Position numbers and translations under genes: made by a program. Source: a bacterium (lineage in GTDB: Bacteria > Verrucomicrobiota > Kiritimatiellia > CAIKKV01 > CAIYGI01). Taken from it: a stretch of DNA of 64,000 nucleotides. The notes beneath the pieces are model-generated. The model saw nothing but the letters and a program-made list of their open reading frames with translations, had not been told where the DNA came from and did not search any database. Positions 1-64,000 of the stretch are shown piece after piece. How positions within the stretch are numbered: the stretch's first letter is position 1; each line of letters opens with the position of its first letter. The stretch lies in assembly GCA_025360745.1 (NCBI GenBank), contig JANYBP010000043.1:10455-74454 (forward strand), in the 5' to 3' direction.

Positions 1-424
1 CTTGCGCAAAAACGCGAACGCAAGGCTGCCTGAATCATGGCTGGAGCAATGATGCACACTTCCCGGGCGGAACGCAAACCGCGTCATCGGTGACGCGGTG
101 GAAGGGCAAGGCGGGGCGCTCGCGCCGAGAGCGCCGTCTTCGATCGCATACACCCGCCCGTCTGTTTCATCCCATGCACGGCGGTCTCGGCGAGGCCGCC
201 CTACCCTATTGATTAGACGCGCGCCGATTCGACTTGACGAAGGGATGCGTCTGCTTGAGCATCGTTGCCGTGACGGGCGACGTCAGACTCAGGATGATTT
301 CTGTCTCCAGGTAGGGTTTTACCCCACTTGGAGCCGATCGATGCGTCATATAGCCTAAACGGGACCAATGGACGATACACAACCGAATCTTTGCCCGCGT
401 TAATCGGCAGCAAAAAGGTGTCCC

Positions 425-1678
425 ATGAAATCCTATCCTATGATCATTCTGGGCGGTGGCGTCGCCGCCGGGTATGCCGCCAAAGAGTTTGTCGCCCGCA
501 ATGGCAAAGCCGGCAAGTTGTTGATCGTCACCGCGGAGAACGAACTGCCCTATGAACGTCCTCCCCTTTCCAAGGGCTTTCTGACCGGCAAGAAGCAGGC
601 CGGCGACATCAGGATTTCCGATGCCGCATTTTACCGCGATCATGGAATCGCCGTCTTCCGCAACTTCCCGGTTAAGAAAATCAACTTTCGCGAGCGTATT
701 CTTGAAGGCCCTTCAGGCCGGATGATCGGCTTCGAGCGGCTGTTGATCGCAACGGGCTCGACAGTGCGGCGTCTGAATTTACGGGGCGAAGGCCAGTCCA
801 AAATCTTATATCTCCGCGGGATCAAGGATTCCCGCACAATATTGGCGAAAATCGAAGCCGGAAAAAGGGCGGTGGTGATCGGCTCCGGCTTCATCGGCAT
901 GGAAGTGGCATCGGTCCTGGCAAGTCAGGGAGTAAATACGACCATGGTATTTCCCGACGATCGCGTCTGGAAACGCCTGTTCACGGCGCCGGTCTCGGCA
1001 TTTTTCGAGGATCAATTTGCCGGCCATGGCGTCGCATTCATGAAAAGCGACAAAGTGGTCGCCGTGAATGCCAAACCGCGCGGCTGTCAGGTAGTTTTGG
1101 CGTCGGGAAGCACGCTGGACGCGGACTTCGTGGTGGCCGGCATCGGCGTGGCGCCGGCGTTGGAACTCTTTCGACGAACAGCGCTGGAGATGCGGGACGG
1201 CATCACGGTCAACGAATTCCTCGAAACCAGCGTTCCGGAGGTATGGGCGGCCGGCGATGTCGCCAGTTATCCCGATCGCGCATTTCAACGCCGTCTGCGC
1301 GTCGAACACTGGGATAACGCCGTGGAACAGGGCCGGGTGGCGATGCGCAACATGATGGGCGCGGATCAACCGTTCATTCACGCCCCCTATTTTTTCTCCG
1401 ATGTGTTCGACCTTTCCTACGAATTCTGGGGGAACACCGGCGGCCACGATCGGGTCGTTTATCGCGGCCGCCCGGATCGAAAACAGTTGAGCGTCTGGTG
1501 GTTTAAGCGGCGCTCGCTTTGCGCCGCTTTGATCATGAACCGTCCGCAAGAGGAACGCGAGTTCGCGTCCCGCTGGATTTTGCGGCGCGCTCAATTGGAT
1601 CCGCAAGCGCTGCAACGCGCCCGCAACCTGAAATCGCTCGACGCCACCTTTGGACAACAGGCTTGTTTCAAACCATGA
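425..1678 (+). CDS. FAD/NAD(P)-dependent pyridine nucleotide-disulfide oxidoreductase (ferredoxin/rubredoxin-reductase or AIF-like)
   Basis: N-terminal Rossmann dinucleotide motif MIILGGGVAAGYAAKE and second motif VVIGSGFIGMEVA. Ends ...AAGDVASYPD. Stop overlaps next start (ATGA at 1675-1678). Confidence 0.8.
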   Translation: MKSYPMIILGGGVAAGYAAKEFVARNGKAGKLLIVTAENELPYERPPLSKGFLTGKKQAGDIRISDAAFYRDHGIAVFRNFPVKKINFRERILEGPSGRMIGFERLLIATGSTVRRLNLRGEGQSKILYLRGIKDSRTILAKIEAGKRAVVIGSGFIGMEVASVLASQGVNTTMVFPDDRVWKRLFTAPVSAFFEDQFAGHGVAFMKSDKVVAVNAKPRGCQVVLASGSTLDADFVVAGIGVAPALELFRRTALEMRDGITVNEFLETSVPEVWAAGDVASYPDRAFQRRLRVEHWDNAVEQGRVAMRNMMGADQPFIHAPYFFSDVFDLSYEFWGNTGGHDRVVYRGRPDRKQLSVWWFKRRSLCAALIMNRPQEEREFASRWILRRAQLDPQALQRARNLKSLDATFGQQACFKP

Positions 1679-3018
1679 AAATCACCGATAAGTTCGGCAT
1701 CCCGAAAATGATGACGACCTGCACGGAAACCTTCGGGTTCAGCCGTAAAGTCGCCGCCGCCGCCTTGATTTTCGTCGCGGCATTTATACTGACGCTGGTT
1801 ATCGAATTCATCCGTTTCGCGCCCCCGCGCGGCATCGTCATCACGAGCGGACCGGAGGGCAGCATCTTTAACTCGAATGCCGTCAAATATGCCGCGATTC
1901 TTGCGCGCCACGGCGTGACCTTGAAGATATTGCCGTCGCAGGGGTCGGCGGAGAATCTGGCGCGGCTGGGCGATCCCGCCGGTCGTGTCGACATCGGCTT
2001 CGTTCAAGGCGGTGTCACCAACGCCGCAAATACGGCGGAACTGGTTTCGCTCGGGAGCGTCTTTTACCAACCCATCCTGGTGTTCTATCGCGGCACGGGA
2101 ACCGTCGAATTGCTTTCCGGACTGGCCGGCAAGCGGCTGACCATCGGCTCCGCGGGCAGCGGCACGCGGGAGCTCTCGCTAAAGTTGCTGGCCGCCAACG
2201 GCATCGAACCCGGCGGAAACACGGAGTTGCTGGAGATGGAGGGGGATGCGGCGGCGATGGCGCTGATGGCGGGCATGGTTGACGCCGTGTTCCTGATGGG
2301 CGATTCCGCCTCCGCGCAGGTGATTCGCAAACTGGTGCGGACCGACGGCATTCAGATGTACGATTTTACCCAGGCCGATGCCTATACGCGCCGCATCGTT
2401 TATCTGGACAAGTTGCGGCTTCCGAAGGGCTGTCTGGATTTCGGGAAAAATCTCCCGGCGCATGACATCCAATTGATCGGTCCGACGGTGGAACTGATTG
2501 CGAAACCCGACCTGCATCCGGCCTTGACCTATTTATTACTGGACGCCGCCCGCGAAGTTCACGGTAACGCGACCTTGTTCCATGCCCGCGGTGCGTTCCC
2601 CGCGCTCCTGGAGCGCGAGTTTCCGATCAGCGCCGATGCCCGCCGGTATTTCACCACGGGCAAGAGCTTTTTCTATCGTTTTCTACCGTTCGGACTGGCC
2701 AGTCTGGTGAATCGGATGCTGGTGGTATTTGTGCCGATGCTGGTGTTGCTGATCCCCGGCCTGCGTTTGATCCCGGCGCTATACAAGTGGCGGATCACTC
2801 TGGGCATTTATCGCTGGTATCGGGCGCTGCTGGCCCTGGAACGGGAAATTTTCCGGCAGGACGCCCACCACAAGAAGGATGAATTTTTAAGACGACTGAA
2901 TCAAATCGAAGAAACGGTCAACAAAATGAAAGTGCCGGCATCTTTTGCCGATCAATTTTACGCGCTGCGCGGGCACATCGCTTTTGTGCGCGGCCGGCTG
3001 CAAAACAACAACCTGTAG
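1675..3018 (+). CDS. TAXI-family TRAP-type periplasmic solute-binding protein with C-terminal hydrophobic/membrane extension
   Basis: N-terminal TM/signal anchor. TAXI-like motifs IVITSGPEGSIF...NLARLGDPAGRVDIGFVQGGV...LTIGSAGSGT. C-terminal approx 110 aa hydrophobic plus charged tail. Start ATG 1675 is translationally coupled to the upstream gene. Confidence 0.7.
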   Translation: MKITDKFGIPKMMTTCTETFGFSRKVAAAALIFVAAFILTLVIEFIRFAPPRGIVITSGPEGSIFNSNAVKYAAILARHGVTLKILPSQGSAENLARLGDPAGRVDIGFVQGGVTNAANTAELVSLGSVFYQPILVFYRGTGTVELLSGLAGKRLTIGSAGSGTRELSLKLLAANGIEPGGNTELLEMEGDAAAMALMAGMVDAVFLMGDSASAQVIRKLVRTDGIQMYDFTQADAYTRRIVYLDKLRLPKGCLDFGKNLPAHDIQLIGPTVELIAKPDLHPALTYLLLDAAREVHGNATLFHARGAFPALLEREFPISADARRYFTTGKSFFYRFLPFGLASLVNRMLVVFVPMLVLLIPGLRLIPALYKWRITLGIYRWYRALLALEREIFRQDAHHKKDEFLRRLNQIEETVNKMKVPASFADQFYALRGHIAFVRGRLQNNNL

Positions 3019-3049
3019 CGCGCGCGGGCGGTGGCTCCGCGGAATTCGC

Positions 3050-4246
3050 TCAATATATCAGACAGCGCCCACGTTCTTCCGCAAAGTTGCGGAGGGCGGG
3101 TGTCCAACTGGCGGCGATGGCGGTGGGGGTATCGCCGGCGAGCAGCGCCTTACGAACCGTGTCGGACCCGAACAGTTTGTCGAAGAATTCAGGACGGCTT
3201 CGCGACGGCTCCCAGACGCGTTCGATACCATACAACTCCTGGAGTGTGTGAAGGATCGAAACGGCGGTCAAAGCGGGCCGAAACTCATGCGGACGGGTGA
3301 CACGCAAACGCACGCCGTCTATTGCAACGTTGTCGGCATACCCAGGATGGCTGGCGTAGCGGCAGGGCCGGAATTCGACGCCCGGCAGCCCCGCGGCCGA
3401 CAAACGGCGGGCAAGTGTTGCGCCCTTTGTCCAGACCGCGCCAAAAACGGAAAAAGGCCGGACGGTTTTACGGCCGTGATCCAGGGCGCCCAACGCTTCG
3501 AAGGCGACCAGCGCGGGATATGCCTGCGCGGCGGACCAGGAGACGATGGCGGGCGAAGGGCGACGCCAGGGCGGCCAGTGCGCGCCGCGCGCGGCGGCGC
3601 GCCGGTATCCGCGCAGTTTCGCGACACGTAACTTCAGCTCAGGCAGATGCCGGCGCTGGAACCAAAGGGCGGTTTCACCGGGTGTCATCCCGTAACTCAG
3701 CGGGACAGCGACGCAGGCAACGAAACTGCGAAAGGCTGGCTCCGTGACGGGGCCATCGAAAACGCGGGGCAGTGGAATCGGCCGATCGGCGACAATGACC
3801 TGCCTGCCCGCGGCCGCCGCGGCTTCCAGCGCGCCGCAAAGCGTGGCGATGTAGGTGTAGCAACGGCAACCCAGATCCTGCAGGTCAACCACCAGCGTAT
3901 CGATCTCCGCCAGCATGGCCGGCGTCGGAGCGCGGGTTGCGCCATAGAGCGAATGGATCGGAATGCGCCAGAGCGGATGCCGCGCGTCGGCGCATTCCAC
4001 CCCCGCCCCAGCCGCGCCGGCGAAACCATGTTCCGGGCCGAAAAGAGCCTTCAGTCGAACTCCTGGCGCATGCCACAGCCGCTCGGCGCTGGTGACGCCA
4101 TCCCTGTCGACCGCCGCCAGATGGCTCACCAGCCCGATGCGCCGCCCGGCCAGCCAGTCGCCGTGATCGGCCAGCAGGGTTTCGATACCGGGTTGAAAAC
4201 CGACGCCCATGGACATGGCCGGAATATGGCACAAGCCGGGAGCCAA
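3050..4246 (-). CDS. DUF1343 family protein (NamZ-like exo-beta-N-acetylmuramidase)
   Basis: Motifs LLADHGDWLAGRRIGLVSHLAAVDRDG and ALFGPEHGFAGAAGAG are typical of DUF1343. True start is uncertain (several in-frame Met). Convergent with the TAXI gene. Confidence 0.75.
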   Translation of the reverse strand: MAPGLCHIPAMSMGVGFQPGIETLLADHGDWLAGRRIGLVSHLAAVDRDGVTSAERLWHAPGVRLKALFGPEHGFAGAAGAGVECADARHPLWRIPIHSLYGATRAPTPAMLAEIDTLVVDLQDLGCRCYTYIATLCGALEAAAAAGRQVIVADRPIPLPRVFDGPVTEPAFRSFVACVAVPLSYGMTPGETALWFQRRHLPELKLRVAKLRGYRRAAARGAHWPPWRRPSPAIVSWSAAQAYPALVAFEALGALDHGRKTVRPFSVFGAVWTKGATLARRLSAAGLPGVEFRPCRYASHPGYADNVAIDGVRLRVTRPHEFRPALTAVSILHTLQELYGIERVWEPSRSRPEFFDKLFGSDTVRKALLAGDTPTAIAASWTPALRNFAEERGRCLIY

Positions 4247-4355
4247 TTCAACCGGCGCTCCAAACCTTCAAATCCGACCGCTTGCATTTAGAGGAGCTCT
4301 TACTCATACTGACGTGACGGCGCCGTGGGACCCATTTCCCGCGCTCGTCGAAAGT

Positions 4356-6218
4356 ATGCGCGAACACGTAGCTCCCGAACGTAGAATTTTTAAATTGAAC
4401 CTGAAGGCCAGCGATCCGCTGGCCAACCGCCTTTTTGCGCTCGTCGGCGCCCAGATCGAGCGGATGCTGTCGCTGCATCATCTCGAAAAGATCTATTCCG
4501 ACATTCTGGATCGCGGCGGCACGAAAGGTTTCCCCGAGAAGGCTCTGGAGGTCTGTAATGTCGGCTACGACATGACCGCGACGGAATGGGAGCGCATTCC
4601 GCGCACAGGACCGGTGATCGTCGTCGCCAATCATCCCTTCGGAGGCATCGAAGGCATCGTTTTGGCCTCCCTGATGCGCTCGGTGCGTCCGGACGTTAAA
4701 TTGCTCTCGAATTATCTGCTGCGCCGCATTCCCGAGATGCGCGAACTCATGATCGCCGTGGATCCCTTCGGCAGCGAGACGGCGACGCGCACGAACATCC
4801 GCCCGATGAAGGAGGCGATCAAATGGTTGCGCGAGGGACACATGCTGGGCGTGTTCCCTTCCGGCGAGGTTTCCCATCTTGACATGCGCGCGCGCTGCAT
4901 TACCGATCCCAAGTGGTCCGATAGTATTGGACGCCTGGCGCAGATCACGGGCGCGCCCGTGCTGCCGATATTCTTCGAGGGGATGAATTCGGTTTTTTTC
5001 CAGATTATGGGTTTGGTGCATCCGCGGTTACGCACCGTCATGCTGCCGAGGGAAATACTGAACAAGGCCAACCGTACGATCAAAATCAAGGTGGGGCATG
5101 TGATCCCGCCGGAGAAGCTGGGCGAATTCTCGTCCGGCGCCGAACTGACAGCCTACCTGCGTTTGCGAACCTACCTGCTTTCGAACCGCGCCGGCGCCAA
5201 ACCATCGCGCCGCATGCTTTGGAAGCCGCGCCCGCGCCCGCGGATCGAAGCGCCGCTGAGCCCCGCCGAATCCCCAGCGGCCATGGCGGCCGAAGTCGCG
5301 GCATTGCCGCCCGAGCAGACGCTGGTGAAGAGCAACGAGTTGCGCGTGCTGATCGGCGAAACGCCGCAGATTCCCTGCATTTTGCGCGAAATCGGGCGCC
5401 TGCGCGAAAGCACCTTCCGCACGGTCGGCGAGGGCACAGGACTGTGCACCGATCTGGACGCCTATGACGCCTACTACAGTCACCTCTTCATCTGGAACGA
5501 CACGACGCATGAAGTGGTCGGCGCCTACCGTCTGGGCAGAACCGATGAAATTCTGGCCCGCATGGGCGCCAAGGGCCTCTATACGCGCTCGCTCTTCGTT
5601 TTCAAACCCAGCATGCTCAACCAGTTGAATCCCGCGCTGGAACTCGGCCGCTCGTTCGTGCGCGTCGAGTATCAGAAGAGCTACACGCCATTGCTGCTGC
5701 TCTGGAAGGGACTTGGACACTACATCGGCCTGCATCCGCGCTATGCGATCCTTTTCGGACCGGTCAGCATTTCCAACGACTACCTTTCCTTCTCGCGCTA
5801 CCTGATCGCCGCCTTTCTCAGCGTCAACAACTTCCTGCCCGACCTCTCGCGGCTGGTGCGCGCCCGCAAGCCGCTGCGGCGCAGACGTTTCCGGGGCGGA
5901 CTCGACCCGAACCTGACCAGCGCCATGGTGACCGACCTTGACGATCTGGCCGCGTTGCTGGCGGATATCGAGAGCGACGAAAAAGGCGTGCCGATCCTGC
6001 TCAAGCAGTATCTGCGCCTCGGCGGGCGCATGCTGGGCTTCAATCTCGATCCGAAATTCGGCGATTGCCTCGACGGATTGATCATGGTGGATCTGCGCAA
6101 GACCGAGCCGCGCATGCTGGCGCGCTATCTGGGCAAGCATGACGCCGCCGGTTTGCTGAACTACCACGGCCTGAAGTTGCCGCCCGAACTGTTGCCGGAC
6201 GGCGACCGGCCCGCCTAA
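4356..6218 (+). CDS. Bifunctional acyltransferase, OlsF-like: N-terminal PlsC-type O-acyltransferase plus C-terminal OlsB/hemolysin-like GNAT N-acyltransferase
   Basis: N-terminal half: VIVVANHPFGGIEGIVL ... GVFPSGEVSH (PlsC-like). C-terminal half: HLFIWNDTTHEVVGAYRL ... LELGRSFVRVEYQ (OlsB-family signature). ORF opens at 4209 but overlaps the opposite-strand gene, so ATG 4356 is preferred. Confidence 0.65.
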   Translation: MREHVAPERRIFKLNLKASDPLANRLFALVGAQIERMLSLHHLEKIYSDILDRGGTKGFPEKALEVCNVGYDMTATEWERIPRTGPVIVVANHPFGGIEGIVLASLMRSVRPDVKLLSNYLLRRIPEMRELMIAVDPFGSETATRTNIRPMKEAIKWLREGHMLGVFPSGEVSHLDMRARCITDPKWSDSIGRLAQITGAPVLPIFFEGMNSVFFQIMGLVHPRLRTVMLPREILNKANRTIKIKVGHVIPPEKLGEFSSGAELTAYLRLRTYLLSNRAGAKPSRRMLWKPRPRPRIEAPLSPAESPAAMAAEVAALPPEQTLVKSNELRVLIGETPQIPCILREIGRLRESTFRTVGEGTGLCTDLDAYDAYYSHLFIWNDTTHEVVGAYRLGRTDEILARMGAKGLYTRSLFVFKPSMLNQLNPALELGRSFVRVEYQKSYTPLLLLWKGLGHYIGLHPRYAILFGPVSISNDYLSFSRYLIAAFLSVNNFLPDLSRLVRARKPLRRRRFRGGLDPNLTSAMVTDLDDLAALLADIESDEKGVPILLKQYLRLGGRMLGFNLDPKFGDCLDGLIMVDLRKTEPRMLARYLGKHDAAGLLNYHGLKLPPELLPDGDRPA

Positions 6219-6257
6219 ATGCCGGGAAGCGGAGATTTGGACCGTTAGGAGTAATCC

Positions 6258-7661
6258 ATGAGCATCAGCCTGCGTTTTCTCGGCGCCGCCCAAACCGTCA
6301 CCGGCTCGCGCTATTTGCTCGACACCGGCGCACGCCGCATTCTGGTGGACTGCGGCCTGTATCAGGAACGCGATTTTATGGCGCGGAACTGGGAGCCCTT
6401 CCCCGTGCCGCCCGCGACGATCACAGATGTAATTTTGACCCACGCCCACCTCGATCACTGCGGCTGGCTGCCGGCGCTCGCGCGCCAGGGCTTTCGCGGC
6501 CGCGTGCGCGCCACGGCCGCCACGGCCGATTTGGCCCGCATTTCGCTGCTCGACTCCGCCCGGCTGCAGGAAGAAGACATCGCCTTCAAGCAGGCCCGCC
6601 ATGAGCGCGAAGGACGCATGGGCGCCTACCCTTACACGCCGATGTACACGGTCGCCGATGTCGAGGCCTGCTGCGCCCAGTTCACAGCGGTCGCGAATTT
6701 TGGACCGCTGGACCTAGGCGACGGCGTGGAACTGCGTTTTCGCGAAGCCGGCCACATTCTCGGGGCGGTCTCGGTTGTCCTGCGCGTGGCCAATGGCGGC
6801 GATCCGCGCACGATAGTTTTTTCCGGCGACCTGGGACGCTGGGACAAACCGCTGTTGAAGGACCCGGATCTTTGCCAGGAGGCGGATTATGTGGTTATTG
6901 AGTCCACCTACGGCGACCGCATCCACGAATCTTCGACGGGCATTCAGGAGCGGCTGGCGAATGTTATCTCCGATACGCTGCAGCGCGGCGGAAATCTGCT
7001 GATTCCGACCTTCGCCATCGAGCGGGCGCAGGAAGTGCTTTTTTATTTGAGTCGCCTGCTGCGCGCCAATCGCGTTCCGCACCTGGTAACCTTTCTTGAC
7101 AGTCCGATGGCCATCCAGGTCACAGAACTTTTCGCCAAGTACGGCGCTTCGCTCGATGCCGAGACGAAGCAAATGCTGGCCGAAGGCCATTCGCCGTTCG
7201 AGTTCGCCGGGTTGACGATGGCGCGCACGGTGCCGCAGTCCAAGGCCATCAATCATGTGCACGGCACGGCGGTGATCATGGCCGGCGCCGGAATGTGTAC
7301 CGGCGGACGCATCAAGCACCATCTGGTCAATCACCTCGGCCGGCGCGACAGCACGATCCTATTCGTGGGTTACCAGGCGCAAGGCACGCTCGGCCGTCAG
7401 ATCGCGGAGGGCGACAAGGAAGTCCGCCTCTATGGCCAGACTTACAAAGTGCGCGCCCATGTCGAGCGGATCGAGGGCTTTTCCGGCCACGCCGACCGCG
7501 ACGAACTGCTGCGCTGGCTGGGCGGCGTGAGCAAGCCGCCGCGCCAGGTCTTTGTCACACACGGCGAACCCGCCGCCGCCACGGCATTTTCCGCGGCGAT
7601 CGGCGCCGCGCGCGGCTGGCCTGTTTCGGTCCCCGCCTATGGCGACACCGCAACTCTTTAA
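6258..7661 (+). CDS. MBL-fold metallo-hydrolase, beta-CASP RNA-metabolising family
   Basis: HAHLDHCG metallo-beta-lactamase motif plus beta-CASP/RMMBL C-terminal region (FSGHADRDELLRW). Confidence 0.8.
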   Translation: MSISLRFLGAAQTVTGSRYLLDTGARRILVDCGLYQERDFMARNWEPFPVPPATITDVILTHAHLDHCGWLPALARQGFRGRVRATAATADLARISLLDSARLQEEDIAFKQARHEREGRMGAYPYTPMYTVADVEACCAQFTAVANFGPLDLGDGVELRFREAGHILGAVSVVLRVANGGDPRTIVFSGDLGRWDKPLLKDPDLCQEADYVVIESTYGDRIHESSTGIQERLANVISDTLQRGGNLLIPTFAIERAQEVLFYLSRLLRANRVPHLVTFLDSPMAIQVTELFAKYGASLDAETKQMLAEGHSPFEFAGLTMARTVPQSKAINHVHGTAVIMAGAGMCTGGRIKHHLVNHLGRRDSTILFVGYQAQGTLGRQIAEGDKEVRLYGQTYKVRAHVERIEGFSGHADRDELLRWLGGVSKPPRQVFVTHGEPAAATAFSAAIGAARGWPVSVPAYGDTATL

Positions 7662-8716
7662 CAATTCTGCCGCGGTCGGCGCTCCGGTCCGGAGCATAAC
7701 ACCAGATCCACCGCTCGTTCGCATTTCAAGCAGGCGCCGGAGCGAATTCCGGTCATTTCGGTCCGATATCCGCTCCGCCTCACCAGCGTGGCGCCGCAGG
7801 CGGGACAGATTGTGTCGTGGCCCCCGCCGGTTGCGACGTTGCCCACATAGACATAGGTCAATTTTGCGCGACAGCGTACCTGTGCGTCCATCAGCGTGCT
7901 GGCCGACGTGGGCGGTTCAGAGGCGCGGAAGTCGGGATGATAGGCGCTCAGGTGCAAAGGCGTCTTTGGCCCCAATGTTTCCGCCACCCAGTCCGCCAGG
8001 CGGTCGAAAAGTTCCGGACGGTCGTTTAGTCCGGGAATCACGAGGTTCGTGAGTTCCAAATGGCATCCCGCCGTTCGAGCCTGGCGACAGAAACGCAGCA
8101 CCGGTTCCAGGGTGGCGTGGCATTGTTGCCGGTAAAATGTCTCCTCCATGCTCTTGACGTCCACATTGAGCGCATCCAATAGCGGCAGCAACTCGGCGGC
8201 GGGTTCCTGCTCGACGTAACCATTCGTCACCAACACGTTCTTGAGTCCCGCCTGCCGGGCCAGCCTGGCGCAGTCGCGAACGAATTCGAAGCCCGTCAGC
8301 GGTTCATTGTAGGTGTAGGCGATCATCCGGCAACCGGATGCCTGCGCATCGGCGACGACCGCAGACGGGGTTGATCTTGACGATATGCCGGGGGGAAACT
8401 GCTGCGAAATCTCCCAGTTCTGGCAAAATGCACAGGCAAAGTTGCAGCCCCAACCGCCGATACTGAAAACCGTTTCACCGGGCAGAAAGTGATAAAGCGG
8501 CTTCTTTTCAACGGGATCCACATGCACCGCCGAAAGCGCCCCGTATCCCAACGCGCGCAAGCGCCCCCCGCGCACACCGCGCACATGGCAGCGTCCCGAC
8601 CGGCCCTCGCCGATAACGCAGTGGTGCGGACATAGACGGCACTCGACTCGTCCGTCCGCCAGCGCCAGCGCATACTCCGCCTCCGGTTCCATAACTTGCG
8701 AGGTTTCAGAATTCAT
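7658..8716 (-). CDS. AmmeMemoRadiSam system radical SAM enzyme (AmrS-like)
   Basis: CPHHC...GRC Zn/Fe-S N-terminus. Radical-SAM CNFACAFCQNWEIS (CxxxCxxC-type) motif. Length and architecture typical of AmrS. Confidence 0.8.
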   Translation of the reverse strand: MNSETSQVMEPEAEYALALADGRVECRLCPHHCVIGEGRSGRCHVRGVRGGRLRALGYGALSAVHVDPVEKKPLYHFLPGETVFSIGGWGCNFACAFCQNWEISQQFPPGISSRSTPSAVVADAQASGCRMIAYTYNEPLTGFEFVRDCARLARQAGLKNVLVTNGYVEQEPAAELLPLLDALNVDVKSMEETFYRQQCHATLEPVLRFCRQARTAGCHLELTNLVIPGLNDRPELFDRLADWVAETLGPKTPLHLSAYHPDFRASEPPTSASTLMDAQVRCRAKLTYVYVGNVATGGGHDTICPACGATLVRRSGYRTEMTGIRSGACLKCERAVDLVLCSGPERRPRQNC

Positions 8717-8850
8717 GCCCCACCCTTCGCCTCCACAAATACGCAGATAGGTTGTCAGTCGGTATTCTGTTACACTCTAGGCGAAAAACATGCGCGCGAC
8801 CACACATAACTGACAGTCTTCAGCCTAAGCAGCCTTTTGGAGCATCGTTC

Positions 8851-9555
8851 ATGGCCGATATTCCCGTGCAATGTCCCGCCTGCGGCAATCGGTTCCAAGT
8901 CTCGGAATACGCGGATCGGGATAAATTGCTGTGCGCCAAATGCGGCGCGGCCATTCCGCCGCCGGAACAGCAGGCGGTGACAGCGGAATATCCCGCACCC
9001 AAACTGCGACTTGCCACAGCCCAACCCATCATAACGCCCGTCGTGCCGCCGCCAAGCGCGGAACTGAGCGTTACCCAGGCATGGATGCGCCGCCGGCAGC
9101 AACACGCCAAAAGCAAATCCTCGCGCCGCCATCTATCGCTCCTGACCCGGCTCAATTCCTCCACCTGGTCTAATTGGGCAATTTTCATCCTGCTCGCGGG
9201 GGTCGGCATCTACTTGCGTTTCTTTGCGCCGATGTCCGCCGCATTGCATGGCGAGTTGCGTTACTGGGGCGCCATGGCGCTGCTGGCCTGTCACATCACG
9301 ATCGTCATTTCGGCGTTTTCGGACGAGACATTTCAAGGCATACTGTGTCTGCTGGTTCCAGTCTATTCGCTGTATTATCTTTACAGTTTATCCGACGAAC
9401 ATTTTTTGCGCGCCATCATGGCGGCCCTGGCCCTGGCCTTCGGTATGGATGCCTGGCAGTATTTGAACGCCATTACCAACGATGTCTTCGACGGCGTCAA
9501 TCGCTGGATGCAGGCCGGCGGCGATACGAGCAATCAACGCATTTACGGGCGCTGA
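8851..9555 (+). CDS. Zinc-ribbon domain membrane protein (hypothetical)
   Basis: CPACGNRF...CAKCGA zinc ribbon followed by Pro-rich linker and 3-4 TM helices. ATG 8851 is preceded by GGAG. Confidence 0.6.
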   Translation: MADIPVQCPACGNRFQVSEYADRDKLLCAKCGAAIPPPEQQAVTAEYPAPKLRLATAQPIITPVVPPPSAELSVTQAWMRRRQQHAKSKSSRRHLSLLTRLNSSTWSNWAIFILLAGVGIYLRFFAPMSAALHGELRYWGAMALLACHITIVISAFSDETFQGILCLLVPVYSLYYLYSLSDEHFLRAIMAALALAFGMDAWQYLNAITNDVFDGVNRWMQAGGDTSNQRIYGR

Positions 9556-9581
9556 GCTGGAGGGTGGAAGGTGGGCCAGTT

Positions 9582-10763
9582 TCAGACTTTAACCATCACC
9601 TTGGCGCTGTTTCGCAATCCAGCCGCGCATCCGATCAAGAGCCCATAAACCAGCACCAGTTTGGCGTCGCCAAAATTATATTCCACCAACCCGTTCAGCA
9701 GCAGCGCGCAAAATCCCAGCAGCAGCGCCAGCGAGAGCATGCCTTCCGCGCCCGCGGAACGGCGGGTGCGTCGAAACAGACCGACTGCGTCCAGCAGCGC
9801 CGCGCCCATCCAGGCCAGGTAAAGCGCGAGGCCGATCCAGCCGGTGGAAACCACCATTTCAACCGGGTTGGAGTGCAGATGGTCGCGGTCCGGCTCGATT
9901 TCCGGGACGATGCGGCGGTAGTCATCGTTGGTGAGCGAACGGTACCCCGCCCCACACCACGGGTGTTCGCGCACCAGCGCCGGGGCCAGCTTCGTCCACA
10001 TCGTCATGCGTCCGCCCCGCCCCGCATCGAACTCGTCCTCCAAAGCCTGCAGGCGGTGCTGCATCGGCGGCAGCGACAGCAAAACCACAAGCGCCGCCGC
10101 CAGGCCAAGCCAGGCTTTCCAGCCACCGCGCACGGCCAGCAGAACCGCCAGCATGGCCGCGGTTGCAAACCAGGCGCCGCGCTTGAAACTCAGCGCCAGT
10201 GCCAGCCCCGTCAGCGCCGCCACCAGCCACCACCAGGCGGGGCGGCCGCCCAGCCGGCGCACCGCCATGATGAATCCCAGCGCCAGAATCAACCCCACCA
10301 TGCAGCGCTGACTGTCGGACATCGAGCCCGTGTTCACCAGAGCCGTCATGAAGTCCGGCTGTAACCCGGCCTGCCAGGTTTTCCAAGCATGCCAGGGCGC
10401 CAGCACCAGCGTTCGCAGCGCCACCAGCGACGCGCCGATCGCATAGGCGCCCAGCACGGTTGCCAGCCGATCTGAAGTCGTCACCAGCCAGCCGCCGGCC
10501 AGTGCGCCCGCAAACCAGAAAAGTTTTGTCAAACACGGCACGCCGCGGTACGGATCGACGCCATAAACCGTCACGCCAACGGCCCAGGCCAAAAACACAA
10601 GATAGAGCCAGCCGCTCGGTGCGAGTGTCACGGATGCACGCCTCCTCACGCGATCGACAACGAACATCAGCAAAGTCACCGCCAGCATAACCCGTCCAAA
10701 AGGCAGCGAGAAACCGGCGAAAAACGCCGAGGCCGCAAAACAGATGAAGAGCGTTTGTTCCAT
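9582..10763 (-). CDS. O-antigen ligase family protein (Wzy_C / WaaL-like polymerase/ligase)
   Basis: About 10 TM helices with a large periplasmic loop. Typical O-antigen ligase topology and composition. Confidence 0.75.
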   Translation of the reverse strand: MEQTLFICFAASAFFAGFSLPFGRVMLAVTLLMFVVDRVRRRASVTLAPSGWLYLVFLAWAVGVTVYGVDPYRGVPCLTKLFWFAGALAGGWLVTTSDRLATVLGAYAIGASLVALRTLVLAPWHAWKTWQAGLQPDFMTALVNTGSMSDSQRCMVGLILALGFIMAVRRLGGRPAWWWLVAALTGLALALSFKRGAWFATAAMLAVLLAVRGGWKAWLGLAAALVVLLSLPPMQHRLQALEDEFDAGRGGRMTMWTKLAPALVREHPWCGAGYRSLTNDDYRRIVPEIEPDRDHLHSNPVEMVVSTGWIGLALYLAWMGAALLDAVGLFRRTRRSAGAEGMLSLALLLGFCALLLNGLVEYNFGDAKLVLVYGLLIGCAAGLRNSAKVMVKV

Positions 10764-10786
10764 GGTTTGCCTTTAAATCGACGACC

Positions 10787-11068
10787 TCATCGTCTTACCG
10801 GCGTCTTGTAGGTAATGCGACCGTCTCGAACTGTCAAAATAACAGCTATGATTGGACCTTCTGGGTCTGTGCGAAACGCATGATTGTGCGTAATCGTCCC
10901 GTCTTCATTCGTATGAACATAAAAATCAATTCCCAGCAGAGGAGCCACTTGGACGTATTCGCTTCCCAAAACTATTCTGTCATAAACCACCTGTTCTGGA
11001 TTATTTTTCTGACCACCGCATCCGCTCGCCGTCCAGAGCAGAAGAAGGAAAATGCACAAGCGCCGCAT
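10787..11068 (-). CDS. Small lipoprotein (hypothetical)
   Basis: Signal peptide with lipobox LWTASGC. 93 aa. In the low-GC islet. Confidence 0.5.
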   Translation of the reverse strand: MRRLCIFLLLLWTASGCGGQKNNPEQVVYDRIVLGSEYVQVAPLLGIDFYVHTNEDGTITHNHAFRTDPEGPIIAVILTVRDGRITYKTPVRR

Positions 11069-11108
11069 TACGCACCTCCCACCATGGCAAATAAAACTTT
11101 TTAATTCT

Positions 11109-11537
11109 CTACTCTCTGCCGATCTTTATCGGCGCTTTCTGAGCGACACTCATTCTACCCACAAAATGCAAACAGGCTGAAAGCCCTCCGATCATCAAAG
11201 CATTTGCATACGTTGTCCAGCGCACAGTTAAGGCTGTGCTGGTATAATTATAGACCATAGCGCAAACCACACCTACAGTCAGGATAAGACCCACGGCAAG
11301 TTTACCTACAGTGTTTTCATTCACAATTGGGTTCCCTAATCCCCGTTCACGTTCAATACGATGCCGCACCAGCATCGCAATCCCGTGAATGAGCAAAACG
11401 ATTGCAGCACCACACACCACATCGATCCACATTGAACGCCTCAATGTCTCCAGCATATAGAGTGACACCCCCCCAAGAACGACTACCATTCGCCGACGAT
11501 TCGTTCTTTTTTTGCCATCACAAGTCATATTTGCCAC
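11109..11537 (-). CDS. Small multi-pass membrane protein (candidate immunity protein)
   Basis: 3-4 predicted TM segments. No recognisable domain. Downstream of the toxin-like gene on the same strand. Confidence 0.45.
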   Translation of the reverse strand: MANMTCDGKKRTNRRRMVVVLGGVSLYMLETLRRSMWIDVVCGAAIVLLIHGIAMLVRHRIERERGLGNPIVNENTVGKLAVGLILTVGVVCAMVYNYTSTALTVRWTTYANALMIGGLSACLHFVGRMSVAQKAPIKIGRE

Positions 11538-11594
11538 TCTATTTTCCTATCAGGTTATAACGAAACACCAAAAACTTTGTTCCCACCCAAACAC

Positions 11595-11897
11595 CTACTC
11601 GCAAAACATCGAGCCCGCAGTCAGCACACCCTTGACTTTTTCTCGGAGTTTTCTCAACAACGCCAAGAATAAACCTGCCATCGCCCCGATGACTGCATTC
11701 ACCAGAAAGCAGAATGGAAGAAGTCGCCATGCGAGATCCAGTCCTTTTCCGCTGTGCGCAAATTGGCACCCCCTTCGTGCCTGCATCCGACTATTTCGAG
11801 TGGCCACAATGCTTTCGTTCGCCGGTGAATGCACCAATGACGGCCCATGTGGTTTGCAAAACGCCAGAGACAACCCATCCGAAAAGTAGTGAGACAA
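11595..11897 (-). CDS. Small membrane protein (uncertain; may start at internal Met about 11786, or be fused by frameshift to 11791..12150)
   Basis: Hydrophobic C-terminal half (LLPFCFLVNAVIGAMAGLFLALL). Overlaps the upstream ORF by about 107 nt in another frame. Confidence 0.3.
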   Translation of the reverse strand: MSHYFSDGLSLAFCKPHGPSLVHSPANESIVATRNSRMQARRGCQFAHSGKGLDLAWRLLPFCFLVNAVIGAMAGLFLALLRKLREKVKGVLTAGSMFCE

Positions 11898-12150
11898 CTA
11901 CATCGATTGCTGAGAACAAGAAGGTAAAGCAAATGCCCCAAATACCCACCACAGCCTTCGGCGTGTTTCCCGAGAACACAAATAGTACATCTTCCGGAAA
12001 GCACTTCCACCACTCCAGCAGACTTGGAGGAGGTCCCTTCACTCGACTGCCGAAATCGACGAACATCAAAGTTATAAAAATCAATGTCGAGATTGTGAAC
12101 CACAGTGGTCTACATGCTATTATCTTGGATCTCAAAATTGACTGGACCAT
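11791..12150 (-). CDS. Small multi-pass membrane protein (candidate immunity protein)
   Basis: Three hydrophobic segments. Starts 13 nt downstream of the RHS-tail toxin-like gene stop. Confidence 0.45.
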   Translation of the reverse strand: MVQSILRSKIIACRPLWFTISTLIFITLMFVDFGSRVKGPPPSLLEWWKCFPEDVLFVFSGNTPKAVVGIWGICFTFLFSAIDVVVSLLFGWVVSGVLQTTWAVIGAFTGERKHCGHSK

Positions 12151-12162
12151 ACGAAAGACCTC

Positions 12163-12939
12163 TCAATGACATGGGCCAACGTCTTGCGCTGAACAACCCC
12201 CGGTTATGAGTTCCGAGAATTCTGCCCCGGGCCAGAATGCCCGTTCGGTATAAGCCCCTCCTTCTCCGACAACTTGAAGGAGATCTACCCACGAATTTCC
12301 GATCTCAAGCACCTTCACCTTTGTGTCCTGCCAGTTTGCAAGAACCGTTTGGCGCCCCGGACCTGTAGCGCCCTTGGCATATCCCCGAATCGAATCACCA
12401 AGATTATAACTCTTCGCGCTGCCAATTGTCGTATGAACTCCCGCGTAGCCGTCGTATCCGGTCCATTGGGACTGGAACTGCCAGGAACATGTCACAAGAA
12501 AAGTCCTGCAACACGAATGCCTTGCTTTGACCCAGATTCGTGTTTCAGTATCACACAAATAGTTCCTGTAAAAAGGCAACGTTGTGCATGTCACAAATGC
12601 AGCGGCCGAACTACTCTCGCGAGGTCCAGAAGCCCATGCTCGTTTGCTAACCCCCCGATTATTGTCGCAGTCTGACTGCCCCCAAGACTTCCATTCTAAC
12701 AACCCGAGGGGATCCAACATATCTATTGTTCGATTGCGGACAAAAACATACAACGTTGGCGGCGGCGGACTCTTCGGAACCCCTCTGCGAATACCCACGG
12801 AATCGGTTGCATGCCGTTCATCTCCCAACGGATCTCTATTGAGCCATCTTCCCTCGTCCGGATGGTAATACGCTAGGGCCTTAACAACCAAACTACTTAA
12901 AATCAAACAACTCAAAAGAAAATACCGTATGCTTTTCAT
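12163..12939 (-). CDS. Secreted mini-RHS-tail protein: signal peptide plus RHS core-end/DPxGL motif plus novel Cys/Trp-rich C-terminal (toxin-like) domain
   Basis: MKSIRYFLLSCLILSSLVVKALA signal peptide, then YYHPDEGRWLNRDPLGDE ... TLYVFVRNRTIDMLDPLGL. This matches the RHS repeat-associated core terminal consensus (YYDPxxGRWxxxDPxG ... LYxYVxNNPxxxxDPxGL). No YD repeats anywhere. About 170-aa C-terminal domain of unknown family. Confidence 0.6.
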   Translation of the reverse strand: MKSIRYFLLSCLILSSLVVKALAYYHPDEGRWLNRDPLGDERHATDSVGIRRGVPKSPPPPTLYVFVRNRTIDMLDPLGLLEWKSWGQSDCDNNRGVSKRAWASGPRESSSAAAFVTCTTLPFYRNYLCDTETRIWVKARHSCCRTFLVTCSWQFQSQWTGYDGYAGVHTTIGSAKSYNLGDSIRGYAKGATGPGRQTVLANWQDTKVKVLEIGNSWVDLLQVVGEGGAYTERAFWPGAEFSELITGGCSAQDVGPCH

Positions 12940-14530
12940 GACTGCCCCTTTTGTTTTCTGGATCCCTCCAGGAATTTGTATTCATCAGCGTCTGGTACAG
13001 CAATGCCGAGGCAACGGTGCCGTCTTTGGAATCTTTCTTCACTTGATCCCGCATAAGTTGATTAAGTCTAGCAATATCCACGCCCTCCTTCTTCCTCAAG
13101 TTGTCCGCATAAGTTTTCACCGTCGCATGTTGTTTTTCACGCCCGTGTTGCTTGAGACAGAGTGCCCGTAACTCCAAGAAGGCGGCCAGTTCCCTTTTTG
13201 GAGACAGGGACTTCATGTACATTCCCGTTTCGAGTTCCTCCTTGGATATAGGCCAGGGCCACTCCATGTATTCCTGATCCGGATAACAGTTCAACCCTCG
13301 ATTAGTTCCTTCGATATTGAAGCGATCCTTGGCATCTTCCCACCTTACAAATAGGTGGCCTTTGCATTCGACAAGTTTCAGGGGATACCCCAGCCGCCTG
13401 CCGACGGCAACATAGAAGACAGGTAAGGATGCGCACGTTCCCTGATGCGCGGCCTCTGTCAGGCCGTGAATAAAAAGATCATGAGAATTTCCAAAGAACG
13501 AAAAGTCATTGCGGATGACTTCCACCGGTCCAGCCCGCATCTTCGGATCCTTGTTGTAACATACCTTGAAATCTTCCTGGAGGACGCAAATCATCATCAG
13601 AACGCGAAAGTATGCTTCAGAATTATTGAACTCTTCAGGTGTTTTCTGAAATTTGTAGAGATGCCTGTCTGTCTCATGTTTGACCCAAGCCGCCAACTGA
13701 TCGAAATCATTCCGCGTTTTCTCGACATCGAGTTTCTCTGCACCAGGTAGTCCCTTGGCCGCAAGGAGATTGATTTCGGCAATATCGTAGTCTTTCGAGG
13801 ACGCCTTCTTTTCCAGCATCTCGCACAAATTGAGTTCAGCGGTGTCAAAACCCTCGCCAACGGGGTGCGGGCGAATGCCAATCGATTCCTGTTTTGGGCG
13901 AACATCCAAGCCCGGGCCCCGCATAAGCCTCAAATTTTGCTGGTTAATTTCTGCTGTCCGCTGGAGTGACACTTGTCTTAGGCGCTCATTCTGTTGCTGT
14001 ATCTTGTCAGAATATTCATCGTCCGCCGACCTTGCAGACTGCCCGTTCCCTGATGACGTCTGCTTTATGTGTTCTTGTTCCTGTATATTCAGTTGCCCTT
14101 TATTTACTTCCAGCGCTTGCTGTTGGTACTCTTGAAACTCCTTCGTTGTCGCGACCTGAAGTTCGATTCTACTGAGTTCACGTTTCATTTCTATCACGTA
14201 TTCTTGCAGATGCGGCGGAATTGCGTTCGTGTGCGTGGACGATAATGCTTCCAAATTTCTTCTTATTTTCATGGCTCGTAACTCGAACTCGTCCATAGCC
14301 ATCTGTTGATTCACGATGTTCTGTTCATCTTGTTCAAGACTCAGTCTTTTGGCGGTTATGGCAAGTTGCTCCGGGTCTGTGTAACCTGCAACTCTGCGAC
14401 TATTTTGTGCAAAGACTGGAAACTCTGCCAGAACAAGCGGTAGAATGGTTGCAAGTGCGGTTAGCAAGATGCTGACACGCGGGAGCAATCTCGGTTTTCG
14501 TCGCTCGCTACTCATAAAAGCCGTTTGCAA
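12893..14530 (-). CDS. Secreted coiled-coil protein with C-terminal transglutaminase-like cysteine-protease domain
   Basis: N-terminal signal/TM. About 250 aa Gln/Glu-rich coiled coil. C-terminal GTCASLPVFYVAVGRRLGYPLKLVECKGHLFVRWED...FNIEGT matches the transglutaminase-like core (GxC ... ALGIPAR ... HAWVE ... D). 3' end overlaps the next gene by 47 nt. Confidence 0.6.
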   Translation of the reverse strand: MQTAFMSSERRKPRLLPRVSILLTALATILPLVLAEFPVFAQNSRRVAGYTDPEQLAITAKRLSLEQDEQNIVNQQMAMDEFELRAMKIRRNLEALSSTHTNAIPPHLQEYVIEMKRELSRIELQVATTKEFQEYQQQALEVNKGQLNIQEQEHIKQTSSGNGQSARSADDEYSDKIQQQNERLRQVSLQRTAEINQQNLRLMRGPGLDVRPKQESIGIRPHPVGEGFDTAELNLCEMLEKKASSKDYDIAEINLLAAKGLPGAEKLDVEKTRNDFDQLAAWVKHETDRHLYKFQKTPEEFNNSEAYFRVLMMICVLQEDFKVCYNKDPKMRAGPVEVIRNDFSFFGNSHDLFIHGLTEAAHQGTCASLPVFYVAVGRRLGYPLKLVECKGHLFVRWEDAKDRFNIEGTNRGLNCYPDQEYMEWPWPISKEELETGMYMKSLSPKRELAAFLELRALCLKQHGREKQHATVKTYADNLRKKEGVDIARLNQLMRDQVKKDSKDGTVASALLYQTLMNTNSWRDPENKRGSHEKHTVFSFELFDFK

Positions 14531-14718
14531 AATGCGCTGGCGAACAGGTTAAAATGATCTAACTGACAAGGTGATGTGCGCTTCGAGGGCAATATACCAA
14601 GCGAAATCTACGTTAGAAGCAATAGATTGCAAGTTCTTGAACCCGTTTCTAGATGAATTCCGGTTCGGCATGCAGCCGAAATTGGCCCGTCCCCGTCGCC
14701 TTCTTCGGGTTGCCAACA

Positions 14719-15387
14719 TCAAGGGGCGGCATGTTTCCCAACGTCCAATGGAATTACAATGCGCTCTCCAATGACAAGCGCACGCTCAGCGTCAATCCTA
14801 TTGGCCTTCATGATCCCCGCACTGGTGACTCCGAAGGCTTCTGCGACTGTCCGAATGGTATCCCCCCTCTTTGCTATATAAGACATCATGACTTGCTTCA
14901 CATTTTCTGTTATTGATGTTTTGCCATAACCGCCATCGCCATTTTTTACTGGAGCGCGCCCATCGAAGTTATCGCTCAGATCGACAACCCTGGCGCTTTG
15001 TCCCTTGCCAGTTCCCAAAATATCCGTGAGCTGTCCTAGTCGACTGTCGATATCTGCTATAGCCACCTCGTTGTTGAATCCCATTTGCCGCCAACTGATG
15101 CGAATCCGCGTGCCACTTACAAGAGTTGCCTCCACATATTTTTGCGACGTCACGTCAATCTGAACCAAGCGCATGCCTCTATTCCAAGCGCGTTCATATA
15201 ACTGCAACGCCACGCAGAACGATGTCGCGCCGACTATTCTTACCCGGTCTTCTTGCGTGCTGTTCACTGCTTGAGTCGGACTGACGCGCAGACTGTCATC
15301 GTCAGTTCTCTCCACAACCCAAACCGGATCAGCTCCACAACTTACTGCACAAAGCATTACCAATAGGCACGCATGCATATGATTCAT
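14719..15387 (-). CDS. Lipoprotein with C-terminal LysM peptidoglycan-binding domain
   Basis: Lipobox AVSCG. C-terminal YIAKRGDTIRTVAEAFGVTSAGIMKANRI...GERIVIP is a LysM motif. Confidence 0.7.
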   Translation of the reverse strand: MNHMHACLLVMLCAVSCGADPVWVVERTDDDSLRVSPTQAVNSTQEDRVRIVGATSFCVALQLYERAWNRGMRLVQIDVTSQKYVEATLVSGTRIRISWRQMGFNNEVAIADIDSRLGQLTDILGTGKGQSARVVDLSDNFDGRAPVKNGDGGYGKTSITENVKQVMMSYIAKRGDTIRTVAEAFGVTSAGIMKANRIDAERALVIGERIVIPLDVGKHAAP

Positions 15388-15480
15388 ATACGTCTCCAGA
15401 AAAAGATGGATGCGGAAAGCGACCCATACATCGCTCGTTAATTTCCATGGTTATTCGCCTGTAACTGGTGTTTCAACATA

Positions 15481-16503
15481 TTACAACGCCCAGGCGATCA
15501 GTCGCCAGTATCCGGCCAGCAGGGCGCCGGCTACGCCCGCCAGGCGCGCGGACAGGCCGCCGCGCACGCCGGGGGGCGGATCAGGGCGGCCGCCGCACAG
15601 CAGTTCCCTGTCCGAAACGAGTTTGCGCGGCACGAAGGCGCGCCGCTTGCGCAGCGCCCCGGAAAGCCCGCACAGCGCATGCCAGGCGCCGCGCGCAAAT
15701 TCCCCGCCCTGCCCCTTGAACAGGAAGAATACGCCGGCGCAGGCCTGATAAAAGATCAGCGCGGGCAGCGCCAGCCAGAGGGTTTTGGAATCGTAATGCC
15801 GCACCACGAACCACCAGCGGTTGCGGGTCTGCAGCGCGATCCAGCGCGTCCCGCGCGGACGGGCCATATGATACGCCAGCGCCGCGGGCGCCGCGTAACA
15901 GGGATGACCCAGGGCCGCCATACGGAATGCCAGGTCCCCATCTTCCCATCCGAAAAACAGATCCTCGTCAAAAGCATCGGCGGCCAGGGCCGCCGACCGG
16001 TTGTAAAGCGCCGCGCCCGCGGAAACCGTGCCGACCCGCGCGGGCTCATCGCCGCGGGGCCGGTAGACCACCACCTCGGCGGCGTAGTGCAGAAAGGCCC
16101 CGCAGTACTGCATTGTTTGCGGTTCGGCATGCAGCCGGATCTGCCCCGTCACCGCACCCGCGCCGGGTTGTGCCGCGAAAACCGCCGCCAGCCGTTGAAC
16201 GTAATCCGGGGCCAGCACGAGGTCGTTGTCCATGATCAGCACGAGTTCCGTTTCCGCCGCGCGCAGCGCCGCGTTGCGCGCCGGATTCGGACCGCGGTTG
16301 TCCGGCATTTCGATCACCTGGACCCGTCCGGCATAACGCGCGCGCAGCAGTGACAGGGAATCGTCCGAGGAGTGGTTGTCCACCGCCAGAATCGAATGCA
16401 AAACGATGCCAGTCTGGGCCAGCACGGAATCGAGGGTTGGCCCGAGCACGGCTGCGCCGTTGTAGTTGATCACCGCGACGGTGATGCCGGCGGCGGCGGT
16501 CAT
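15481..16503 (-). CDS. Glycosyltransferase family 2
   Basis: VAVINYNGAAVL...DNHSSDDS...DNDLVL GT-A fold motifs (DxD). Start ATG overlaps the stop of the upstream deacetylase gene (ATGA 16500-16503). Confidence 0.85.
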   Translation of the reverse strand: MTAAAGITVAVINYNGAAVLGPTLDSVLAQTGIVLHSILAVDNHSSDDSLSLLRARYAGRVQVIEMPDNRGPNPARNAALRAAETELVLIMDNDLVLAPDYVQRLAAVFAAQPGAGAVTGQIRLHAEPQTMQYCGAFLHYAAEVVVYRPRGDEPARVGTVSAGAALYNRSAALAADAFDEDLFFGWEDGDLAFRMAALGHPCYAAPAALAYHMARPRGTRWIALQTRNRWWFVVRHYDSKTLWLALPALIFYQACAGVFFLFKGQGGEFARGAWHALCGLSGALRKRRAFVPRKLVSDRELLCGGRPDPPPGVRGGLSARLAGVAGALLAGYWRLIAWAL

Positions 16504-17843
16504 GACCGGCGGGCTCCGGCCGCGGACGGCGCGGGAAGGTGCAGGTTGGAAGGTGGAGGTTGGAGGGTGGAAGGTGGAGGGTGGAGGGTGGAAGGTGGAG
16601 GGTGGAGGGTGGAAGACGAATCGGTTCCAGCAGTACTCGGGGACGGCGCGGCGATGCGCACGGCATAGGGGAGCAGAACGGCGCGACGATGCACGGAGAG
16701 GGAACTGCTCACCGCCAGGCGGCGGGCGGCGCCCGCGCCTTCACGCCAGGTCGCGCCCACCGACAATTCGCATGCGCCCGGCGTCGCGCTGTCCGGAACG
16801 ACCAGCGGCACTTCCATAACCTGCGCCCACATGTCCGCCCCCTCCGAAAGCACATTATCCGCCTGCGCCAGCATGCGGCCACGCTGGCGCAGGTGGATGA
16901 ATCCGACCAGAGCGGAGGACTCCGCCTCCGCGGGCACGGACCAGTAACACCGCAGCAGCAGGCGTTCGCCTGGCGCGACGGGACCCTCCGGCGCGCCGAT
17001 TCCCAGCAGCGTGACGCCGCGATCGAAGGCCGCCAGCGGCGCTTCGGCGCGGGCGATCAATTCCGGCACGGTCACAAAGGTGTAACCGCGCGCCTTAAGC
17101 GCCGCCAGCACCTGTTCCAGAACCTTGACCACCACGGCGCGGTTGAATCCCAACTGGGTATCGTGTCCATCGTGCAGCAAAAGAATGGCGCCCGAACTCA
17201 CCCGCCGCAGCATGTAATCCGCCATGACTTCCGGCGGATCGTTATGCCAATCGTAGGCATGCACCGAGACGCCGACATTGATCTGGTTTTCGGCCCGGCA
17301 CAGTCCCGCCAAACCACGATAGCGGCGGTCGGCGGCGCTGACGCCAACGGCCTTGGCGCCCGCCTCCTCATCCGGCCCGAAAATGCCGAAGGGATCGCGA
17401 AATAACACCGGACGCACACCCGTCACGGCGGCGATGGCGTCGGCGCCGTGACGGATCTGGTCGCGCCGTTCCGCATACGAAATCCGGTCGAAGCGCGGAT
17501 GGTCGTAGGAGTGGTTGCCGATCGCATGGCCGGCCTGCAACATACGCCGCACCGTGTCCGGACTGCGTTCGACATTGGTGCCGACGAGGAAAAAAGTCGC
17601 CCGCACCGACTCGCGGTCGAGAACGTCGAGCACCTGCGAGGTGTAGGGTTCATTCGGACCATCATCGAAGGTAAGCGCCACCACGCGCCCCGCAACCGGC
17701 ACATAACTTACAAGATCGCCCGCTTGAGGCCTGAAGGGCAGCCGTTCCGGTCCGCGGCATCCCGCCAGCGCAAAGACAGCGATAAAAACGAGCACGGAGG
17801 CACAAAGGGCTTTAATAGCGCATCGCACAACTTTCATGCGCAC
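16500..17843 (-). CDS. Polysaccharide deacetylase (NodB/CE4) lipoprotein with Pro-rich repeat tail
   Basis: Lipobox LAGC. NodB motifs TFDDGP...HSYDHP. C-terminal (STLHPPP)n tail encoded by a GGTGGA-type tandem repeat. Confidence 0.85.
   Translation of the reverse strand: MRMKVVRCAIKALCASVLVFIAVFALAGCRGPERLPFRPQAGDLVSYVPVAGRVVALTFDDGPNEPYTSQVLDVLDRESVRATFFLVGTNVERSPDTVRRMLQAGHAIGNHSYDHPRFDRISYAERRDQIRHGADAIAAVTGVRPVLFRDPFGIFGPDEEAGAKAVGVSAADRRYRGLAGLCRAENQINVGVSVHAYDWHNDPPEVMADYMLRRVSSGAILLLHDGHDTQLGFNRAVVVKVLEQVLAALKARGYTFVTVPELIARAEAPLAAFDRGVTLLGIGAPEGPVAPGERLLLRCYWSVPAEAESSALVGFIHLRQRGRMLAQADNVLSEGADMWAQVMEVPLVVPDSATPGACELSVGATWREGAGAARRLAVSSSLSVHRRAVLLPYAVRIAAPSPSTAGTDSSSTLHPPPSTLHPPPSTLQPPPSNLHLPAPSAAGARRS
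16541..16620. repeat. Tandem GGTGGA/GGGTGGA-type repeat (coding, Pro-rich tail); a dispersed second copy of the motif lies at 47150-47200
   Basis: ttggaaggtggaggttggagggtggaaggtggagggtggagggtggaaggtggagggtggagggtggaag seen directly in the sequence. Confidence 0.8.
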
Positions 17844-17891
17844 GATTTTACTTCATTAATTCTCTGAAATCCAACAAAGTGTTCGCAAGCC

Positions 17892-18917
17892 ATGTTGAAC
17901 CCCGGACTAAAACGCACCCTGACCACCCTGGCGAAGCTGGCCTTTATCGCCGCCTGCTTCGCTTTCATCTTCCATCGCGTGCCATGGCGGGATGTGGCGC
18001 GCCAGGTCAGTTCTGTATCCCCAGTCTGGTTTGCCACCGCATTTCTGGCGGTGCTCTCGGAGCCCGTGGTGATGGCCCTGAAATGGCGACTATTGCTGCT
18101 CGACAAAGGCACGCCCATCAGGCTGGGACGGGTGGTGCGCATTATTTTCACAAGCAACTTCATGGCGGCGCTGATTCCCACCAGCTTCGGAGCGGACGCG
18201 GTGCGCGTATGGCTGATGAGCAAGGAACGTTTCAGCCTGGCCAATGCGGCCGGGGCGCTCGTGACCGACCGCGTGCTTGGCGTGCTGTCGCTGATGACGC
18301 TCTCGCTGGCGGCCACATTATGGATCGGTCCAACGCTGGCCGACCGCACCGTGGTGCTGACCGTGGTGGGGCTGGCCGGCGGCATGCTGCTGGCGCTCGC
18401 CTTGGCGCTCTCGCCGCTGCCGGTGCGTCTGGCGCCCTATGCGCAGCGCGCGCTGAGCCCCTGGCTGGCGCGTCGCCAGCCGCGGCTGGGGAACATCTTC
18501 GACAAAATACTGCTGAAATTGACCGAGATTCACGCCGCCATCGTCGAGTATCGCCGCCGTCCGCGCACGCTGGCCTGGGTCATGCTGCTTAATTTCGGCG
18601 TCCAGGGATTACGCATCTTGTCCTTCCACTGCCTCTTTCGGGCTGTGCATTACCCGGTGCCGTGGATGAGCGAAATCGCCTTCGTCCCGATGATCGTCTT
18701 CATGACACTGCTGCCGATTTCCTTCTTCGGCCTGGGCATCAAGGAGGGCGCATTCCTCTACTTTTTCGGCCGCGCCGGCGTGCCCGCGCCGGTCGGGCTG
18801 GGTGTTTCGCTGCTATCCTACCTGCTGGTCTTCGGCGCACAGATTCCCGGCGCACTACTGGTCCTGCCGGGATTTCTGGCCGACCGTCGCGCGCGCTCCG
18901 CGCGCGACAATCCTTGA
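17892..18917 (+). CDS. Lysylphosphatidylglycerol-synthase-TM-like / flippase-like domain membrane protein (UPF0104)
   Basis: 8 TM helices. Typical of flippase-like proteins co-occurring with GT2 genes. Divergent from the deacetylase gene with a 48-nt spacer. Confidence 0.7.
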   Translation: MLNPGLKRTLTTLAKLAFIAACFAFIFHRVPWRDVARQVSSVSPVWFATAFLAVLSEPVVMALKWRLLLLDKGTPIRLGRVVRIIFTSNFMAALIPTSFGADAVRVWLMSKERFSLANAAGALVTDRVLGVLSLMTLSLAATLWIGPTLADRTVVLTVVGLAGGMLLALALALSPLPVRLAPYAQRALSPWLARRQPRLGNIFDKILLKLTEIHAAIVEYRRRPRTLAWVMLLNFGVQGLRILSFHCLFRAVHYPVPWMSEIAFVPMIVFMTLLPISFFGLGIKEGAFLYFFGRAGVPAPVGLGVSLLSYLLVFGAQIPGALLVLPGFLADRRARSARDNP

Positions 18918-18948
18918 GGCGGATCGCGTTATGCGCCAACCCGGCGCA

Positions 18949-19590
18949 TCAAACGCCGGCCAACGCCAGGGCTTCGCGCGTCAGACTTTCGATTCGCGCC
19001 CAGTCGCGGCCTGCGATCAGCGATTTTTCGACCATCCAGGTGCCGCCCACGGCCGCCACCACCGGCAAAGCCAGGTAGTCGCGCAGATTCTTTTCGTTGA
19101 TCCCGCCGGTCGGCACGAATTTCACGCCCGTGTGCTCGAACGGCCCCGCCAGCGCCTTGAGCATCTTGATGCCGCCCGATGCATCCGCCGGGAAAAACTT
19201 GAGGACCTTGCACCCCACCCCGATGGCGCGATCGACCTCGGTGGGGGTCAGCACGCCTGGAATCATCGCCATGCCCCGTCGCCGGGCAGCCAGCAGGACC
19301 GCCTCGTTCAAACCCGGCGCCACACCGAAAGTTGCGCCCGCATCCGCGGCCTGCCCCACCTGCTCCACGTTCAACAAGGTGCCCGCTCCCAAACACATCT
19401 CAGGGAAGCGCTGCGCGATATTACGGATGGACTGCGCGGCCGCCGGCGTGCGAAAGGTCACCTCAATTACGTTCAATCCCGCCTTCAGCAGGGCCTCGGC
19501 CAGCGGGACCGCCAGCTCGGCATTTTCGAGCGCCACCGCGGGAAGCAGTCGTTTAGCCAGAATCTTTTCCATGAGCGAACTCCTTTCCAA
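18949..19590 (-). CDS. eda: 2-dehydro-3-deoxyphosphogluconate / 4-hydroxy-2-oxoglutarate aldolase
   Basis: VIEVTFRTP...GAGTLL...FFPA...KFVPTGGI conserved KDPG aldolase motifs. Start is Met1 or Met7. Confidence 0.85.
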   Translation of the reverse strand: MERSSLMEKILAKRLLPAVALENAELAVPLAEALLKAGLNVIEVTFRTPAAAQSIRNIAQRFPEMCLGAGTLLNVEQVGQAADAGATFGVAPGLNEAVLLAARRRGMAMIPGVLTPTEVDRAIGVGCKVLKFFPADASGGIKMLKALAGPFEHTGVKFVPTGGINEKNLRDYLALPVVAAVGGTWMVEKSLIAGRDWARIESLTREALALAGV

Positions 19591-19727
19591 TTACTTGACG
19601 ATGTGCCTGCGCGAAGATACTCTAAAACCTTTCCGCGCGTCTAGGGCGCTGAAAACCACGCGTGTTTGAATTTACCCGAGCAACGGCGCGCGCTACCGAT
19701 CCGTGAACAACTGACAGAGACCGATTT

Positions 19728-20171
19728 ATGCAGATCGCCGACCTTGCCGCCATCGGCGGACGACGTTACCCAGCGCGCCGCTTAACCCAGAATTGGGTGG
19801 GCGGACTTTCGCCCATCCAGGCCAAAAATTTCGCCGTTGGAAACGTCACCCTGGACCCGGACGGCGGCCAGGTGCCCTGGCACAACCAGGAGCAGGAGGA
19901 AGTCTACTTCATCCTGGAAGGCACGGTGGAAATTTGCCTGGGCGCGGAACGCCGCGTGCTGACCCAAGGACAGGCGGTTTTTATCCCCAGCGGAGTCTTC
20001 CACCAGGCCACCAATCTTGGAGCCGACAGCGCGCGCATGCTGTACTGCTATGGACCGGCCGGCGATGTGGCGCACTGGAAGCAGGAACTGGCGGGCGTCC
20101 TGCCAAAGGCCGGGGTGGAAGCGCCGCCGCTGCCGGACGGCGCGCGCCCGCAGTGCGTGGATAAACCCTGA
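19728..20171 (+). CDS. Cupin domain protein
   Basis: WHNQEQEEVYFILEGT...FIPSGVFHQATN two-motif cupin signature. Confidence 0.7.
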   Translation: MQIADLAAIGGRRYPARRLTQNWVGGLSPIQAKNFAVGNVTLDPDGGQVPWHNQEQEEVYFILEGTVEICLGAERRVLTQGQAVFIPSGVFHQATNLGADSARMLYCYGPAGDVAHWKQELAGVLPKAGVEAPPLPDGARPQCVDKP

Positions 20172-20211
20172 CCGGCAATCGGTCGCCCGCGATATCATCG
20201 CAAGGAGCAGC

Positions 20212-21372
20212 ATGAACAAACCCGTGATCCACAAAGTAGGCATCATCATGAACGGCGTCACCGGACGCATGGGCGCCAACCAGCACCTCTTGCGCTCGAT
20301 CGTGCCCATCATCGAGCAAGGCGGCGTCCGCATCTCGCCCACGGAATTCATCATCCCCGAACCGATCCTGGTCGGGCGCAATCCGCTCAAACTGGAGCAA
20401 CTGGCGGCACGGAGCGGCATAAGCAAATGGACCACGGATCTCGACGGCGTGCTGAAAGACTCGGCCTTTCCCGTCTATTTTGACGCACAGGGAACCCAGC
20501 AGCGCGTTCCAAGCGTCACCCGCGCGATCAAGGCCGGCAAGCACATCTACTGCGAAAAACCGACCGCGACCACCACCCGCGAGGCCTATGCGCTCTATAC
20601 CCTCGCCGTCAAGGCGGGCGTGAAACACGGGGTTGTGCAGGACAAACTATGGCTGCCGGGTTTCCTGAAACTCAAGGCGCTGATAGAGAAGGGCTTTTTC
20701 GGCCGCATCCTCTCCGTCAAGGGCGAGTTCGGATACTGGGTTTTCGAAGGCGATTTGGTTCCCGCCCAGCGCCCAAGCTGGAATTACCGCCGCGAAGAAG
20801 GAGGCGGAATGATCATCGACATGCTCTGCCACTGGCGCTACCTGATCGACAATCTCTTTGGCCCGATCAGGGCCGTGAGCTGCCTTGGCGCCACGCACAT
20901 CGCCAAGCGCTTCGACGAGCAAGGCCGGCCTTTCAAATGTACGGCCGACGATGCCGCCTATGCGACGTTCGAGCTGGACGGCGGACCGGTCTGTCACTTC
21001 AATTCCTCGTGGTGTACGCGCGTCCGCCGCGACGATCTGCTCAGCGTGCAGGTGGACGGAGAACTCGGTTCGGCCGTGGCCGGCCTGCGCGATGTCTGGA
21101 TCCAGCCCTATGGCGCAACGCCGCGGCCGGTCTGGAACCCGGACATTCCGCAAGCCGTGGATTTCTACGGCAGCTGGCAAAAACTGCCGGAACAGCAGGA
21201 ATATGCGAACGCCTTCAAGATCCAGTGGGAATTGTTCCTGCGTCACATCGTCAAAGATGAACCCTTCCGTTGGGGCTTGCTGGAAGGCGCCAAGGGCGTG
21301 CAACTGGCGGAAAAAGGCATCGAGTCATGGAAGAAACGCGCCTGGGTGACTTTGCCGAAACTGGGCGTGTGA
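20212..21372 (+). CDS. Gfo/Idh/MocA family oxidoreductase
   Basis: VGIIMNGVTGRMGANQH N-terminal NAD(P)-binding motif, and EKP catalytic region (HIYCEKP). Preceded by AGGAG RBS. Confidence 0.85.
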   Translation: MNKPVIHKVGIIMNGVTGRMGANQHLLRSIVPIIEQGGVRISPTEFIIPEPILVGRNPLKLEQLAARSGISKWTTDLDGVLKDSAFPVYFDAQGTQQRVPSVTRAIKAGKHIYCEKPTATTTREAYALYTLAVKAGVKHGVVQDKLWLPGFLKLKALIEKGFFGRILSVKGEFGYWVFEGDLVPAQRPSWNYRREEGGGMIIDMLCHWRYLIDNLFGPIRAVSCLGATHIAKRFDEQGRPFKCTADDAAYATFELDGGPVCHFNSSWCTRVRRDDLLSVQVDGELGSAVAGLRDVWIQPYGATPRPVWNPDIPQAVDFYGSWQKLPEQQEYANAFKIQWELFLRHIVKDEPFRWGLLEGAKGVQLAEKGIESWKKRAWVTLPKLGV

Positions 21373-21409
21373 GGATATTTTTCGTAATAAGGCGTAAGCA
21401 GGAGTCCGC

Positions 21410-22183
21410 ATGCAGAAAAAAGTCGCATTGATTACCGGAGCGGGGCGTGGCATCGGGCTTGGCATCGCCAGATGTCTGGCCCGGGAAGGTTGCGACATCG
21501 CCGTCTGCGACGTCCATGAGGAGTCCGTTGCGGCCGATGCCGTTAAGGCGCTCCGTGATCTCGGCGCCGAGGTGCTGTTTTGCCGCGCCGATGTCACGAA
21601 TGCCGGCGAACGCAGCCGCATGCTCGACAGCATTCGCGAAAGGTTCGGACGTCTGAACGTGCTGGTAAACAATGCCGGCGTGGCCCCAAAAGTCCGCGCC
21701 GACATCCTCGAAGCCACGGAAGAGAGCTTTGTGAGGTTGATGACGATCAACCTGCAGGGACCCTACTTCCTGACTCAGGCCGTCGCCAACTGGCTGATCG
21801 CCCAGAAGCAAGCGGATGCGGCTTTCACGGGCTGCATCGTCAACATCTCGTCCGTCTCGTCCGGCGTGGCGTCCGTCAGCCGCGGCGATTATTGCATTTC
21901 CAAGGCCGGCGTCAGCATGGCCACGAAACTCTGGGCCGCGCGGCTCGGCGAGTTCGATCTGCCCGTTTACGAGATTCGTCCGGGCATCATCAAGACCGAG
22001 ATGACCGCGCCGGTAACGGCCAAGTACGACAAGCTGATCGGGGAAGGACTGCTTGTGCAGGGTCGCTGGGGCCTTCCCGAAGACGTGGGCCGGGCGGCCG
22101 CCATGCTGGTGCGCGGGGAACTGGCCTACTCCACCGGCCAGGTCTTGTTTGTGGATGGTGGGCAGACCTTGCAGCGCCTATAA
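21410..22183 (+). CDS. SDR family oxidoreductase
   Basis: TGAGRGIGLGIA (TGxxxGIG), NNAG, and SxxxxxxYxxxK (YCISK) motifs. Confidence 0.85.
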   Translation: MQKKVALITGAGRGIGLGIARCLAREGCDIAVCDVHEESVAADAVKALRDLGAEVLFCRADVTNAGERSRMLDSIRERFGRLNVLVNNAGVAPKVRADILEATEESFVRLMTINLQGPYFLTQAVANWLIAQKQADAAFTGCIVNISSVSSGVASVSRGDYCISKAGVSMATKLWAARLGEFDLPVYEIRPGIIKTEMTAPVTAKYDKLIGEGLLVQGRWGLPEDVGRAAAMLVRGELAYSTGQVLFVDGGQTLQRL

Positions 22184-22206
22184 CAGGAAAATCAAGGACC
22201 TTAGCC

Positions 22207-24207
22207 ATGCGCAAGACAACGATTGCCTCGCCCGTCTGGGGACGCGTGCCTGTTCATACCTGCCACACGCTGGTGATCGGCAGCGGCGCCGCCGGACTCA
22301 ATGCGGCCGTGCAACTGCGCCGTCTCGGCATCGACGATCTTGTGATCGTCACCGAGGGCCTGGATCAGGGCACCTCGATCAATACCGGCAGCGACAAGCA
22401 GACGTACTACAAACTTGGCCTGTGCGGCGCCAATGGCGACAGCCCCCGCGAACTCGCCGATACTTTTTTCGACGGCGGCTCCATGCATGGGGACCTGGCG
22501 CTGGCGGAGGCCGCCAATTCCGCCCGCGCATTTCTAAGTCTTGTCGATCTGAGCGTCCCCTTCCCGCGCGACCGCTTCGGTCAATTCGTGGGATACAAGA
22601 CCGATCACGATCCGCGTCAGCGCGCCACCTCCGTCGGTCCTTACACCTCGCGCGAAATGTGCCGCGCGCTGATCGCCGAGGTGCGCCGGCTCGGCATAGC
22701 GGTGCATGAAGGCCGCACGGTCGTTTCGCTGCTCAGCCAGCCCGCGCCCGCGGCGCGCGCCGCCGGCGCGCTGGCGCTCGATGCCGGGGGACGGGCGGTG
22801 GTTTACCTGGCCGCCAATACGGTGATCGCCGTGGGTGGACCGGGCGGACTTTACCGGACCAGCGTCTACCCCACCTGCCACACGGGCGGGATCGGGCTGG
22901 CGCTCGAAGCCGGGGCGCTCGCGCAAAGCCTGCCGGAATCGCAATACGGGCTGGCTTCCATCGGGTTCCGCTGGAACGTCTCGGGCACCTACATGCAGGT
23001 CATTCCGCGTTTCGTGAGCACCGCCGCCGATGGCGTGAGCGACCCCCGAGAGTTTCTGTTGCCGTGGTTCGACACACCGTCGCAAGCCTTCGACCGGGTA
23101 TTTCTAAAGGGCTACCAGTGGCCTTTCGACACGCGCAAGATGGCCGGCGGCTCTTCGCTGGTGGACATCCTCGTCTATATCGAAAACGTCGCGCGCGGGC
23201 GTCGCGTGTTCCTCGATTTCCGCGCCAATCCGGAGGGGTTCGACTTCGCACGGCTGGGCGCGGAGGCCTCCGATTATCTGCGCAAGTCCGGCGCCACCGA
23301 CGGTGCGCCGCTGGACCGTTTACGCACCATGAACCCCGGCGCAATCCAGCTCTATCTCGACCACGGCATCGATCTCGGCCGGGAAATGCTGGAAGTGGCG
23401 GTCTGCAGCCAGCACAACAACGGCGGCCTGGCGGCTAACGAATGGTGGGAATCGCTCAACCTGCCGCACCTCTTCCCGGTGGGCGAAGTCAACGGTTCGC
23501 ACGGCGTCTACCGTCCGGGCGGCTCGGCCCTGAATTCCGGGCAGGTCGGCAGCCTGCGGGCCGCGGAATACATCGCGGCGCGCTGCCGCGAAAACGATCT
23601 CGACAGGCGCGCCGCGCGCAAAACCGCGGCGGCCGCGCTGGACACCGCCGCCGCCTGGCTTGAACTCGGCGCGCAATCCCGCCGCGACTGGCGCGCGGAA
23701 CGCGCCGAATTACAGGCGCGCATGAGCGCCGCGGGCGCGCATATTCGCTCCGCGCTGACCGTGCGCAACGCCGTGACCGAGGCGCGCGCGCAGTGGCAGC
23801 GGCTGGCGCGGCAAGGCTGCCGTTTCGCGGGCGAAGCCGAAAAGGCCGACGCCATGCGCACGCGCTCGCTGGCCTTCGCGCACTTCGTATATCTCGATGC
23901 CATCGCCTTCGCGATCGCGGGCGGCCTGGGCAGCCGCGGGTCGGCGCTGGTGCAGAGCGCGGGCGGACAAATCATTCACCCGAAACTCCCGGGCGAGTGG
24001 ACTTTCCAGCCCGAGAACCCGCTCTTTCGCGAACAGGTGCTGGAGACGCTGCCGCGGTCCGACGGGACGATAGACCATCGCTGGGTCCCGCGCCGGCCGA
24101 TCCCCGAGACCGATCTATGGTTTGAAACCGCCTGGGCCGCCTACCGCGCTGGACGGATCTACGATCGGAACGGAAACGCCCCCAAGGAACCGCAACCCAA
24201 CTCATAG
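22207..24207 (+). CDS. FAD-binding oxidoreductase (fumarate reductase/succinate dehydrogenase/L-aspartate oxidase flavoprotein family)
   Basis: VIGSGAAGLNAA dinucleotide motif and ...GEVNGSHGVYRPGGSALN C-terminal FAD motif. ATG 22207 after AAGGA. Confidence 0.75.
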   Translation: MRKTTIASPVWGRVPVHTCHTLVIGSGAAGLNAAVQLRRLGIDDLVIVTEGLDQGTSINTGSDKQTYYKLGLCGANGDSPRELADTFFDGGSMHGDLALAEAANSARAFLSLVDLSVPFPRDRFGQFVGYKTDHDPRQRATSVGPYTSREMCRALIAEVRRLGIAVHEGRTVVSLLSQPAPAARAAGALALDAGGRAVVYLAANTVIAVGGPGGLYRTSVYPTCHTGGIGLALEAGALAQSLPESQYGLASIGFRWNVSGTYMQVIPRFVSTAADGVSDPREFLLPWFDTPSQAFDRVFLKGYQWPFDTRKMAGGSSLVDILVYIENVARGRRVFLDFRANPEGFDFARLGAEASDYLRKSGATDGAPLDRLRTMNPGAIQLYLDHGIDLGREMLEVAVCSQHNNGGLAANEWWESLNLPHLFPVGEVNGSHGVYRPGGSALNSGQVGSLRAAEYIAARCRENDLDRRAARKTAAAALDTAAAWLELGAQSRRDWRAERAELQARMSAAGAHIRSALTVRNAVTEARAQWQRLARQGCRFAGEAEKADAMRTRSLAFAHFVYLDAIAFAIAGGLGSRGSALVQSAGGQIIHPKLPGEWTFQPENPLFREQVLETLPRSDGTIDHRWVPRRPIPETDLWFETAWAAYRAGRIYDRNGNAPKEPQPNS

Positions 24208-24221
24208 CGTTGACCCGCCTT

Positions 24222-25421
24222 ATGAAACTTACCCTGCACCTCAAACCCGCGCGCGACATCCCCATCATCCGCGGCCATCCCTGGGTGCTCTCCGGCGCCA
24301 TCGCGCGCACGGAAGGGGACACCGCATGCGACGAAGCCGAAATCGTCGCCGCCAACGGCCGCTGTCTTGGTTGCGCCACCGTACATCCGCAGTCATCCAT
24401 TCGCGCCCGCCTGTTTTCCAACCGCCCCGGTGTGCATTTAAATGCCGCAACCATCCGCGAACGCCTGGAGGCCGCGCTGGCGCGCCGCCGACAATGGATG
24501 CCCGCCGACGCCGAAGCCATGCGGCTGGTATTTTCGGAAAGCGACGGACTGCCGGGACTGATTGTGGACCGCTACGCCGACACGCTGGTAATCCAGTGCT
24601 CGACGGCGCCATGGGAGTCGCGGCGCGACGCGCTTGTCGAAGCTCTGGTCGCCTTGCTGAAGCCGCGCACGGTTTACGAGCGCTCGGATCTGGACGTGCG
24701 GCGCCACGAGGAATTGGAACCGCGTCAGGGACTGCTTTGGGGCGACGCTCCACCCGAGGGCGGTGTGACATTTTCCGAAAACGGCTGCCGCTTTCTGGCC
24801 GATGTGTTGCACGGGCACAAAACCGGTTTTTATCTCGACCAAAGCGCCAACCGCCTGCGCGCCGCCGCCTGGGTCCGGCGCCTGGGCGCGCCGCGGGTGC
24901 TGAATGTCTTCGCCTACACCGACGCCTTCGGCATAGCGGCCCTGGCCGCCGGCGCGCGGGAAGTGGTCGCCGTGGACTCCGCGCTCAAGGCGCAACCCCT
25001 GGCCGCCGCGCAATTGGCGCTCAATCCCGGTTGCGATCCCGCGCGACGCCGCGCGATCGTCGGCGATGCCTTCAGCGTCCTGCGCGAACTGCATCAGGCC
25101 GGCGAACTGTTCGACCTCGTGATCATCGATCCGCCGCGACTTGTGACGCGCAAGGACCGGATGCAGGAAGGACTGCGCTCTTATAAAGACGCCAACCTTT
25201 TCGGAGTCAAACTGACCCGCCCCGGCGGCGTGCTGCTGACATTTTCGTGCAGCGGACTGGTCGAACGCGAACTGTTCACCAAAGTGCTGGAAGGCGCCGT
25301 ACGCGACAGCGGCCGCGAGGCGCAGTTGATCGAAACCCTCGATGCCCCGCCCGATCACCCACGCCGCCTGGGCTTCCCGGAATCCGACTACCTCAAGGGC
25401 GCCGTGCTGGGCGTCGTTTGA
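24222..25421 (+). CDS. Class I SAM-dependent rRNA (m5C) methyltransferase, RlmI-like (PUA + MTase)
   Basis: N-terminal PUA-like region. VLNVFAYTDAFGIAA and DLVIIDPP MTase motifs. Alternative TTG start at 24210. Confidence 0.8.
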   Translation: MKLTLHLKPARDIPIIRGHPWVLSGAIARTEGDTACDEAEIVAANGRCLGCATVHPQSSIRARLFSNRPGVHLNAATIRERLEAALARRRQWMPADAEAMRLVFSESDGLPGLIVDRYADTLVIQCSTAPWESRRDALVEALVALLKPRTVYERSDLDVRRHEELEPRQGLLWGDAPPEGGVTFSENGCRFLADVLHGHKTGFYLDQSANRLRAAAWVRRLGAPRVLNVFAYTDAFGIAALAAGAREVVAVDSALKAQPLAAAQLALNPGCDPARRRAIVGDAFSVLRELHQAGELFDLVIIDPPRLVTRKDRMQEGLRSYKDANLFGVKLTRPGGVLLTFSCSGLVERELFTKVLEGAVRDSGREAQLIETLDAPPDHPRRLGFPESDYLKGAVLGVV

Positions 25422-25500
25422 TGGCGCAATAATCGGCGGGAAGAAATCCTGACCGACACGCTTATGCCAGGGATGGCGGCGAGCATGCCCGCCCAGGTTG

Positions 25501-28452
25501 TCAACCAACCGTCTTCGTGGATTCAAGCCGGGCGATCAGAGCGGGCAATTCGTCCAGCCGATCCAGGCGCACACCGATCGCGCCACCCCCTGGATGGGGC
25601 TGGACAAAGGCCGGCTGCGGCGAAAGCCCGAATCTTTCATAGAAGGCTTTTTGGATGAAATCCCTGACCTCGTCCATTTTTGCGAGACTGGAATCCACAT
25701 GCACCTGAAAGTAGTCGCCCTGCCCCGCGGCGTTGATCCGCACCGCTACCGCCTCGGCGCCAAAGGCCCGTTTCAGCATCGCTTCCGCCAGGTCAATCAG
25801 CGCCAAACCGCGAAAGAAGTTTCCGCCTTCGATGGCATGCAGGGAGAATTTAGCGGTCGTGGAAAGCGCGGCATCGTCCAGGCCGCGGTTATAATCGAAC
25901 GGCAGCGCGCCAAGTTTGCGGATCCACGCCGACAGTCTTTCGTAACCAGCCGTTCCCTTATCCCAAGCGTGCTCACGCATAAGTTCGACTCGCGCCGGAA
26001 GCCGGCTTGGATCGATCACAAAGCAGCAGTCGCCCCGCTGGGACCTGGTAACAGTCTCGATCCAGCGCCCGGGATGATGAATCAGCTGGAAATTGCGCGC
26101 CACTTCCACAAACAGATACGCCACCATCGCGCGCAGTGGAATCCCCCGCTCTTCCGCGATCGAACCGTCGGGCAGCCCCCGGCGCAGCAAAGGCTCCCGC
26201 CAGCCCGAGAACAGGGCTTTGAACAATTCATCGGTCTGAAGTCGCGCTGGCTCCGCGGCAACCGCATACGCGGACTGCAACTCTCCGCTCCACCAGTCCC
26301 GATGTTCCTCCAAACGTTCCCGTAAAGCGTCGCGGGAAATAAGCAGGGGCAGACAAAGCAGGGTTTTGCGGACAAAATCTTCCGCTTCAGCGCCCAGACG
26401 CCCGTCGCGCACAAGGTCTTCCTCGATCCTCGAAAAGAAATCGGCATTGGCGGGCAGGCGGCACAAAATGGCGGCTATTTCCGCCGCCTTGCCCGTCAGT
26501 TTCCGCATCTCCGCCGTGGTCGGAAAATTCCCATACGGAGTTCCGGCATAAACGCCGACCGACCATTTCCATGCCTCCTGATCGCGATCCACGCTGTAGG
26601 GAAAAAGAAAGCGGAAGCGATCCGTCGGTACCGGGAAGACCCCGATCAGCCGGTAATTATCGCGGGGATTCGACGAAATCAGCGCGCCCTGCCCGTACTT
26701 GCCCTTTTGTTCCGTGGCCTGATCGAGCGAGCCGGCCCGGACGCCGGTTCCATATTCGGCCTGGCAGGCGAGATGCACCAGCGTGTCGGCGGGCAGGCCC
26801 AATCCAAACAGAACATTGATGGCGTTCTTGACCGCGACCGTCAGAGCGGAGGAACTTGAAAAACCTCCCTGCGGAACATTCCCCGTTGAAGCGATGCGCA
26901 ATCCGCGAAAACCGTCGCGGCCAAGAGCGCACTGTATCCGGTCGCCTGCCGGGCCGCTGCGCATCGTCCGCAAGGAAGCGATGGCATTGCAGATCAGCGA
27001 AAACGGACGGCGCATGCTCGTTCCCACCCACAACGAGCGTGGCGGCAGCGGAATCCCCTCTTCCTTGCGTGTCCGGATTTCCGTGTCGGAAAAATAGCCC
27101 AGCGAGAGCAGAAGTTTCTCCGCCATGCGGGTACCGAACGCTTCGTATTTATACACGTCGTTGACGGCTTCGTCCGGATACATCTGCGGATCGTCCGCGG
27201 GGATCGAGTCGAGCTTCTCCCTGAATTTAGGATTGGCGGGAAAGTGGTGGATCTGGCCATCCTCGGCGGCCTGGGCCAGGAGCACGATCTGTTCCCGTCC
27301 ATGCGCATTCGCCGCGCCGGTCGGCATCTGCCAGGCGGGGCCATAGAAGCGGCCCATGTCGGGGTGCATAAAGGCGATTCGGAATCTTCCGCCGGAAATT
27401 CCGATGGCCAGCGCGCGATCGGCCTTGAAGCCCAACTCTTCGGCGCCCACGGACTCCAGCAACTCGCGCAACTGACAGGCGATCGAGGCGATTTGTCCCG
27501 CGGAGCGTTCCGCCATGATCGCCGCCGCCGCCGCGGCGGCCGCGCCGCCCGCGCTGGCGGTTCCAGGCGGAAACGCGGCGACAATGGACTCCAGACGGGC
27601 GAGGTCCGCCGGGCGCGTGACATCCGAACACAAAATTATGTATTCGGGATCTTCCTCCCCGGCTGTAACGGCACGGACAATTCCGCCATCGCGGCGGATG
27701 GATTCCACCAGATCCGTAAAATAGTACTGGCCCTGCGCGTTGTCGTTGGAGAGTTTACCCAGCCGCTCCCGCAAGGTGCGGGCGCGGACCGCGTAAAGCG
27801 GACAGTTTCCCTCCACCAACTCCTCCAGTTTCCGCCGTTCCTCAGGGTCGGCGATATCGTCGATATCCCGCTGTTCCACGATCTTCCTGACCCCTCCGTC
27901 CGGATCGCGCACAATGCGCCCCTTGCCGTGCTGCGCGGGCGGCGCGTAACGAAGCGACAGCAGCGTCAACTCCGCCTCCCGTCCTCCTTCACGATGCGTT
28001 TCCAGAAGACGCTGAAATATGGATGCCGGCACGATGCGGTCGCCCATGGTGATTACGAGCAGCGCATTGGATTCTTCCAATTCCGGCACGCACAGCGCCT
28101 CAAGCGCGGCATAAGCGGTGCCGCCCGTCGGATTGCCGCTCATCACGTAGATGTTATCGGCGCCCAGACCGGCCATCACCTCCTGATGCGCATAGCCGAC
28201 GAGGCCGATGCAGGGGGCCGGAAACAGGCTGCGAAAGGCGTCGATCGAATGGCGGCCCAGCGGCAGTCCCCGCACCGGCTGAACGCATTTGGGCGCCGTG
28301 CCGAAGCGGGTTCCCTTGCCGGCGGCCAGCACCACCAGGACGCAGTCCGCCTTCCGAACTCCGCCATAGTTGGAAAGCGCGCCCGGATTCAGCACCCGGT
28401 CGGCGCCGATTGCCACGGCATCTTGCAGTAGTATCCGATCGTTGCGCATCAT
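25501..28452 (-). CDS. Bifunctional sugar-1-phosphate nucleotidyltransferase / GHMP sugar kinase (FKP-like, L-fucokinase/GDP-fucose pyrophosphorylase-type)
   Basis: N-terminal LAAGKGTRFG nucleotidyltransferase G-loop. Central/C-terminal GHMP ATP motif PQGGFSSSSALTVAV. 983 aa, similar in size and order to Bacteroides FKP. Confidence 0.55.
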   Translation of the reverse strand: MMRNDRILLQDAVAIGADRVLNPGALSNYGGVRKADCVLVVLAAGKGTRFGTAPKCVQPVRGLPLGRHSIDAFRSLFPAPCIGLVGYAHQEVMAGLGADNIYVMSGNPTGGTAYAALEALCVPELEESNALLVITMGDRIVPASIFQRLLETHREGGREAELTLLSLRYAPPAQHGKGRIVRDPDGGVRKIVEQRDIDDIADPEERRKLEELVEGNCPLYAVRARTLRERLGKLSNDNAQGQYYFTDLVESIRRDGGIVRAVTAGEEDPEYIILCSDVTRPADLARLESIVAAFPPGTASAGGAAAAAAAAIMAERSAGQIASIACQLRELLESVGAEELGFKADRALAIGISGGRFRIAFMHPDMGRFYGPAWQMPTGAANAHGREQIVLLAQAAEDGQIHHFPANPKFREKLDSIPADDPQMYPDEAVNDVYKYEAFGTRMAEKLLLSLGYFSDTEIRTRKEEGIPLPPRSLWVGTSMRRPFSLICNAIASLRTMRSGPAGDRIQCALGRDGFRGLRIASTGNVPQGGFSSSSALTVAVKNAINVLFGLGLPADTLVHLACQAEYGTGVRAGSLDQATEQKGKYGQGALISSNPRDNYRLIGVFPVPTDRFRFLFPYSVDRDQEAWKWSVGVYAGTPYGNFPTTAEMRKLTGKAAEIAAILCRLPANADFFSRIEEDLVRDGRLGAEAEDFVRKTLLCLPLLISRDALRERLEEHRDWWSGELQSAYAVAAEPARLQTDELFKALFSGWREPLLRRGLPDGSIAEERGIPLRAMVAYLFVEVARNFQLIHHPGRWIETVTRSQRGDCCFVIDPSRLPARVELMREHAWDKGTAGYERLSAWIRKLGALPFDYNRGLDDAALSTTAKFSLHAIEGGNFFRGLALIDLAEAMLKRAFGAEAVAVRINAAGQGDYFQVHVDSSLAKMDEVRDFIQKAFYERFGLSPQPAFVQPHPGGGAIGVRLDRLDELPALIARLESTKTVG

Positions 28453-28500
28453 TTACTTCAGGCCCGCACCGATATTCGAGGGCTTCAAACCAGCGGCGTT

Positions 28501-31500
28501 TCAGACGCTTTTCTCCCCGACGGCGAGGCGGGGAAGTTTCAGGCGCGGGGAATGGCGGTGGTATTCCTGGATGCTGCACACTTCCATGCGTCCGGCCTGG
28601 CGCATGCATTCGAGCCCGCCCAGGGCGTAGCGCCAGCCGTGGATCGTGGTCGTGATCGGAATGCCGCGGATCACCGCGTGCGATCGCATGCGCACCTCGT
28701 CCATGCGCGGGGTGGCGCCGCTGGACGGGGTGTTCACGATCCACTGAATCTGCTTCTCCTCGATCAAATCGATCACGTTCGGACGGCCGTCGGAAATGCG
28801 GAACACCGCCTGGGTCTTGATGCCGTTGTTGCGCAGCAGCGTGCTGGTGCCGGCGGTCGCAAAAATGCCGTACCCGAGTTTGGTCAGCCGTTGCGCGAGC
28901 GGAATTACCGCCTGCTTGTCTTCTTCGCGAATGCTCAGGAAAACATTGCCGGAGAGCGGCAGCGGGTTGCCGGCGGCCACCTGGCTTTTGAGAAAGGCCA
29001 TTTCGGCGGAACTGTCTATGCCCATGACCTCGCCGGTGGACTTCATCTCCGGACTCAGCACCACATCGGCGCCGGGGAAGCGGGCGAAGGGGAACACGGC
29101 CTCCTTGACCGAGTAGTGGCGCGGATGCGCCTCGTTGGTAAAGCCCAAATCCCTCAGTTTGTGGCCTGCCATCACGAGCGCCGCCAGTTTGGCCAGCGGC
29201 ACCCCGATCGCCTTGCTCACAAAGGGCACGGTCCGCGAGGCGCGGGGGTTCACCTCGAGCACATAAACCTCGCCGTCCTTGATGGCGTATTGCACATTCA
29301 TCAATCCGCAGACCTGGAGCTCTTGGGCCATCGCCAGCGTCATACGCCGGATCTCTTTTTTGACATCTTCGGTCAACGTCGGCGACGGAATCGAACAGGC
29401 GCTGTCGCCGGAATGAATGCCGGCCAGTTCGACGTGCTCCATAATGGCGCCGATCACCGAAGTCTCGCCGTCGGAAATACAGTCCACATCCACCTCGACG
29501 GCATTCTCCAGATAGCGGTCAACCAGCACTGGACGGTCATCGGAGACCAGCACCGCCTCCGCCATGTAGCGGCGCAGCATTTCGACATTGTACACAATCA
29601 CCATGGCGCGCCCGCCCAGCACGAACGATGGCCGCATCAGAACCGGATAGCCGATTTTCCCGGCAATCGCCTCAGCCTGGATGGCGTTCGTGGCGATGCC
29701 GTTGTCCGGCTGGCGCAGCCCCAGGCGGCGCAGCATGAGTTGGAAAAGGTTGCGGTCCTCGGCGACCTCGATGTTGGAGGGCGATGTGCCGATGATGTGA
29801 ACGCCGTTGGCCTCCAGACCTTTCGCCAGCTTGAGCGGCGTCTGCCCGCCGAACTGCACAATCACCCCTTCGCACTGTTCGCGGCGGTAGATGCTGAGCA
29901 CATCTTCCAGCGTCAGCGGCTCGAAGTACAGGCGGTCGCTGGTGTCGTAGTCGGTGCTGACCGTTTCAGGGTTGCTGTTGACCATGATGGTCTCGAACCC
30001 AGCATCGTGCAGCGCAAAGGCGGCATGCACGCAGCAATAGTCGAATTCGATCCCCTGCCCGATCCGGTTCGGTCCGGCGCCCAGAATCATGATTTTCCTG
30101 CCGGCGCTCTTCCTTACCTCGTCGAGGCTGCCGTAACTCGAATAATAGTACGGCGTCAGGGCGGCGAACTCGGCCGCACAGGTGTCAACCAGTCCGTACA
30201 CCGGCAGCAGTCCCGTCTTTTCGCGCGCCGCGCGCACCGCGCTTTCCTCTGCGTTCAGCAGCCACGCGATCTGGCGGTCGGAATAGCCGAATTGCTTGGC
30301 CTGCCGGAAAAGCGGCGCATCGCGCACCAGCCCTTCAAGCGAACCGGCGCCGCGGATTTCCTCCTCGTAGGCGGCCAACTCCTCGAATTGGCGCAGGAAC
30401 CAGGGGTCGATTTTGGTCAAGCCAAACAGTTTTTCCACCGTCCAGCCGCGCCGCAAGGCAGCGCGCACCTGAAACAAACGCTCTGAATTAGGCCGTTTAA
30501 GTTCAGCCTCCAATTGCTGGTCGGTCAGCGCTTCAGAGCCGGCATCCTTGCCATCGGCGCCGAATCCGAAACGTCCGGTTTCGAGCGAACGGCAGGCTTT
30601 TTGCAGCGAATGCTTGAAAGTCTTACCGATGCTCATGGCCTCGCCCACGGACTTCATCTGCGTGCCGAGCGTGGTGTCGATGCCGGGAAACTTCTCGAAG
30701 GTAAAGCGTGGCATTTTGACGACCACGTAATCGATCGTCGGTTCGAAGCAGGCCGGCGTTTCGCGCGTGATGTCGTTGCGCAACTCGTCCAGGGTGTATC
30801 CGATGGCGAGTTTGGCGGCTATTTTGGCGATCGGGAAGCCGGTGGCCTTGGAGGCCAGCGCGCTGGATCGCGAAACGCGCGGGTTCATCTCGACGATCAC
30901 CATGCGCCCGTTGGCGGGATCGATCGCCCACTGTACGTTCGATCCGCCGGTATCGACGCCGATTTCGCGCATCACCGCCAGCGAACTGTCGCGCATGCGC
31001 TGATATTCGCGGTCGGTGAGTGTCTGCGCCGGCGCCACCGTGATGCTGTCGCCGGTATGCACCCCCATGGGATCCACGTTTTCGATCGAACACACGATCA
31101 CGCAGTTGTCCTTGCGGTCGCGCATGACCTCGAGTTCGAATTCCTTCCAGCCCAGCACCGATTCCTCGATCAGAATCTCGGAAGTCGGGCTGTAAAAAAT
31201 GCCGCGCTGGCCGATCTCGTCGAAATCGGCCTCGTTGTAGGCGATCCCGCCGCCGGTGCCGCCGAGGGTGAAACCCGGACGGATGATCAACGGATAGCGC
31301 CCGATCGTATCGCGCACCAGGCGCGCCTCTTCGATGGTGTGCGCCACGCCGCTGACCGGCACTTCGAGGCCGATCTTGATCATGGCCTGTTTGAACAGTT
31401 GCCGGTCCTCGGCCTTACGGATCGCCTCGGCGCTGGCGCCGATCATTTCCACGCCGTAACGCTGGAGGATGCCCTTGTCCCAGAGTTCGATCGCCAGGTT

Positions 31501-31788
31501 GAGGGCGGTCTGACCGCCCAGCGTCGGCAGCAGCGCGTCGGGACGTTCGCGGCGAATGATCTCGCGCAGGATGTCGCAGGTCAGCGGTTCGATGTAGGTG
31601 CGGTCGGCGAACTCCGGATCGGTCATGATCGTGGCCGGATTGCTGTTGACCAGCACCACCTCATAGCCCTCTTCGCGCAGGGCCTTGCAGGCCTGCACGC
31701 CGGAGTAGTCGAACTCGCAGGCCTGCCCGATCACGATCGGGCCCGAGCCGATCAGCATGACTTTCTTTATATCTGTACGTTTTGGCAT
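28501..31788 (-). CDS. carB: Carbamoyl-phosphate synthase large subunit
   Basis: [30 protein letters not shown]... canonical CarB N-terminus. Duplicated ATP-grasp halves. About 1095 aa. Confidence 0.95.
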
Positions 31789-31797
31789 TTTAATAAA

Positions 31798-31826
31798 CGA
31801 TGAACGATGAATGATGAACGATGAAG
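31798..31826. repeat. Left arm of inverted repeat, (CGATGAA)x4, bracketing the four-helix-bundle gene
   Basis: cgatgaacgatgaatgatgaacgatgaag. Its reverse complement lies at 32215-32242. Confidence 0.75.
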
Positions 31827-31845
31827 AAACTAACGAAAGACGATT

Positions 31846-32220
31846 TCATTGCTGTTTCCTTTTTTTTGCGGTAATTACGGAAGCGGTGAAGATTGCTATG
31901 AGTTCTTCCGTTTCGTCCAACAGCCCTTGCATCTCATCTGACAGAACGGTTTTACTGCCGACCAGCAGTTCCAACCAATATACAGTCTCATCCAACTCCT
32001 GCAGACCACCCTCCATCTTGCTTATGAACTCAGCCGTGGAACGCGCTCGGGACGCTTCGCGATGGTGCGCACCAACCGACGTTCCGCTTCTCAGCACTTG
32101 CTTTCCAAGAACCTGGGCCACGGACGTTTTCGCTAAAGAACAATACATTCGGATAATCCGCAGTGAATATTCCTTCAGCCTCTCTTTCAAATCCCAAGGT
32201 TTCTGTTTTTCCGCATTCAT
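31846..32220 (-). CDS. Four-helix-bundle protein (23S rRNA intervening-sequence protein family)
   Basis: EYSLRIIRMYCSLAK...QVLRSGTSVGAHHREASRARSTAEFISKMEGGLQELDETVYWLELL is typical of the family. Confidence 0.8.
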   Translation of the reverse strand: MNAEKQKPWDLKERLKEYSLRIIRMYCSLAKTSVAQVLGKQVLRSGTSVGAHHREASRARSTAEFISKMEGGLQELDETVYWLELLVGSKTVLSDEMQGLLDETEELIAIFTASVITAKKRKQQ

Positions 32221-32242
32221 CGTTCATCATTCATCGCTCATC
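32215..32242. repeat. Right arm of inverted repeat, (TTCATCG)n, overlapping the start codon of the four-helix-bundle gene
   Basis: cattcatcgttcatcattcatcgctcatc. About 21 contiguous complementary bases with the left arm. Confidence 0.75.
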
Positions 32243-32329
32243 ACGTTGGCGGAATAATGCGCGATGCGGGGAAAAAACGCAAACGAATTGCCTGAGCGTA
32301 CGGATATAATGCCGCGATGAAATGGCCGT

Positions 32330-32542
32330 TACACCGCGACTTCAGCGTGTTGGATTCTGGTTCCGAAGTGCGCATCGACTTCAGGCCGTGCGTCAAGATA
32401 GTCGCGGATGGCGCCACGGATGTTCGCCAAGGCTTCTTCGCGTGTTGCGCCTTGTGAGCAACACCCAGGCAAGGCGTCTCACCAAACGGCAAAACCTTCG
32501 TCGGATTCAACCAGTGTGACGTTGTAGCGTTCGGCATTCATG
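32330..32542 (-). pseudogene. hicB: HicB-family (UPF0150) antitoxin-like gene interrupted by an in-frame TGA
   Basis: My minus-strand translation: MNAERYNVTLVESDEGFAVW-(TGA)-DALPGCCSQGATREEALANIRGAIRDYLDARPEVDAHFGTRIQHAEVAV*. The -PGC-SQG-T-EEAL-N- pattern is HicB-like. Not in the ORF track because of the stop. No hicA partner is visible. Confidence 0.4.
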
Positions 32543-32645
32543 GCGATAAGAAAGCCAGAATGTAGTCGAAAAGTCAAGTAGCGGCGGAATGCCGGGTATC
32601 CGCACCGTACACAGCAAGTTCAAATTCCTGTTGCCTGCCACTCAT

Positions 32646-35760
<3,115 letters not shown>

Positions 35761-35779
35761 CCCCCCACTGCGCACAGGT

Positions 35780-37225
35780 TTAACGAGCCATACCGGTCCG
35801 CCGCTCAAGGTAATCACGCACCCCGTCGGCGGCGCGCCGTCCATCGGCGATCGCCCTCACCACCAGCGACGCCCCATTGGTCATGTCGCCCGCCACAAAG
35901 ACGCCGGGCACGCTGGTCATGTTACGTTCGTTCCGCGCCACATTACCACGAGCGTCAAGGGTCACGTCAAGCTCGCCGAAGAGCCGGTTGGAGCGCGGAC
36001 CGACAAACCCCATCGCCAGCAACACCAGATCGGCGGGCACGCTGAATTCGCTGCCCGGCCGCTCCCGCATTTGCGGCCGCCCACCGTCCGCCGCCGTGAT
36101 CCATTCCACCTCGACCCCCAGCAGCGCGGTCACATGTCCGGCCTCTCCCAGCAGCGCCTTGGTGGAGACGTTCCAGCGGCGTTCGCCGCCCTCTTTGTGA
36201 CTGCTCGAATCGCGGCGCTGTAGCGGCCACAGCGGCCAGGGCGTGGACTCCGCCCGCGCTGACGGCGGCTCGGGCAGAATCTCGTACTGCCGCACGCTCG
36301 CCGCGCCCTGGCGCAAGGCCGTGCCGACGCAATCCGAACCCGTATCGCCACCGCCAATCACAACCACATGCTGTCCGGCGGCGTCGATACGCTCCGCCGC
36401 CGTGATACTCTCGCCGTCGCAGCGGCAATTCATCTGCCGCAGGTATTCAAGGGCGAAGTGCACCCCCGCCAATTCCCGTCCCGGCGCCTTCAAATCGCGC
36501 GGTTCGCGCGCGCCGCCGGAGAGGCAGACGGCATCGAAGCGGCTTTGCAGATAGCGCATGGAAACGTCCTCGCCGACACGCACGCCCAGCTCGAAGACCA
36601 CGCCTTCGGACTCCATCAAGCGCACGCGGCGGTCAACCACCCGCTTCTCCAGTTTGAACTCCGGAATGCCGTAGCGCAGGATGCCACCGGCATGCGCGGC
36701 GGAATCGTAGACCACCACCCTGAATCCCATGCGGTTCAGGGAATCGGCCACCGCCAGGCCGGCCGGGCCGGAACCGATCACGGCCACCCTTTCGTCGCGC
36801 CGCACGGAAGGCGGACGCGCTTTCATGAGCCCAAGTTCAAAGGCTTTTTCGGCGATGTATACCTCCATCTGCCGGATGGTGACCGCCTCGCCGTTCAGAC
36901 CGCATACGCAGGCCGCCTCACAGGGGGCCGGACAGATACGGCCCGTGAACTCGGGAAAATTGTTCGTCGCCAGCAAAAGTTCCAACGCCTCAGGCAGACA
37001 GCCGCGGTATACGGCGTCATTCCACTCGGGAATCAAGTTCGCCAGCGGACAACCGTAGGCATGACAAAAGGGCACGCCACAGTCCATGCAGCGCGCCGAC
37101 TGTTCCAATATCAACTCCGCTTCAGGCAGCAATTCTACGGCATTGAAATCGTGGACCCGCTCCGCCTTCGAACGGTAGCCGGGTTCGCAACGGGCAAACT
37201 CCATGAAACCGGTGGGTTTACCCAT
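35780..37225 (-). CDS. gltD: Glutamate synthase small (NADPH) subunit
   Basis: Cys clusters CMDCGVPFC...CPAPCEAAC and [12 protein letters not shown] Rossmann motif. Confidence 0.9.
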
Positions 37226-40200
37226 GCACGACCTCCTCGCGCTCGGTCTCCGCGTCTTCCGGCATCATCTGGCCCAGCACACGCCGGTATTCCATCGGGA
37301 AAACCTTGACGAAACAGGGCAGGCGGTTGTCGAAATCGGCCAGAATCTCCCCCGCGCGCCGGCTGCCGGTGAAACTCAGATGCCGCTCCAACATCTTTTT
37401 GAGTTCGCCGATATCGCCCGGCCGCGCGACCGGCTCAAGGTCCACCATGCTCAGATTGCAGCGCGTATCGAACAGGCGGTCCTCGTCATATACATAGGCG
37501 ATGCCGCCGCTCATGCCGGCGGCGAAGTTGAGCCCCGTCCTGCCAAGCACCACCACGCGTCCGCCGGTCATGTATTCGCAACCGTGGTCCCCCACCCCCT
37601 CGACCACCGCCCAGGCGCCGCTGTTGCGAATCGCGAAGCGCTCGCCCACGGCCCCGCAAATATAACATTCGCCGCAACTGGCGCCGTAAAGCAGCACATT
37701 GCCGGCGATGATGTTGGCCGCTGGATCGTAATCGCTGCCGGCCGGCGGCTTGACCACGATCCGCCCGCCGGAGAGTCCCTTGCCGACATAATCGTTGGCC
37801 TCGCCTTCGAGCACTAATGTCAAACCCTTGGCGGCCCAGGCGCCGAAACTCTGACCCGCCGTGCCCTGAAAGCGCAGTGTGACCGTATCGTCAGGCAGTC
37901 CGGCATGTCCGTAACGGCGGGCGATTTCGCCTGCGATCATCGTGCCCACCGTGCGATGCACATTGCGGATCGGCGAGCGAACTTCGACCGGGCGGCGCGC
38001 CTCGATGGCGGGCAGCGCCTGGGGCAGCAATTGACGATCGAGCGCATCCTCAAGGCCGTGATTCTGCGCCTTCGTGCAATGGAAAGGTCCGTCCGACTCC
38101 GGACGGAAAAGAATCCGGCTGTAATCCAACCCGCGGGCCTTGTTAAAGGCGATGGCGTCGTTCATTTCCAGCAGGTCCGAACGGCCGACCATTTCATCCA
38201 GCGTGCGCAGGCCCAGTTGCGCCATGATTTCGCGCAGTTCCTGGGCGATGAAGCGGAAGAAATTGACCAGATATTCCGGCCGGCCCTTGAACAGTTTGCG
38301 CAGCGCCGGATCCTGGGTGGCCACGCCCACCGGGCAGGTGTTTTGATGGCACTTGCGCATCATCAGGCAGCCCAGCACCACCAGCGGCGCGGTGGCAAAG
38401 CCGAATTCTTCCGCGCCCAGCAAGGCCCCGATCGCCACGTCGCGTCCGGTCTTGAGCTGGCCGTCCACCAGCACTCGGATGCAGCCGCGCAGATTGTTCA
38501 AAACCAGCGTCTGCTGCGCTTCCGCCAGACCCAGTTCCCACGGCGCGCCCGCATGCTGGATCGAGGAAAGCGGCGCGGCGCCGGTGCCGCCGTCGTAGCC
38601 GCTGATCAGCACGGCGTCAGCCCTGGCCTTCGCCACCCCCGCCGCGACAGTGCCAACGCCCAATTCCGAGACCAGCTTCACGCTGACGCGGGCCCGCGGA
38701 TTGATATTTTTCAGGTCGTAAATCAGCTGCTTGATGTCCTCGATCGAATATATGTCGTGATGCGGCGGCGGCGAGATCAGCGTCACGCCCGGCGTCGCGT
38801 AGCGTACGCGGGCGATCTCCGCGTTGACCTTATGTCCCGGCAACTGCCCGCCCTCGCCGGGTTTTGCGCCCTGGGCGATTTTGATCTGCAATTCGCGGCA
38901 GTTGACGCAGTACTCGGCCGTCACGCCAAAGCGTCCGCTCGCCACCTGCTTGATGCCGCTGCAGCGGTTGTCGCCGTTGGGCAGCGGCGCGTACCGGGCG
39001 GGATCCTCGCCGCCCTCGCCGCTGTTGCTGAGCGCGCCGATGCGGTTCATCGCGATCGCCATGGTCTCGTGAGCCTCGCGGCTGATCGAACCGAAAGACA
39101 TGGCCCCCGTCATGAAGCGCTTGACGATCGTCTCGACCGCTTCGACCTCTTCGAGCGGCACGACGGGTTGCGCTTTGAAACGGAAAAGTCCGCGCAGCGT
39201 GGATTGCTTTTGCGTCTGATCGTTGATCAAAGCCGCGTATTGCTTGAACATCGCGTAGTCGTTCGCGCGCGTGGCCTGTTGAAGCAGGCGGATGCTGTCA
39301 GGCGACCAGAGGTGGCGCTCGCCGTCCACCCGGTACTTGTAGCGTCCGCCGTCGGCCAGCATTTGCGGCGCATCCGGCGGCGGCGCCCAGGCGGCGCGAT
39401 GGCGCGCATTGGCCTCGTCGCCGATCGTGTCGAGGCCGATGCCCTCCACGCGCGAAGCCGTGCCGGTGAAATATTTGTCCAGCACCGTCCGATTGAGTCC
39501 GACGGCCTCGAAAACCTGGGCGCTGCGGTAACTGCGCAGCGTCGAGATGCCCATCTTGGACATGATCTTGCGCAATCCCTCGTTGATCGCCGCCGTGTAA
39601 TTTTCCAGCGCCTTGGCGGGGCCGATCTCGCCCGCGAGGGCCTTGCTCTCCCCCAGAACGACCACCGTTTCGTAGGCCAGATAGGGATTGATCGCCGTCG
39701 CGCCGTAGCCCAGCAGCAGGGCCATGTGCATCACCTCGCGCGGCTCGCCCGATTCCACGATCAGGCCGGCGCCGGTGCGCAGGCGGCGCCTCAGGAGATG
39801 CTGATTCACCGCCGAAACCGCCAGCAGCGCTGGAATCGGCGCCTGCGCCTCCGGCAAATCGCGGTCGCTCAGGATCAGTATCGTCTTCCCGTCCGTCACG
39901 GCGGCTTCGGCGCCGCGACAGAGCGCGTCGAGCGCCAGTTCCAAGTCGGCGCCCGTGCCGCCCGCGGGAAATCCGGCCGGCAGAGTCTCGGCCCTGAAAC
40001 CCGGCAGGCGCAAGCCGCGCAGACGCTCCAGGTCTTCGTTCGAAAGAATCGGATGGCGCAATTTGATCAGCCGGGCATGCTGCGGCACTTCGTTCATGAT
40101 GTTCGCGGGGTTGCCGATAAAGGTCATCAGCGACATGACCAGTTCCTCGCGAATCGGGTCGATCGGCGGATTGGTCACCTGCGCGAAGAGTTGCTTGAAG

Positions 40201-41768
40201 TAGTTGAAAAGCAGTTGCGGTTTTTCCGACAGCACCGCCAGCGGAGTGTCGTTGCCCATGGACCCCGCCGGTTCGTGGGCGCGCGAGGCCATCGCCTCCA
40301 GAATGATATCCGTGTCTTCGCGGGTGTAGCCGAAGAGCTTTTGACGCTTCAAGAGTGTCTCCCGCCGCGGCGTCAGCGGGGCGATCGCGCCGAAGAGTCC
40401 CTGGATCGTCACGCGGTTTTCGTCCACCCAGCGGCGATAGGGCTGTTGCCGGGAAACGCTGGCCTTGATCTCGGCGTCGCCCATCACGCGATGGCGCAAT
40501 GTGTCCACCACAATCATCTGCCCCGGCCGCAGCGCGCCCTTGGACCGCACCTGCTCGGGCGGCAGGTCGAGCACGCCGGTCTCCGAGGCCAGCACCATGA
40601 AGCCGTCCTTGGCGATCGTGTAGCGCGCCGGGCGCAGGCCGTTGCGATCGAGCAGCGCCCCCACCAGCCGGCCATCGGTGAAAGCCACCGTGGCGGGGCC
40701 GTCCCACGGTTCCATCAGACCCGCGTGATACTCGAAAAAGCCTTTTTGATCCGGCCCCAGCGGATAGGCCTCGCCCCAGGCTTCGGGTATCGTCATCATC
40801 ATCGCATGCGGCGCCGCGCGGCCGCCGTTGATCAGCAGTTCCAGGACATTGTCGAGACAGGCCGAATCGCTGCCACCGGGGTCGATCACGGGCAGCAGTT
40901 TCTTGATGTCGGGTCCGAAGACATCCGACTCCAGCGCGTGCTCGCGCGCCGCCATCTGCTTCAGATTGCCGCGCAGGGTGTTGATTTCGCCGTTGTGCGC
41001 CAGGTAACGGAAAGGCTGGGCCAGTTCCCAGGATGGAAATGTGTTCGTACTGTAACGCTGATGGATCACCGACAGCGCGCTGGCGAAGCACTCGTCCTTC
41101 AGGTCGCCGTAAAACTCCGAGACTTGTCCGCCCATCAGCAGTCCCTTGTAAACCACCGTGCGGCAGGAACAACTGGCGATGTAAAAACGCGCATTGTCAT
41201 CGCCCAGCGCGCGCACGGCGCGCTCGGCCTGCTTGCGCAGCAGATAAAGTTTACGTTCCAGAGCCGCGCCGTTCACGCCCGGGGCTTCCAGGAAAGCCTG
41301 CATTACGAATGGCCGCATCCGGCGCGCCTCGGCGCCCAGTTCATGATCGTCCGTGGGCACGTCGCGCCAGGCGAGCAGTTTCAACCCCTCGCCCCGCGCG
41401 GCCTCGGCCAGCGCCTTCCGCACCGGCGCGCGCGCAGTCGGCGTGCGCGGCATGAAAACCATCGCCACACCGTAATTGCCGGCCGCCGGCAGAGTCACCC
41501 GCTGCGCGGCCAGTTCACGGCGGAAAAAGGCGTCGGGAATCTGCAGCAGCACGCCCGCCCCGTCGCCGGTCAGTTGATCTCCACCCACGGCGCCGCGATG
41601 CAGGAGGTTCTTGAGCACTTCGATGCTGCGCGCGACCAGTTCATGCGTCGGGCGGCCATGCAAATTGACCAGAAAACCGACGCCGCAACTGTCATGCTCG
41701 TTCGCGGGGTCGTATAACCCCTGCGCGACAGGCAACCCCATGACATTTCGCTGGCCAGATTCCAACAT
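37218..41768 (-). CDS. gltB: Glutamate synthase large subunit
   Basis: N-terminal Ntn amidotransferase (..[11 protein letters not shown]..). FMN and 3Fe-4S central domains. About 1515 aa. ATG 41768 preceded by AGGGAA. Overlaps gltD start by 8 nt. Confidence 0.9.
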
Positions 41769-42021
41769 AACTATTCCCTGGAAAATGCGTGTACCGCGTC
41801 GCCGCTCTGGCTTTGACTGTATAATTCCGGCGGGGCATTTGTCAAATGAAGGCAACCGCTCTGACGCTGCTTGTCGGTGGCGTGGCGGCCCACCCGGGTG
41901 CGAGCGGGGATGCAAGCGGGACGCTTGCACCACGAAACTTCAACCCGCATTATTGATTACGATGGCGCTTTCGTACTTTGCTTTTATGCATCATACGACT
42001 AACATCCCCGCCTCTTTCGCC

Positions 42022-43191
42022 ATGATTCAATCGAAACCCATCCGCCGCCGCCCCGCCGCCGCCAGTCAAGGCCCATCTTCGTTCGCCACAATCATGCTCT
42101 GGGCCGCCCTCGGCATCGTCGTGGCCTTCGCCATACTAATGCTGGCCGGGCGCCCCGCCCACCCGCCCGCGCATGTCCTGCCGCCGGGCGGCGTGACAAC
42201 CAACAGCGCGGCGCCAGCCGTTACCAACGCGCCGGTGCAACCGAGCCTGGGTAATGCGGGGTTCCCGACGCCGCAAACCAATCTGCTGGCCGCCAATCCG
42301 GCGGGCATCTTCATGCCCACGGGCACGGGCAACCCGAACTCCGGCCTCTTCGGCTCCGTCCGCACGCAATCCTCGGGCGCCGCGCAATTTCATGAAGGCG
42401 TCGACATCGCCCCCGTCCAAAAGGGGCGCGGCGGGCTGGCGCTCGACGATGTAACCGTCATCGCCGACGGCACGCTGGCCTATCTCAACCGCGCCACCGG
42501 CAACTCGAACTACGGCCGCTATGCGGTCGTTCTACACAGCGACCCGCTGGGCGAGGTTTATACCCTGTACGCCCACCTGGCCGATCTGACGCCCGGCCTG
42601 GCGCCCGGCCAGGCCCTGCGCCGCGGCGCGGTGTTAGGCCGCATGGGCCACAGTTCATCGGGCGCCATCCCGCTCGAACGAAGTCACCTGCATTTCGAGA
42701 TCGGCCTGCTGTTGAACCGCCGCTTCGACGCCTGGTTCCATGCCCAGCGCCTGACTCCAGACCACGGACTCTATAATGGCTGGAATCTGGCCGGCGTGGA
42801 TCCGCTGGCCTTCTATCGGGCGCGCGACGAGGAGACCGAACTTTCATTCGCGCGTTTTATGGATCGCGTGCCCGCCGCCTTCGAGGTGATTTTACGCGCC
42901 CGCGCGCTGCCCGGCTTTTTTCAGCGCTACCCCGCGCTCTGGCGGGGCGCCAGGGAAACCGGCCGGGCCATCGTGGTGCGGGCCAGCGAGAACGGCGTGC
43001 CGCTCGGCGGCCGCGCGGCCACCCCCGCGGAAGCCGGACGCCTCGGTCGCGCCGCCGCGCAAGTGCTGAGCGTCAACGCCGCCGCACTCGGCCGCAACGG
43101 CGCGCATCTCGTGGCCGGAGGACGCGGCGGCTGGACGCTGGGCAAGGCCGGCGAACAGTGGCGCCAGATCCTGCTCTACCCGCAACCTTGA
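42022..43191 (+). CDS. M23 family metallopeptidase (membrane-anchored)
   Basis: HEGVDIA ... HLHFEI M23 zinc motifs. N-terminal signal anchor. Alternative start at 41962. Confidence 0.8.
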   Translation: MIQSKPIRRRPAAASQGPSSFATIMLWAALGIVVAFAILMLAGRPAHPPAHVLPPGGVTTNSAAPAVTNAPVQPSLGNAGFPTPQTNLLAANPAGIFMPTGTGNPNSGLFGSVRTQSSGAAQFHEGVDIAPVQKGRGGLALDDVTVIADGTLAYLNRATGNSNYGRYAVVLHSDPLGEVYTLYAHLADLTPGLAPGQALRRGAVLGRMGHSSSGAIPLERSHLHFEIGLLLNRRFDAWFHAQRLTPDHGLYNGWNLAGVDPLAFYRARDEETELSFARFMDRVPAAFEVILRARALPGFFQRYPALWRGARETGRAIVVRASENGVPLGGRAATPAEAGRLGRAAAQVLSVNAAALGRNGAHLVAGGRGGWTLGKAGEQWRQILLYPQP

Positions 43192-43243
43192 AAACCAGAC
43201 GTTTCGTAGCCTGGAGGGACGACCTCCGTGTCATCCGTATCGG

Positions 43244-43645
43244 CTACTCCACCCAGGGACTCTGCCTGCTCTCCGGCGTGTAACAATGCAGTTCGATCTT
43301 GTTTCCGTCGGGATCGGCCAACCATGCCTGCCAACTCCGGTCCTTGCCCAGTTTCGGGTCGCTCACTTCCACCCCCTGGCCGCGCAGCGCCGCCACCGTC
43401 GCGGGCAGATCGTCCACCTCCAGGCAAATATGCTTAAAGGACGCTTGCGGAACCGCCGGTTGCACGACCCCCTGGAATATCTCGATGAATGAGCGCCGCC
43501 CGATTTTAAGGTAAGCGCCGAAACGCTGCCCATCCTCCTTCACGAAATCGAAAGCCGGCTTGCATCCCAGCTTGCCGCAATAAAACTCCACACTGCGGTC
43601 CAAATCAGCCGCGTTGAAACAAACATGCGCCAATCCTGTAATCAT
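43244..43645 (-). CDS. VOC family protein (glyoxalase/bleomycin-resistance fold)
   Basis: HVCFNAADLDRSVEFY ... HICLEVDD ... IELHCY paired beta-alpha-beta-beta-beta modules. Confidence 0.8.
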   Translation of the reverse strand: MITGLAHVCFNAADLDRSVEFYCGKLGCKPAFDFVKEDGQRFGAYLKIGRRSFIEIFQGVVQPAVPQASFKHICLEVDDLPATVAALRGQGVEVSDPKLGKDRSWQAWLADPDGNKIELHCYTPESRQSPWVE

Positions 43646-43661
43646 GGGGCGTTCTCCAAAA

Positions 43662-43735
43662 GGGTGCAGGGTTCAGGGTTCAGGGTTCAGTGTGCAGGGT
43701 TCAGTGTGCAGGGTTCGGGGTTCAGGGTTCGGGAA
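43662..43735. repeat. Heptanucleotide microsatellite, (GGGTTCA)n about 9-10 units with GTGTGCA variants
   Basis: cagggttcagggttcagggttcagtgtgcagggttcagtgtgcagggttcggggttcagggttcggg, immediately upstream of the VOC gene start. Confidence 0.85.
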
Positions 43736-43783
43736 ATCTTACAGGATGTTTGGAAGGCATGCTAGAGACGAATAGCGCGGAAC

Positions 43784-43917
43784 GTAATGGGTCAGTTACG
43801 CGGTGGGACCGCCTGAAGGCGGTACACCAAACGCGGGAATAATAAGAAGTAATGCCGTTTGGTGTACCGGCTTTAGCCGGTCTTTAGTCCACCTCCCCTA
43901 TGTCACTGACCCATTAC
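43784..43917. mobile_element. MITE-like miniature inverted-repeat element (134 bp) with 13-bp TIRs and 8-bp flanking direct duplication CGCGGAAC
   Basis: Left: cgcggaac|gtaatgggtcagt... Right: ...actgacccattac|cgcggaac. Internal nested hairpins (ggtacaccaaacg...cgtttggtgtacc; ccggctttagccgg). Confidence 0.6.
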
Positions 43918-43975
43918 CGCGGAACCTGGAAACCCTATTGGCGCAGGATGCCGGCGGGTGTATTCTGAGCACGCC

Positions 43976-44818
43976 ATGCGGCCACCAACTTTTACACGCC
44001 ATGTTCTCGTCGTCGCCGGTGTTCACCTGGGGATGCTGGCGCTGGTGATTCTGATTTCCGTGATCCCTGGCTGCGTCTCGCTGCCGCCGCCTAACAGCCC
44101 GGTGGAATTGATCGTCGAGATTCCCGAACATGAAATGGGACCAGATACGCCGCCGGACCAAAAGACCGATCAGAAGGCCGCGCCCGATCGGATCAAAGAG
44201 GTCAAACCGGAACCGATACCTCTAAACGACAAACCAAAGCAAGATGCTCCCAAGGACGAGGAGGCGATTCCGGAGATCAAGGACAAGCCGAAAGATACGG
44301 TCAAGTCCGATAAGGAGCCGAAGAAGACCAAGACGATCGAAATCAGCCACAAGATTGTCCGTCGCACGCTGAACCTGCCCGAAGCGACCAGCAAACGTAA
44401 AACGACGCTCACCCCGGATGAAATCCGCCAGCTGCTTATCCACGGCGCCACACCCGGAAAACGCGCCACCTTCTCCGACGCCGACATGCGCCGTCTGGCA
44501 AACTCCGACCTGCGTTTCGGACGCGGGGTCGAGATGTCGCGCGACTTGCTCAACTTTGACCAGATCAAACAGATTTTGTTAGGAGCTTGGCAGCAACCTG
44601 GATCGGTGGACATCAATGGATTGATGACAACGGTTCAAATTTCGCTGCGCGCCGACGGCAGGCTGGTCAGTAGTAGCATCGTCAAGGCTTCCGGCAATCC
44701 CCTGATGGATCAATCGGTCATGCAGGCAGTTCGTTCCGTGGTGCGCATTCCCGGCGTGCCCGCGGAATTTCTATCCGCACACCCGAATATCGAAATTGTC
44801 TTCGAATCGCGCAAATAA
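43976..44818 (+). CDS. TolA/TonB-family energy-transducer protein (probably TolA, given the adjacent tolB-pal)
   Basis: N-terminal TM anchor. Long Pro/Lys/Glu/Asp-rich spacer. C-terminal approx 90 aa TonB_C/TolA-like domain. Alternative start at 43958. Confidence 0.65.
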   Translation: MRPPTFTRHVLVVAGVHLGMLALVILISVIPGCVSLPPPNSPVELIVEIPEHEMGPDTPPDQKTDQKAAPDRIKEVKPEPIPLNDKPKQDAPKDEEAIPEIKDKPKDTVKSDKEPKKTKTIEISHKIVRRTLNLPEATSKRKTTLTPDEIRQLLIHGATPGKRATFSDADMRRLANSDLRFGRGVEMSRDLLNFDQIKQILLGAWQQPGSVDINGLMTTVQISLRADGRLVSSSIVKASGNPLMDQSVMQAVRSVVRIPGVPAEFLSAHPNIEIVFESRK

Positions 44819-44829
44819 AGGAACCTCAC

Positions 44830-46023
44830 ATGCTGAAACGTCGTACTTTGATCGCCTTAACCCTCGCCGCGCTGCCATTGCTTGCTCACGCACAGGATAT
44901 CTGGATCACCAAGAACATGTCGGCCAAGTTCTCGATAGACCTGACCGAACTGCGCGCCTCCGCCGGCGGGGGTGCGCTCTTCGTGCAGACCCTGCAAAAC
45001 GACCTGGTGCGCTCAGGCTGGTTCAGCATCGCCCGCCCGGCCACCTTCACCGTGCGCGGCAGCGCCGCAGCCGGGGCCGGCATGAGCGCGGCCTGCGAAC
45101 TTTTGGACAACAGCCGCAACCGCGCGCTGTTGAACAAAGCCTACAACGGGACCGCCGCCGAAACCCGCCGCCTGGCCCACCAGGCCGCCGACGACATCGT
45201 TTTCGCCGCCACCGGCAAGAAGGGCATGAACGGCGCGCGATTGCTGCTCGCCGGCCGCATGGGCGGCGGCAAGGAAATCTTCCTGTGCGACGCCGACGGC
45301 GGCAACTTGCGCCAGATCACCCACGACAACTCCATCAGCCTGGCGCCGCAGTGGGCGCCGAATGGCGAACTTTTCGTCTACACCTCCTTCCGCCGCAACA
45401 ACTTTCAGGAGATCAACCTCGTGGACCTGCGCACCAACCAGCGCACCGTCATCGCCGCCTATCCCGGCATCGATATGACCGGCGGCGTTTCGCCCGATGG
45501 CGGCAGTGTGCTGATGACCCTTTCCAAGGATGGCAATCCCGACATCTATGTGCAGGGCCTGCGCGGCGGCGCCCCCATCCGGCTCACCAAGTCCATCCAC
45601 GCCGGACAGGCCAGCCCCTGCTGGTCGCCCGACGGCAACGCCATCGCCTATGTCTCCGACCATTCCGGCCAGCCGCAGCTTTACCTGATAAGCCGCGGCG
45701 GCGGCGCCGGCAAACTGCTGACCAGTCGCGGCTCGCAAAACGTGGCCCCCGACTGGGGCGGCGAAGGCATCGCTTATTGCAGCCGCCGCGGCGGACGTTA
45801 TGTGGTCTGCGTCATCAACCCCGCCACGCGCGAGGACCGGCAAATCAGTCCCGGCGACTGCGATTACGAGGACCCCAGTTGGGCGCCCGACGGGCGGCAT
45901 ATTTTCTGCACCCGCACCTCGGGCTATCGGTCGACAATTTGCATGCTTGACACAATGGGAGACGCGCCTCTAGCATTGCCCCTTGGTAACGGTGATTGGA
46001 CATCGCCCGCCTGCATGCGTTAG
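44830..46023 (+). CDS. tolB: Tol-Pal system beta-propeller protein TolB
   Basis: Signal peptide. N-terminal TolB domain. Repeated beta-propeller blades (SPDG...YVS; WSPDGN..; WAPDGR..). Confidence 0.9.
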   Translation: MLKRRTLIALTLAALPLLAHAQDIWITKNMSAKFSIDLTELRASAGGGALFVQTLQNDLVRSGWFSIARPATFTVRGSAAAGAGMSAACELLDNSRNRALLNKAYNGTAAETRRLAHQAADDIVFAATGKKGMNGARLLLAGRMGGGKEIFLCDADGGNLRQITHDNSISLAPQWAPNGELFVYTSFRRNNFQEINLVDLRTNQRTVIAAYPGIDMTGGVSPDGGSVLMTLSKDGNPDIYVQGLRGGAPIRLTKSIHAGQASPCWSPDGNAIAYVSDHSGQPQLYLISRGGGAGKLLTSRGSQNVAPDWGGEGIAYCSRRGGRYVVCVINPATREDRQISPGDCDYEDPSWAPDGRHIFCTRTSGYRSTICMLDTMGDAPLALPLGNGDWTSPACMR

Positions 46024-46094
46024 CGGCGGCGTATCGGTTTTTTTGAACGGAAACTTAAGCGAACAGAGATACACGAGCAAACAGGGAGAGAATC

Positions 46095-46631
46095 ATGACG
46101 GCGAAAACTTGGATCATGGCGGCATTGGTGGTTTCGGTGGCGGTCACGTTTGGCACCGGATGCAAACGCACGAAGGTCAAACCCGGATCGGGTCTGGGGC
46201 AAAACAGCGAGCTGCTGAACGGCACGGGCGGAACCGGGCTGGATGGGAATGGCTTGCCTGGCCGTCCTGGCTTCGACGGCGCGCTCGTCAACGGCCAATT
46301 CCCGACCGTATTTTTCGATTTCGACAGCGCCCAGGTTAAGGAGGGCGAACGCGCCAAGGTCGCGCAGGTGGCCGAGTACCTGAAGGCCAACGCCGGCGCC
46401 ACGGTCGTGCTGAGCGGCCACACCGACGAACGCGGCAGCCAGGAATACAACACCTCGCTGGGCGAAAACCGCGCCCTGGCCGTGCGCGAGGCGCTGACGC
46501 AGGACGGTGTGGACGCCGCCCGTATGCAGACCCGCAGCATGGGCGAAGAGCAGCCCAAGAATCCCGGCCACGACGAAGCCGCATGGTCGCAGAACCGGCG
46601 CGTCGAGTTCCAGGTGCTGGGCAGCAAGTAA
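46095..46631 (+). CDS. pal: Peptidoglycan-associated lipoprotein Pal (OmpA family)
   Basis: Lipobox TFGTGC. OmpA-like VVLSGHTDERGSQEYNTSLGENRALAV...RVEF. Confidence 0.9.
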   Translation: MTAKTWIMAALVVSVAVTFGTGCKRTKVKPGSGLGQNSELLNGTGGTGLDGNGLPGRPGFDGALVNGQFPTVFFDFDSAQVKEGERAKVAQVAEYLKANAGATVVLSGHTDERGSQEYNTSLGENRALAVREALTQDGVDAARMQTRSMGEEQPKNPGHDEAAWSQNRRVEFQVLGSK

Positions 46632-46759
46632 CGCTCTGCGCCTCGCCTGAGGCGCACGGTCGGGGCGGAGTCCAAACGGACTTCGCCCTGCTTGTTTTAA
46701 GCTCTCGCCTGCCGTAGCATGACGGCATGAACGGTATGCCAATACCATTCCATCTGGCG

Positions 46760-47254
46760 ATGTTCTTCGGGTCCGACGGCCCCATGGAATGGATGATCGT
46801 TGCCCTGGCCGTGCTGATGCTCTTCGGCAGCCAGCGCCTGCCGGACATGATGCGCACCCTGGGTCGCCTGAGCGCCAAGCTTTACCGCGCCCGCGACGAG
46901 TTTCGCAAAGAATTTCAGAAAGCCATCGAACTGCCGGATGAATCGGAGGTCGGAGATCGGAGGCCAGAGGTCGGAGATCGGACATCGGAAGTCGGAAGTC
47001 AGCGGGCGGAGGTCGGAGAGCATCCCGATATGACATCCTGTCTACCTCAATCCAATTCTAAACTCCAACTTCCGGCATCTTCCATCCCGACGGCTGACGT
47101 TCAACATCAATCCTTCGAACTTTCGAATACCACCGCCGACCCATCACATTCCACCCTCCACCTTCCACCCTCCACCCTTTACCCTCCACCCGGCCCCGCT
47201 GACCTCAAACCTACGGCCACCGGACCAGGCCATACCTCGGAGTTCGAGGTATGA
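46760..47254 (+). CDS. tatA: Sec-independent translocase TatA/TatB-family protein with extended repeat-containing C-terminal tail
   Basis: MEWMIVALAVLMLFGSQRLPDMMRTLGRLSAKLYRARDEF is a TatA/B TM plus amphipathic helix signature. The tail has EVGDR-type repeats (46936-47010) and a STLHLPPSTLYPPP segment (47150-47200). Stop overlaps tatC start. Confidence 0.75.
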   Translation: MFFGSDGPMEWMIVALAVLMLFGSQRLPDMMRTLGRLSAKLYRARDEFRKEFQKAIELPDESEVGDRRPEVGDRTSEVGSQRAEVGEHPDMTSCLPQSNSKLQLPASSIPTADVQHQSFELSNTTADPSHSTLHLPPSTLYPPPGPADLKPTATGPGHTSEFEV

Positions 47255-48051
47255 GCATGCCGGATGCATACAATGGTCGTTTGCCGGAAGTGCCGGAGGC
47301 TCCCGTAGAGGGCGGCCCCTACAAACCTTTTTTGGGACATCTGGAGGACCTGCGCCGCATGCTCCTGCGCAGCGCCACGATCGTCGCGCTTTTGTTTTGC
47401 GCGGCCATGGCTTTTGCGCCGCAACTCTTTGCATTCTTAAAATGGCCCCTGCGCCGGGCGGCGATCGATCCTGATCGTTTCCTGCTCGCCTTCACCGTGA
47501 CGGGCGGTATTCAACTATGGATGCAGATGGCTTTTGGGGCGGCGATTGTGGCCAGCGCGCCACTTTTGCTGGCGCTCTGGACGGCCTATCTACTGCCCGC
47601 GCTGAGAAAGCGCGAGCGGCAGTTGCTGGTTCGCGGATTGTTGCTCGGCGCCCTGCTTTTTCTTGCCGGCGCCGCGCTCGCCTTCCTGGTTTTGCTGCCA
47701 CCCACCCTGCGCGTGATGCTGGATATTTACGCCTGGCTGGGCATACCGGTGACTTTCTGGACGGTGGACGATTATGCCGGCTTCTGCCTGAAACTGATGC
47801 TGGCCTTCGGCATCACTTTCGAGATGCCAGTTTTATTGCTGGCACTGGGTTATCTCGGCATCGTCACCGCCGCCCAATTGGGGCGCTTCTGGCGGCATGC
47901 CATCGTGATCGCGCTGATCGTATCCATGGTCGTCACGCCCACCACTGACCCCGTCAGCCAACTCGTGCTGGCCGCCCCGCTGGTGCTGCTCTATGCGCTC
48001 AGCATCCTGCTGCTCTGGCGGCACGAACGACGACAGGCGGCGGGGATGTGA
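47251..48051 (+). CDS. tatC: Twin-arginine translocase subunit TatC
   Basis: Six TM helices. LEDLRRMLLRS TatC N-terminal motif. Confidence 0.9.
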   Translation: MSMPDAYNGRLPEVPEAPVEGGPYKPFLGHLEDLRRMLLRSATIVALLFCAAMAFAPQLFAFLKWPLRRAAIDPDRFLLAFTVTGGIQLWMQMAFGAAIVASAPLLLALWTAYLLPALRKRERQLLVRGLLLGALLFLAGAALAFLVLLPPTLRVMLDIYAWLGIPVTFWTVDDYAGFCLKLMLAFGITFEMPVLLLALGYLGIVTAAQLGRFWRHAIVIALIVSMVVTPTTDPVSQLVLAAPLVLLYALSILLLWRHERRQAAGM

Positions 48052-49589
48052 GGAAACAATCCCATTCAACGCCTATTCTGGAGATGCGCGGCATCGGCAA
48101 GTCGTTTGCAGGTGTGCGGGTGCTGGATGATGTTCAATTGACCCTCTATGCCGGCGAGACGCATATCCTGGCCGGCGAAAACGGAGCCGGCAAAAGCACG
48201 CTGATCAAAATTCTGGCCGGCATTTATACAGAGTTCACGGGCGAAATCAGCTTCAACGGCCGGCCGGTGCGCTTCAAAAATCCGCAGGCCGCATCCGCAC
48301 TGGGCATCCGCGTAATTCATCAGGAACTCTCGCTGGTGCGCGAGATGAGCGTGCTCGACAACCTTTTTCTGGGCCGCGAGTTGTGCCGCTATTCCATGCT
48401 GCGCCGCAAGACTCAGCGCGAACAGGCCGCGGCGCTCTTGCAACGTCTGGGGCTCGATCTCGACCTTCAGCGTACCGCCGGTTCCTACCCCCTGGGTCTG
48501 CAGCAGATGATCGAAATCGCCAAGGCCCTGCTGGGCGATGCCGTCGTGCTGATTCTTGACGAACCCACCAGCGCCCTGACCGGAATCGAGGCGGAGAAGT
48601 TGTTTGCCTTCATGGCGGCGCTCAAAGAGCGCGGTTGCGCGCTGATCTATATCTCGCACAAGATGGAGGAAATCTACCGGCTGGCCGACCGGATCACCGT
48701 GCTGCGCGACGGACGTTGGATCGGCAGCGAACGGGCTGACGCTTTGCCGCGTGCGGAGATGATCCGCTGGATGGTGGGACGCGAGTTGACAGGGCATTTC
48801 CCGGCGCGTCCCGCCCTTGTGCCCGGCGCGCCGGCGCTTTTGCGAGTAACCGGCTTCAGCGTGGCCGATCCGGCCGGCAAACGCGATTTTGCCGTCAGGG
48901 ATCTATCGCTCGAAGTCCGGCGCGGGGAGATCGTGGGCTTGGCCGGACTTCAGGGCGCGGGCAACTCGGAGCTGTTGCTTGGTCTTTTTGGCGCTTACCC
49001 GGGCGGCGTGCGCGGCCTGATGGAGGTGGAAGGAAAGCGTCTGACGCCGGGCTCGCCCGCCATGGCCATCGCCGCCGGACTGGCGCTGGTCACCAACGAC
49101 CGCAAGCAGACCGGACTGATCGCCGATCACAGCATCCGCTGGAATCTCACCCTGGCGGCCTTGCGGCGCTTATCGCCCGCCGGCTGGCTGCGGCCGCGGC
49201 GCGAAAGGGCCTGCGCTGCGGATTATCTCGAACGACTGGCGATTCGCGCGGCATCGTCCGATCAACCAGTGGCGACACTATCGGGCGGCAATCAGCAAAA
49301 GGTCGTGCTAAGCAAGTGGCTCGCGACACAGCCGCGCGTGCTGTTGTTGGATGAACCGACACGCGGAGTCGACATCGGCGCCAAGCATGAAATTTACGAA
49401 TTGATGAACCAATGGACCGCGCAGGGACTGGGCATTTTGCTGATCACCTCGGAAATGCCCGAATTGCTGGCGCTGTCGGACCGGATTCTGGTAATGCATG
49501 GCGGTCGCGTCACGGCGGAACTTTCGCGCCGGACAGCCACGCCCGAAGGCATCATGCGGGCGGCCATGGGAGAGGAAGCGGCGGCATGA
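48048..49589 (+). CDS. Sugar ABC transporter ATP-binding protein (tandem ABC domains, ribose/xylose/galactose type)
   Basis: Two Walker A (GENGAGKST; GLQGAGNSE) motifs, two LSGG signatures and Walker B. Start ATG overlaps tatC stop. Confidence 0.9.
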   Translation: MRKQSHSTPILEMRGIGKSFAGVRVLDDVQLTLYAGETHILAGENGAGKSTLIKILAGIYTEFTGEISFNGRPVRFKNPQAASALGIRVIHQELSLVREMSVLDNLFLGRELCRYSMLRRKTQREQAAALLQRLGLDLDLQRTAGSYPLGLQQMIEIAKALLGDAVVLILDEPTSALTGIEAEKLFAFMAALKERGCALIYISHKMEEIYRLADRITVLRDGRWIGSERADALPRAEMIRWMVGRELTGHFPARPALVPGAPALLRVTGFSVADPAGKRDFAVRDLSLEVRRGEIVGLAGLQGAGNSELLLGLFGAYPGGVRGLMEVEGKRLTPGSPAMAIAAGLALVTNDRKQTGLIADHSIRWNLTLAALRRLSPAGWLRPRRERACAADYLERLAIRAASSDQPVATLSGGNQQKVVLSKWLATQPRVLLLDEPTRGVDIGAKHEIYELMNQWTAQGLGILLITSEMPELLALSDRILVMHGGRVTAELSRRTATPEGIMRAAMGEEAAA

Positions 49590-50590
49590 AACGATCGGAG
49601 CTGATGCAACAAGGCCGACAATGGATTCGTTCGCCATTTGCGCGGGCCTTGCTGGCGCTGATTTGCATCGCGATCCTCGGCGTAATCTTTAACGCCGACG
49701 GCGCCTTTTACAAATGGTCCACCCATCGCGATATGTTCCGGCAGATATCCGTCTTCGGTATCCTGGCCTGCGGACTGACTGTGGTCATCATCGCGGGCGG
49801 CATCGATTTGTCGGTGGGCAGTCTGGTCGGCCTGAACGCCGTGCTCTTCTCGATGCTGACGATCCATTGCGGCTGGCCGGCCGCCGCGGCGATCGCGGCC
49901 TGTCTGCTGGCCGGAACGGCGGCGGGAGTGTCGTCAGGCGGACTGGTGGCGAAGTTCCGCCTGCAGCCCTTCATCGCCACCCTGGCCATGATGGTCTTCG
50001 CGCGCGGCCTGGCCAAATGGATATCCGGCGGACAAAAGGTATCATCGGCGGTTCAGCAGGCCGACGGCGCATATAGTTATGTGGAAACACCGGCTATTTT
50101 TAACGCCTTGAATGCCAGAATCTGGCACGACAATGTGGCCGTGGTTTCGGTGGTCTTTCTGGTCTGCCTGGCCGTGACGGCGCTGATTCTTGCGCGCCTG
50201 CGCTGGGGCCGTTATGTTTACGCCATCGGCGGTAACGAGGAGGCGGCGCGACTCTCGGGCGTGCCGGTCAAGGCCACCCAGTTGCTGGCGTATGGACTGT
50301 GCGGATTGTTCAGCGCGGTGGCGGGCTTGTGCCAGGCCGCCCAGGAATTGCAGGGCGATCCCGAGGCCGGCGTCTCCTACGAATTGACGGCGATCGCGAT
50401 CGTCGTGATGGGCGGCACAAGTCTGGCCGGCGGACGCGGCGGCGTGGGACTGACGCTGCTCGGCGCCTTGACCATCGGTTATCTCGAAAAGATACTCAGC
50501 ATCAACGCGGTCGGCGAAGCCGCGCGCCTGATGCTCACGGGTACAATCATCGTGGTGGCCGTCATTTTCCAAAAGGGCGCGAAAAGATGA
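49586..50590 (+). CDS. Sugar ABC transporter permease (RbsC/XylH-like)
   Basis: About 10 TM helices. Conserved GGIDLSVGS permease motif. ATGA overlap with the ATPase gene. Confidence 0.85.
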   Translation: MKRSELMQQGRQWIRSPFARALLALICIAILGVIFNADGAFYKWSTHRDMFRQISVFGILACGLTVVIIAGGIDLSVGSLVGLNAVLFSMLTIHCGWPAAAAIAACLLAGTAAGVSSGGLVAKFRLQPFIATLAMMVFARGLAKWISGGQKVSSAVQQADGAYSYVETPAIFNALNARIWHDNVAVVSVVFLVCLAVTALILARLRWGRYVYAIGGNEEAARLSGVPVKATQLLAYGLCGLFSAVAGLCQAAQELQGDPEAGVSYELTAIAIVVMGGTSLAGGRGGVGLTLLGALTIGYLEKILSINAVGEAARLMLTGTIIVVAVIFQKGAKR

Positions 50591-50594
50591 GAGG

Positions 50595-50765
50595 CAGAAG
50601 CCAGAATTCAGAATTCAGAATGAATTCCCTGTTTTCTGGAGGGTCGGGCTTGCAACTCTGCGAAGCAGCGCTTCGCTGCGTAGCACGAGCCTTCTGACTC
50701 CTGAATTCTGCCTTCTGGATTCTGCCTTCTGGATTCTGGCTTCTGGATTCTGGCTTCTGGAACTG
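50595..50765. promoter_or_regulatory. Highly structured intra-operon spacer: long imperfect inverted repeat built from (CTTCTGGATTCTGG)n tandem units around a perfect GCGAAGC-AGC-GCTTCGC hairpin
   Basis: ccagaattcagaattcagaa ... gcgaagcagcgcttcgc ... ctgccttctggattctgccttctggattctggcttctggattctggcttctgg read directly. Confidence 0.55.
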
Positions 50766-50799
50766 TTATCTTGAAATGACCGAACCGAAAGGAAATCCG

Positions 50800-51711
50800 A
50801 TGAAAATGATCCTTGTCGTCTTGATGAGCGCTTTCCTGACCACCGGAGCGCTCGCGCAAAAGAGTTTCACCATCGGCATGAGCCAGTGCAATCTGGGCGA
50901 GCCCTGGCGTGTGCAGATGAACGCCGATATCAAGAAGAGCGCCGCGGCGCATCCGGAGTTGAAGCTGATCTACAAAGATGCCCAGAACGATACGCTCAAG
51001 CAGCGCGCGCAAATCGAGGAATTCGTCGCCGCCGGGGTCGATTTGCTGATCGTTTCTCCAAAGGAGGCCGTGCCGCTCACGCCGCCGGTGGCCGCGGCCT
51101 TTAAGAAAGGCATACCGGTGATCGTTCTCGACCGCCGCCTGGTGGGCGACCAGTTCACCTGTTTTATCGGCGCCGACAATCGCCGCATCGGCCGCGCCGC
51201 GGGCCGCTGGATCGTCGAAAAGCTCCACGGCACAGGTCAGGTGGTGGAGTTGAAAGGACTGATGACCTCCACGCCCGGTCAGGATCGCAACGCCGGGTTT
51301 CGCGAAAGCATCAAAGAGACCGGCATCAAGGTCGTCTTCGAGGCCGACATGAAATGGCTGGAGCCCGATGCGCGCAAGGAAATGGAATCCGCCTTGGCGC
51401 GCTTTCCGGACATAAAGCTGGTTTATGCCCATAACGATCCGGGCGCCCACGGGGCCTGGCTGGCCGCCAAGGCCGCGGGGCGCGAAAAGGATATTCTTTT
51501 CGTGGGCATCGACGGTTTGCCCCAGGAGGGCCGGACTTATGTGAAGCAGGGCATCCTGGCGGCAAGTTTCGAATATCCCACCGGCGGACGGGAAGCGATC
51601 GACGCCGCATTGAGTATTCTGAACGGGAAGCCGCCGGCCAAGGAGATCACGTTGAAATCCAAAGCCTTCACGCCGGAGAATATCGAAAAAGGCGGGGAAG
51701 AATTGCCGTAG
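50800..51711 (+). CDS. Sugar ABC transporter periplasmic substrate-binding protein (RbsB-like)
   Basis: Signal peptide. Peripla_BP_4-like (LLIVSP...GIPVIVLDR...). RBS AAAGGAAAT before ATG 50800. Confidence 0.85.
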   Translation: MKMILVVLMSAFLTTGALAQKSFTIGMSQCNLGEPWRVQMNADIKKSAAAHPELKLIYKDAQNDTLKQRAQIEEFVAAGVDLLIVSPKEAVPLTPPVAAAFKKGIPVIVLDRRLVGDQFTCFIGADNRRIGRAAGRWIVEKLHGTGQVVELKGLMTSTPGQDRNAGFRESIKETGIKVVFEADMKWLEPDARKEMESALARFPDIKLVYAHNDPGAHGAWLAAKAAGREKDILFVGIDGLPQEGRTYVKQGILAASFEYPTGGREAIDAALSILNGKPPAKEITLKSKAFTPENIEKGGEELP

Positions 51712-51735
51712 TCAGCGCGCCGGTTGTTACCACGT

Positions 51736-52395
51736 TCACGCTTCCCGGAGGGCGGCTATGACACGCGCCACCACCTGATCGAGGCTGAGGCCGGTGGTGT
51801 CTATGACGATGGCGCCCGGCGCCACACGCAGCGGCGCGGTCACGCGGCCGCTGTCGCGGGCGTCGCGGCGGGAAATCGCGCCCAGCACGCGCTTCACTTC
51901 GCCATCCTCTCCCTGCCCTTCCGCCGCCCGGCGGCGGGCGCGCTCCTGCGGGTCGGCATCGAGGTAGAACTTGTGCCGAGCGCCCGGGAAAACGATCGAG
52001 CCGATGTCGCGCCCTTCCATCACCAGCGGACCGAAGCCGGCCGCTTCGCGCAGCAGTCCGGTCACTTTGGCGCGGATTTCCGGCACGGCGGCGATCTCGC
52101 TGACACGTTCGGCCACCGGCGCGGTGCGAATCGCGCCGCCCGGATCGAAACCGTCGTAGGTGAATTTTACGGCCCGCTCCAGCACGCTGGCGGCCACCCG
52201 CATGCGCCCCACCGCCGCCACCACGCCCGCCACATCCCCCGACGCCACGCCCAGCGCCATCACGCGCCAGGTGATTCCGCGATAGACCGCGCCGGAATCC
52301 ACATAGACCCGCCCCAAAGCCTCGGCCACGCGGCGCGCCACAGTGGACTTGCCGGAGGCCGACGGCCCATCGATCGCAATCGCATCAGCCGGCAT
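51736..52395 (-). CDS. cmk: Cytidylate kinase
   Basis: IAIDGPSASGKST P-loop. ORF extends to 52458 but Met at 52395 gives the canonical N-terminus and overlaps aroA by 11 nt. Confidence 0.9.
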   Translation of the reverse strand: MPADAIAIDGPSASGKSTVARRVAEALGRVYVDSGAVYRGITWRVMALGVASGDVAGVVAAVGRMRVAASVLERAVKFTYDGFDPGGAIRTAPVAERVSEIAAVPEIRAKVTGLLREAAGFGPLVMEGRDIGSIVFPGARHKFYLDADPQERARRRAAEGQGEDGEVKRVLGAISRRDARDSGRVTAPLRVAPGAIVIDTTGLSLDQVVARVIAALREA

Positions 52396-53692
52396 CGCCG
52401 CCCACCTTCCTGAGATCGCGCCAGAAATCCGGATAGGACTTGGCCATGCAGCCCACATCGTCGAACTGAACCGGTCCCGTGGCGCGCAAGGCCAGCAGCG
52501 ACATGGCCATCGGCAGGCGGTGATCGCCGTAACTATCGATCCCCACCCCGCCGCGCGGCGTCACCGGCCCCTGCACGCTCAACCCGTCATCGCGCGCTTC
52601 CGCATCGGCGCCGAAACGCCGCAGGTTGTCCACCACCGAGGCGATGCGGTCGGACTCCTTCACGCGCAACTCCGCGGCATCGCGGATCGTGGTGCGTCCC
52701 TTCGCCAGCGCGCCCAGCACGGCCACCAACGGCAATTCGTCGATCAAGTCGGGAATCTCCGCACCGCCCACTTCCGTGCCATGCAACTCGGCGCCCTCCA
52801 CCTGGATCGTCGCCACCGGCTCGCCGCTGCCATCGTCCGGCTCCGGCGTCACTAGCAAGCACGCCCCCATGCGGTTCAAGACACCCAGCAGCGCCGCGCG
52901 CCGCGGATTAATCCCGACGCCCGGCAGCGTCAGGCGCGCGCCCGGCCAGGCCGCGGCCATGGCGATCCAGAAGGCCGCGCTGGAAAAGTCCCGCGGCACG
53001 GTCCAATCCCGCGCCTTCAGCCGCGGTCCGGCCGATCCATAGCCGTCCAGTTCGATCCGCGTCCCCTCGTTGCGCACCGCCACGCCCAGCGCCCGCAGCA
53101 CGCGTTCGGTATGATCGCGCGTCGCCGCCGGTTCGCTCAGCCGCGTGCGGCCCTCGGCAAAAAGCCCCGCCAGCAGCACGCAGGATTTGACCTGGGCCGA
53201 GGCCACGGGCGTATGGTATTCGATGCCGCGCAGTTCGCCGCCGATAATACGCAACGGCGCCGTGCCGCCGGGTTCGGTCAATTCCACCGTGGCGCCCATC
53301 AGGCGCAGGGGTTCGGCGATGCGCCGCATCGGCCGCGAAGAAAGCGAACGGTCGCCGGTCAGCCGCGTCGCAAAAGGTTGTCCCGCCAGCAATCCCGCCA
53401 GCAGGCGCATGCCTGTGCCGGAGTTGCCAAGGTCCAATGCCTGCTGCGGCCTCCGCCACCTGGCGCCACGGATCGTCAGTAGATCTTCAGCCCATGCGTG
53501 GCTCGCGCCCAGCGCGCTCAGGGCCTCAAGGATAATCCCCGTATCCTCGCTGCGCAGAAAGCCCCGCACATGCGAGACGCCTTCGCAGAGCGATGCCAGC
53601 AAAGCGATACGATGCGAAAGGCTCTTGTCCCCCGGCGTCAGAATCGTCCCGTTCACGGGCGCGCACGGCCGCACTATCATGCTTGTAGTCAT
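52385..53692 (-). CDS. aroA: 3-phosphoshikimate 1-carboxyvinyltransferase
   Basis: LTPGDKSLSHRIALLASLCEG EPSP synthase N-terminus and typical length. Confidence 0.9.
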   Translation of the reverse strand: MTTSMIVRPCAPVNGTILTPGDKSLSHRIALLASLCEGVSHVRGFLRSEDTGIILEALSALGASHAWAEDLLTIRGARWRRPQQALDLGNSGTGMRLLAGLLAGQPFATRLTGDRSLSSRPMRRIAEPLRLMGATVELTEPGGTAPLRIIGGELRGIEYHTPVASAQVKSCVLLAGLFAEGRTRLSEPAATRDHTERVLRALGVAVRNEGTRIELDGYGSAGPRLKARDWTVPRDFSSAAFWIAMAAAWPGARLTLPGVGINPRRAALLGVLNRMGACLLVTPEPDDGSGEPVATIQVEGAELHGTEVGGAEIPDLIDELPLVAVLGALAKGRTTIRDAAELRVKESDRIASVVDNLRRFGADAEARDDGLSVQGPVTPRGGVGIDSYGDHRLPMAMSLLALRATGPVQFDDVGCMAKSYPDFWRDLRKVGGDAG

Positions 53693-53701
53693 ATGGAATG
53701 T

Positions 53702-54448
53702 TCACCGCCTGCGTGGAACGATCAGCGTCCGGCCCACTTCCAAGTCGCCGGAGTTTTTCATCGTGGCGCGATTGGCTTCATAGATCACGCTCCAGAGATT
53801 GGGATCGCCATAACTGCGGTCCGCGATCTTGCGCAAAGTGTCGCCCGAGCGCACTGTGACGGTGCGCCCCGCCGGCGGCCTGGAAGACACAGCCGGCGTA
53901 CTCACCGACGCCGCCGTTGTGCGGACCACCGTCCCGGTTGTCGCGCTGAGGCGTTCGAGTTCCGCCACCCGCGCGCGCAAGGCGGCGTTCTCGGCCTCGA
54001 TCCGCTTCACCTGCGCATCCAGCGCGGCGGCCCGCCAGACCATATTGCTGGCATCGCGCCCGGTCAAACCGGCGAATATCAAGCGCGCCGCCAGGGCGCG
54101 CTGACGGATCATCGCGACCTTTTCGGTATCGGGGCGCAGTTCCAGATAACGGTCGTAGTGATAAACCGCCTCCACATAATCGCCATGCGGACGGTCGAGC
54201 AGAAAAGCCAGCGCCAGATGCGCCCGCGCCAGTCCCGGATCGCGCCGCAAAACGTTGCGGTAGGCCGCCTTGGCGCCCTCTTCGTCCCCGCGCTCCTCCA
54301 GCGCCTGCGCCTCACGCAGTCTGGCGTCGTTCAATTCGCTGCTATCGGCCTGCCGCGCGGCACGACCGCAACCGGACATCAGCAGCAGCGCCAGCACGAA
54401 CGCCGGCGCCACACAGCCACGCATCGCCTTGAAGTTCCCGCGCATCAT
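53702..54448 (-). CDS. Lipoprotein with TPR-like region, coiled coil and C-terminal LysM domain
   Basis: Lipobox LLMSGCG. C-terminal VTVRSGDTLRKIADRSYGDPNLWSVIYEANRATM...GRTLIVP LysM. True start ambiguous (54448/54445/54424). Confidence 0.7.
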   Translation of the reverse strand: MMRGNFKAMRGCVAPAFVLALLLMSGCGRAARQADSSELNDARLREAQALEERGDEEGAKAAYRNVLRRDPGLARAHLALAFLLDRPHGDYVEAVYHYDRYLELRPDTEKVAMIRQRALAARLIFAGLTGRDASNMVWRAAALDAQVKRIEAENAALRARVAELERLSATTGTVVRTTAASVSTPAVSSRPPAGRTVTVRSGDTLRKIADRSYGDPNLWSVIYEANRATMKNSGDLEVGRTLIVPRRR

Positions 54449-55434
54449 GATCGTGAGCGTAACATGTCGAGCGCCGTTTCGACCACCTCCGAAACGGGCA
54501 GCGCGGACAAACAATCTCCCTCACTGCGCCCGCACACGCGCAGGCGGCAGGGCTGACACGGCAGCGGGCGTTGCAGCACGCGGCGCCGCGCGCCGTAGGG
54601 ACCGGTGCGTTTGGGATCGGTCGGACCGAAGAGCGCCAGCACCGGCACGCCGCAAGCCGCCGCCATGTGCATGGGGCCCGTGTCATTGGCGATCACAAGA
54701 TCCATTTGCTTCAAAATCGCGCCGGTTTCGATCAATGAGGTTGTCCCCGCCAGGTTCACCGCCGCGCCCGGCAACTGCCCGGCAATCGCCACGCAACCGG
54801 CCGCATCGTCTCCGCCGCCAAAGAGATAAAACGTGCCGCCCGTCAGGGGCCGCAGCCGGCGGCCGGCTTCGGCAAAATTTGCCGCCGGCCAGTTTTTGGA
54901 AGGCCAGCGCGAAAATGGGATCAGACCGATGCGCGGTCCCGGCGTATCCAACTTGTGCTCGGGAAATTTGACCGGAAAAAGCGGCGTCGTCGGCTCTAAA
55001 CCGAGATAGCGCACAATGTCCAGATTCTCTTCGACCGCATGGCGGTTACGCCGCCGCGGGCCGGCCAGATGCGTGTAGAACAATCGGGAGCCCTCGCGCG
55101 CGAAGGAGGGACCGATACGCCGCCCCGCCCGCGCCAGACGCGCGATCAGCGCGCTCTTGAGCAAGCCCTGTAGATCCACCACCAGATCGTACTTCTCCGC
55201 CCGCAACTCCCGCCACAATGCGCCAAACTCGCGGACGGGCGCGCGGCGGTTGTAAACGATCGTCCGGCTCACATCCGTGAAGCATCCGACCAGTCCGGCG
55301 TACTCGCTCTGCGTCACCCAGTGGATCTCGGCGCCCAACTGTTCGCGCAGACAATGCACCGCCGGCAGGGCGTGAAAAAGGTCGCCCAGCGAACTCAGTT
55401 TGACGATCAGTATGCGCCCGGCCTTCATCCGCAT
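54445..55434 (-). CDS. Glycosyltransferase family 9 (LPS heptosyltransferase-like)
   Basis: ILIVKLSSLGDLFHALPAV N-terminal motif and C-terminal NDTGPMHMAAACGVPVLALFGPTDP. Confidence 0.8.
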   Translation of the reverse strand: MRMKAGRILIVKLSSLGDLFHALPAVHCLREQLGAEIHWVTQSEYAGLVGCFTDVSRTIVYNRRAPVREFGALWRELRAEKYDLVVDLQGLLKSALIARLARAGRRIGPSFAREGSRLFYTHLAGPRRRNRHAVEENLDIVRYLGLEPTTPLFPVKFPEHKLDTPGPRIGLIPFSRWPSKNWPAANFAEAGRRLRPLTGGTFYLFGGGDDAAGCVAIAGQLPGAAVNLAGTTSLIETGAILKQMDLVIANDTGPMHMAAACGVPVLALFGPTDPKRTGPYGARRRVLQRPLPCQPCRLRVCGRSEGDCLSALPVSEVVETALDMLRSRS

Positions 55435-55438
55435 CGCT

Positions 55439-55726
55439 TCACTTGCCGCGTATGGCTTCGCGGTCAAGCGTCTCGCGTTCGCGGATTTTTGCGATTTCGA
55501 AACGCAGTTGTCCTTCGAGCGTGGCCAGTTTCTCGGGGTCATCCGCCGCCCGCGCGGCCTCCAGTTTGGGGCGGAACATGATCTCGATCTCGGCCACCTT
55601 GGCCTTGGCCCGGCGGGCGATCTCCGCCATGGCCTCCTTCTGTTCGGCGGTCAGCGACGACATACCCTCGCCGCGTTTCGCCATCCTGTCCATCGCCAGA
55701 TCGAAAGAGCTTTTCAGTCCACTCAT
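55439..55726 (-). CDS. Small coiled-coil protein (hypothetical)
   Basis: 95 aa, helical/charged. Sits between the terpene cyclase and GT9 genes with 4-nt spacing. Confidence 0.45.
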   Translation of the reverse strand: MSGLKSSFDLAMDRMAKRGEGMSSLTAEQKEAMAEIARRAKAKVAEIEIMFRPKLEAARAADDPEKLATLEGQLRFEIAKIRERETLDREAIRGK

Positions 55727-55738
55727 GCCGGTCTCCTT

Positions 55739-57556
55739 TTATGCCATCCCCGCCGCCTTGGCCGCGGCCCGCCGCGCCCGCCGCACCGCCGCCGCCGCGA
55801 AAACCAGGGGGTAGGCCTCTTCTTCGTACCACAAACTTGAAAAATAGTATCCAATCGTGGCCGGCAAGGGAAGCCGCGTTCCAGCGGCAGTGGCATTGTC
55901 GATCCAGGCAATGCCGCGCCACACAGCATCGAGCGCGGCGGCGGCGGACGATTCCGCCAACGCCTCGACGGCCCAGGCGCTCTCTTCCAGCGTTGGCGCA
56001 CAGCCCGCCGCCCCACCCCAACCGCCGTCCGCATTCTGCGCGGCGCAAAGCCAGCCTTCGCCCGCTTCCAGCATCGCGACCGCCTCCACCGCCTCGTCCG
56101 CCAGCGCCCGCAAACCCAGCAGCACACGGGAAGTGCCGTAGGTTGGATTCCCGGCCTCCGGCGCCGTTTCGCAGCCAAACCACAACGGTATCCAGGCGCC
56201 ATCGGCGCCTTGAGATTGTTTTAGATAATTCAAGCCGCGCCGCTGCGCCCGCGCCAGACGGCCCGCGAACGCCGCCGGCAAGACCGGCCGCCACACCCGC
56301 AGTGCGCGCAGCGCATGCGCCGTCAGATCGGGACAACTCCGGTCAAAAGGCCAGCGCCCCCAGCCCCGGCAAAATGTCGGCCAACCGCCGTCGCAATTTT
56401 GCAGATCGAGCAGCCACTTCACGCCGCGCCCAGCCGCCGCCTGACTGCGCACATTTTCAGGGTCCAGCGCATGCAATGCCAGCAATGCGCCCGCGGTATC
56501 GTCCGCGTCCGGCACGGCCCCGTCGCGGTCGGTCCAGCCCCACCCGCCCGCCGCGGCCCCGGTAAAGGGATGACGGACCCGCCACTGGCGCGCCAGCAAG
56601 GCCTCGCAAACTTCCGCGCGGGCGCGATCCGTTTCCAGATTCGATGCGACACCGCCCGCGCCCCACAAACCCCGCACCGCCAGCGTAGTCACCCAACTCG
56701 ACAAATCGACATCGATCGGCCAGGCGCCGTTAGCGCGCCGGATCCCGATTAGAAATTCCGCGCCGCGCCGCGCCGCCGCTTCTCCGGCAAAGCCCGAAGC
56801 CGCGAGGCAGAGCACGACAAAGGCCGTCAACGGAACCGCCTCAAGATAGCCGCCACTGGCGGGCTGAATAGTTTCCAGACGCCGCAAGACCGCCGACACG
56901 GCCGCGGCCTGCAGGCCGCCTCCGCCGCGGCGTCGCCACTGATACAATCCAACCGCAATCAAGGCGGGCAGGGCATAACTGACCACCGGCAGGCGCAGCC
57001 AGCGGAACAGCCGCTGCGGCAAAGCCGCCAGCGCGAAGGGCAGTTGCGGACCCAGCCGGCGAACATCGCCATCGAGCGAACCGCACCAGTCCGCCAGCGC
57101 CATGATCGGCGCCGCAAACGTCCGGTCGCCGCCGTAACGCTTTGTCACGGCGGCGCTGAGCGCCGCCGCGTCCGCCCCACCCGCCGCGCGCGCCAGCCAG
57201 GCCTCGCCCGCCATGCGCACCGCCTGACTGTCGTGGATGGCCTGCTCGCCGGTGGCGCGCAGAGCCGACACCACAATCAACGTCGTGCTGAGATTGCTGC
57301 GCGCGCGCGGCGTGTCGCCCCACCCGCCGTCCGCGTTGACATGCGCCACAAGCCAGGCGCGACCTTCGGCAATAACCGGCTCGTAACGCGTTCGATCCAG
57401 CGCCGCCAAAGCCGCCACCGCCGTCGCGGTCGCCAGCGCGCTATCCGACAGCCGCCCGCGCCACCCGCCCGCCGCCCCACGCGCCGCCAGCAGTCTGCCC
57501 GACAGCCCGGCGTATAAGGCATCCAGACGTTGAATATCGATGGACGGCATAATCAT
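55739..57556 (-). CDS. Class II terpene cyclase (squalene-hopene cyclase family)
   Basis: DxDDTA motif (VPDADDTAGALLAL) and multiple QW-type repeats (DGGWG..). Length is 605 aa, shorter than typical SHC. Confidence 0.75.
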   Translation of the reverse strand: MIMPSIDIQRLDALYAGLSGRLLAARGAAGGWRGRLSDSALATATAVAALAALDRTRYEPVIAEGRAWLVAHVNADGGWGDTPRARSNLSTTLIVVSALRATGEQAIHDSQAVRMAGEAWLARAAGGADAAALSAAVTKRYGGDRTFAAPIMALADWCGSLDGDVRRLGPQLPFALAALPQRLFRWLRLPVVSYALPALIAVGLYQWRRRGGGGLQAAAVSAVLRRLETIQPASGGYLEAVPLTAFVVLCLAASGFAGEAAARRGAEFLIGIRRANGAWPIDVDLSSWVTTLAVRGLWGAGGVASNLETDRARAEVCEALLARQWRVRHPFTGAAAGGWGWTDRDGAVPDADDTAGALLALHALDPENVRSQAAAGRGVKWLLDLQNCDGGWPTFCRGWGRWPFDRSCPDLTAHALRALRVWRPVLPAAFAGRLARAQRRGLNYLKQSQGADGAWIPLWFGCETAPEAGNPTYGTSRVLLGLRALADEAVEAVAMLEAGEGWLCAAQNADGGWGGAAGCAPTLEESAWAVEALAESSAAAALDAVWRGIAWIDNATAAGTRLPLPATIGYYFSSLWYEEEAYPLVFAAAAVRRARRAAAKAAGMA

Positions 57557-57885
57557 TCGTAACCGCCATGCGCGGGAATAAGGGGTTCGACGCTCATCGC
57601 TTCAGCGCCTCACGGGACCAACGGACGCCAAGCGGTCATGGATGCGGTTTTCGACTCCTCAGGGTAAAAACGTGGCTGCATTCCATCCATGCTGTTGGAT
57701 TTTGGGGGGCACATGGCGGGGTTGCAAGCAAAAATGCGCCACACGCTGGTTATGCTAGCGGAATCACGTCCCGACATTCGACATTCGATAATGGCGGGGC
57801 GGGGACGCGCACGCTTGATTTCGTCCAACTTTCCGTTAGGCTTAACCCCATTCAGAAAACAGGCACACAATAAGAGCGTGGAAAA

Positions 57886-58956
57886 ATGACATCGAAAGAA
57901 CGCGTTCTGACAGCTTTCGTCAGGAACAAACCGGATCGAGTTCCGGTGAACTACATGGCTAATTCCGAAATCGACCGGCGGCTCAAAGAGCACTTCGGCC
58001 TGCGGTTGGATGACGCGGAAGGACTGCGGCAAGCGCTGGGCGTGGATTTCCGGGGTGTGCTTGTGCCCTACCGTGGCCAAAAACTGCACGCCGACATTCC
58101 TGAACGCGGGGTCAAGGTGGACGACTGGGGCATTCACCGGCGCTGGGTCGAACACGAAACCGGCGGCTACTGGGATTACTGCGATTTTTCGCTGCGGGAT
58201 GCCGGCGAGGAGCAGATCGCGGCCTGGCCCCTGCCCTCGCCGGACGATTTCGATTACAGCCAGGCGGCAAACGACTGCGAGCGCGACCGGAAATATGCCA
58301 TCTACGCCGGGAGTACCGGCCAGGCCGACGTGATCAACAAGGGAGGGATGCTCCGCGGGACGGAGCAATCGCTGATCGATCTGATCACCGAGGACAAGGC
58401 CGGCATGCTCCTGACCCACCGCCGCACAAACGTCCAGCTCGATATCCTGCGCCGCACCCTGGAAGCCGCCGTCGGCGCCATCGATTTCCTCTGGATGGGT
58501 GAAGACCTGGGCACACAGATTGCGCCGCTCATCAGTTTGGAACTTTACAGGAAGACCATACGTCCAATTCACCAGCGATTTGTGGACCTGGCGAAGAGTT
58601 TCGACATCCCCGTCATGATCCATTCATGCGGTTCGAGCAGTTGGGCCTACGAAGACTTTGTGGAGATGGGCATCGCGGTTGTCGATACGCTTCAGCCCGA
58701 AGCGAAAGAAATGGCGCCGGAATATCTCAAGCGACGCTTCGGCGGGCGGCTGGCCTTCCACGGTTGCATCAGCACGGCTGGCCCGGTGGCTACCGGAACC
58801 GTCCAGCAGACCATCGCCTACTGCCGGAAAACGCTGGAGATCATGATGCCCGGCGGAGGCTATTGCTTCGCGCCGACGCATCAGCTTCAGGACAACTCGC
58901 CAACGGAGAATGTGCTCGCCATGTACGATACGGCGCGCCTATACGGGAAATACTGA
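57886..58956 (+). CDS. Uroporphyrinogen-decarboxylase (URO-D/MtaA-like) family protein
   Basis: TIM-barrel URO-D family similarity (RVPVNYMAN ... FLWMGEDLG ... IHSCGS). Isolated, not in a haem operon. Confidence 0.75.
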   Translation: MTSKERVLTAFVRNKPDRVPVNYMANSEIDRRLKEHFGLRLDDAEGLRQALGVDFRGVLVPYRGQKLHADIPERGVKVDDWGIHRRWVEHETGGYWDYCDFSLRDAGEEQIAAWPLPSPDDFDYSQAANDCERDRKYAIYAGSTGQADVINKGGMLRGTEQSLIDLITEDKAGMLLTHRRTNVQLDILRRTLEAAVGAIDFLWMGEDLGTQIAPLISLELYRKTIRPIHQRFVDLAKSFDIPVMIHSCGSSSWAYEDFVEMGIAVVDTLQPEAKEMAPEYLKRRFGGRLAFHGCISTAGPVATGTVQQTIAYCRKTLEIMMPGGGYCFAPTHQLQDNSPTENVLAMYDTARLYGKY

Positions 58957-59002
58957 CCGTCCACCGCGGCGCACCGCCGCGGTCCGGGCAGGAAAGAAGC
59001 GC

Positions 59003-60058
59003 ATGGAATTGACCGCTTTAGGATTCGATGGCTGGTTCGAACAGCATTCCGCCGCCCTTTTGCAACCGGGACAGAGCCGTGCGCGCGTCACGGCGGTCGA
59101 TCGTGGCGCCTTCCTGATCCGAAATCGGGAGGCGGAGCGCCATGCGGAGCTCGCGGGCAGGTTTCGTTTCCAGGTTGAGAACGCCGGCGATCTCCCTTGC
59201 GTGGGCGACTGGGTCTGTATTCAGGGCCAGACCGCGGGCGGACCAGCCGTGATTCAGAACGTTTTTCCCAGGAAGACGCTCCTGCGCCGCAAGCGCCCCG
59301 GCAAGACGGTGGATTACCAACTGATCGCCGCCAACATCGATGTCGCCTTCATCGTCCAATCCTGTCATTTCGATTTCAACCTGCAAAGACTCGATCGTTA
59401 CCTGGCGATGGCCGACGAGGGCAAGATCGAACCCCGGATCGTCCTGAGCAAAACGGACCTGATCGCGCCGGAACAACTGGAGCGGACGATCGCGCAGATC
59501 AAGGACGCTGGCATTACCGCGCAAATCCACGCGCTCAGCAATAGGACGAATTGCGGTCTGGATCAGTTCCAGGCTTTGCTTGCTCCCGGCAGGACCTATT
59601 GTTTGCTGGGTTCCTCGGGAGTCGGCAAGACCACCCTCATAAACCGGCTGATCGGAAACGATGCCTTCGACACCAAGGCCGTCAGCGGAACCGGAGAAGG
59701 AGTCCATACCACCTCCCGCCGCCATTTGATCCTGCTCGGCTGCGGCGCCATGCTGATCGATACGCCCGGCATGCGAGAACTGGGGCTGCTTGGAACAACT
59801 GACGCTGTGAAAGAAACTTTCGCGGACCTGCACGATCTTTCACAAAACTGCCGCTTTTCCAACTGCAGCCATATCCAGGAACCCGGTTGCGCACTCCTGG
59901 GCGCGATCGAAAACGGGGAGTTGAACGAAGAACGCTACCGGAGTTACCTCAAGCTCAAGCAGGAAAACAAGTTCCACGATCTGACCTATGCCGAAAAACG
60001 CGAAAAGAACAGAATCTTCGGAAGATTCAAGCAATCGGCCAAAAAGAATCTGACGTAG
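59003..60058 (+). CDS. rsgA: Ribosome small-subunit-dependent GTPase A
   Basis: OB-fold N-terminus. Circularly permuted GTPase (SKTDL...LLGSSGVGKTTLINRL...DTPG). C-terminal Zn knuckle C..C..H..C. Confidence 0.85.
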   Translation: MELTALGFDGWFEQHSAALLQPGQSRARVTAVDRGAFLIRNREAERHAELAGRFRFQVENAGDLPCVGDWVCIQGQTAGGPAVIQNVFPRKTLLRRKRPGKTVDYQLIAANIDVAFIVQSCHFDFNLQRLDRYLAMADEGKIEPRIVLSKTDLIAPEQLERTIAQIKDAGITAQIHALSNRTNCGLDQFQALLAPGRTYCLLGSSGVGKTTLINRLIGNDAFDTKAVSGTGEGVHTTSRRHLILLGCGAMLIDTPGMRELGLLGTTDAVKETFADLHDLSQNCRFSNCSHIQEPGCALLGAIENGELNEERYRSYLKLKQENKFHDLTYAEKREKNRIFGRFKQSAKKNLT

Positions 60059-60213
60059 TGAGATACTGGCAGCGAATCATGGGAACAGGCATAGGATCTG
60101 GAAGCGCAGTTGCCAATCGGCGGCATCGTCCGGACGCTCCACGTTGTAGAAAGCCTGCAGTTGCAGGTTGATCGGCATTTTGCCGAGTTTCATAATATTT
60201 CCCAGGACACCAC

Positions 60214-60762
60214 TCAGCCTGGATCAAGTTTGATGACCCCGCGCTGTCTCTTGACGGTGATGATCCGTTGTTTCAGGGTCTCGAAGACGGGGCGTGGATT
60301 GGGCAGCGACAGGAGGTGCAACTGAGGCGTGGTTTCGTCGTGGGAGACAACGGTGATGCTGCCGATGCCCAGGATGCGGTCCAGCAAAGACTGGTGGAAT
60401 TTAATGTCCTCCACATGCCAGAGTTCGAGCGTGTCGATATCCTTGGACAACAAGCCACGCTCGTAATCGATGCGGTAATTGCTGACGCGGTAGCGCACGC
60501 TGCGAATCCGCACCACCAGCACGGTCATCAGGACCGCCGCGATTATCAAGCCGAGCAGCGGCGCCCACCAGCCATGCGCCCGCAACGCCACGGCGCCCGC
60601 GATAATGCCAACGCTTAGAAGCAAGCCGGCCAGCAACGGCCACAGCGATCCGCGCAGAGTTGGACTGCCTTCAAAATAGACGACTTCGTCAGTGTCAACC
60701 GGGATTGCGTCCGATTCGCTGGAAGCGGCGCCGGTTTGCAAAGACGGATCGATTTCGGCCAT
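60214..60762 (-). CDS. Bacterial PH-domain (bPH_2/YdbT-like) membrane protein
   Basis: Two TM helices followed by YRVSNYRIDYERGLLSKDIDTLELWHVEDI PH-like motif. Confidence 0.65.
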   Translation of the reverse strand: MAEIDPSLQTGAASSESDAIPVDTDEVVYFEGSPTLRGSLWPLLAGLLLSVGIIAGAVALRAHGWWAPLLGLIIAAVLMTVLVVRIRSVRYRVSNYRIDYERGLLSKDIDTLELWHVEDIKFHQSLLDRILGIGSITVVSHDETTPQLHLLSLPNPRPVFETLKQRIITVKRQRGVIKLDPG

Positions 60763-60928
60763 GAGTAATCTCCTTATATCGCGCATTCAGGCAACGCGAA
60801 ACTCGATACGAAGGCATCATAGCTTCAAGCAGATGAATGTCCAGCCGTTTGCGTACACCCAAAACATCGTCCGACGTCGTTCCGGCGTTTCATCCGCGAA
60901 CAGATCGCCCAGGATAGATCGCCTACCG

Positions 60929-62192
60929 TCACCAGAGCGCGCCATTTTCATCCGGGATCAGCTTGGCGAGGTAGTTTTCCAATTCGCGCCCGTACTCGGT
61001 GTCCTGGCCGGTGATGGCCAGTTGTTTATGCACCAGCAGCAGGCCCTCGGGGCCGGACTCCGCGTCGCCTGCGCTGACGAAGCGCGCGGCGGGATTTGGT
61101 TCGATCAGGCGGCGCAGCGCGCGAACGAAGGTTGTATTGCGCCGGACGTAGGGCGGGAGCAGTTCCGGCAGGCGGTGGGCCAGGTCCAGTTTCAGGCGCA
61201 GCAATTCCTCGTCCGTGGTCCGGGTGGGATCGGCCAGCGGCACGCCGCGCAGCATCTCGATGCCCACCAGGCCCGCGCTGTAAAGGTCCGAACGGATATC
61301 GGCGGGTTCCCGGCGGTGCACCTCGGGGGCCATGTAAAGCGGGGTTCCGAGCAGAAAGCCGTAGCGCTCCTGCGCCATCACGGCCCGCCCGAAGTCCACC
61401 AGCTTGACGTAACCAAGGCGGTCCACCATGAGATTGCCGGGCTTGACGTCGCCATGCACAAAGCGGGTATCGTGCAAAGCTTCCAGTCCGCGCAGGATCA
61501 TTCGCAGAATATAGACCGCGACCCCGGGTTGCACACAGACCCGTCCGTTCTCCTCACGGAAGATCACATCCGTGAAGCGCGCCCATTCGGCCGCCGTGCA
61601 GCGGGCGCGCACGGTCGCCAGATGGCTGCCGTCTAGCAGGAGGCGCAGATCCACCCCGTCAACCGGTTCCATCTGCAGATAACCGATCCCGTTGGTTTCC
61701 TCGTAGACATCGCGCGCCACCAGGTTCGGACTGCGCACAACCTGCAGCCGCGAAGTTTGCATGGCGATGCGGCCCATATCGGTCCAATACTTTTCGCTCG
61801 TCGGATAGATCGTGGGGTCGAAAAGTTTGATGGCATGGCGCGTCAGGCAACCGCGCGCGCCCTGGCGGATGCCCAGGAAGACGACACCCTGCCTGCCATG
61901 GCCCAGCGGGCGCACAAACTGGTAGGCCACGGGATAATATATCGCGGCCTGGCGGATGATCGCATGGTAATTATCGATCAAACTCGCACGGGTCATGCCG
62001 GTTTCAACCGGCGGCAGACTGGGCGCGGCCTGCTCGTGCGAGGTGTCGAGCGCCGTTTCGTTCGACTGCAACCGCAGTCCGGCGCGGGCCAGGTCACCAG
62101 GAGTTTTCACCGTCCGCCCTTCCGCATCATAAACATGCTTTCCGCCATAAATTCCCGCCTCCCGCGCGCCGCACAAACAACCGCAGGCTATT

Positions 62193-62200
<8 letters not shown>
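60929..62200 (-). CDS. Serine/threonine protein kinase
   Basis: G-loop LGHGRQGVVF. AIK lysine. HGDVKPGN catalytic loop. DFG and APE motifs. Internal alternative start near 61996. Confidence 0.8.

Positions 62201-64000
<1,800 letters not shown>

Follow-up and report, generated by a model that had tools for sequence, protein, structure and literature searches.

The DNA that we analysed, referred to here as the window, is a stretch of 64,000 nt from a bacterium (GCA_025360745.1 JANYBP010000043.1:10455-74454). In it, a small gene lies between pyrG and carB and is bracketed by inverted arrays of tandem heptads. We call the unit made up of both arms and everything between them the cassette, and name its arms by the sense strand of the gene. 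The features of this locus are as follows.

28501-31788, minus strand: carB, directly downstream of the cassette, whose end replaces the native Shine-Dalgarno region of carB
31799-32242, minus strand: the cassette, 444 nt from outer arm edge to outer arm edge
31799-31825, minus strand: 3′ arm, pyrimidine-rich, with units TTCATCG, TTCATCA, TTCATCG and TTCATC; it ends 10 nt before the carB ATG
31826-31845, minus strand: spacer of 20 nt between the stop codon and the 3′ arm
31846-32220, minus strand: gene for a 124-aa four-helix-bundle protein (PF05635 23S_rRNA_IVP / TIGR02436, from Pfam, NCBIfam and 2rld_A)
32216-32242, minus strand: 5′ arm, purine-rich, with units GATGAGC, GATGAAT, GATGAAC and GATGAA; its final 5 nt include the ATG of the ORF
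32330-32545, minus strand: HicB-like antitoxin pseudogene with an in-frame TGA, outside the cassette, filling the remainder of the enlarged spacer
32646-34265, minus strand: pyrG, the upstream host gene (Pfam CTP_synth_N, E 8.7e-118)

The bracketed gene belongs to the family of proteins named after 23S rRNA intervening sequences (IVSs), as had been proposed in a sequence-only reading of this DNA. It exceeds the cut-offs of both PF05635 (E 1.5e-14, 54.5 bits versus 33.8, Pfam) and TIGR02436 (E 4.4e-20, 71.9 bits versus 24, NCBIfam), and over residues 7-119 it is a relative of the solved chain 2rld_A in the PDB (E 2.7e-20 with the single sequence, 9.6e-31 with a profile). The 2rld structure has five chains. 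Judging by this homology, the protein is probably a pentamer that forms a nucleic-acid-binding toroid and is related to Avd. Purifying selection acts on it: compared with the cassettes in loci L004 and L178, the window gene has a dN/dS of 0.08-0.11, with synonymous sites near saturation. PADLOC models gave no match for the window protein. Members of the family are often located inside defence operons.

Each arm is 27 nt long by repeat search (31799-31825, GATGAACGATGAATGATGAACGATGAA; 32216-32242, TTCATCGTTCATCATTCATCGCTCATC). The arms are 96% complementary (26/27), have 390 nt between them, and are both period-7 arrays, with 4.3 and 3.9 copies according to TRF. Allowing up to 2 mismatches, the pattern CGATGAACGATGAA has 7 matches in the window, 6 of them within the two arms; 0.61 matches are expected, and 0 of 100 shuffles reached 7. 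The inverted repeats of four CGATGAA units that the sequence-only reading had placed around the gene are therefore real, with the start of its right arm off by one base. It had also noted that the right arm covers the start codon, and the ATG (32220-32218) does lie inside this arm. The sole mismatch between the arms is A/C on the plus strand and G·U on the minus strand, which is the sense strand of the gene, and therefore the sense RNA pairs at 27/27 positions.

In three nested folds (481, 586 and 894 nt), the arms are paired both in the MFE and in the centroid structure, with z = -3.55 for 481 nt and z = -3.10 for 586 nt. The stem is thus stable, and a failure of the arms to pair, which the earlier reading had named as a refutation, was not seen. 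The cassette also differs from its surroundings in composition, with a G+C content of 0.43-0.55 versus 0.58-0.68 in the flanks and a window mean of 0.62.

Two additional helices were considered and rejected. One, lying outside the arms (31767-31790 with 32286-32309), would mask the carB start and appears in the 586-nt fold. Across the family, the outer flanks of matched loci were no more complementary than those of cross-paired loci (p = 0.65), with an average score for the window, and because of this we treat the outer helix as chance. The other would join the pyrG stop to the carB start; it competes with the far stronger inner stem and is missing from the 894-nt fold. The pyrG stop codon is itself within a heptad-like CGATGAATGA (32642-32653), which is a 12-nt perfect complement to 31803-31814.

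The cassette has no transposase, integrase or relaxase, and Pfam detected no transposase domain. The window copy also has no target-site duplication; its outer edges adjoin CCAACGT on one side and GTTTATT on the other. Given inverted arms with neither target-site duplication nor transposase, we do not assign the unit to IS elements or MITEs. Integron attC sites, retrons and terminators were likewise rejected, as there is no integrase and no reverse transcriptase, and the repeats are on both sides, not just 3′. With sigma-70 and intrinsic-terminator consensus sequences as the sole probes, neither a promoter nor a terminator of the cassette's own was found. Rfam matches in the region were only noise (E >= 1.3), and nothing in the whole window, rRNA included, reached a gathering threshold.

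The host genes form a run on one strand, with purF and a gltD-like gene beyond pyrG and all four of carB, pyrG, purF and the gltD-like gene on the minus strand; an NTP-transferase/GHMP kinase gene is also among the neighbours. The pseudogene in the spacer matches the Pfam HicB_lk_antitox model below its cut-off (E 6.7e-5) after its stop codon is replaced. The nearest named homologues of both CarB and the IVS-type protein (IVP) are from Kiritimatiellae.

We looked for empty sites by a CarB protein search followed by contig look-ups. The pyrG-carB spacer is 18 nt in the P0122 record (CarB 82% identical, gene order purF-pyrG-carB), 21 nt in locus L175 (82%, a pyrG remnant followed by carB) and 34 nt in L176 (81%, purF-pyrG-carB), and all three lack the gene and the repeat. 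In the window, the corresponding spacer is 857 nt, comprising the HicB-like pseudogene and the 444-nt cassette. The closest relative, L174 (CarB 94%), has another upstream gene, a 139-nt spacer with AGGAG 7 nt before the ATG, and neither cassette nor heptads. Since the 81-82% relatives have spacers of 18-34 nt and the 94% relative has no cassette, the 444-nt unit is an insertion, and the earlier suggestion of a cassette is borne out. A metagenome scan with the CarB N-terminus yielded only carB loci of up to 75% identity and no empty site. An IVP gene that is 91% identical to that of the window occurs in another relative at the same distance from carB (58 nt), behind a run of toxin-antitoxin genes.

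The bracket extends across the family. We collected loci by a protein-pattern scan with one genome per species, which gave 80 loci with proteins of 54-68% identity, 73 of them usable, from about eight phyla (Acidobacteriota, Planctomycetota, Verrucomicrobiota, Chloroflexota, Cyanobacteria, Deltaproteobacteria, Bacteroidota and others). Because the loci were chosen by protein, the choice is blind to their flanks. Within 135-nt flanks, the median best inverted-repeat score is 41 for matched flanks, versus 23 for flanks taken from different loci and 15 for other positions in the same loci or for shuffles. By the 95th percentile of the positional control, 66/73 loci are bracketed. The gene-in-a-stem geometry that the sequence-only reading had described is therefore both stable at this locus and common among other members of the family, and the absence of the repeat around other copies, which was named as a possible refutation, is not what we found.

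The arms throughout the family are tandem heptads. A lag of 7 is the best period in 68/73 upstream and 69/73 downstream flanks, and strong arrays have a purine fraction of 0.78 upstream and 0.24 downstream. Both arms of a locus belong together: a unit common to both occurs in 16/20 loci (expected 4.2; maximum 10 in 2000 permutations), and matched arms have a lower duplex energy than arms from different loci (p = 2e-8). Between the orthologous loci L008 and L010 there is compensatory change, in which C-G takes the place of one A-U pair and G·U that of one G-C pair. The median helix is 30 nt long, the median element measures 451 nt from outer edge to outer edge (IQR 432-482), and the median distance from the stop codon to the arm is 10 nt (IQR 5-26). 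Complementarity ends at the ends of the arms. In 37/65 loci the best helix includes the ATG.

The genes are typically embedded in co-oriented runs. The upstream neighbour has the same orientation in 52/69 loci and the downstream neighbour in 59/70, with gaps of a few tens of nucleotides; the upstream stop codon precedes the IVP ATG by 3-30 nt, and close behind the 3′ arm comes the next ATG. Close homologues in other contexts have arms of their own (L004, L004b and L177-L180). In L004, for example, an 86%-identical gene in an unrelated context has its own inverted purine-rich heptads, and 5 kb from it is a distant member of the family, bracketed by (CAGAGGT)n. The bracket is missing from 7/73 loci and from MT835815, an unverified phage-like record. 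Carriage by phage was rejected: IMG/VR scans found no relative, and the sole match in the phage collection is that unverified record, whose gene lacks heptads.

Plasmid copies show how freely the heptad sequence varies. A tblastn search against plasmids returned 31 records, mostly cyanobacterial, of which we inspected 14; most of the cyanobacterial copies show heptads. The arm heptad is AATTCGT in Nostoc C052 and Dolichospermum, AATTCAA in N. flagelliforme, GTCGGAG in N. punctiforme, TTTTAGA in Gloeocapsa, CCCCAAT or CGTAAAT in Planktothrix, GTGACCA (13 copies) in Euhalothece, GGAGAGC in Treponema and GGATGAA in Chlorohelix. Cassettes of this kind occupy 162595-163050 on pNPUN01 of N. punctiforme PCC 73102 and 12242-12610 on pGLO7428.03 of Gloeocapsa PCC 7428. 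Heptads thus vary between loci and agree within one locus, and what is constant in the family is the tandem-heptad nature of the arms, not CGATGAA itself. We rejected a strict coupling of protein to heptad sequence on the basis of an identity matrix, as proteins that are 68-76% identical have unrelated units (GTCGGAG versus AATTCGT; TTTTAGA versus CCCCAAT versus GATTGCA). The plasmid copies are co-oriented within operons, between csx2 and cas1, DrmD and PglX, helicase and methylase, hsdS and hsdR, and fabH and peptidase genes.

Heptad arrays also occur apart from the genes. The IVP loci, 429 kb in all, contain 72 strict arrays, of which 50 are at most 200 nt from an IVP gene, versus 0 in 568 kb of unrelated carB control loci, which came from the metagenome scan with the CarB N-terminus. 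There are 4 strict arrays in the window. The gene-free features of the window are these.

50602-50760: ORF-less heptad hairpin with NNCAGAA units (z = -4.76), between two ABC-transport genes
16534, 43661, 46943 and 47150: solitary heptad arrays

A pairing of the arrays at 46943-47018 and 47150-47191 was rejected, since their fold is no better than shuffles (z = -0.02). The earlier reading had proposed looking for the CGATGAA arms elsewhere in the genome, especially in rRNA operons; the 64-kb window contains no further copy and no rRNA gene.

A further set is on the plasmid pNFSY06 (N. flagelliforme, 239 kb), which has 39 arrays versus none in shuffles. All five of its IVP genes are bracketed, each by its own unit, and 4/5 of these units recur in ORF-less hairpins with loops of 130-140 nt or in solitary arrays. 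Identical 35-nt arms are found at two sites about 1 kb apart with different cargo. We rejected the idea that the ORF-less hairpins are deletion derivatives of cassettes, as only the arms are common to them and the loops are unrelated.

The cassette closely resembles the ORF-containing 23S rRNA IVSs of Coxiella burnetii, Leptospira and Brucella, which have a protein of the same family in the loop. In C. burnetii, the 23S IVS has a 28-bp terminal stem that RNase III cuts in the middle, and the excised RNA is labile (PMC4990558). The likeness extends to size (the window cassette has 444 nt, the Coxiella IVS 444 nt by prediction and 428 nt by mapping), to a terminal stem of about 27-28 bp with one imperfection, to tandem heptamers that reach the start codon, and to horizontal acquisition (PMC4990558). 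In Coxiella, 3-4 tandem copies of the heptamer GACAGAT lead up to the ATG of S23p, the number depending on the strain (PMC4990558). By contrast, the Coxiella ORF is decaying and the window ORF is under strong purifying selection; RNase III processing is demonstrated in Coxiella and proposed for the window stem. The window copy has the 27-bp stem of an rRNA IVS, yet it lies in the spacer of a protein-coding operon, not in helix 9, 25 or 45 of an rRNA. Because location in rRNA is the defining test, the cassette is not an rRNA IVS, though it appears to work like one.

Intergenic heptanucleotide repeats, including cyanobacterial STRR, are similar in other respects: they consist of tandem 7-nt units, typically four per array, in operon-internal spacers near start codons. 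Xanthomonas campestris has 186 GGGAATC arrays, most with four units and many arranged convergently, two by two, in operon spacers; hairpins are formed by 70-75 convergent pairs (PMC4692102). These arrays were interpreted as G-quadruplex motifs, with GGGGAYT as the Nostoc counterpart (PMC4692102), and TAACTGA repeats are known from Beggiatoaceae (PMC4679880). The unit and the interpretation differ from ours, as such repeats are read as G-quadruplex or regulatory elements, whereas the window arrays bracket a gene. One of the GGGAATC arrays, listed as entry 15 in Table A, extends over the start codon of XCC0516, with an overlap of 17 nt (PMC4692102), and XCC0516 is a crystallised pentameric S23p homologue. 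Neither PMC4692102 nor PMC4679880 mentions the four-helix-bundle gene.

Two other systems offer partial parallels. REP/RAYT elements also have a small gene between inverted short repeats, with the repeat dispersed gene-free as on pNFSY06, although this is an analogy only: RAYT is an HUH/Y1 transposase with a known DNA mechanism, whereas no catalytic activity is known for the four-helix bundle IVP, and REPs are single palindromes, unlike the tandem heptads of the cassette arms. As for dispersal of the flanking unit, 4/5 units are dispersed on pNFSY06, and CGATGAA is confined to the arms in the 64-kb window. The parallel to Avd lies in the homologous four-helix-bundle fold, the pentamer and nucleic-acid binding. 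The window has no reverse transcriptase, template or variable repeat nearby, and its protein does not match the Avd equivalog model NF033474, so we do not assign the locus to the diversity-generating retroelements. The second gene in L004 weakly matches the Avd model.

Taken together, the 444-nt unit is best explained as one copy of a widespread, horizontally spreading cassette that is kin to the ORF-carrying 23S rRNA IVSs. As for its action, we lean towards an IVS-type loop-out element that acts in RNA, lies in an mRNA spacer and is probably cut by RNase III. The apparently promoterless cassette would be transcribed together with the host genes. The purine-rich 5′ arm, with its ATG, would then pair with the pyrimidine-rich 3′ arm to form a 27-bp stem, which would loop the gene out and hold the initiation region of the ORF closed. 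This stem, a perfect RNA duplex spanning over two helical turns, would be cut by RNase III, and cleavage would free the cassette RNA and split the upstream message from that of carB, as in the rRNA-borne members.

Several observations sit less comfortably with a loop-out element. The matched arms could persist for a reason other than selection on RNA, as template switching between inverted repeats during replication can keep arms alike. A cut in the operon transcript so close in front of carB might do harm. In the arms of the family, sense G·U exceeds A·C (51:32, p = 0.048) and the sense duplex is more stable than the antisense duplex (Wilcoxon p = 0.052; sign test not significant), so pairing of sense RNA is favoured weakly over a strand-neutral role in DNA, and both tests are marginal. 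Seven loci in the survey and MT835815 have no bracket. The window ORF is under strong constraint, and therefore translation must occur somehow despite the stem; the S23p protein of Coxiella is apparently not made. Finally, a plain stem explains neither the 7-nt period nor the solitary arrays, which keeps alive the idea that the protein reads the heptads.

That idea, which we regard as tentative, is that the heptad arrays are recognition sites of the encoded pentamer, so that the bracketed gene is the "master" of dispersed arrays and hairpins in a RAYT/REP-like manner. The toroid would bind 4-5 tandem heptads, single- or double-stranded, for self-regulation or for the spread or maintenance of arrays, and this could coexist with an RNA stem. 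It would account for the conservation of a tandem period that a plain stem does not need, and for arm lengths that cluster at 28-35 nt, or 4-5 units, on pNFSY06, in the family and in the Xanthomonas table. Pentameric homologues (2rld with its five chains, and Xcc0516, which is described as a pentamer), the recurrence of IVP units in gene-free hairpins and solitary arrays on pNFSY06, and the concentration of strict arrays in IVP loci relative to controls all point the same way, as does the homologue Avd, which binds nucleic acid and reverse transcriptase. However, the unrelated heptads of proteins that are 68-76% identical mean that any sequence-specific recognition would need to change at great speed. 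A single arm can also combine GATGAA, GCGGAA and GCAGAA units, and CGATGAA is not dispersed in the window. The arms might instead work in DNA, as terminal inverted repeats, a cruciform or a hairpin used in insertion, excision or recombination, with the RNA stem as a by-product. We think this unlikely. The presence or absence of the cassette among relatives, its many contexts, the identical 35-nt arms around different cargo, the inverted repeat that ends exactly at the arm ends and the marginal G·U excess all agree with it, and perfect arm mosaics such as the 34/34 in L019 fit the copying of one arm from the other. On the other hand, the unit lacks a transposase, integrase, relaxase and, in the window copy, a target-site duplication. 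Terminal repeats that serve an enzyme as recognition sites normally keep their sequence, whereas in these cassettes the sequence is free and just the geometry and the period persist, and the rRNA-borne relatives are demonstrably processed as RNA.

A role in translation is rather doubtful, though less so than the DNA role. The stem would remain uncleaved as a device for translational or operon coupling, hiding the IVP start until a ribosome or helicase opens it and bringing the end of the upstream gene beside the carB start, such that the insertion leaves the operon coupled. The position of the ATG inside the helix, here and in over half of the family loci, suits this role, as do the short distances from the upstream stop codon to the IVP ATG and from the 3′ arm to the next ATG. 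AAGGATG-type units place AAGGA 6 nt before the next ATG, and a protein under selection must be translated. However, RNase III is expected to cut a perfect 27-bp RNA duplex in nearly every bacterium, the gene next upstream of the window cassette is a pseudogene and not pyrG, and in the family the candidate outer helix does not exceed chance. A coincidental placement of two unrelated microsatellites around a small gene, in a genome rich in repeats, has a negligible probability in our estimation. The window does hold several heptad arrays away from the IVP gene, but the arms are in-register reverse complements whose match count was not reached in shuffles, and 90% of 73 independent homologous loci are bracketed relative to positional controls; together with the shared-unit permutations, these results refute coincidence.

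The PF05635/TIGR02436 family, the stems of rRNA IVSs and heptanucleotide repeats are already known. What appears to be new is the heptad bracket as a feature of the whole family, together with its connection to heptanucleotide repeats. A full-text literature search, with subscription papers mostly outside its reach, did not find a link between heptad repeats and the four-helix-bundle gene, nor anything more on the repeat sequences, and an earlier description is possible. The bracket connects three subjects: the IVS or "S23p" proteins, which were still termed functionally uncharacterised in 2024, ORF-bearing rRNA IVSs, and intergenic heptanucleotide repeats that were repeatedly reported and left unexplained.

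If the bracket defines one class of element, rRNA IVSs are a special case that was noticed first. Genes annotated as "four helix bundle protein" in biosynthetic, CRISPR-Cas and restriction operons would then be insertions, not members of these operons, and heptad hairpins in operon spacers would likely be processing or regulatory sites left by such elements. A more far-reaching possibility, which we put forward with reserve, is that IVP proteins are dedicated partners of bacterial heptanucleotide arrays, including cyanobacterial STRR, the Xanthomonas GGGAATC arrays and those in the window. Bracketed genes might then be the autonomous form, and ORF-less hairpins and solitary arrays non-autonomous ones, with a toroid that binds about five heptads and generates, spreads or reads them. 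Such a partnership, if true, would explain both the long-noted excess of 7-nt repeats in bacteria and what the IVS proteins do. Among the cultured carriers of such cassettes are Nostoc punctiforme, Xanthomonas campestris and Gloeocapsa PCC 7428.

The pyrG-carB spacer contains a further element between pyrG and the cassette that holds the gene for the four-helix-bundle protein (IVP):

32330-32545, minus strand: pseudogene of a HicB-like antitoxin, interrupted by an in-frame TGA (FAVW*DALPGC)

At this position, the relative whose IVP gene is 91% identical to that of the window has a whole series of toxin-antitoxin genes. The interval therefore looks like an insertion hot spot. The stop codon of pyrG lies within a heptad-like stretch, AACGATGAATGA (32642-32653), that is a perfect complement of 31803-31814 in the 3′ arm of the cassette. 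This stretch may be what is left of an older 5′ arm after the HicB module had split it. An additional outer pair (31767-31790 with 32286-32309; 24 nt, 79% complementary) would cover the carB AUG and is present in one fold. Across the family, the outer flanks show no characteristic complementarity (p = 0.65 for matched versus cross-paired loci), so this pair is probably a chance match.

An identical cassette occurs in three short-read Logan contigs (L001-L003). All three end within the 3′ heptad arm, suggesting an assembly break there, which is possibly due to copy-number heterogeneity of the repeat. In two loci with related cassettes in other contexts (L004, 6375-6450; L178, 543-620), the pyrimidine-rich 3′ arm is translated as the signal-peptide hydrophobic core of the next called ORF (e.g., MNPFCFIVLRSVFIVLFALPCAWA), reflecting either exaptation or a gene-calling artefact.

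On several plasmids (L168-L171, L185 and L186), IVP cassettes are inserted within defence operons, at these junctions:

helicase / N6-methylase
csx2 / cas1
DUF1156 / HEPN
DrmD / PglX
cas2 / cas1
hsdS / hsdR

23S_rRNA_IVP has been reported to be statistically associated with CRISPR loci (PMC10910872), and cassettes wedged in defence operons may explain this.

N. flagelliforme pNFSY06 (NZ_CP024791.1; L189-L193) carries 39 heptad arrays on 239 kb. Each of its five IVP genes has a different unit (AGCAGGG, AAAATTC, AATTCGC, AATTCGT and ATCTGCN). The loci at 154946 and 155927 have identical 35-nt arms and different cargo. The heptad bracket around IVP genes is not universal: heptad arrays are absent from the flanks of an IVP homologue (2480-2845) in MT835815.1 (L194), a phage-like but unverified record obtained from human faeces.

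The window has other heptad arrays:

16534-16613: tandem heptads (GGAGGGT/GGAAGGT), 11 copies, ~30 nt upstream of the start of a family-2 glycosyltransferase gene (16503, minus strand)
43661-43730: tandem heptads (AGGGTTC), 10 copies, ~15 nt upstream of a start codon (43646, minus strand)
46943-47018 and 47150-47191: heptad arrays (TCGGAGG, 11 copies; TCCACCC, 6 copies) upstream of tatC (47251-48051)
50602-50621 and 50691-50760, plus strand: heptad arrays (NNCAGAA, 3 copies; NNCAGAA, 10 copies) in inverted orientation, with no ORF between them

Neither of the first two arrays has an inverted partner nearby, and the pair upstream of tatC folds at the level of shuffled sequence (z = -0.02). The TCGGAGG array is matched by GTCGGAG, the unit found in the arms of the IVP cassette on the N. 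punctiforme plasmid (L173). The ORF-less pair folds into a hairpin (z = -4.76) with a loop of ~70 nt and is flanked by genes for an ABC permease and a periplasmic binding protein. Its NNCAGAA unit class is also found in the arms of some IVP cassettes.

Follow-up and report, generated by a model that had tools for sequence, protein, structure and literature searches.

The short minus-strand reading frame between pyrG and an ORF read as carB resembles a hicB antitoxin gene, carries an in-frame TGA and has no hicA beside it, which raises the question of whether it still encodes anything or is what remains of a toxin-antitoxin module. Across the window, by which we mean the whole 64-kb stretch of DNA that was analysed, the evidence makes it highly probable that the locus is a relic of a type II hicBA module, namely an orphan hicB-like gene that was recently pseudogenised by the TGA.

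An interrupted hicB-like reading frame downstream of pyrG

On the minus strand, positions 32329-32541 translate as MNAERYNVTLVESDEGFAVW, a stop, DALPGCCSQGATREEALANIRGAIRDYLDARPEVDAHFGTRIQHAEVAV and a second stop, with the ATG at 32541-32539, the TGA at 32481-32479 and the TAA at 32331-32329. A reading of this DNA made from the sequence alone (the sequence-only reading) had already described the hicB-like ORF, which does exist; its coordinates, however, were all one base too high, and the minus-strand translation of 32330-32542 is nonsense, confirming the offset. The features around the ORF are as follows.

32646-34265, minus strand: pyrG (CTP synthase), the upstream neighbour, ending in TGA; Pfam CTP_synth_N and GATase in its homologues
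32542-32645, minus strand: gap of 104 nt from the pyrG stop to the hicB-like ATG, with no room for a hicA gene (ORF map)
32329-32541, minus strand: hicB-like gene, probable pseudogene, 70 codons plus TAA, broken at codon 21 (PF15919, E=4e-5)
32479-32481, minus strand: in-frame TGA at the Cys21 position of the WCDxLPGCC motif (translation, alignment, Logan assemblies)
32221-32328, minus strand: spacer of 108 nt from the hicB-like stop to the four-helix-bundle ATG, the site of hicA in relatives, with no statistically supported remnant
31793-32242, minus strand: cassette with a 124-aa four-helix-bundle gene (31846-32220) between inverted repeats (TIGR02436, PF05635, repeat analysis)
28501-31788, minus strand: 1095-aa ORF read as carB, carbamoyl-phosphate synthase large subunit (ORF and translation)

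The label carB comes from reading the translation and follows the name given in the sequence-only reading. The longest ORF across the locus is an out-of-frame one of 98 aa (minus strand, 32241-32537) that overlaps the hicB relic; a look-up in the protein collection did not return it and it is probably spurious, though automatic gene callers could pick it. No consensus promoter or terminator was found in the 104-nt gap, and neither the window nor the spacer gave a match to known RNA families in Rfam.

Membership in a family of small HicB-like proteins

The read-through protein matched the Pfam family HicB_lk_antitox (PF15919) with E=4.2e-5 and 24.1 bits, a significant match although it falls short of the gathering score of 27, and gave weak matches to DUF7387 and UPF0150 (E=0.016 for UPF0150). 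With an X written at the stop, the same protein retrieved 166 homologues at E<=1e-3 from the protein database, nearly all of them carrying a precomputed PF15919 match. The best, P0001, is an intact 70-aa soil-metagenome protein with 93% identity over all 70 residues (E=3e-36), so the HicB similarity goes well beyond chance. A profile of 30 family members reached the solved HicB antitoxins 6g1c and 6g1n at E of about 1e-3 (best 1.2e-3).

The fold was assessed on intact P0001 and not on the truncated product. Its AlphaFold model (101 aligned sequences, mean pLDDT 91.5) has strands at residues 8-13, 16-21 and 28-31 and a helix at 34-59, with Cys21 ending strand 2. In a Foldseek search with this model the top 12 PDB matches were HicB N-terminal domains or TTHA0281 (2dsy), at probability 0.97-1.0 and TM 0.5-0.62; 1wv8 was also listed. 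P0001 is thereby predicted to have the HicB N-terminal fold (beta-beta-beta-alpha, partial RNase H-like or dsRBD-like). Taken together, the Pfam, profile, homologue and fold matches make it a sound assignment that the product of the locus belongs to the HicB-like family, in a small single-domain type without a DNA-binding domain. The HicB-like identity proposed earlier is borne out by these matches as well as by relatives that adjoin hicA.

Relatives at 44-63% identity are also encoded on seven IMG/VR viral contigs (L051-L057), so the wider family travels on phages or prophages too.

A stop codon in place of a conserved cysteine

Position 21, where the TGA stands, is Cys in all 29 aligned homologues; among the 120 best cluster representatives, 118 have Cys there, one Ser and one Gly. 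Of the two residues that the stop had been thought to replace, Cys or Pro, the first is therefore right and the second wrong (Pro in 0 of 120). The position is part of the subfamily motif WCDxLPGCCSQG, and the aligned solved HicB has Val there. Codon 21 reads TGC in the metagenome loci L001 and L002, TGT in L003 and L048, and either TGC or TGT in all relatives fetched. The nearest DNA relative is about 96% identical, has TGC at codon 21 and shows no indels between the two genes.

Cys21 belongs to a nearly invariant triad (residues 21, 27 and 28; WCDxLPGCC) that ends strand 2 and begins strand 3. The triad is missing from the aligned solved HicB chains and could be a disulfide or metal site in this subfamily.

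The window's exact four-helix-bundle protein is encoded on Logan contigs from SRR23617164, SRR23617162 and SRR20627838, which are separate assemblies. Aligned to 31790-32700 (about 900 nt), all three agree with the window at 100% identity, TGA included, and further samples are reported to hold the same contigs. As far as these three independent assemblies show, no sense codon stands in place of the TGA. Gene calls on the Logan contigs place nothing between pyrG and the four-helix-bundle gene. Genome-wide recoding of TGA was rejected: TGA ends 30 of the 54 long non-overlapping ORFs in the window (62% GC), pyrG among them, and is the commonest stop there.

Apart from this single inactivating lesion the gene is perfectly preserved, which speaks against a pseudogene. 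Pairwise dN/dS within the clade is 0.06-0.09, and between the window and L001 it is 0.40, a value from small counts (3 synonymous changes, 4 non-synonymous ones and the nonsense change). When the changes were polarised by eye against an alignment with L003 and L048, the window branch received non-synonymous changes at R5, N7 and D55, the stop and 1 synonymous change. Such a pattern fits relaxed constraint on the window branch, the counts being too small for a firm test. In operational terms the gene is a pseudogene: it has a nonsense codon, reproduced in independent assemblies, where a 96%-identical relative has TGC, and its dN/dS, from small counts, is higher on the recent branch than in the clade. 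The earlier description of a decayed hicB-like gene without hicA agrees with our results.

The missing hicA toxin

In seven relatives (L005, L007, L011, L013, L014, L048 and L049) hicA starts 1-5 nt after hicB. The HicB-like proteins of intact relatives have 67-70 aa and the adjoining HicA proteins about 70 aa, with genes of 204-213 nt. In L048 and L049 the HicB is 70 aa long, 81% identical to that of the window, and adjoined by hicA. With seven HicA proteins as tblastn queries we found no hicA in the whole 64-kb window (best E=0.29), nor in the closest loci, L001-L004. That hicA is absent, and that neither side offers room for it, had both been noted before and hold: the gaps measure 104 and 108 nt against hicA genes of 204-213 nt.

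In L003, one of the relatives without hicA, 14 nt of the hicA start (CATGCCTCGCATAC) are kept right after the hicB stop, and the sequence diverges thereafter; this remnant suggests a deletion scar, and hence that hicA was lost by deletion. Given the adjoining hicA of the relatives and the scar in L003, loss of hicA is the derived state and the window copy an orphan. The window and L001 cease to resemble each other at one and the same nucleotide, an argument that their common ancestor already lacked hicA.

A candidate hicA remnant in the 108-nt spacer was also considered. In a MAFFT alignment the spacer looked collinear with hicA of L048 and shared with it the exact 12-mer CGTGATGAGCGA. Under strict scoring only this 12-mer was left, which 8 of 1000 shuffles reach and which falls within the heptamer repeat arm of the cassette; with lenient scoring and dinucleotide shuffles as the control, z was 1.4, and -0.85 without the repeat arm. 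The remnant is thus unsupported. At the dS of about 0.9 between the window and L048, neutral DNA would be unrecognisable anyway.

Degraded hicA next to intact hicB is often seen in the family. In L006 and L010 hicA is frameshifted, in L008 and L009 it has frameshifted C-terminal extensions beside an intact hicB, and the protein P0080 is a HicB fused to the C-terminal two-thirds of HicA. In the Lacunisphaera MAG GCA_029945445.1 (L013 1596-3426, and L014) a hicBA pair lies directly behind a pair of bAvd and reverse-transcriptase genes, the hicB start overlapping the reverse-transcriptase stop by 4 nt, a layout like that of a diversity-generating retroelement.

A hicB-only segment in a variable spacer

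Similarity to L001 and L002 covers the gene and its immediate surroundings:

32326-32578, minus strand: segment of 253 nt, about 96% identical to the soil-metagenome contigs L001 and L002 (DNA alignments)

The segment comprises 37 nt upstream, starting with TTGACT, the gene itself and 3 nt (CGG) after the stop. Beyond it the window, L001 and L002 are unrelated; in L001 the segment comes after an HTH-domain gene. Positions 1-50 of L002 (ENA assembly ERZ1756482, NODE_315534) contain GTGACTGGAGTTCAGACGTGTGCTCTTCCGATCT, which we take to be Illumina TruSeq adapter, that is, contamination rather than genomic flank, so that effectively two genomic contexts are available for the segment. The window and L001 copies differ by a dS of only 0.064, at which homologous flanks would still be recognisable; to judge from the alignments, the hicB-only segment must therefore have moved or recombined recently.

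The surroundings of the relic were examined as well. A Pfam scan of the ten flanking ORFs showed mostly core metabolic genes, among them glutamate synthase large subunit and a class-II amidotransferase. The nearest named relatives of PyrG come from Kiritimatiellia MAGs (78% identity); those from Verrucomicrobiota and Lentisphaerota MAGs reach 72-74%. One same-strand array runs from pyrG through the hicB relic and the four-helix-bundle gene to the ORF read as carB. The four-helix-bundle gene (TIGR02436 / 23S_rRNA_IVP; PF05635) is intact, with 71.9 bits against a TIGR02436 cut-off of 24. The inverted repeat that brackets it is 27 nt long, 96% complementary and made of GATGAAC/T heptamers, and one arm contains the ATG of the gene; in the window the heptamer pattern occurs only at the cassette. 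All three Logan contigs (L045, L046 and L047) end on their 3' side inside the distal repeat arm, at window positions 31793-31810, which suggests that the repeat has many copies across the genome or community and interrupts assembly. Only 4 nt (31789-31792) separate the distal arm from the ATG of the ORF read as carB, which leaves that ORF without an upstream region of its own.

In GC content the spacer (0.43-0.57) is lower than its flanks, the window as a whole having 0.62. A strain with a 98%-identical PyrG (P0122) has after pyrG a 192-aa NTP_transf_2/Polbeta nucleotidyltransferase, a 168-aa zinc-ribbon protein and a 46-aa ORF, where the window has the hicB relic and the four-helix-bundle cassette; the comparison is with one relative and uses gene calls on a 5741-nt contig. 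On account of these different genes and the lower GC, the pyrG-carB spacer is a variable accessory spot, or hotspot. It had been called a graveyard of accessory DNA, of which the accessory part fits the GC and the 98%-PyrG strain; the word graveyard goes too far, the four-helix-bundle gene being intact.

Alternative readings of the interrupted gene

Three other explanations were weighed against a recently pseudogenised orphan. According to the first, which we consider improbable, the locus keeps an antitoxin-like activity, either through readthrough of the UGA by a near-cognate tRNA or through re-initiation at TTG 32472 with a product of 47 aa, and could act against addiction by incoming hicBA modules. 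Orphan antitoxins have indeed been discussed as possible anti-addiction modules (PMC7192599). Everything but the stop is intact, the upstream region is common to L001, a GGTGA read directly from the sequence lies 6 nt before TTG 32472, and the hicA-less copies in L001 and L003 are under long-term purifying selection (dN/dS 0.06-0.09). However, the 47-aa fragment would be without beta-1 and beta-2 of what is, by the model, a small domain of three strands and a helix, and is unlikely to fold; readthrough would happen at a low rate only and would put some residue other than Cys at the conserved position. The window, moreover, offers no hicA as a target, and the signs of relaxed constraint on its branch speak against a retained function.

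The second explanation takes the TGA as a selenocysteine codon at Cys21 of an intact, recently evolved HicB-like protein. It is the only one that would make the locus notable: the protein would be a newborn selenoprotein in a family without known selenocysteine-containing members, using a pre-existing hairpin, and a redox or metal-binding role for the subfamily Cys triad would be implied. The TGA aligns with a 98%-conserved Cys in a three-Cys motif, a classic selenoprotein signature, and the TGA allele is identical across several samples. [quoted passage not shown]

32448-32476, minus strand: hairpin CGCCUUGCCUGGGUGUUGCUCACAAGGCG downstream of the TGA, fitting the SECIS consensus no better than chance

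This hairpin (read 32476-32448) has -13.2 kcal/mol, the apical loop GUU and a spacing of 16 nt, and a synonymous change specific to the window, CCC to CCT, gives the upper stem one more base pair. Yet the TGC homologue L001 carries the same qualifying hairpin, 93 of 300 dinucleotide shuffles (31%) also satisfy the SECIS model, 47 of them folding at least as well, and the broader fold has z=-0.3.

Recurrence of the TGA form was scanned for at the DNA level with the pattern W-TGA-D-x-L/F-P-G-C-C, which matches the window site. There were 14 matches in 185,579 genomes (species) and 13 in 241 million JGI metagenome records, and on translation none in either set was HicB-like; the UGA thus recurs in none of the 27, while the corresponding Cys pattern matches 98 of the 120 family representatives and 11 fetched loci. 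Further against selenocysteine, HicB binds a toxin and is no oxidoreductase, two family members have Ser or Gly at position 21, the window branch shows a non-synonymous excess, and the window is without any tRNA gene and hence without tRNA-Sec. A Pfam scan of the ten neighbouring ORFs showed no domains of the selenocysteine machinery. Our literature searches found no paper linking HicB with selenoproteins and nothing useful on Kiritimatiellia and selenocysteine. On balance we regard the selenocysteine reading as very improbable.

The last explanation, that the TGA is a sequencing or assembly error in an intact stand-alone HicB-like gene, scarcely deserves credence: one base separates TGA from TGC, a change that errors could produce, and the window appears to derive from a metagenome-assembled genome, but the three independent assemblies with the TGA, and a collection of about 15 billion proteins without any intact version of the exact sequence (Cys or Trp at 21), make an error very unlikely.

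Proposed course of decay

We therefore return to the recently pseudogenised orphan of a hicBA module, for which we infer the order of events, the loss of function and the role of the intact protein in neutralising HicA. If solved HicAB complexes are a guide, the intact HicB-like protein would neutralise the mRNA-cleaving HicA by direct binding. In the lineage of the window hicA would have been lost, leaving a 253-nt hicB-only segment with a short upstream region of its own, a copy of which would have reached the variable spacer downstream of pyrG. A single change of TGC to TGA at the conserved Cys21 would then have cut the product to 20 residues, which in the model correspond to beta-1 and beta-2 only, with the third strand and the long helix gone. 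The outcome would be a recent pseudogene of which no function is expected. The relic may still be passively transcribed, since it shares its strand with pyrG, the four-helix-bundle gene and the ORF read as carB.

Seen in this way the locus is ordinary and of little consequence, a clean, datable case of the usual decay of toxin-antitoxin modules, with the toxin going first and the orphan antitoxin afterwards. It also points to the pyrG-carB spacer of a PVC-group lineage as a site where small accessory genes accumulate. The practical use of the finding is in annotation: the locus is best labelled as a HicB-family pseudogene and not as a gene, and the out-of-frame ORF 32241-32537 should not be called.

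Comparison with known systems

With the antitoxins of type II HicAB systems (PF15919; 6g1c and 6g26 of Burkholderia pseudomallei, 6hpb of E. coli, 4p78 with HicB3 of Yersinia) the subfamily has in common the N-terminal three-strand-plus-helix domain and the motif LPG...G.T.EEA...AI, and Foldseek aligned P0001 to solved HicB antitoxins with probability 1.0 and TM 0.55-0.62. It differs from them in being only 70 aa long, in missing the C-terminal DNA-binding domain, in the gene order of its relatives, hicB before hicA, and in a Cys triad of its own (C21, C27 and C28), the corresponding residues of the solved B. pseudomallei HicB being Val and others. The window copy departs further from HicB antitoxins, as it does not reach the Pfam gathering score, a TGA interrupts it and it is without hicA. 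UPF0150-type proteins (PF21748; TTHA0281, 2dsy, and TTHA1013, 1wv8) are likewise single-domain, with 70-80 aa and the same fold, while their sequence similarity to the window copy is marginal.

Bacterial selenoproteins that have Cys homologues resemble the window copy in the UGA at a conserved Cys and in a hairpin that formally fits the SECIS consensus; in the window, however, the UGA is not recurrent in the family and the hairpin is non-specific. A further parallel is with orphan antitoxins, which are abundant in bacterial populations, and decaying toxin-antitoxin loci are well documented (PMC7192599). As in those cases, an antitoxin homologue is found without an adjacent toxin, in a context unlike that of a valid toxin-antitoxin pair; the orphan of the window differs in being itself inactivated by a nonsense codon and in sitting between two core metabolic genes.

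Follow-up and report, generated by a model that had tools for sequence, protein, structure and literature searches.

A degenerate heptanucleotide array in the probable 5' leader of a VOC-family gene and its sister arrays in an uncultured PVC-superphylum lineage

The DNA analysed here, a 64-kb stretch that we call the window, carries on its minus strand a gene for a small VOC/glyoxalase-family protein. Upstream of this gene lie in turn a short spacer with a Shine-Dalgarno sequence, a tandem array of heptanucleotides, a promoter-like block, a long hairpin and a divergent TonB-like gene, which likely starts at the ATG at 43976. Feature coordinates are collected in Table 1. Homologues of the VOC protein are 132-137 aa long, and their alignments span 97-100% of the query; the ATG at 43645 was accordingly taken as the real start, which places the array 17-88 nt upstream of it. 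The initial annotation had described a heptanucleotide repeat with two GTGTGCA variant units in this regulatory region, and both the repeat and the two variants proved genuine.

Table 1. Coordinates of the features discussed, in window positions
Feature	Position	Strand	Basis or remark
VOC/glyoxalase-family gene, 133 aa	43244-43645	minus	Pfam PF00903, E = 1.9e-15
16-nt spacer from array to ATG, with Shine-Dalgarno GGAGAA (43652-43657)	43646-43661	minus	sequence reading
Heptanucleotide array, 10 units + GG	43662-43733	minus (VOC sense)	sequence reading, TRF
Canonical G-quadruplex motif 1, four G3 tracts, 4-nt loops	43662-43685	plus (VOC template)	regex scan
Canonical G-quadruplex motif 2	43711-43733	plus (VOC template)	regex scan
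Promoter-like or operator-like block, TCTCTAGC-12 nt-CATCCTGTAAGAT	43736-43768	minus	conserved with L083
Near-perfect hairpin, 146 nt, in the divergent intergenic region	43776-43921		separate from the array
Divergent TonB-like gene	43958-44818	plus	Pfam TonB_2; conserved in L003
Sister array (GGAGGGT/GGAAGGT)n	16534-16613	minus	sense (ACCCTCC)n ends 30 nt upstream of glycosyltransferase ATG 16503
Four-helix-bundle gene, 23S_rRNA_IVP family	about 31846-32220	minus	between pyrG and carB
Inverted heptamer arrays framing the IVP gene	31796-31825 and 32214-32243	minus	element 31796-32243
Sister array (GGAGGTC/GGAGATC/GGAAGTC)n	46943-47018	plus	begins inside the 3' end of a tatB-like ORF
Sister array (TCCACCC)n	47150-47191	plus	59 nt upstream of tatC ATG 47251
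Inverted heptamer-array pair, (CAGAATT)n 50595-50624 and (ATTCTGG/CTTCTGG)n 50691-50760	50595-50760	plus	

Read on the plus strand, the units follow in the order GGGTGCA (43662-68), three GGGTTCA (43669-89), GTGTGCA (43690-96), GGGTTCA (43697-703), GTGTGCA (43704-10), GGGTTCG (43711-17), GGGTTCA (43718-24), GGGTTCG (43725-31) and a final GG (43732-33). On the VOC-sense strand this corresponds to (TGAACCC)n with the variants TGCACAC, TGCACCC and CGAACCC. TRF assigned a period of 7, 10.0 copies and 82% matches (score 98); half of the units (5/10) are canonical, and perfect runs reach three units at most. With up to two mismatches allowed, the 14-mer GGGTTCAGGGTTCA was found eight times, always inside the tract, compared with an expectation of 0.29, and none of 100 shuffles reached eight. 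Both occurrences of the double-substituted unit GTGTGCA fall within a duplicated 14-mer, GGGTTCAGTGTGCA, which points to duplication after the mutation. Since independent Logan contigs (L001 and L002, covering four SRA runs) carry the identical 10-unit sequence, an assembly artefact was ruled out as the origin of the tract. The plus strand holds no (TGAACCC)n anywhere in the 64-kb window, leaving the tract without an inverted partner, and the inverted-repeat search found no repeat that takes in the whole tract.

The 146-nt hairpin beyond the promoter-like block is strongly folded (MFE -76 kcal/mol, z = -6.0) and comprises the inverted repeats I1 and I3. No further copies were found in the window or the fetched loci except at the same locus in L001 and L002, and the hairpin is absent from L003, a relative described below. 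A search of the whole window against Rfam at gathering thresholds gave no matches; the sole match at E <= 1 on 43600-44000, of a microRNA to this hairpin, was dismissed as spurious. A tRNA/tmRNA scan found none.

When VOC homologues were searched for orthologous upstream regions, only one, L083 (75% identical), shared the block upstream of the array, in the form TCT[C/A]TAGC-12 nt-CATCCTGTAAGAT and lying wholly on the far side of the tract from the ATG. The GGAG (43654-43657) of the Shine-Dalgarno sequence also aligned in this homologue. Its leader contains only CGAACAC TGGACAC CGAAAAC, about three degenerate units, before the Shine-Dalgarno sequence and the ATG, where the window has ten. Homologues L084-L087 (68% identical) and L141 (66%) lie in unrelated gene contexts and have no arrays. 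Within the shared block, TAAGAT (43736-43741) is a candidate -10 box. A sigma-70 and terminator scan of 43100-44100 made no call in the intergenic region, in or around the tract, and with one homologue behind the assignment we treat the block as a putative promoter. Because the tract is placed between this block and the Shine-Dalgarno sequence, directly adjoining the latter, it would be transcribed as part of the VOC 5' UTR, making up most of a leader of ~85 nt, and would not be a promoter spacer.

This placement bears on the proposal, made in the initial annotation, that the tract is a phase-variation switch in which changes in unit number alter the -35/-10 spacing. Promoter-spacer switches such as the poly-G/C tracts of Neisseria porA and opc and the TA repeats of H. 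influenzae hif are likewise simple sequence repeats upstream of a gene, but they sit between the -35 and -10 elements and span at most ~20 bp. The VOC tract is 72 bp, about four times the length of a promoter spacer, and lies downstream of the putative -10 box. TA dinucleotides are absent from it, which leaves no place for a TAnnnT -10 hexamer inside. The conserved promoter-like block is wholly upstream, and only 16 nt, Shine-Dalgarno sequence included, separate the tract from the ATG. The spacing mechanism is therefore unsupported, and of the two positions suggested for the repeat, promoter elements or 5' UTR, the evidence favours the second.

Other properties commonly associated with contingency loci were also missing. 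The long perfect repeat tract that is their hallmark is not present in an array of this impurity, the gene product is a cytoplasmic enzyme and not a surface structure, and the same kind of array adjoins housekeeping genes in the window (carB, tatB/tatC, a glycosyltransferase and an ABC-transporter binding protein). Tract length is the same in the window and in the Logan contigs from four SRA runs; these are consensus sequences, and their source population appears to be clonal (0 mismatches over 3.8 kb), so the identity of length among assemblies is a weak point. An exact search for the flanks in JGI metagenomes, aimed at strain variants, returned 0 matches. The tract thus shows no sign of on/off switching in consensus assemblies, in which low-frequency length variants may go unseen.

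The array is not alone. Heptamer tracts had been described as uncommon in high-GC genomes, which is wrong for this one: the window contains ~8 period-7 array loci in 64 kb, or ~1 locus per 8 kb, several of them just upstream of start codons, at distances of 8-60 nt. In a lag scan for arrays of at least 42 nt, five loci were found with periods of 7 (and 14) only, and none at periods 4-6, 8-13 or 15. A looser scan gave 13 lag-7 segments in the window, whereas no other lag between 5 and 11 nt gave more than 5; mononucleotide shuffles gave 0-1 lag-7 segments, and unrelated loci totalling 1.17 Mb had a baseline of 33 per Mb. Unit sequences are diverse within the one genome, including GGGTTCA, GGAGGGT, GGAGGTC, CTTCTGG and AACGATG. 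The inverted pair at 50595-50760 forms a long stem between ABC permease and binding-protein genes (fold z = -4.1), while a similar pairing of the two tatB-region arrays was rejected because their fold was no better than shuffles (z = -0.36). Sister arrays are unchanged in contigs common to up to 8 SRA samples, and the array at 16534-16613 is identical in L140.

Comparison with relatives showed that the arrays are lineage-specific. Four arrays are present in 6.2 kb of L003, the closest relative (TolB 94% identical), and none in L004 (TolB 80% identical), and arrays are rare in more distant PVC loci. In the tatB/tatC region, array sites and unit families agree between the window and L003, the differences being a 14-nt indel, a ~99-nt duplication and many substitutions. 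The L003 ortholog of the array at 46943-47018 is 14 nt longer, and that of the array at 47150-47191 consists of 7 and then 4 perfect units together with the ~99-nt duplication. The TolB-anchored genome search for relatives did not recover the VOC side, as the L003 and L004 contigs end before it. Both the tatB/tatC arrays (window and L003) and the VOC leader (window and L083) show that unit number in this array class shifts between related species.

A second form of phase variation has to be weighed against these data, in which slippage in the leader or promoter region makes VOC expression follow tract length in a graded way, as for the (ATCTTTC)n repeats of H. influenzae hmw1A and hmw2A. We regard it as unlikely. 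The VOC tract does reproduce the hmw1A geometry of a heptamer array of ~10 or more units upstream of the gene, in a (here probable) 5' UTR and with a pyrimidine-rich sense strand (PMC8262952, PMC12721329), and differences in unit number between related species also fit. However, the features proper to the hmw repeats were not seen here: perfect units, hypervariability within populations, pairing with a G-rich right arm to give a hairpin that is cleaved by RNase III (PMC12721329), and control of a surface adhesin in a host-adapted pathogen. The hmw repeat is the left arm of a hairpin, whereas the VOC leader has no hairpin partner and is less structured than its shuffles. The VOC repeats are impure, the enzyme is cytoplasmic and its host a free-living lake bacterium. 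No length variation was seen in the contigs of four SRA runs, sister arrays were invariant across 8 samples, and orthologous sister arrays at ~10% nucleotide divergence are only one or two indel events apart.

Fold prediction gave the array a distinctive character as RNA. Its sense strand is G-poor, C-rich and essentially unstructured, with an MFE of -1.5 kcal/mol compared with -22.1 +/- 6.6 for random 72-mers of the window, none of 400 being as weak. The leader with the start codon gave z = +0.74, and the leader with 165 nt of coding sequence z = +2.4. For two sister arrays that likewise lie shortly before a start codon, the MFE is 0. C-rich sense strands are not uniform in the lineage, those of the arrays at 46943-47018 and L003:4458-4509 being G-rich. 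From these predictions, a role of the VOC array as a ribosome-standby region or unstructured leader is plausible.

The opposite, G-rich strand contains both of the G-quadruplex motifs in Table 1, and these are the only G3N1-7 x4 motifs on the plus strand of the whole window. Folding of this template strand into one or two G-quadruplexes might hinder or modulate RNA polymerase as VOC transcription begins, and the tract would then belong to the functional class of the GGGNATC and GGGGA(C/T)T repeats of Xanthomonas and Nostoc (Rehm et al. 2015, PMC4692102). The two share several features: each unit has one G3 tract, at least four are consecutive, the G-rich strand is the antisense one, at a distance of up to 50 bp upstream of an ORF, which is the preferred placement of G-quadruplex-forming heptamer repeats (PMC4692102), the neighbouring genes are metabolic, and length and sequence vary at conserved sites between species. 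On the other hand, GGGTTCA fits neither consensus, the tract has 10 units where the Rehm repeats prefer 4, and the GTGTGCA variants break the G-tracts in mid-array. G-quadruplex motifs across the window are not enriched (8 observed compared with 10.2 +/- 3 in shuffles), most units have no G3 tracts, and several sister arrays, such as AACGATG and CTTCTGG, are unable to form the structure. G-quadruplex formation therefore cannot explain the array class and was rejected as its unifying feature; as a mechanism at the VOC gene alone it seems improbable to us, and Rehm et al. were themselves unable to show a regulatory role for their repeats (PMC4692102).

A separate observation concerns genes for four-helix-bundle proteins of the 23S-rRNA-IVS type: in the window and at 51 metagenome loci, inverted heptamer arrays frame these genes. 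The IVP element of the window has a 26-bp stem that closes the loop (z = -3.7). In these IVP loci 78 arrays fall in 14.2 kb of ORF flanks, compared with 29 in the other 89.5 kb. The IVP HMM detected only the ORF at 31849-32223 in the window, and with no further IVP ORF there or in 1.2 Mb of TolB loci, the idea that solitary arrays are neighbours of IVP genes was rejected. The VOC array likewise does not look like an arm of an IVS-like element, having no inverted partner within ~0.5 kb that encloses an IVP ORF or short loop.

These associations raise two related possibilities. The arrays could serve a common RNA- or DNA-binding machinery as sites of binding or processing, for which ribosomal protein S1, a Csr-type protein, RNase III and the four-helix-bundle IVP proteins are candidates. 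The position of several of them 8-60 nt upstream of start codons recalls the TAACTGA repeats of marine Beggiatoaceae, cyanobacteria and Bacteroidetes (MacGregor 2015, PMC4679880), which also lie a few nt upstream of the start codons of functionally unrelated genes, also contain TGA in the unit, and have been proposed to act post-transcriptionally or in translation. The unit ACCCTGA is similar to MTYCTGA, a Geobacter repeat proposed as the site of a global regulator, and the association of IVP genes with heptamer arrays is tight. The TAACTGA repeats differ in having one dominant unit in short sets of 2-6 copies, where this genome has many units and ~10 copies per array. Units that differ so strongly within one genome argue against a single sequence-specific binder, and the VOC array has neither an inverted partner nor a nearby IVP gene. 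We consider a shared factor quite unlikely. The more specific proposal, that the arrays of this lineage are cis-elements of an undescribed RNA-level system tied to 23S-rRNA-IVS (S23p, Avd-like) four-helix-bundle proteins, is speculative and also unlikely. IVP genes in array-stem loops would then be IVS-like selfish cassettes in operons, excised from the transcript by RNase III, and both the ORF-less hairpin at 50595-50760 and solitary arrays such as that of the VOC leader would be derivatives of the same machinery or its landing or processing sites.

The closest match in the literature is to the heptameric long simple sequence repeats (LSSR; Mrazek, Guo and Shah 2007) and the cyanobacterial STRR. 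These share with the present arrays the tandem 7-nt units, array lengths beyond chance, a spread over many loci in each genome, mostly at gene boundaries, a predominance of heptamers over other periods, occurrence in high-GC genomes and array lengths that differ between related genomes. According to Mrazek 2007 as cited in PMC4679880, no long repeat unit is more frequent than the heptamer in several genera of high GC content. The VOC tract has the properties of this class, being longer than expected by chance, one of many dispersed arrays in which period 7 dominates, and of a kind that varies between genomes. Two differences were noted: this genome mixes many unit sequences, whereas LSSR and STRR genomes have one to three dominant units, and the host belongs to an uncultured lineage of the PVC superphylum, on which we found no report.

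The tract might be a neutral by-product of a polymerase or repair quirk favouring slippage by 7 nt, in which case VOC expression would not depend on it. The exclusive period of 7 whatever the unit sequence fits the proposal that the polymerase contacts ~7 nt of DNA (Mrazek 2007, as cited elsewhere), and the units are degenerate. Yet the sister arrays have been kept at orthologous positions across species while gathering substitutions, they are concentrated at gene boundaries, beside ribosome-binding sites, and so extreme a lack of RNA structure is not expected from random expansion. A purely neutral tract therefore seems very improbable.

We thus favour, with a probability of about 0.6, the reading that the tract is a degenerate heptameric array of the long-SSR, STRR-like type, expanded by slippage in the VOC 5' leader. 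The array would have grown from a short proto-repeat in the leader by slipped-strand duplication in steps of 7 and 14 nt, downstream of the promoter-like block and directly 5' of the Shine-Dalgarno sequence, so as to form the bulk of a leader whose start site we infer from that block. Its unstructured RNA may keep the ribosome-binding site accessible in a genome of 62% GC and could act as a standby region for ribosomes, while the G-rich DNA strand with its two motifs would serve as the template. Unit number would drift over species-level time without visible instability, and any effect on VOC expression would probably be quantitative and slow-changing, not a reversible on/off switch.

Accordingly, the VOC tract should not be catalogued as a phase-variation switch; it is one of the ordinary members of a class of bacterial heptamer repeats that is known but poorly understood. 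An uncultured freshwater lineage of the Planctomycetes-Verrucomicrobia-Chlamydiae (PVC) superphylum, with Kiritimatiellia and Lentisphaerae among its relatives, carries period-7 arrays of many units to the exclusion of other periods, often by ribosome-binding sites and kept at orthologous positions, and so provides a new phylum-level host for the question of why 7 nt is favoured in bacterial repeats. In the literature searched, IVP genes within inverted heptamer arrays have one precedent, the Coxiella 23S rRNA intervening sequence. If the proposed RNA-level system were real, the VOC array would be a regulated leader element and not a passive repeat. The framing of IVP genes by such arrays offers a concrete, testable handle on why a length of 7 nt is favoured and on what the arrays do.

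The heptamer tract upstream of the VOC gene was found where the initial annotation had placed it, by direct reading, by TRF and by a shuffle test. Its + strand reads GGGTGCA, GGGTTCA three times, GTGTGCA, GGGTTCA, GTGTGCA, GGGTTCG, GGGTTCA, GGGTTCG and a final GG, which TRF reports as 10.0 copies of period 7 (score 98, 82% matches). With up to two mismatches allowed, a two-unit 14-mer matched eight times, every time inside the tract, against an expectation of 0.29, and none of 100 shuffles reached eight matches. Duplication went on after point mutation, since the 14-mer GGGTTCAGTGTGCA is itself duplicated within the tract. The placement just upstream of the VOC ATG was also confirmed, the tract lying 17-88 nt from the start codon. 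Homologues of the VOC protein are 132-137 aa long and their alignments span 97-100% of it, which establishes the ATG at 43645 as the genuine start codon. The tract sequence is exactly alike in independent Logan contigs spanning four SRA runs, which rules out an assembly artefact.

Features of the window that bear on the heptamer arrays (parts of the VOC/TonB-like intergenic region are given in VOC direction)
Feature	Position	Context
GGAGGGT array	16534-16613	30 nt upstream of glycosyltransferase ATG
AACGATG and complement, inverted pair	31796-31825 and 32214-32243	around small gene (IVP)
IVP gene (-)	31846-32220	between pyrG and carB, all three on minus strand
VOC/glyoxalase ORF (-), 133 aa	43244-43645	PF00903, E = 1.9e-15
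16-nt segment with SD	GGAGAA at 43652-43657	between array and VOC ATG
GGGTTCA heptamer array, 72 nt	43733-43662	16 nt upstream of VOC ATG
Spacer, 42 nt	43775-43734	between hairpin and array
Near-perfect hairpin, 146 nt	43921-43776	MFE -76 kcal/mol, z = -6.0
TonB-like gene (+)	43958-44818	divergent from VOC gene
GGAGGTC array	46943-47018	begins in tatB 3' end
TCCACCC array	47150-47191	59 nt upstream of tatC ATG
CAGAATT and ATTCTGG/CTTCTGG, inverted pair	50595-50624 and 50691-50760	between ABC permease and binding-protein genes

Tandem repeats of at least 42 nt were sought by TRF and a lag-autocorrelation scan, and the sole period in the window at this length was 7 (plus its multiple 14). At a looser threshold, the window holds 13 lag-7 segments and no more than 5 at each of the other lags between 5 and 11 nt; mononucleotide shuffles of the window gave 0-1 lag-7 segments, and in unrelated genomes (1.17 Mb) the lag-7 density was 33 per Mb, not above lags 6, 9 or 11. 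Because period-7 arrays dominate the window, the suggestion that heptamer tracts are uncommon in high-GC genomes fails here, and heptamers are commonest in several high-GC groups (PMC4679880). According to the summary of Mrazek 2007 in that paper, the heptamer is the commonest long simple sequence repeat (SSR) unit in Burkholderia, Xanthomonas and actinobacteria. The tract could also belong to a set of cis sites for a shared heptamer-recognising factor; the arrays have their period in common and differ in their units, and we consider this improbable. Purine-rich arrays of the window and of the IVP loci described below (GGAGGTC, AAGGATG) resemble Shine-Dalgarno or GGA motifs set in tandem, and C-rich arrays (ACCCTCC, TCCACCC) contain the anti-SD core CCTCC, which may be coincidental.

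The divergent VOC and TonB-like genes are separated by 312 bp, and a sigma-70 scan of this region called no promoter. The nearest VOC homologue with DNA, on an ENA metagenome contig (L083, protein 75% identical), has in common with the window spacer the block TCT[C/A]TAGC-12 nt-CATCCTGTAAGAT, and ahead of its SD and ATG it carries about three degenerate units (CGAACAC TGGACAC CGAAAAC) at the place where the window has ten. From this comparison and the intergenic anatomy we infer that the conserved block (43736-43768) is a putative VOC promoter or operator, with TAAGAT a plausible -10 box, that VOC transcription would start at the array's distal edge, and that the array is probably an expansion within the 5' leader. 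The initial annotation had seen in the tract a phase-variation switch, with unit number altering -35/-10 spacing. A tract of 72 bp is excluded as a -35/-10 spacer on geometry, and the array lacks the TA dinucleotide, so no TAnnnT -10 hexamer is possible inside it. The regulatory interpretation thus survives in part: the tract appears to be a regulatory-region heptamer repeat in the 5' leader, and a promoter-spacing switch is ruled out.

The hairpin that separates the VOC promoter-like block from the TonB-like gene is single-copy and matched no Rfam family above the gathering threshold. It is missing at the orthologous position in the relative L003, and two Logan contigs with the VOC locus (L001 and L002) end within it. 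Possible identities are a MITE-like insertion and a structured RNA.

C makes up 47% and G 14% of the array on the VOC-sense strand, and the array RNA has an MFE of -1.5 kcal/mol, compared with -22.1 ± 6.6 kcal/mol for random 72-mers of the window (0/400 as unstructured). The fold of the VOC leader and start region gave z = +0.74, rising to z = +2.4 when 165 nt of coding sequence were added, where 200/200 shuffles folded at least as well. The MFE is 0 for the GGAGGGT and TCCACCC arrays, which likewise closely precede start codons. Two canonical G4 motifs in the tract (43662-43685 and 43711-43733) are the sole two in 64 kb on the + strand, which is the VOC template strand; G4 motifs in the window overall are not enriched (8 observed versus 10.2 ± 3 in shuffles). 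That the tract acts as a G4 regulatory element seems unlikely.

Logan contigs picked by exact VOC, TatC and glycosyltransferase proteins, and common to up to 8 SRA samples, were 100% identical to the window over the GGGTTCA, GGAGGTC and TCCACCC arrays and the assembled part of the GGAGGGT array. The population is apparently clonal, since there were 0 mismatches in 3.8 kb. This identity argues against gross array instability, the contigs being consensus sequences of a clonal population in which minority lengths are not visible. An exact flank search in JGI metagenomes gave no match. Unit number of the VOC tract was unchanged in the clonal consensus Logan contigs and differed in the 75%-identical L083 homologue, and the contig comparison gives no evidence for phase variation of the VOC tract. 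The best-studied heptamer SSR of a 5' UTR is (ATCTTTC)n of H. influenzae hmw1A (PMC8262952, PMC12721329); the VOC tract lacks the RNase III hairpin that defines that system, and graded phase variation of the hmw type is doubtful here.

Nearest relatives were obtained by a TolB-anchored scan of species-representative genomes. The closest TolB belongs to the lake MAG CAIYGI01 "MJ-time_bin-3222" (L003, 94% identical), followed by "ELA384" (L004, 80%) and then by Lentisphaerae, Kiritimatiellia and Verrucomicrobiota MAGs (40-51%). The host is, on sequence evidence, an uncultured freshwater member of the PVC (Planctomycetes-Verrucomicrobia-Chlamydiae) superphylum. The array class is lineage-specific, since 6.2 kb of L003 contain four heptamer arrays, L004 lacks them and they are rare in more distant loci. 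At tatB/tatC, the window and L003 agree in unit families and in their positions and differ by a 14-nt indel, an array-bearing duplication of ~99 nt and many point substitutions; the arrays therefore evolve on the timescale of species, not much faster than flanking DNA. It is very improbable that the tract is neutral junk. The tatB-like ORF enters the (GGAGGTC)n array in both species and stops at different positions, giving 175 aa in the window (46727-47254, an overlap with the tatC start) and, in L003 (2941-3261), 106 aa, thus the arrays remodel the C-terminal tail of the protein. After tatC, L003 has a further (GGTGGTA)n array, heading an insertion of ~270 bp (L003 4440-4707) before the ABC ATPase gene; the two genes abut in the window, so that a segment carrying an array is present in one species and missing in the other. 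Three Thiocapsa genomes (L058 2488-2532, L076 2546-2595, L080 2460-2522) have a period-7 array ~7.5 kb upstream of tolB, at apparently the same position, and may be an independent case of orthologous-site conservation in cultured species.

The small gene between pyrG and carB encodes a four-helix-bundle protein of the 23S_rRNA_IVP family (S23p, Avd-like; PF05635, E = 1.5e-14), and its flanking arrays (31796-32243) form a 26-bp stem closing a 400-nt loop (z = -3.7). We surveyed 51 metagenome loci encoding proteins 40-91% identical to this IVP, and found that the 14.2 kb lying no more than 150 nt from an ORF end contained 78 period-7 arrays, versus 29 in the other 89.5 kb; other periods near these ORFs were not enriched and essentially absent. 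Purines dominate the upstream arrays (mean purine fraction 0.76), and downstream arrays, present in 36/45 loci with enough downstream flank, are pyrimidine-rich (0.29) and typically the reverse complement of the upstream units, e.g. GATGAAC/TTCATCG. [quoted passage not shown] For the ORF-less inverted pair at 50595-50760 a long stem is predicted (z = -4.1); because its units resemble those beside IVP genes in three metagenome loci (L097, L099, L137), the pair is possibly an empty IVP cassette. A mechanistic link to the VOC tract is speculative and unlikely, because solitary arrays such as this tract do not adjoin IVP genes.

The closest known class is that of heptameric long simple sequence repeats (LSSR/STRR), of which the VOC tract has 3/3 defining features tested. 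It has the placement favoured by the G4-forming GGGNATC repeats of Xanthomonas and Nostoc (PMC4692102), with the G-rich strand antisense and within 50 bp upstream of an ORF; its unit differs, and its G4 structures are predicted from sequence motifs. The TAACTGA repeats of Beggiatoaceae (PMC4679880) also lie just upstream of start codons, and the VOC unit, written ACCCTGA, matches MTYCTGA, the consensus of one family of Geobacter heptamer elements (PMC2700814), at 6/7 positions. The literature search turned up no paper describing such arrays in PVC bacteria. The best-supported reading, with a probability of roughly 0.6, is that the tract arose when slippage in the VOC leader expanded a heptameric repeat typical of this lineage. 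The array would be transcribed as leader, would keep the surroundings of the ribosome-binding site free of structure and would put G4-capable DNA on the VOC template strand; any effect on VOC expression would be quantitative and slow-changing.

Follow-up and report, generated by a model that had tools for sequence, protein, structure and literature searches.

A non-coding unit of 134 bp at positions 43784-43917 of the window, i.e., the whole stretch of 64,000 nucleotides analysed here, is very probably a MITE, a non-autonomous element that uses the ~13-22-bp ends of divergent IS66-family insertion sequences. It lies between two copies of the octamer cgcggaac, and the original prediction of a non-autonomous transposable element with a target-site duplication is now backed by family copies, by site-specific 8-bp duplications and by an IS66-type partner. 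Mobilization of the miniature would likely occur in trans. A transposase encoded elsewhere (DDE_Tnp_IS66, accompanied by a small DUF6788 protein) would bind both ends, the unit would be inserted where the target is cut with an 8-bp stagger, and the two copies of cgcggaac would have arisen when this cut was repaired. Although elements of this kind are common, the family, defined here together with its autonomous partner, apparently is undescribed so far. Literature searches with the terminus sequence returned only unrelated eukaryotic or primer matches, and further searches revealed neither a clear description of IS66-derived MITEs nor any paper on DUF6788.

The 134-bp unit, its 13-bp inverted termini and the flanking 8-bp duplication were recovered exactly where they had been predicted. 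The left and right copies of the duplication, read directly from the sequence and carrying no strand, occupy positions 43776-43783 and 43918-43925, and the occurrence of an in-register identical 8-mer on both flanks has a probability of about 1 in 65,000 by chance. The left terminal inverted repeat, GTAATGGGTCAGT (43784-43796, + strand), is the same 13-mer that ends IS66-family elements of 1.8-2.2 kb, and the right one, ACTGACCCATTAC (43905-43917, - strand), is its exact reverse complement, the match being perfect over 13/13 positions and 15/16 when extended. With a single mismatch, the left terminus can be followed up to position 43799, after which comes a G-rich box, CGGTGGG (43801-43807, + strand); on the opposite side, the C-rich box CCACCTCCCC (43889-43898) precedes the right terminal inverted repeat. 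The interior contains two local hairpins, ACCGCC-tgaa-GGCGGT (hairpin 1, 43808-43823) and ACCGGC-ttta-GCCGGT (hairpin 2, 43866-43881; ACCGGC-taaa-GCCGGT when read inward from the right end), which are one compensated base pair apart. A central stem (43821-43868), formed by the pairing of GGTACACCAAACG with CGTTTGGTGTACC (43821-43833 with 43856-43868), encloses an AT-rich centre of 22 nt (43834-43855); neither this stem nor the hairpins are assigned to a strand. More broadly, positions 43807-43833 can pair with 43856-43882, these two inner arms of 27 nt being 89% complementary. Both nested hairpins named in the original prediction, ggtacaccaaacg/cgtttggtgtacc and ccggc-ttta-gccgg, were found, and the interior lacks coding capacity as proposed, since only short, spurious and overlapping ORFs, none of them a plausible gene, cross the element. 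The claim that the element is AT-richer than its surroundings needs a minor correction, the difference being only mild (GC content of 53% for the element, 56% for the whole intergenic region and 62% for the window).

Units with the same ends are dispersed among many bacteria. The search by 13-bp termini that had been suggested as a check was carried out on other genomes and on metagenomes, and units of 114-300 bp bounded by GTAATGGGTCAGT termini recur in many of them. In a scan limited to a single genome for each species, pairs of termini with a spacing of 90-115 nt were recovered at 21 loci. The 10 genomes concerned belong to at least five phyla and comprise two Acidobacteriota, a Pyrinomonadaceae, an Auribacterota (6 loci), a Planctomycetota (3), a Sedimentisphaerales, a Nitrospirota (3), a Kiritimatiellaeota (2) and two unclassified bacteria. 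Within these same 21 loci, further copies and variant subfamilies are found, sometimes adjacent or nested. Several copies per genome are therefore seen elsewhere, with at least 6 loci in the Auribacterota and 3 in both the Planctomycetota and the Nitrospirota genomes. At least 120 metagenome contigs matched when the terminus and a G-run were searched for together. The interiors of these units are wholly different between lineages, and the ends are constant and followed by the G-run, which the column frequencies of 128 family ends place at positions 18-22. The subfamily of the window element was found in only one other genome, whose copy, the closest to that of the window (L016, 7553-7676), is ~85% similar, lies at an unrelated locus and harbors the same two hairpins, including hairpin 1. 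A search of JGI metagenome contigs for this subfamily, using the terminus and its hairpin, returned no match. All 120 matches listed in a scan of viral contigs with a 14-mer of the terminus were chance-like, and none was a bounded element with a duplication. At some loci, different subfamilies, including some with the variant termini GTAATGGGTTAGA and GTAAAGGGTCACT, are clustered within a few hundred bases, 4-8 nt apart or nested (L023 5480-6060, L006 3790-3975 and L013 1-290), which suggests insertion hot spots or insertion of the elements into one another.

Target-site duplications were compared across the family. In a pooled sample of 57 distinct MITE-sized copies with usable flanks, an 8-bp direct duplication located directly outside the termini was perfect in 35 and had one mismatch in 9, and 4 more copies fit a duplication of 9-10 bp. 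As a control, the right 8-mer was shifted by 4 nt, and not a single copy then had fewer than three mismatches. The duplicated sequences differ at every site and have no consensus. The family is also strongly intergenic, as in silico excision of the element together with one copy of the duplication left a long open frame spanning the junction at just 8 of 39 sites, whereas 27 of 29 control positions located 700 nt away lie in such a frame.

The cognate transposase, which was to be sought by similarity of the termini, turned out to be an IS66-family DDE transposase encoded within full-length elements of metagenome loci that share these ends. These elements (L242 at 1817-3977, L155, L183, L248, L177, L247, L196 and L226) are 1805-2166 bp long and are bounded on either side by the identical 13-mer; over 17 nt, the left end of the window element matches both ends of L247. 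A perfect 8-bp duplication, cgtcaagg, surrounds the L242 element. Matching duplications are absent from most full-length copies, which may result from the chimeric assembly of a repeat. Their large ORF of 456-478 aa matches PF03050 DDE_Tnp_IS66 with E values of 2e-32 to 6e-42, as well as zf-IS66, and scores 214-259 bits against the NCBIfam IS66 equivalog NF033517, for which the cutoff is 180. Directly upstream of the transposase gene, the examined elements carry an ORF of 108-133 aa coding for a DUF6788 protein (e.g., L155 975-1298 and L247 283-636, with equivalents in L177, L196, L200, L222, L226 and L242), and the same gene order is seen in L176, L183 and L248. No match to TnpA or TnpB was detected in these partner elements, which contain only the two ORFs. 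IS66-type transposases were present in ~15 of the 120 metagenome loci listed, and these copies are 62-84% identical to one another. Compared with sequenced plasmids, the transposase shares less than 30% identity with all of their transposases, and its best full-length matches include ISDge4-family transposases; consequently, and judging from sequence comparisons, the partner is a divergent, environmental, two-gene subgroup of the IS66 family. It is borne mainly by uncultured Planctomycetota, Kiritimatiellota, Acidobacteriota, Nitrospirota and Auribacterota. Within the 64-kb window itself, no IS66 transposase is encoded. The interiors of the miniatures share no similarity with the sampled full-length elements past ~29 nt of the terminus, and an origin of the miniatures by internal deletion is therefore not demonstrated.

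An immobile relic would also be expected to have termini identical to those of full-length elements. According to this alternative, a full-length IS66-family element would have lost its interior in place and would never have moved as a miniature. The presence of a single copy of the 134-bp element in the window speaks in its favor, and no further site for the GTAATGGGTCAGT 13-mer is found in these 64 kb, even when 2 mismatches are allowed. We nevertheless regard it as quite improbable. The interior is unlike that of any sampled full-length element, and the ~85% similar architecture of L016, with the same two hairpins, occupies an unrelated locus of another genome. Moreover, miniatures of fixed length occur with different duplications inside single genomes, as exemplified by a 139-bp unit that has six or more copies in an Auribacterota genome. 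Finally, the identical genome was assembled independently three times in Logan, and the contigs break at the boundaries of the element, as they do at repeats: L001 and L002 end 29 nt inside the left terminus, and L003 begins 28 nt before the right end. Logan assemblies are built with k = 31. Given that the inverted repeats of the element are too short or imperfect to share 31-mers with each other, breaks located 28-29 nt inside its ends are what a 134-bp unit repeated in the sample would produce, and they are good but indirect evidence that further copies exist there.

The flawless termini and duplication of the window copy fit a fairly recent insertion. Two TolA-like relatives, with 88% and 66% identity, come closest. 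In the sequence available for them, neither shows a detectable element ahead of its tolA-like gene, and both upstream regions share with the window the promoter-like motif described below and the start of the gene. The original prediction had called for comparison with an empty site in relatives, and this comparison gave a mixed outcome. An uninterrupted site at the insertion point would read ...AGCGCGGAAC joined directly to CTGGAAACCC...; in the 88% relative, the place of the duplicated cgcggaac of the window is taken by a single GCGCGGA. This single CGCGGA site is not a clean empty site, for homology fades within ~10 nt of the junction, and all three available contigs of the 88% relative (L025 1-20, and L026 and L027 1-41) end 40-65 nt upstream of the insertion point. 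The last bases of these contigs, ...GCGTCACGGCCCTTAC, faintly resemble the right end of the element; however, this resemblance does not exceed chance, as 939 of 2000 shuffles reach the same alignment score, and a profile of the 128 family ends did not match this sequence. No element was found near the VOC gene of a 75% identical relative either, although the gene order differs in that genome.

The MITE is located in a 330-nt divergent intergenic spacer. To its left, a VOC/glyoxalase-family gene (43244-43645, - strand) is transcribed divergently, its start and the left end of the element being 138 nt apart. To its right lie a TolA-like gene with a TonB_2 C-terminal domain (43976-44818, + strand), a TolB-like gene (44830-46023) and a Pal/OmpA-like gene (46095-46631), followed by TatA and TatC genes; the gene called tolA in the original prediction is thus more exactly a TolA-like one. 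For this gene, the ATG at 43976, 59 nt past the element, is the probable conserved start. A promoter-like motif for this gene, TTGGCG (43938-43943) and TATTCT (43961-43966) separated by 17 nt (43938-43966, + strand), was read directly from the sequence outside the element. The motif matches 8 of 12 consensus positions, a value below the threshold of the scanner, and its promoter role is putative. Counterparts exist in the two TolA-like relatives (TTGGCG-17-TATCCT in L026 at ~67-95, and TTGGCG-17-TATCAT in L028 at ~826-854). As the motif is intact and begins 12 nt beyond the right duplication, the insertion spared it. Just 9 nt separate its end from the conserved ATG, which would imply a nearly leaderless tolA-like mRNA. 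On the other side, CCTGTAAGAT (reverse strand, ~43736-43745), at ~40 nt from the left duplication, is common to the window and the 75% identical VOC relative. The element thus probably lies between two divergent promoters, both of them predicted.

The same spacer contains an array of about ten tandem AGGGTTC heptamers (43661-43730). Other tandem heptamer arrays of ~6-11 units are found in the window at 16534-16615, 46943-47018, 47145-47191 and 50691-50761, and the units of the five arrays (GGAGGGT, AGGGTTC, TCGGAGG, TCCACCC and CTTCTGG) all differ. In the 66% TolA-like relative (L028), heptamers of the GGGTTCA type are present in the corresponding spacer in an inverted arrangement.

A structured regulatory RNA could likewise lie where the element does, 59 nt ahead of the start codon of the tolA-like gene; it would be a cis-regulatory RNA or sRNA belonging to the leader of tolA-tolB-pal or of the VOC gene, with the termini acting as the closing stem of the RNA. 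The 134-bp unit does have a very stable predicted fold, since its RNA folding energy departs from that of shuffled sequences with z = -7.0 for the + strand and -5.9 for the - strand (-7.7 for DNA folding), and its internal hairpins seem to be kept through compensatory changes. This explanation is nonetheless extremely unlikely. A consensus scan of positions 43500-44100 revealed neither a sigma-70-type promoter nor an intrinsic terminator inside the element, and no Rfam family matched anywhere in the window at gathering thresholds; relaxed thresholds produced only chance matches to microRNA hairpins, far under the cutoff. Dozens of unrelated loci spread over several phyla carry these ends, with an 8-bp duplication specific to each locus, and transposase-bearing elements are bounded by them as well. 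In addition, the two closest relatives conserve the promoter-like motif without any detectable element next to it. The dispersed copies with their duplications, the transposase-bearing elements and the lack of an Rfam match largely refute the regulatory-RNA reading, and the proposal that the element supplies a promoter, a terminator or an sRNA is left without support. Most probably, the insertion, which did no obvious harm to either divergent gene, is tolerated and near-neutral rather than a built-in regulator, a neutrality that we infer from these observations. For the tolA-tolB-pal locus, the element is of little consequence, and nothing indicates that it regulates these genes.

The internal hairpins are a distinctive feature of the miniature forms. 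Perfect, GC-rich hairpins with a stem of at least 6 bp and a loop of 3-6 nt were counted in 49 miniature copies no longer than 180 nt, of which 40 have at least one and 28 at least two (e.g., L005, L006, L013, L165, L197, L219 and, in the window, 43808-43823 and 43866-43881). Their total of 69 compares with 4.3 +/- 2.2 in dinucleotide shuffles (maximum of 11). Tiles of full-length elements contain a mean of 0.07 hairpins each, and none was observed within 200 nt of either end in seven full-length elements. When the two hairpins of a pair are read inward from their respective ends, the loop is identical in 12 of the 28 elements and near-identical in most others, whereas the stem is common to both hairpins in only 1 of 28. 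Predicted folds of the miniatures consist of a common closing stem made by the termini and of two or three hairpin arms. In pair counts on hairpin alignments, each of the eight stem pairs has undergone changes in both of its partners; these alignments were built from sequences picked for their pairing, which makes the percentage paired circular and the shuffle test the unbiased evidence. The internal GC hairpins appear to be kept by compensatory changes. As candidate roles, they may unite the ends when the DNA is single-stranded, keep the unit from being one long perfect palindrome, or stabilize RNA.

Two inverted GC-rich hairpins ~40 nt apart in an intergenic unit of ~130 nt are reminiscent of a REP doublet, and the strongly intergenic distribution of the family would likewise suit a REP/BIME/REPIN-type palindrome spread by a RAYT, i.e., an IS200/IS605-like tyrosine transposase instead of a DDE transposase. 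REP doublets are not known to have long GTAA-ending terminal inverted repeats or to make a target-site duplication. In contrast, GTAA termini and an 8-bp duplication are present here and match those of IS66-family elements, and it is the hairpin sequence that varies between subfamilies, the termini being constant. With transposon-type termini and an 8-bp duplication both present, membership in the REP/BIME/REPIN group is disfavored, and we attach next to no probability to it.

Within the preferred reading of an IS66-dependent MITE, we tentatively raise one further idea, which is rather unlikely at present: the miniatures could be old, horizontally spreading structured parasites of IS66-type transposases, rather than simple deletion derivatives, and their hairpins could be under selection. 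Their shared design would comprise a closing stem made of the 13-22-bp ends and the G/C run, with two GC-rich hairpins within it, and the hairpins of one element would tend to keep their loop and to vary their stems through compensatory changes. If this is true, selection would act on the hairpins through some role in single-stranded DNA or RNA. They might recruit or position the transposase or the DUF6788 protein, avert the cleavage of a long perfect palindrome, or act as orientation-independent RNA stabilizers that render insertions harmless. The hairpin pair is specific to the miniatures and raises a small question, namely what makes non-autonomous elements successful. Together with this pair, the interest of the family lies in its breadth across phyla and in its partner, which combines DUF6788 with a transposase. 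For annotation purposes, GTAATGGGTCAGT ends are useful markers of a repeat family that breaks short-read assemblies and that could pass for regulatory RNA.

Bacterial MITEs such as the Correia elements of Neisseria, ERIC, RUP/BOX and Nezha are non-coding units of ~100-300 bp with terminal inverted repeats and a target-site duplication; in general, they occur in many copies, are mostly intergenic and are predicted to form stable hairpins. Size, non-coding nature, termini, duplication, intergenic bias and hairpins are all common to the family described here. It differs from these MITEs in its transposase family and in the length of its duplication; Correia elements, for instance, duplicate TA. 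In addition, its 13-bp ends remain identical in several phyla, and its units have a recurrent pair of GC hairpins and no recognizable fragments of the partner inside.

IS66 elements carrying passenger genes (tIS66) have been described (PMC12888890), and several metagenome units with the termini of this family likewise enclose non-transposase genes, whereas the window copy carries no cargo. Such units contain, for instance, a lipid A acyltransferase gene (L169 13-1521 and L246 1537-3045), a gene coding for a DUF1573 protein (L159 2297-4300 and L202 8574-10577), or other ordinary genes (L206 1047-3621 and L165 2455-4245). Unlike in tIS66, the ends of L169 and L246, and likewise of L219, belong to two separate miniatures of 114-117 bp placed around the gene in a composite-like arrangement, and not to one transposase-bearing element.

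As for the IS66 family itself, its canonical tnpA-tnpB-tnpC layout contrasts with that of the partner elements, in which DUF6788 and the transposase are encoded without tnpA or tnpB; this two-ORF layout more closely resembles the reduced one of the ISBst12 group. The window copy differs further in being a 134-bp non-autonomous element without transposase. Canonical IS66 ends read GTAAGCGTCCGG... and GTAACCGTCCGG... (PMC12888890). IS66-family elements have inverted repeats of 20-30 bp that start with GTAAGCG and generate 8-bp duplications (PMC11946415), a length of target duplication that is also found at the window element. ISDge4 of Deinococcus geothermalis, from the ISBst12 group, has the ends GTAACTGCTCAGCA and an 8-bp duplication (PMC12898284); these ends and the GTAATGGGTCAGT of this family have in common the GTAA start and the pattern GTAAnnGnTCAG. 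Given that ends of the GTAA... type and 8-bp duplications are hallmarks of IS66, the assignment of the element to this family agrees with the literature.

Follow-up and report, generated by a model that had tools for sequence, protein, structure and literature searches.

What is the palindromic repeat structure that separates the permease gene of an ABC transporter from the gene for its substrate-binding protein (SBP), and might it affect how these genes are expressed? The structure lies in a 64,000-nucleotide stretch of bacterial DNA, referred to here as the window. A preliminary description of the sequence had divided the permease-SBP spacer into left-hand repeats, a central hairpin, and right-hand tandem units. 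It had proposed that the spacer sets differential expression by attenuation or processing, or that it is a REP-like repeat. All three parts are present, and the features of the locus are as follows.

48048-49589: ABC ATPase gene, upstream of the permease gene.
49412-50590, + strand: ABC transporter permease gene (BPD_transp_2; Pfam PF02653, E 4.9e-40).
50591-50799, + strand: permease-SBP spacer, 209 nt.
50592-50621, + strand: 5' arm, a purine-rich heptamer array consisting of AGG followed by CAGAAGC, CAGAATT, CAGAATT, and CAGAAT (found by TRF and as an inverted-repeat arm).
50622-50690, + strand: nonrepetitive centre (loop region), ~70 nt of sequence separating both arrays.
50651-50685, + strand: central hairpin with 16-nt arms and 81% complementarity.
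50691-50761, + strand: 3' arm, a pyrimidine-rich heptamer array of 10 units, each CTTCTGG, ATTCTGG, or ATTCTGC (found by TRF).
50788-50802, + strand: RBS-like AAAGGAAA (50788-50795) and SBP start codon ATG (50800), outside the stem and conserved with the relative L002 (see below).
50800-51711, + strand: periplasmic sugar-binding protein gene (Peripla_BP_4, ribose type; Pfam PF13407, E 3e-49).

The permease gene ends with a TGA stop codon at 50588-50590, and its true start is probably downstream of 49412. The tatC gene is also upstream of the permease. The SBP has an N-terminal signal peptide, and its homologues are named ribose transport SBPs. Its start is most likely the ATG at 50800, which is behind AAAGGAAA and ahead of the signal peptide, and it is this placement that defines the spacer as 50591-50799. 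The order ATPase, permease, SBP had been considered atypical. However, of 73 orthologous loci, drawn from many phyla, 62 have the permease gene directly upstream of the SBP gene, and the spacers of those 62 loci have a median length of ~55 nt.

The stem starts ~2 to 5 nt past the permease stop codon. The unit of the 5' arm is CAGAAKN, in about four copies with a purine fraction of 0.67. The letters of the left array are gCCAGAATTCAGAATTCAGAATGAATTC, in which TRF reports CAGAATT x2.9 at 50602-50621 with 100% matches, and the preceding CAGAAGC extends the arm back to 50592. The central hairpin has a perfect core (gcgaagc-agc-gcttcgc, at 50661-50677) with 7 bp and a 3-nt loop. The units of the 3' arm are the reverse complement of the CAGAAKN family, and TRF reports them with period 7 x10.0 (50691-50760) or, equivalently, period 14 x5.0 (92% matches, score 105). 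The right array ends 39 nt before the SBP ATG, and the sequence downstream of the stem is GAACUGUUAUCUUGAAAUG. Neither the CAGAAKN nor the CTTCTGG units contain any run of three G residues. The same strain was also assembled independently in Logan (L001), and that contig matches the window sequence and breaks off within the right array. Heptamer arrays repeatedly break short-read assemblies.

The right-hand units had been described as the reverse complement of the left arm, so that the whole spacer might fold into one long imperfect stem, with RNA folding suggested as a check. The folding analysis bore this out. The left arm can pair with the right array in four or more registers, each 26 to 27 nt long and 88 to 89% complementary. 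The predicted RNA fold of 50588-50800 has a free energy of -81.6 kcal/mol, compared with -64.0 +/- 4.6 kcal/mol for dinucleotide shuffles (z -3.87), and none of 200 shuffles folded as well. The arm-arm stem is present in the MFE structure, and the left array pairs with the right array with a mean probability of 0.75 when summed over the ensemble. The RBS and SBP start codon are left outside the stem (unpaired probabilities of 0.03 to 0.65 for the RBS-like segment and 0.57 to 0.86 for the ATG). The preliminary description had singled out a 14-mer, and with up to two mismatches allowed it occurs six times in the 64-kb window against 0.36 expected, always inside the spacer. Therefore, the repeat structure is real and nonrandom.

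We also looked for known regulatory elements. In Rfam 15, nothing in 50400-51000 matched at E <= 1, and no family, rRNA included, reached its gathering score anywhere in the window, so a known RNA family, riboswitch, or leader was rejected. A scan of 50300-51000 found no terminator-like site, and there was no U-tract, which leaves attenuation unsupported. There was also no sigma-70-like site in the spacer that might serve as an internal promoter.

The same junction was then compared in relatives. Only one of them, L002, shares the element at the permease-SBP site, and its SBP and permease are 96% and 97% identical to those in the window. In L002 the left array is (CAGAAGN)x6 and the right array (TTCTGGN)x3, compared with 4 left and 10 right units in the window. 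Its centre is ~200 nt long, differs from the window centre, and aligns with it only at the TTTTCTGGAGGG motif. This lack of conservation argues against a precise regulatory RNA. Even so, the whole L002 spacer folds as one hairpin, and more strongly than the spacer in the window (-145.8 kcal/mol, z -8.0). At SBP identities of 82%, 81%, and 73%, the spacers are 57, 15, and 55 nt long and contain no arrays. Because the arrays occur only in the 96%-identical relative, and these more distant relatives have short spacers, the element is a recent insertion or expansion in an ancestrally short spacer. The empty sites (L166 and L005) have diverged too far for insertion boundaries or a target-site duplication to be defined.

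Three more L002-type contigs are identical as far as they reach, and all break inside the spacer. The L002-type right arm and centre are identical across four independent samples. We found no relatives among viral contigs. Other lineages (L011, L032, L015, and L009) have unrelated palindromes at this junction, and the one in L011 is of a typical dispersed type. These could mean merely that the spacer tolerates junk.

Several period-7 arrays occur in the window, the spacer element among them, a point missed in the preliminary description. No short tandem period other than 7 (and its double, 14) is enriched there: it has six arrays, compared with none or one for others among periods 4 to 15. The other arrays in the window use units that differ from those of the spacer element, and three of the features listed below make up a sibling element beside carB.

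16534-16615: (GGAGGGT)x11.7 array.
43661-43730: (AGGGTTC)x10 array.
tatA-tatC spacer: (TCGGAGG)x11 and (TCCACCC)x6 arrays.
32216-32242, - strand: 5' arm of the sibling element, (GATGAAY)n, which continues into the enclosed gene's start codon.
31846-32220, - strand: enclosed gene of the sibling element, encoding a 124-aa four-helix-bundle protein of the 23S rRNA intervening-sequence protein family (TIGR02436, E 4.4e-20; PF05635, E 1.5e-14).
31796-31825, - strand: 3' arm of the sibling element, (TTCATCR)n, whose end lies 7 nt ahead of the carB start codon (31788).

The arrays at 46943 and 47150 were considered as a third inverted pair. However, they fold no better than shuffles (z -0.36) and so were counted as two separate arrays. 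Small low-GC3 ORFs, considered as further cargo genes, were artifacts of a crude gene map.

The arms of the sibling element (31796-31825 and 32216-32242) form an uninterrupted 26-bp stem, which is also present in the centroid structure (fold of -160.6 kcal/mol, z -3.55). A 91%-identical homologue of its cargo gene sits at the carB site, and an 86%-identical homologue is at an unrelated site with the same anatomy. The closest named carB relatives are from Kiritimatiellae (75 to 77% identity). In relatives with a carB that is 81 to 82% identical, pyrG is directly beside carB and there is no element. Presence or absence at the carB site and the 86%-identical homologue elsewhere may be taken as evidence on the mobility of the gene-bearing element. 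A profile search of six-frame translations found no four-helix-bundle gene remnant in the window or L002 permease-SBP spacer (best E 2.7).

That the class elsewhere encloses a four-helix-bundle gene had also been missed. We examined 80 metagenomic loci encoding homologues of the four-helix-bundle protein, 74 of them with sequence on both sides of the gene. The flanks were complementary (score >= 14) in 55 of these 74 loci, whereas none of 147 displaced controls had complementary flanks. A period-7 array was present in 94/148 flanks of the four-helix-bundle loci and 4/294 control flanks, and arrays of any other period occurred in just 4 flanks. The anatomy is constant: an upstream stop codon, a purine-rich heptamer array, the ORF, an inverted pyrimidine-rich array, a gap of 0 to 15 nt, and the next ATG. 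The purine-rich array often contains the ORF start codon. These genes are mostly on the same strand as their neighbors (upstream, 59/67; downstream, 50/64), and the spacer element is likewise between codirectional genes, the permease and SBP genes both being on the + strand. None of the 80 loci is inside 23S rRNA, and one is in a tRNA cluster. Across the 1.54 Mb of loci there were 183 period-7 arrays, compared with 8 to 9 each for periods 5, 8, 10, and 11.

The 5' arm is purine rich in 57 of 59 elements, and also in the spacers of the window and L002. We rejected this polarity as a marker of the functional strand. It holds on both strands of a palindrome and is therefore a signature of the class. 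Mismatches between the arms of the 59 elements showed no excess of G.U over A.C (36 versus 46, p = 0.32), so nothing singles out RNA over DNA as the selected form. The dominant units in the four-helix-bundle loci are GATGAAG, GATGAAT, GATGAGG, and GATGAAC. A minority (L083, L084, L085, L093, L140, and L158) have CAGAAKG-type units, the family used in the spacer element. This limited vocabulary (GATGA-NN and CAGAA-NN) recurs across phyla.

To judge from these sequences, the class consists of palindromic insertions with a stem of two inverted 7-nt tandem arrays, purine rich on the 5' side and pyrimidine rich on the 3' side. The assignment of the spacer element to this class of inverted heptamer-array stems is well supported. 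The gene-bearing form encloses an S23p-family gene, and its anatomy is that of the classical Coxiella 23S intervening sequence (IVS).

Overrepresented heptamer repeats have been noted in bacteria since 1990, without explanation. Repeat-stemmed elements of this kind are widespread but poorly understood, and the spacer element is a gene-less member. Rehm et al. (2015) found heptameric SSRs to be overrepresented in intergenic regions of Xanthomonas and Nostoc (PMC4692102). In Xanthomonas there are 70 to 75 convergent heptamer-array pairs per genome, mainly between co-oriented genes, most of them transcribed, and conserved in position but not in length (PMC4692102). The spacer element also has two convergent 7-nt arrays close together that can form a stem-loop. 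It is intergenic, between co-oriented genes, and its site is kept in L002 with other copy numbers. However, the Xanthomonas pairs are in a different phylum, with no reported link to a four-helix-bundle gene (PMC4692102), and their (GGGAATC) units have a G-tract and are G-quadruplex capable, whereas CAGAAKN is not.

The cyanobacterial STRR and Beggiatoaceae TAACTGA repeats are also intergenic tandem heptamers, often near a start codon and patchy across phyla (PMC4679880). Unlike the class described here, in which arrays form inverted pairs and units vary from site to site, they are overwhelmingly direct arrays with one or a few fixed units per genome, and BOGUAY has one inverted case among 170 sets (PMC4679880).

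A close counterpart is the Coxiella 23S IVS. It has a 28-bp stem and tandem heptamers (GACAGAT) before the S23p start codon, with a copy number that varies among strains, and RNase III makes its 5' cut at the first repeat (PMC4990558). Where IVSs come from and what they do is described as still unclear (PMC4990558). Both the Coxiella IVS and the spacer element have a long terminal stem (28 bp compared with 27-nt arms at 89%), with tandem heptamers of variable copy number in a stem arm. GACAGAT is a rotation of GATGACA, which is near the GATGA-NN units of the class. The sibling element in the window extends the likeness to Coxiella and Leptospira IVSs, since it encloses the same protein family with the start codon at the array, and selfish-insertion behavior and a scattered distribution are further points of likeness. 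The spacer element differs from a 23S IVS in its location (an mRNA spacer instead of 23S helix 25 or 45), in having no PF05635/TIGR02436 ORF, and in its unit, CAGAAKN. With none of the 80 loci inside 23S rRNA, what ties the class to the classical IVS is the protein family, the shared anatomy, and the description of Coxiella (PMC4990558). In a literature search with incomplete journal coverage, we found nothing that ties heptamer-array stems to IVS-protein genes outside rRNA.

With moderate confidence, we read the spacer element as a gene-less IVS-like stem-loop that is cotranscribed with the transporter genes and probably cut by RNase III. It would have entered, or expanded in, the short permease-SBP spacer of a ribose-type ABC transporter, in an uncultured Kiritimatiellia-like bacterium. 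With neither a promoter nor a terminator detected in the spacer, the element is presumably transcribed within the ATPase-permease-SBP mRNA. In silico, the arrays would then zip into a double-stranded stem of ~27 to 35 bp that could slide by 7-nt steps. Both arms are periodic, and so the stem should have several registers and tolerate the gain or loss of units. A stem of this length would be an RNase III substrate, as in the Coxiella IVS. Cleavage has been demonstrated for Coxiella (PMC4990558), and by analogy RNase III processing of the spacer transcript is plausible. Cleavage would split the SBP cistron from the ATPase-permease cistrons and uncouple their decay rates. By way of the Coxiella IVS, mRNA processing appears to be the best-supported mechanism. 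The element is thus a candidate site of RNase III punctuation, through which SBP expression could be uncoupled from that of the sugar transporter membrane components in an uncultured PVC bacterium, although the local stakes are modest.

The speed at which the centre and copy numbers turn over points to an insertion that is near neutral or selfish, in which any regulatory effect is probably a side effect and not that of a precisely tuned riboregulator. A finely tuned function is disfavored by this turnover, by the absence of the element from relatives, and by the lack of a G.U excess in the arms.

The main rival to the IVS-like reading is that the spacer element is functionless repeat DNA. Slippage, which is said to favor 7-nt units (an idea cited in PMC4692102), would make the arrays, a tolerant spacer would keep the palindrome, and expression would be unaffected. 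Several observations fit. The centre and copy numbers turn over between 96%-identical relatives, the arms have no G.U excess, four other lineages have unrelated palindromes at the junction, and relatives do well on spacers of 15 to 57 nt. However, slippage alone does not explain convergent complementary arrays, which are seen in 55/74 loci and in 0/147 controls, or the purine-first polarity of 57/59 elements. Hairpin potential has also been retained despite sequence change (z -8.0 and -3.9), and RNase III would be unlikely to overlook a 27- to 35-bp stem in an mRNA. We therefore consider the functionless alternative rather unlikely, although it ranks ahead of protein binding, phase variation, and a REP or MITE.

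The arrays might instead bind a protein that recognizes single-stranded heptamers (of the cold shock/S1 type or the four-helix-bundle protein) and controls SBP translation or stability. MacGregor (2015) proposed a repeat-binding protein for TAACTGA direct repeats that end a few nucleotides before start codons (PMC4679880), and in a Nostoc preprint, deleting heptamer repeats close to start codons is reported to have regulatory effects (10.1101/2022.06.06.494920). The 3' arrays of the four-helix-bundle class, which end 0 to 15 nt before the next ATG, and the recurrence of a few units (GATGA-NN and CAGAA-NN) across phyla would also suit such a protein. However, the array in the spacer ends 39 nt before the ATG, and the two arrays are mutually complementary and so would be mostly double stranded (P = 0.75). 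Units differ widely among the arrays of one genome, which a single binder would not explain, and no candidate binding protein was identified. Control by a heptamer-binding protein is therefore improbable.

We think still less of a contingency locus, in which slipped-strand changes in heptamer copy number would switch or tune SBP expression (phase variation). The window and L002 do have different copy numbers (4 left and 10 right versus 6 left and 3 right), assemblies break at the arrays, and the number of IVS heptamers varies among Coxiella strains (PMC4990558). However, the L002-type right arm and centre did not vary among the four independent samples, and Rehm et al. describe heptamer repeat sites as positionally stable (PMC4692102). 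Furthermore, there is no promoter-like element whose spacing the arrays could alter, and they are outside the coding sequence and RBS, so that no reading frame is affected.

A REP is a conserved, dispersed palindrome of ~35 nt that protects an upstream SBP message from 3' exonucleases, as in malE-malF and hisJ-hisQ. The spacer element resembles a REP or BIME in being an intercistronic palindrome in a binding-protein-dependent transporter operon, where it could set unequal levels of the SBP and membrane components via mRNA stability. A mobile palindrome of the REP/BIME or MITE type, spread by a RAYT or IS transposase and stabilizing mRNA like the malEFG and hisJQMP REPs, might also account for an insertion relative to related genomes and for the dispersed-type palindrome of L011 at the same junction, but it is highly improbable here, since the 14-mer and central hairpin recur nowhere else in 64 kb (the hairpin with up to three mismatches allowed), the remaining arrays in the window are built from other units, neither a target-site duplication nor a clean boundary could be made out against the diverged empty sites, the stems are tandem arrays and not a single conserved palindrome of 20 to 40 nt, and the SBP gene is downstream of this locus-specific, heptamer-built element, not upstream as with a classical REP.

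The part most worth following is the class-level link between a heptamer-array stem and an IVS protein gene. Two puzzles meet in it, the overrepresentation of heptamers and the origin of rRNA IVSs, through the 55 of 74 unrelated metagenomic loci in which inverted heptamer arrays enclose an IVS gene. Speculatively, and we regard this as doubtful, heptamer-array hairpins with or without a gene could be one family of IVS-type cassettes that occupies the spacers of protein operons, tRNA clusters, and rRNA genes in many phyla. RNase III would enter at the repeat stem, so that the host transcript outlives the insertion, and the four-helix-bundle protein, which is related to the retroelement accessory protein Avd, would help to spread or maintain the cassette by working on its own heptamer stem. 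The mobile system would then be far larger, with the classical 23S IVS as just its most familiar habitat, and gene-less hairpins would be empty landing pads or decayed remains. The 1.54 Mb of loci contain 13 gene-less inverted heptamer hairpins.

The gene for the four-helix-bundle protein (23S rRNA intervening-sequence, or IVS, protein family) is bracketed by (GATGAAY)n and (TTCATCR)n, inverted arrays of heptamers that form a 26-bp stem around it (window 31796-32242, minus strand). The 3' arm stops 7 nt short of the start codon of carB. In relatives with 81 to 82% carB identity, pyrG directly adjoins carB and the element is absent. Between pyrG and the element is an apparent frameshifted gene for a HicB-type antitoxin (window ~32330-32540, minus strand), which reads MNAERYNVTLVESDEGFAVW* and then, in another frame, ..LPGC.SQG.TREEALANIRGAIRDYL.. 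The 98-amino-acid ORF called there had no Pfam match. HicB-like genes also precede a 91%-identical four-helix-bundle element in a related contig.

Heptamer elements also occur at other metagenomic loci. At locus L133, six tRNA genes are clustered, and a four-helix-bundle element flanked by heptamer arrays (2831-3510) separates tRNA-Ser(cga) from tRNA-Ala(cgc). The cluster is a stable-RNA operon, resembling the classical rRNA habitat of IVS elements. At L162 (4375-4440), the 3' array of such an element (TTCATCG TTCTTCG ...) falls within the next gene, where it encodes the hydrophobic signal peptide (MNPFCFIVLRSVFIVLFALPCAWA). In this case, the repeats have been co-opted to encode protein. An acidobacterial locus, L058, has two back-to-back inverted heptamer arrays (4231-4284 and 8852-8917). 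Both are near-perfect hairpins with 2-nt loops, and start codons lie 9 to 15 nt past their ends.

The window contains other heptamer arrays, as follows.

16534-16615: (GGAGGGT/GGAAGGT)x11.7 array
43661-43730: (AGGGTTC)x10 array, in the divergent spacer between a glyoxalase-family gene and a TonB-like gene
46943-47018: (TCGGAGG)x11 array, directly after the tatA stop codon
47150-47191: (TCCACCC)x6 array, ~60 nt ahead of tatC

The last two are long arrays that share the tatA-tatC spacer (~310 nt). One is Shine-Dalgarno (SD)-like and the other is anti-SD-like, with a complementarity of only 5/7, and their predicted fold was no better than those of shuffled sequences (z -0.36). The unit of the 47150 array recurs on the opposite strand as that of the 16534-16615 array. 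A polysaccharide deacetylase ORF (16500-17843, minus strand) reads through the latter as a C-terminal tail (..STLHPPPSTLHPPPSTLQPPP..), and the overlapping GT2 gene starts 30 nt downstream of the array (at 16503). The AGGGTTC array lies 15 nt upstream of the glyoxalase-family gene start (43645, minus strand), and its unit was found again in three unrelated loci (L119, L007, and L041). A separate nested inverted repeat is present at 43790-43915, with cgtaatgggtcagt...actgacccattacg around ggtacaccaaacg...cgtttggtgtacc. It had no Rfam match, and the fold z of its region was -2.6.

We also examined the junction between the permease and sugar-binding protein (SBP) genes in other lineages. At L011, L032, L015, and L009, long palindromes with fold z values of -3.7 to -6.3 fill this spacer. 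They are unrelated, and that of L011 is of the gtcatcctgagcgaagcgaaggatc type. Either the junction is a tolerant site, or hairpins are repeatedly favored there. A Lentisphaerae ortholog (L007) has heptamer arrays on both sides of its SBP gene (2995-3125 and 4080-4190), with quite different units.

Short-read assemblies recurrently break off within heptamer arrays (L001, an independent assembly of the window's strain, and L171 to L173). Many of the four-helix-bundle homologues found by protein search are on contigs shorter than 1.5 kb. At the left end of L171, the first 80 nt did not match L002, the 96%-identical relative. This could be a chimeric join at the palindrome or a real variant.

Elsewhere in the window, a gene block at 10787-15387 has a GC3 of ~0.5, compared with ~0.75 outside it. 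Its content is mainly unannotated ORFs, together with a LysM protein and a weak transglutaminase-like match, and it may have been horizontally acquired.
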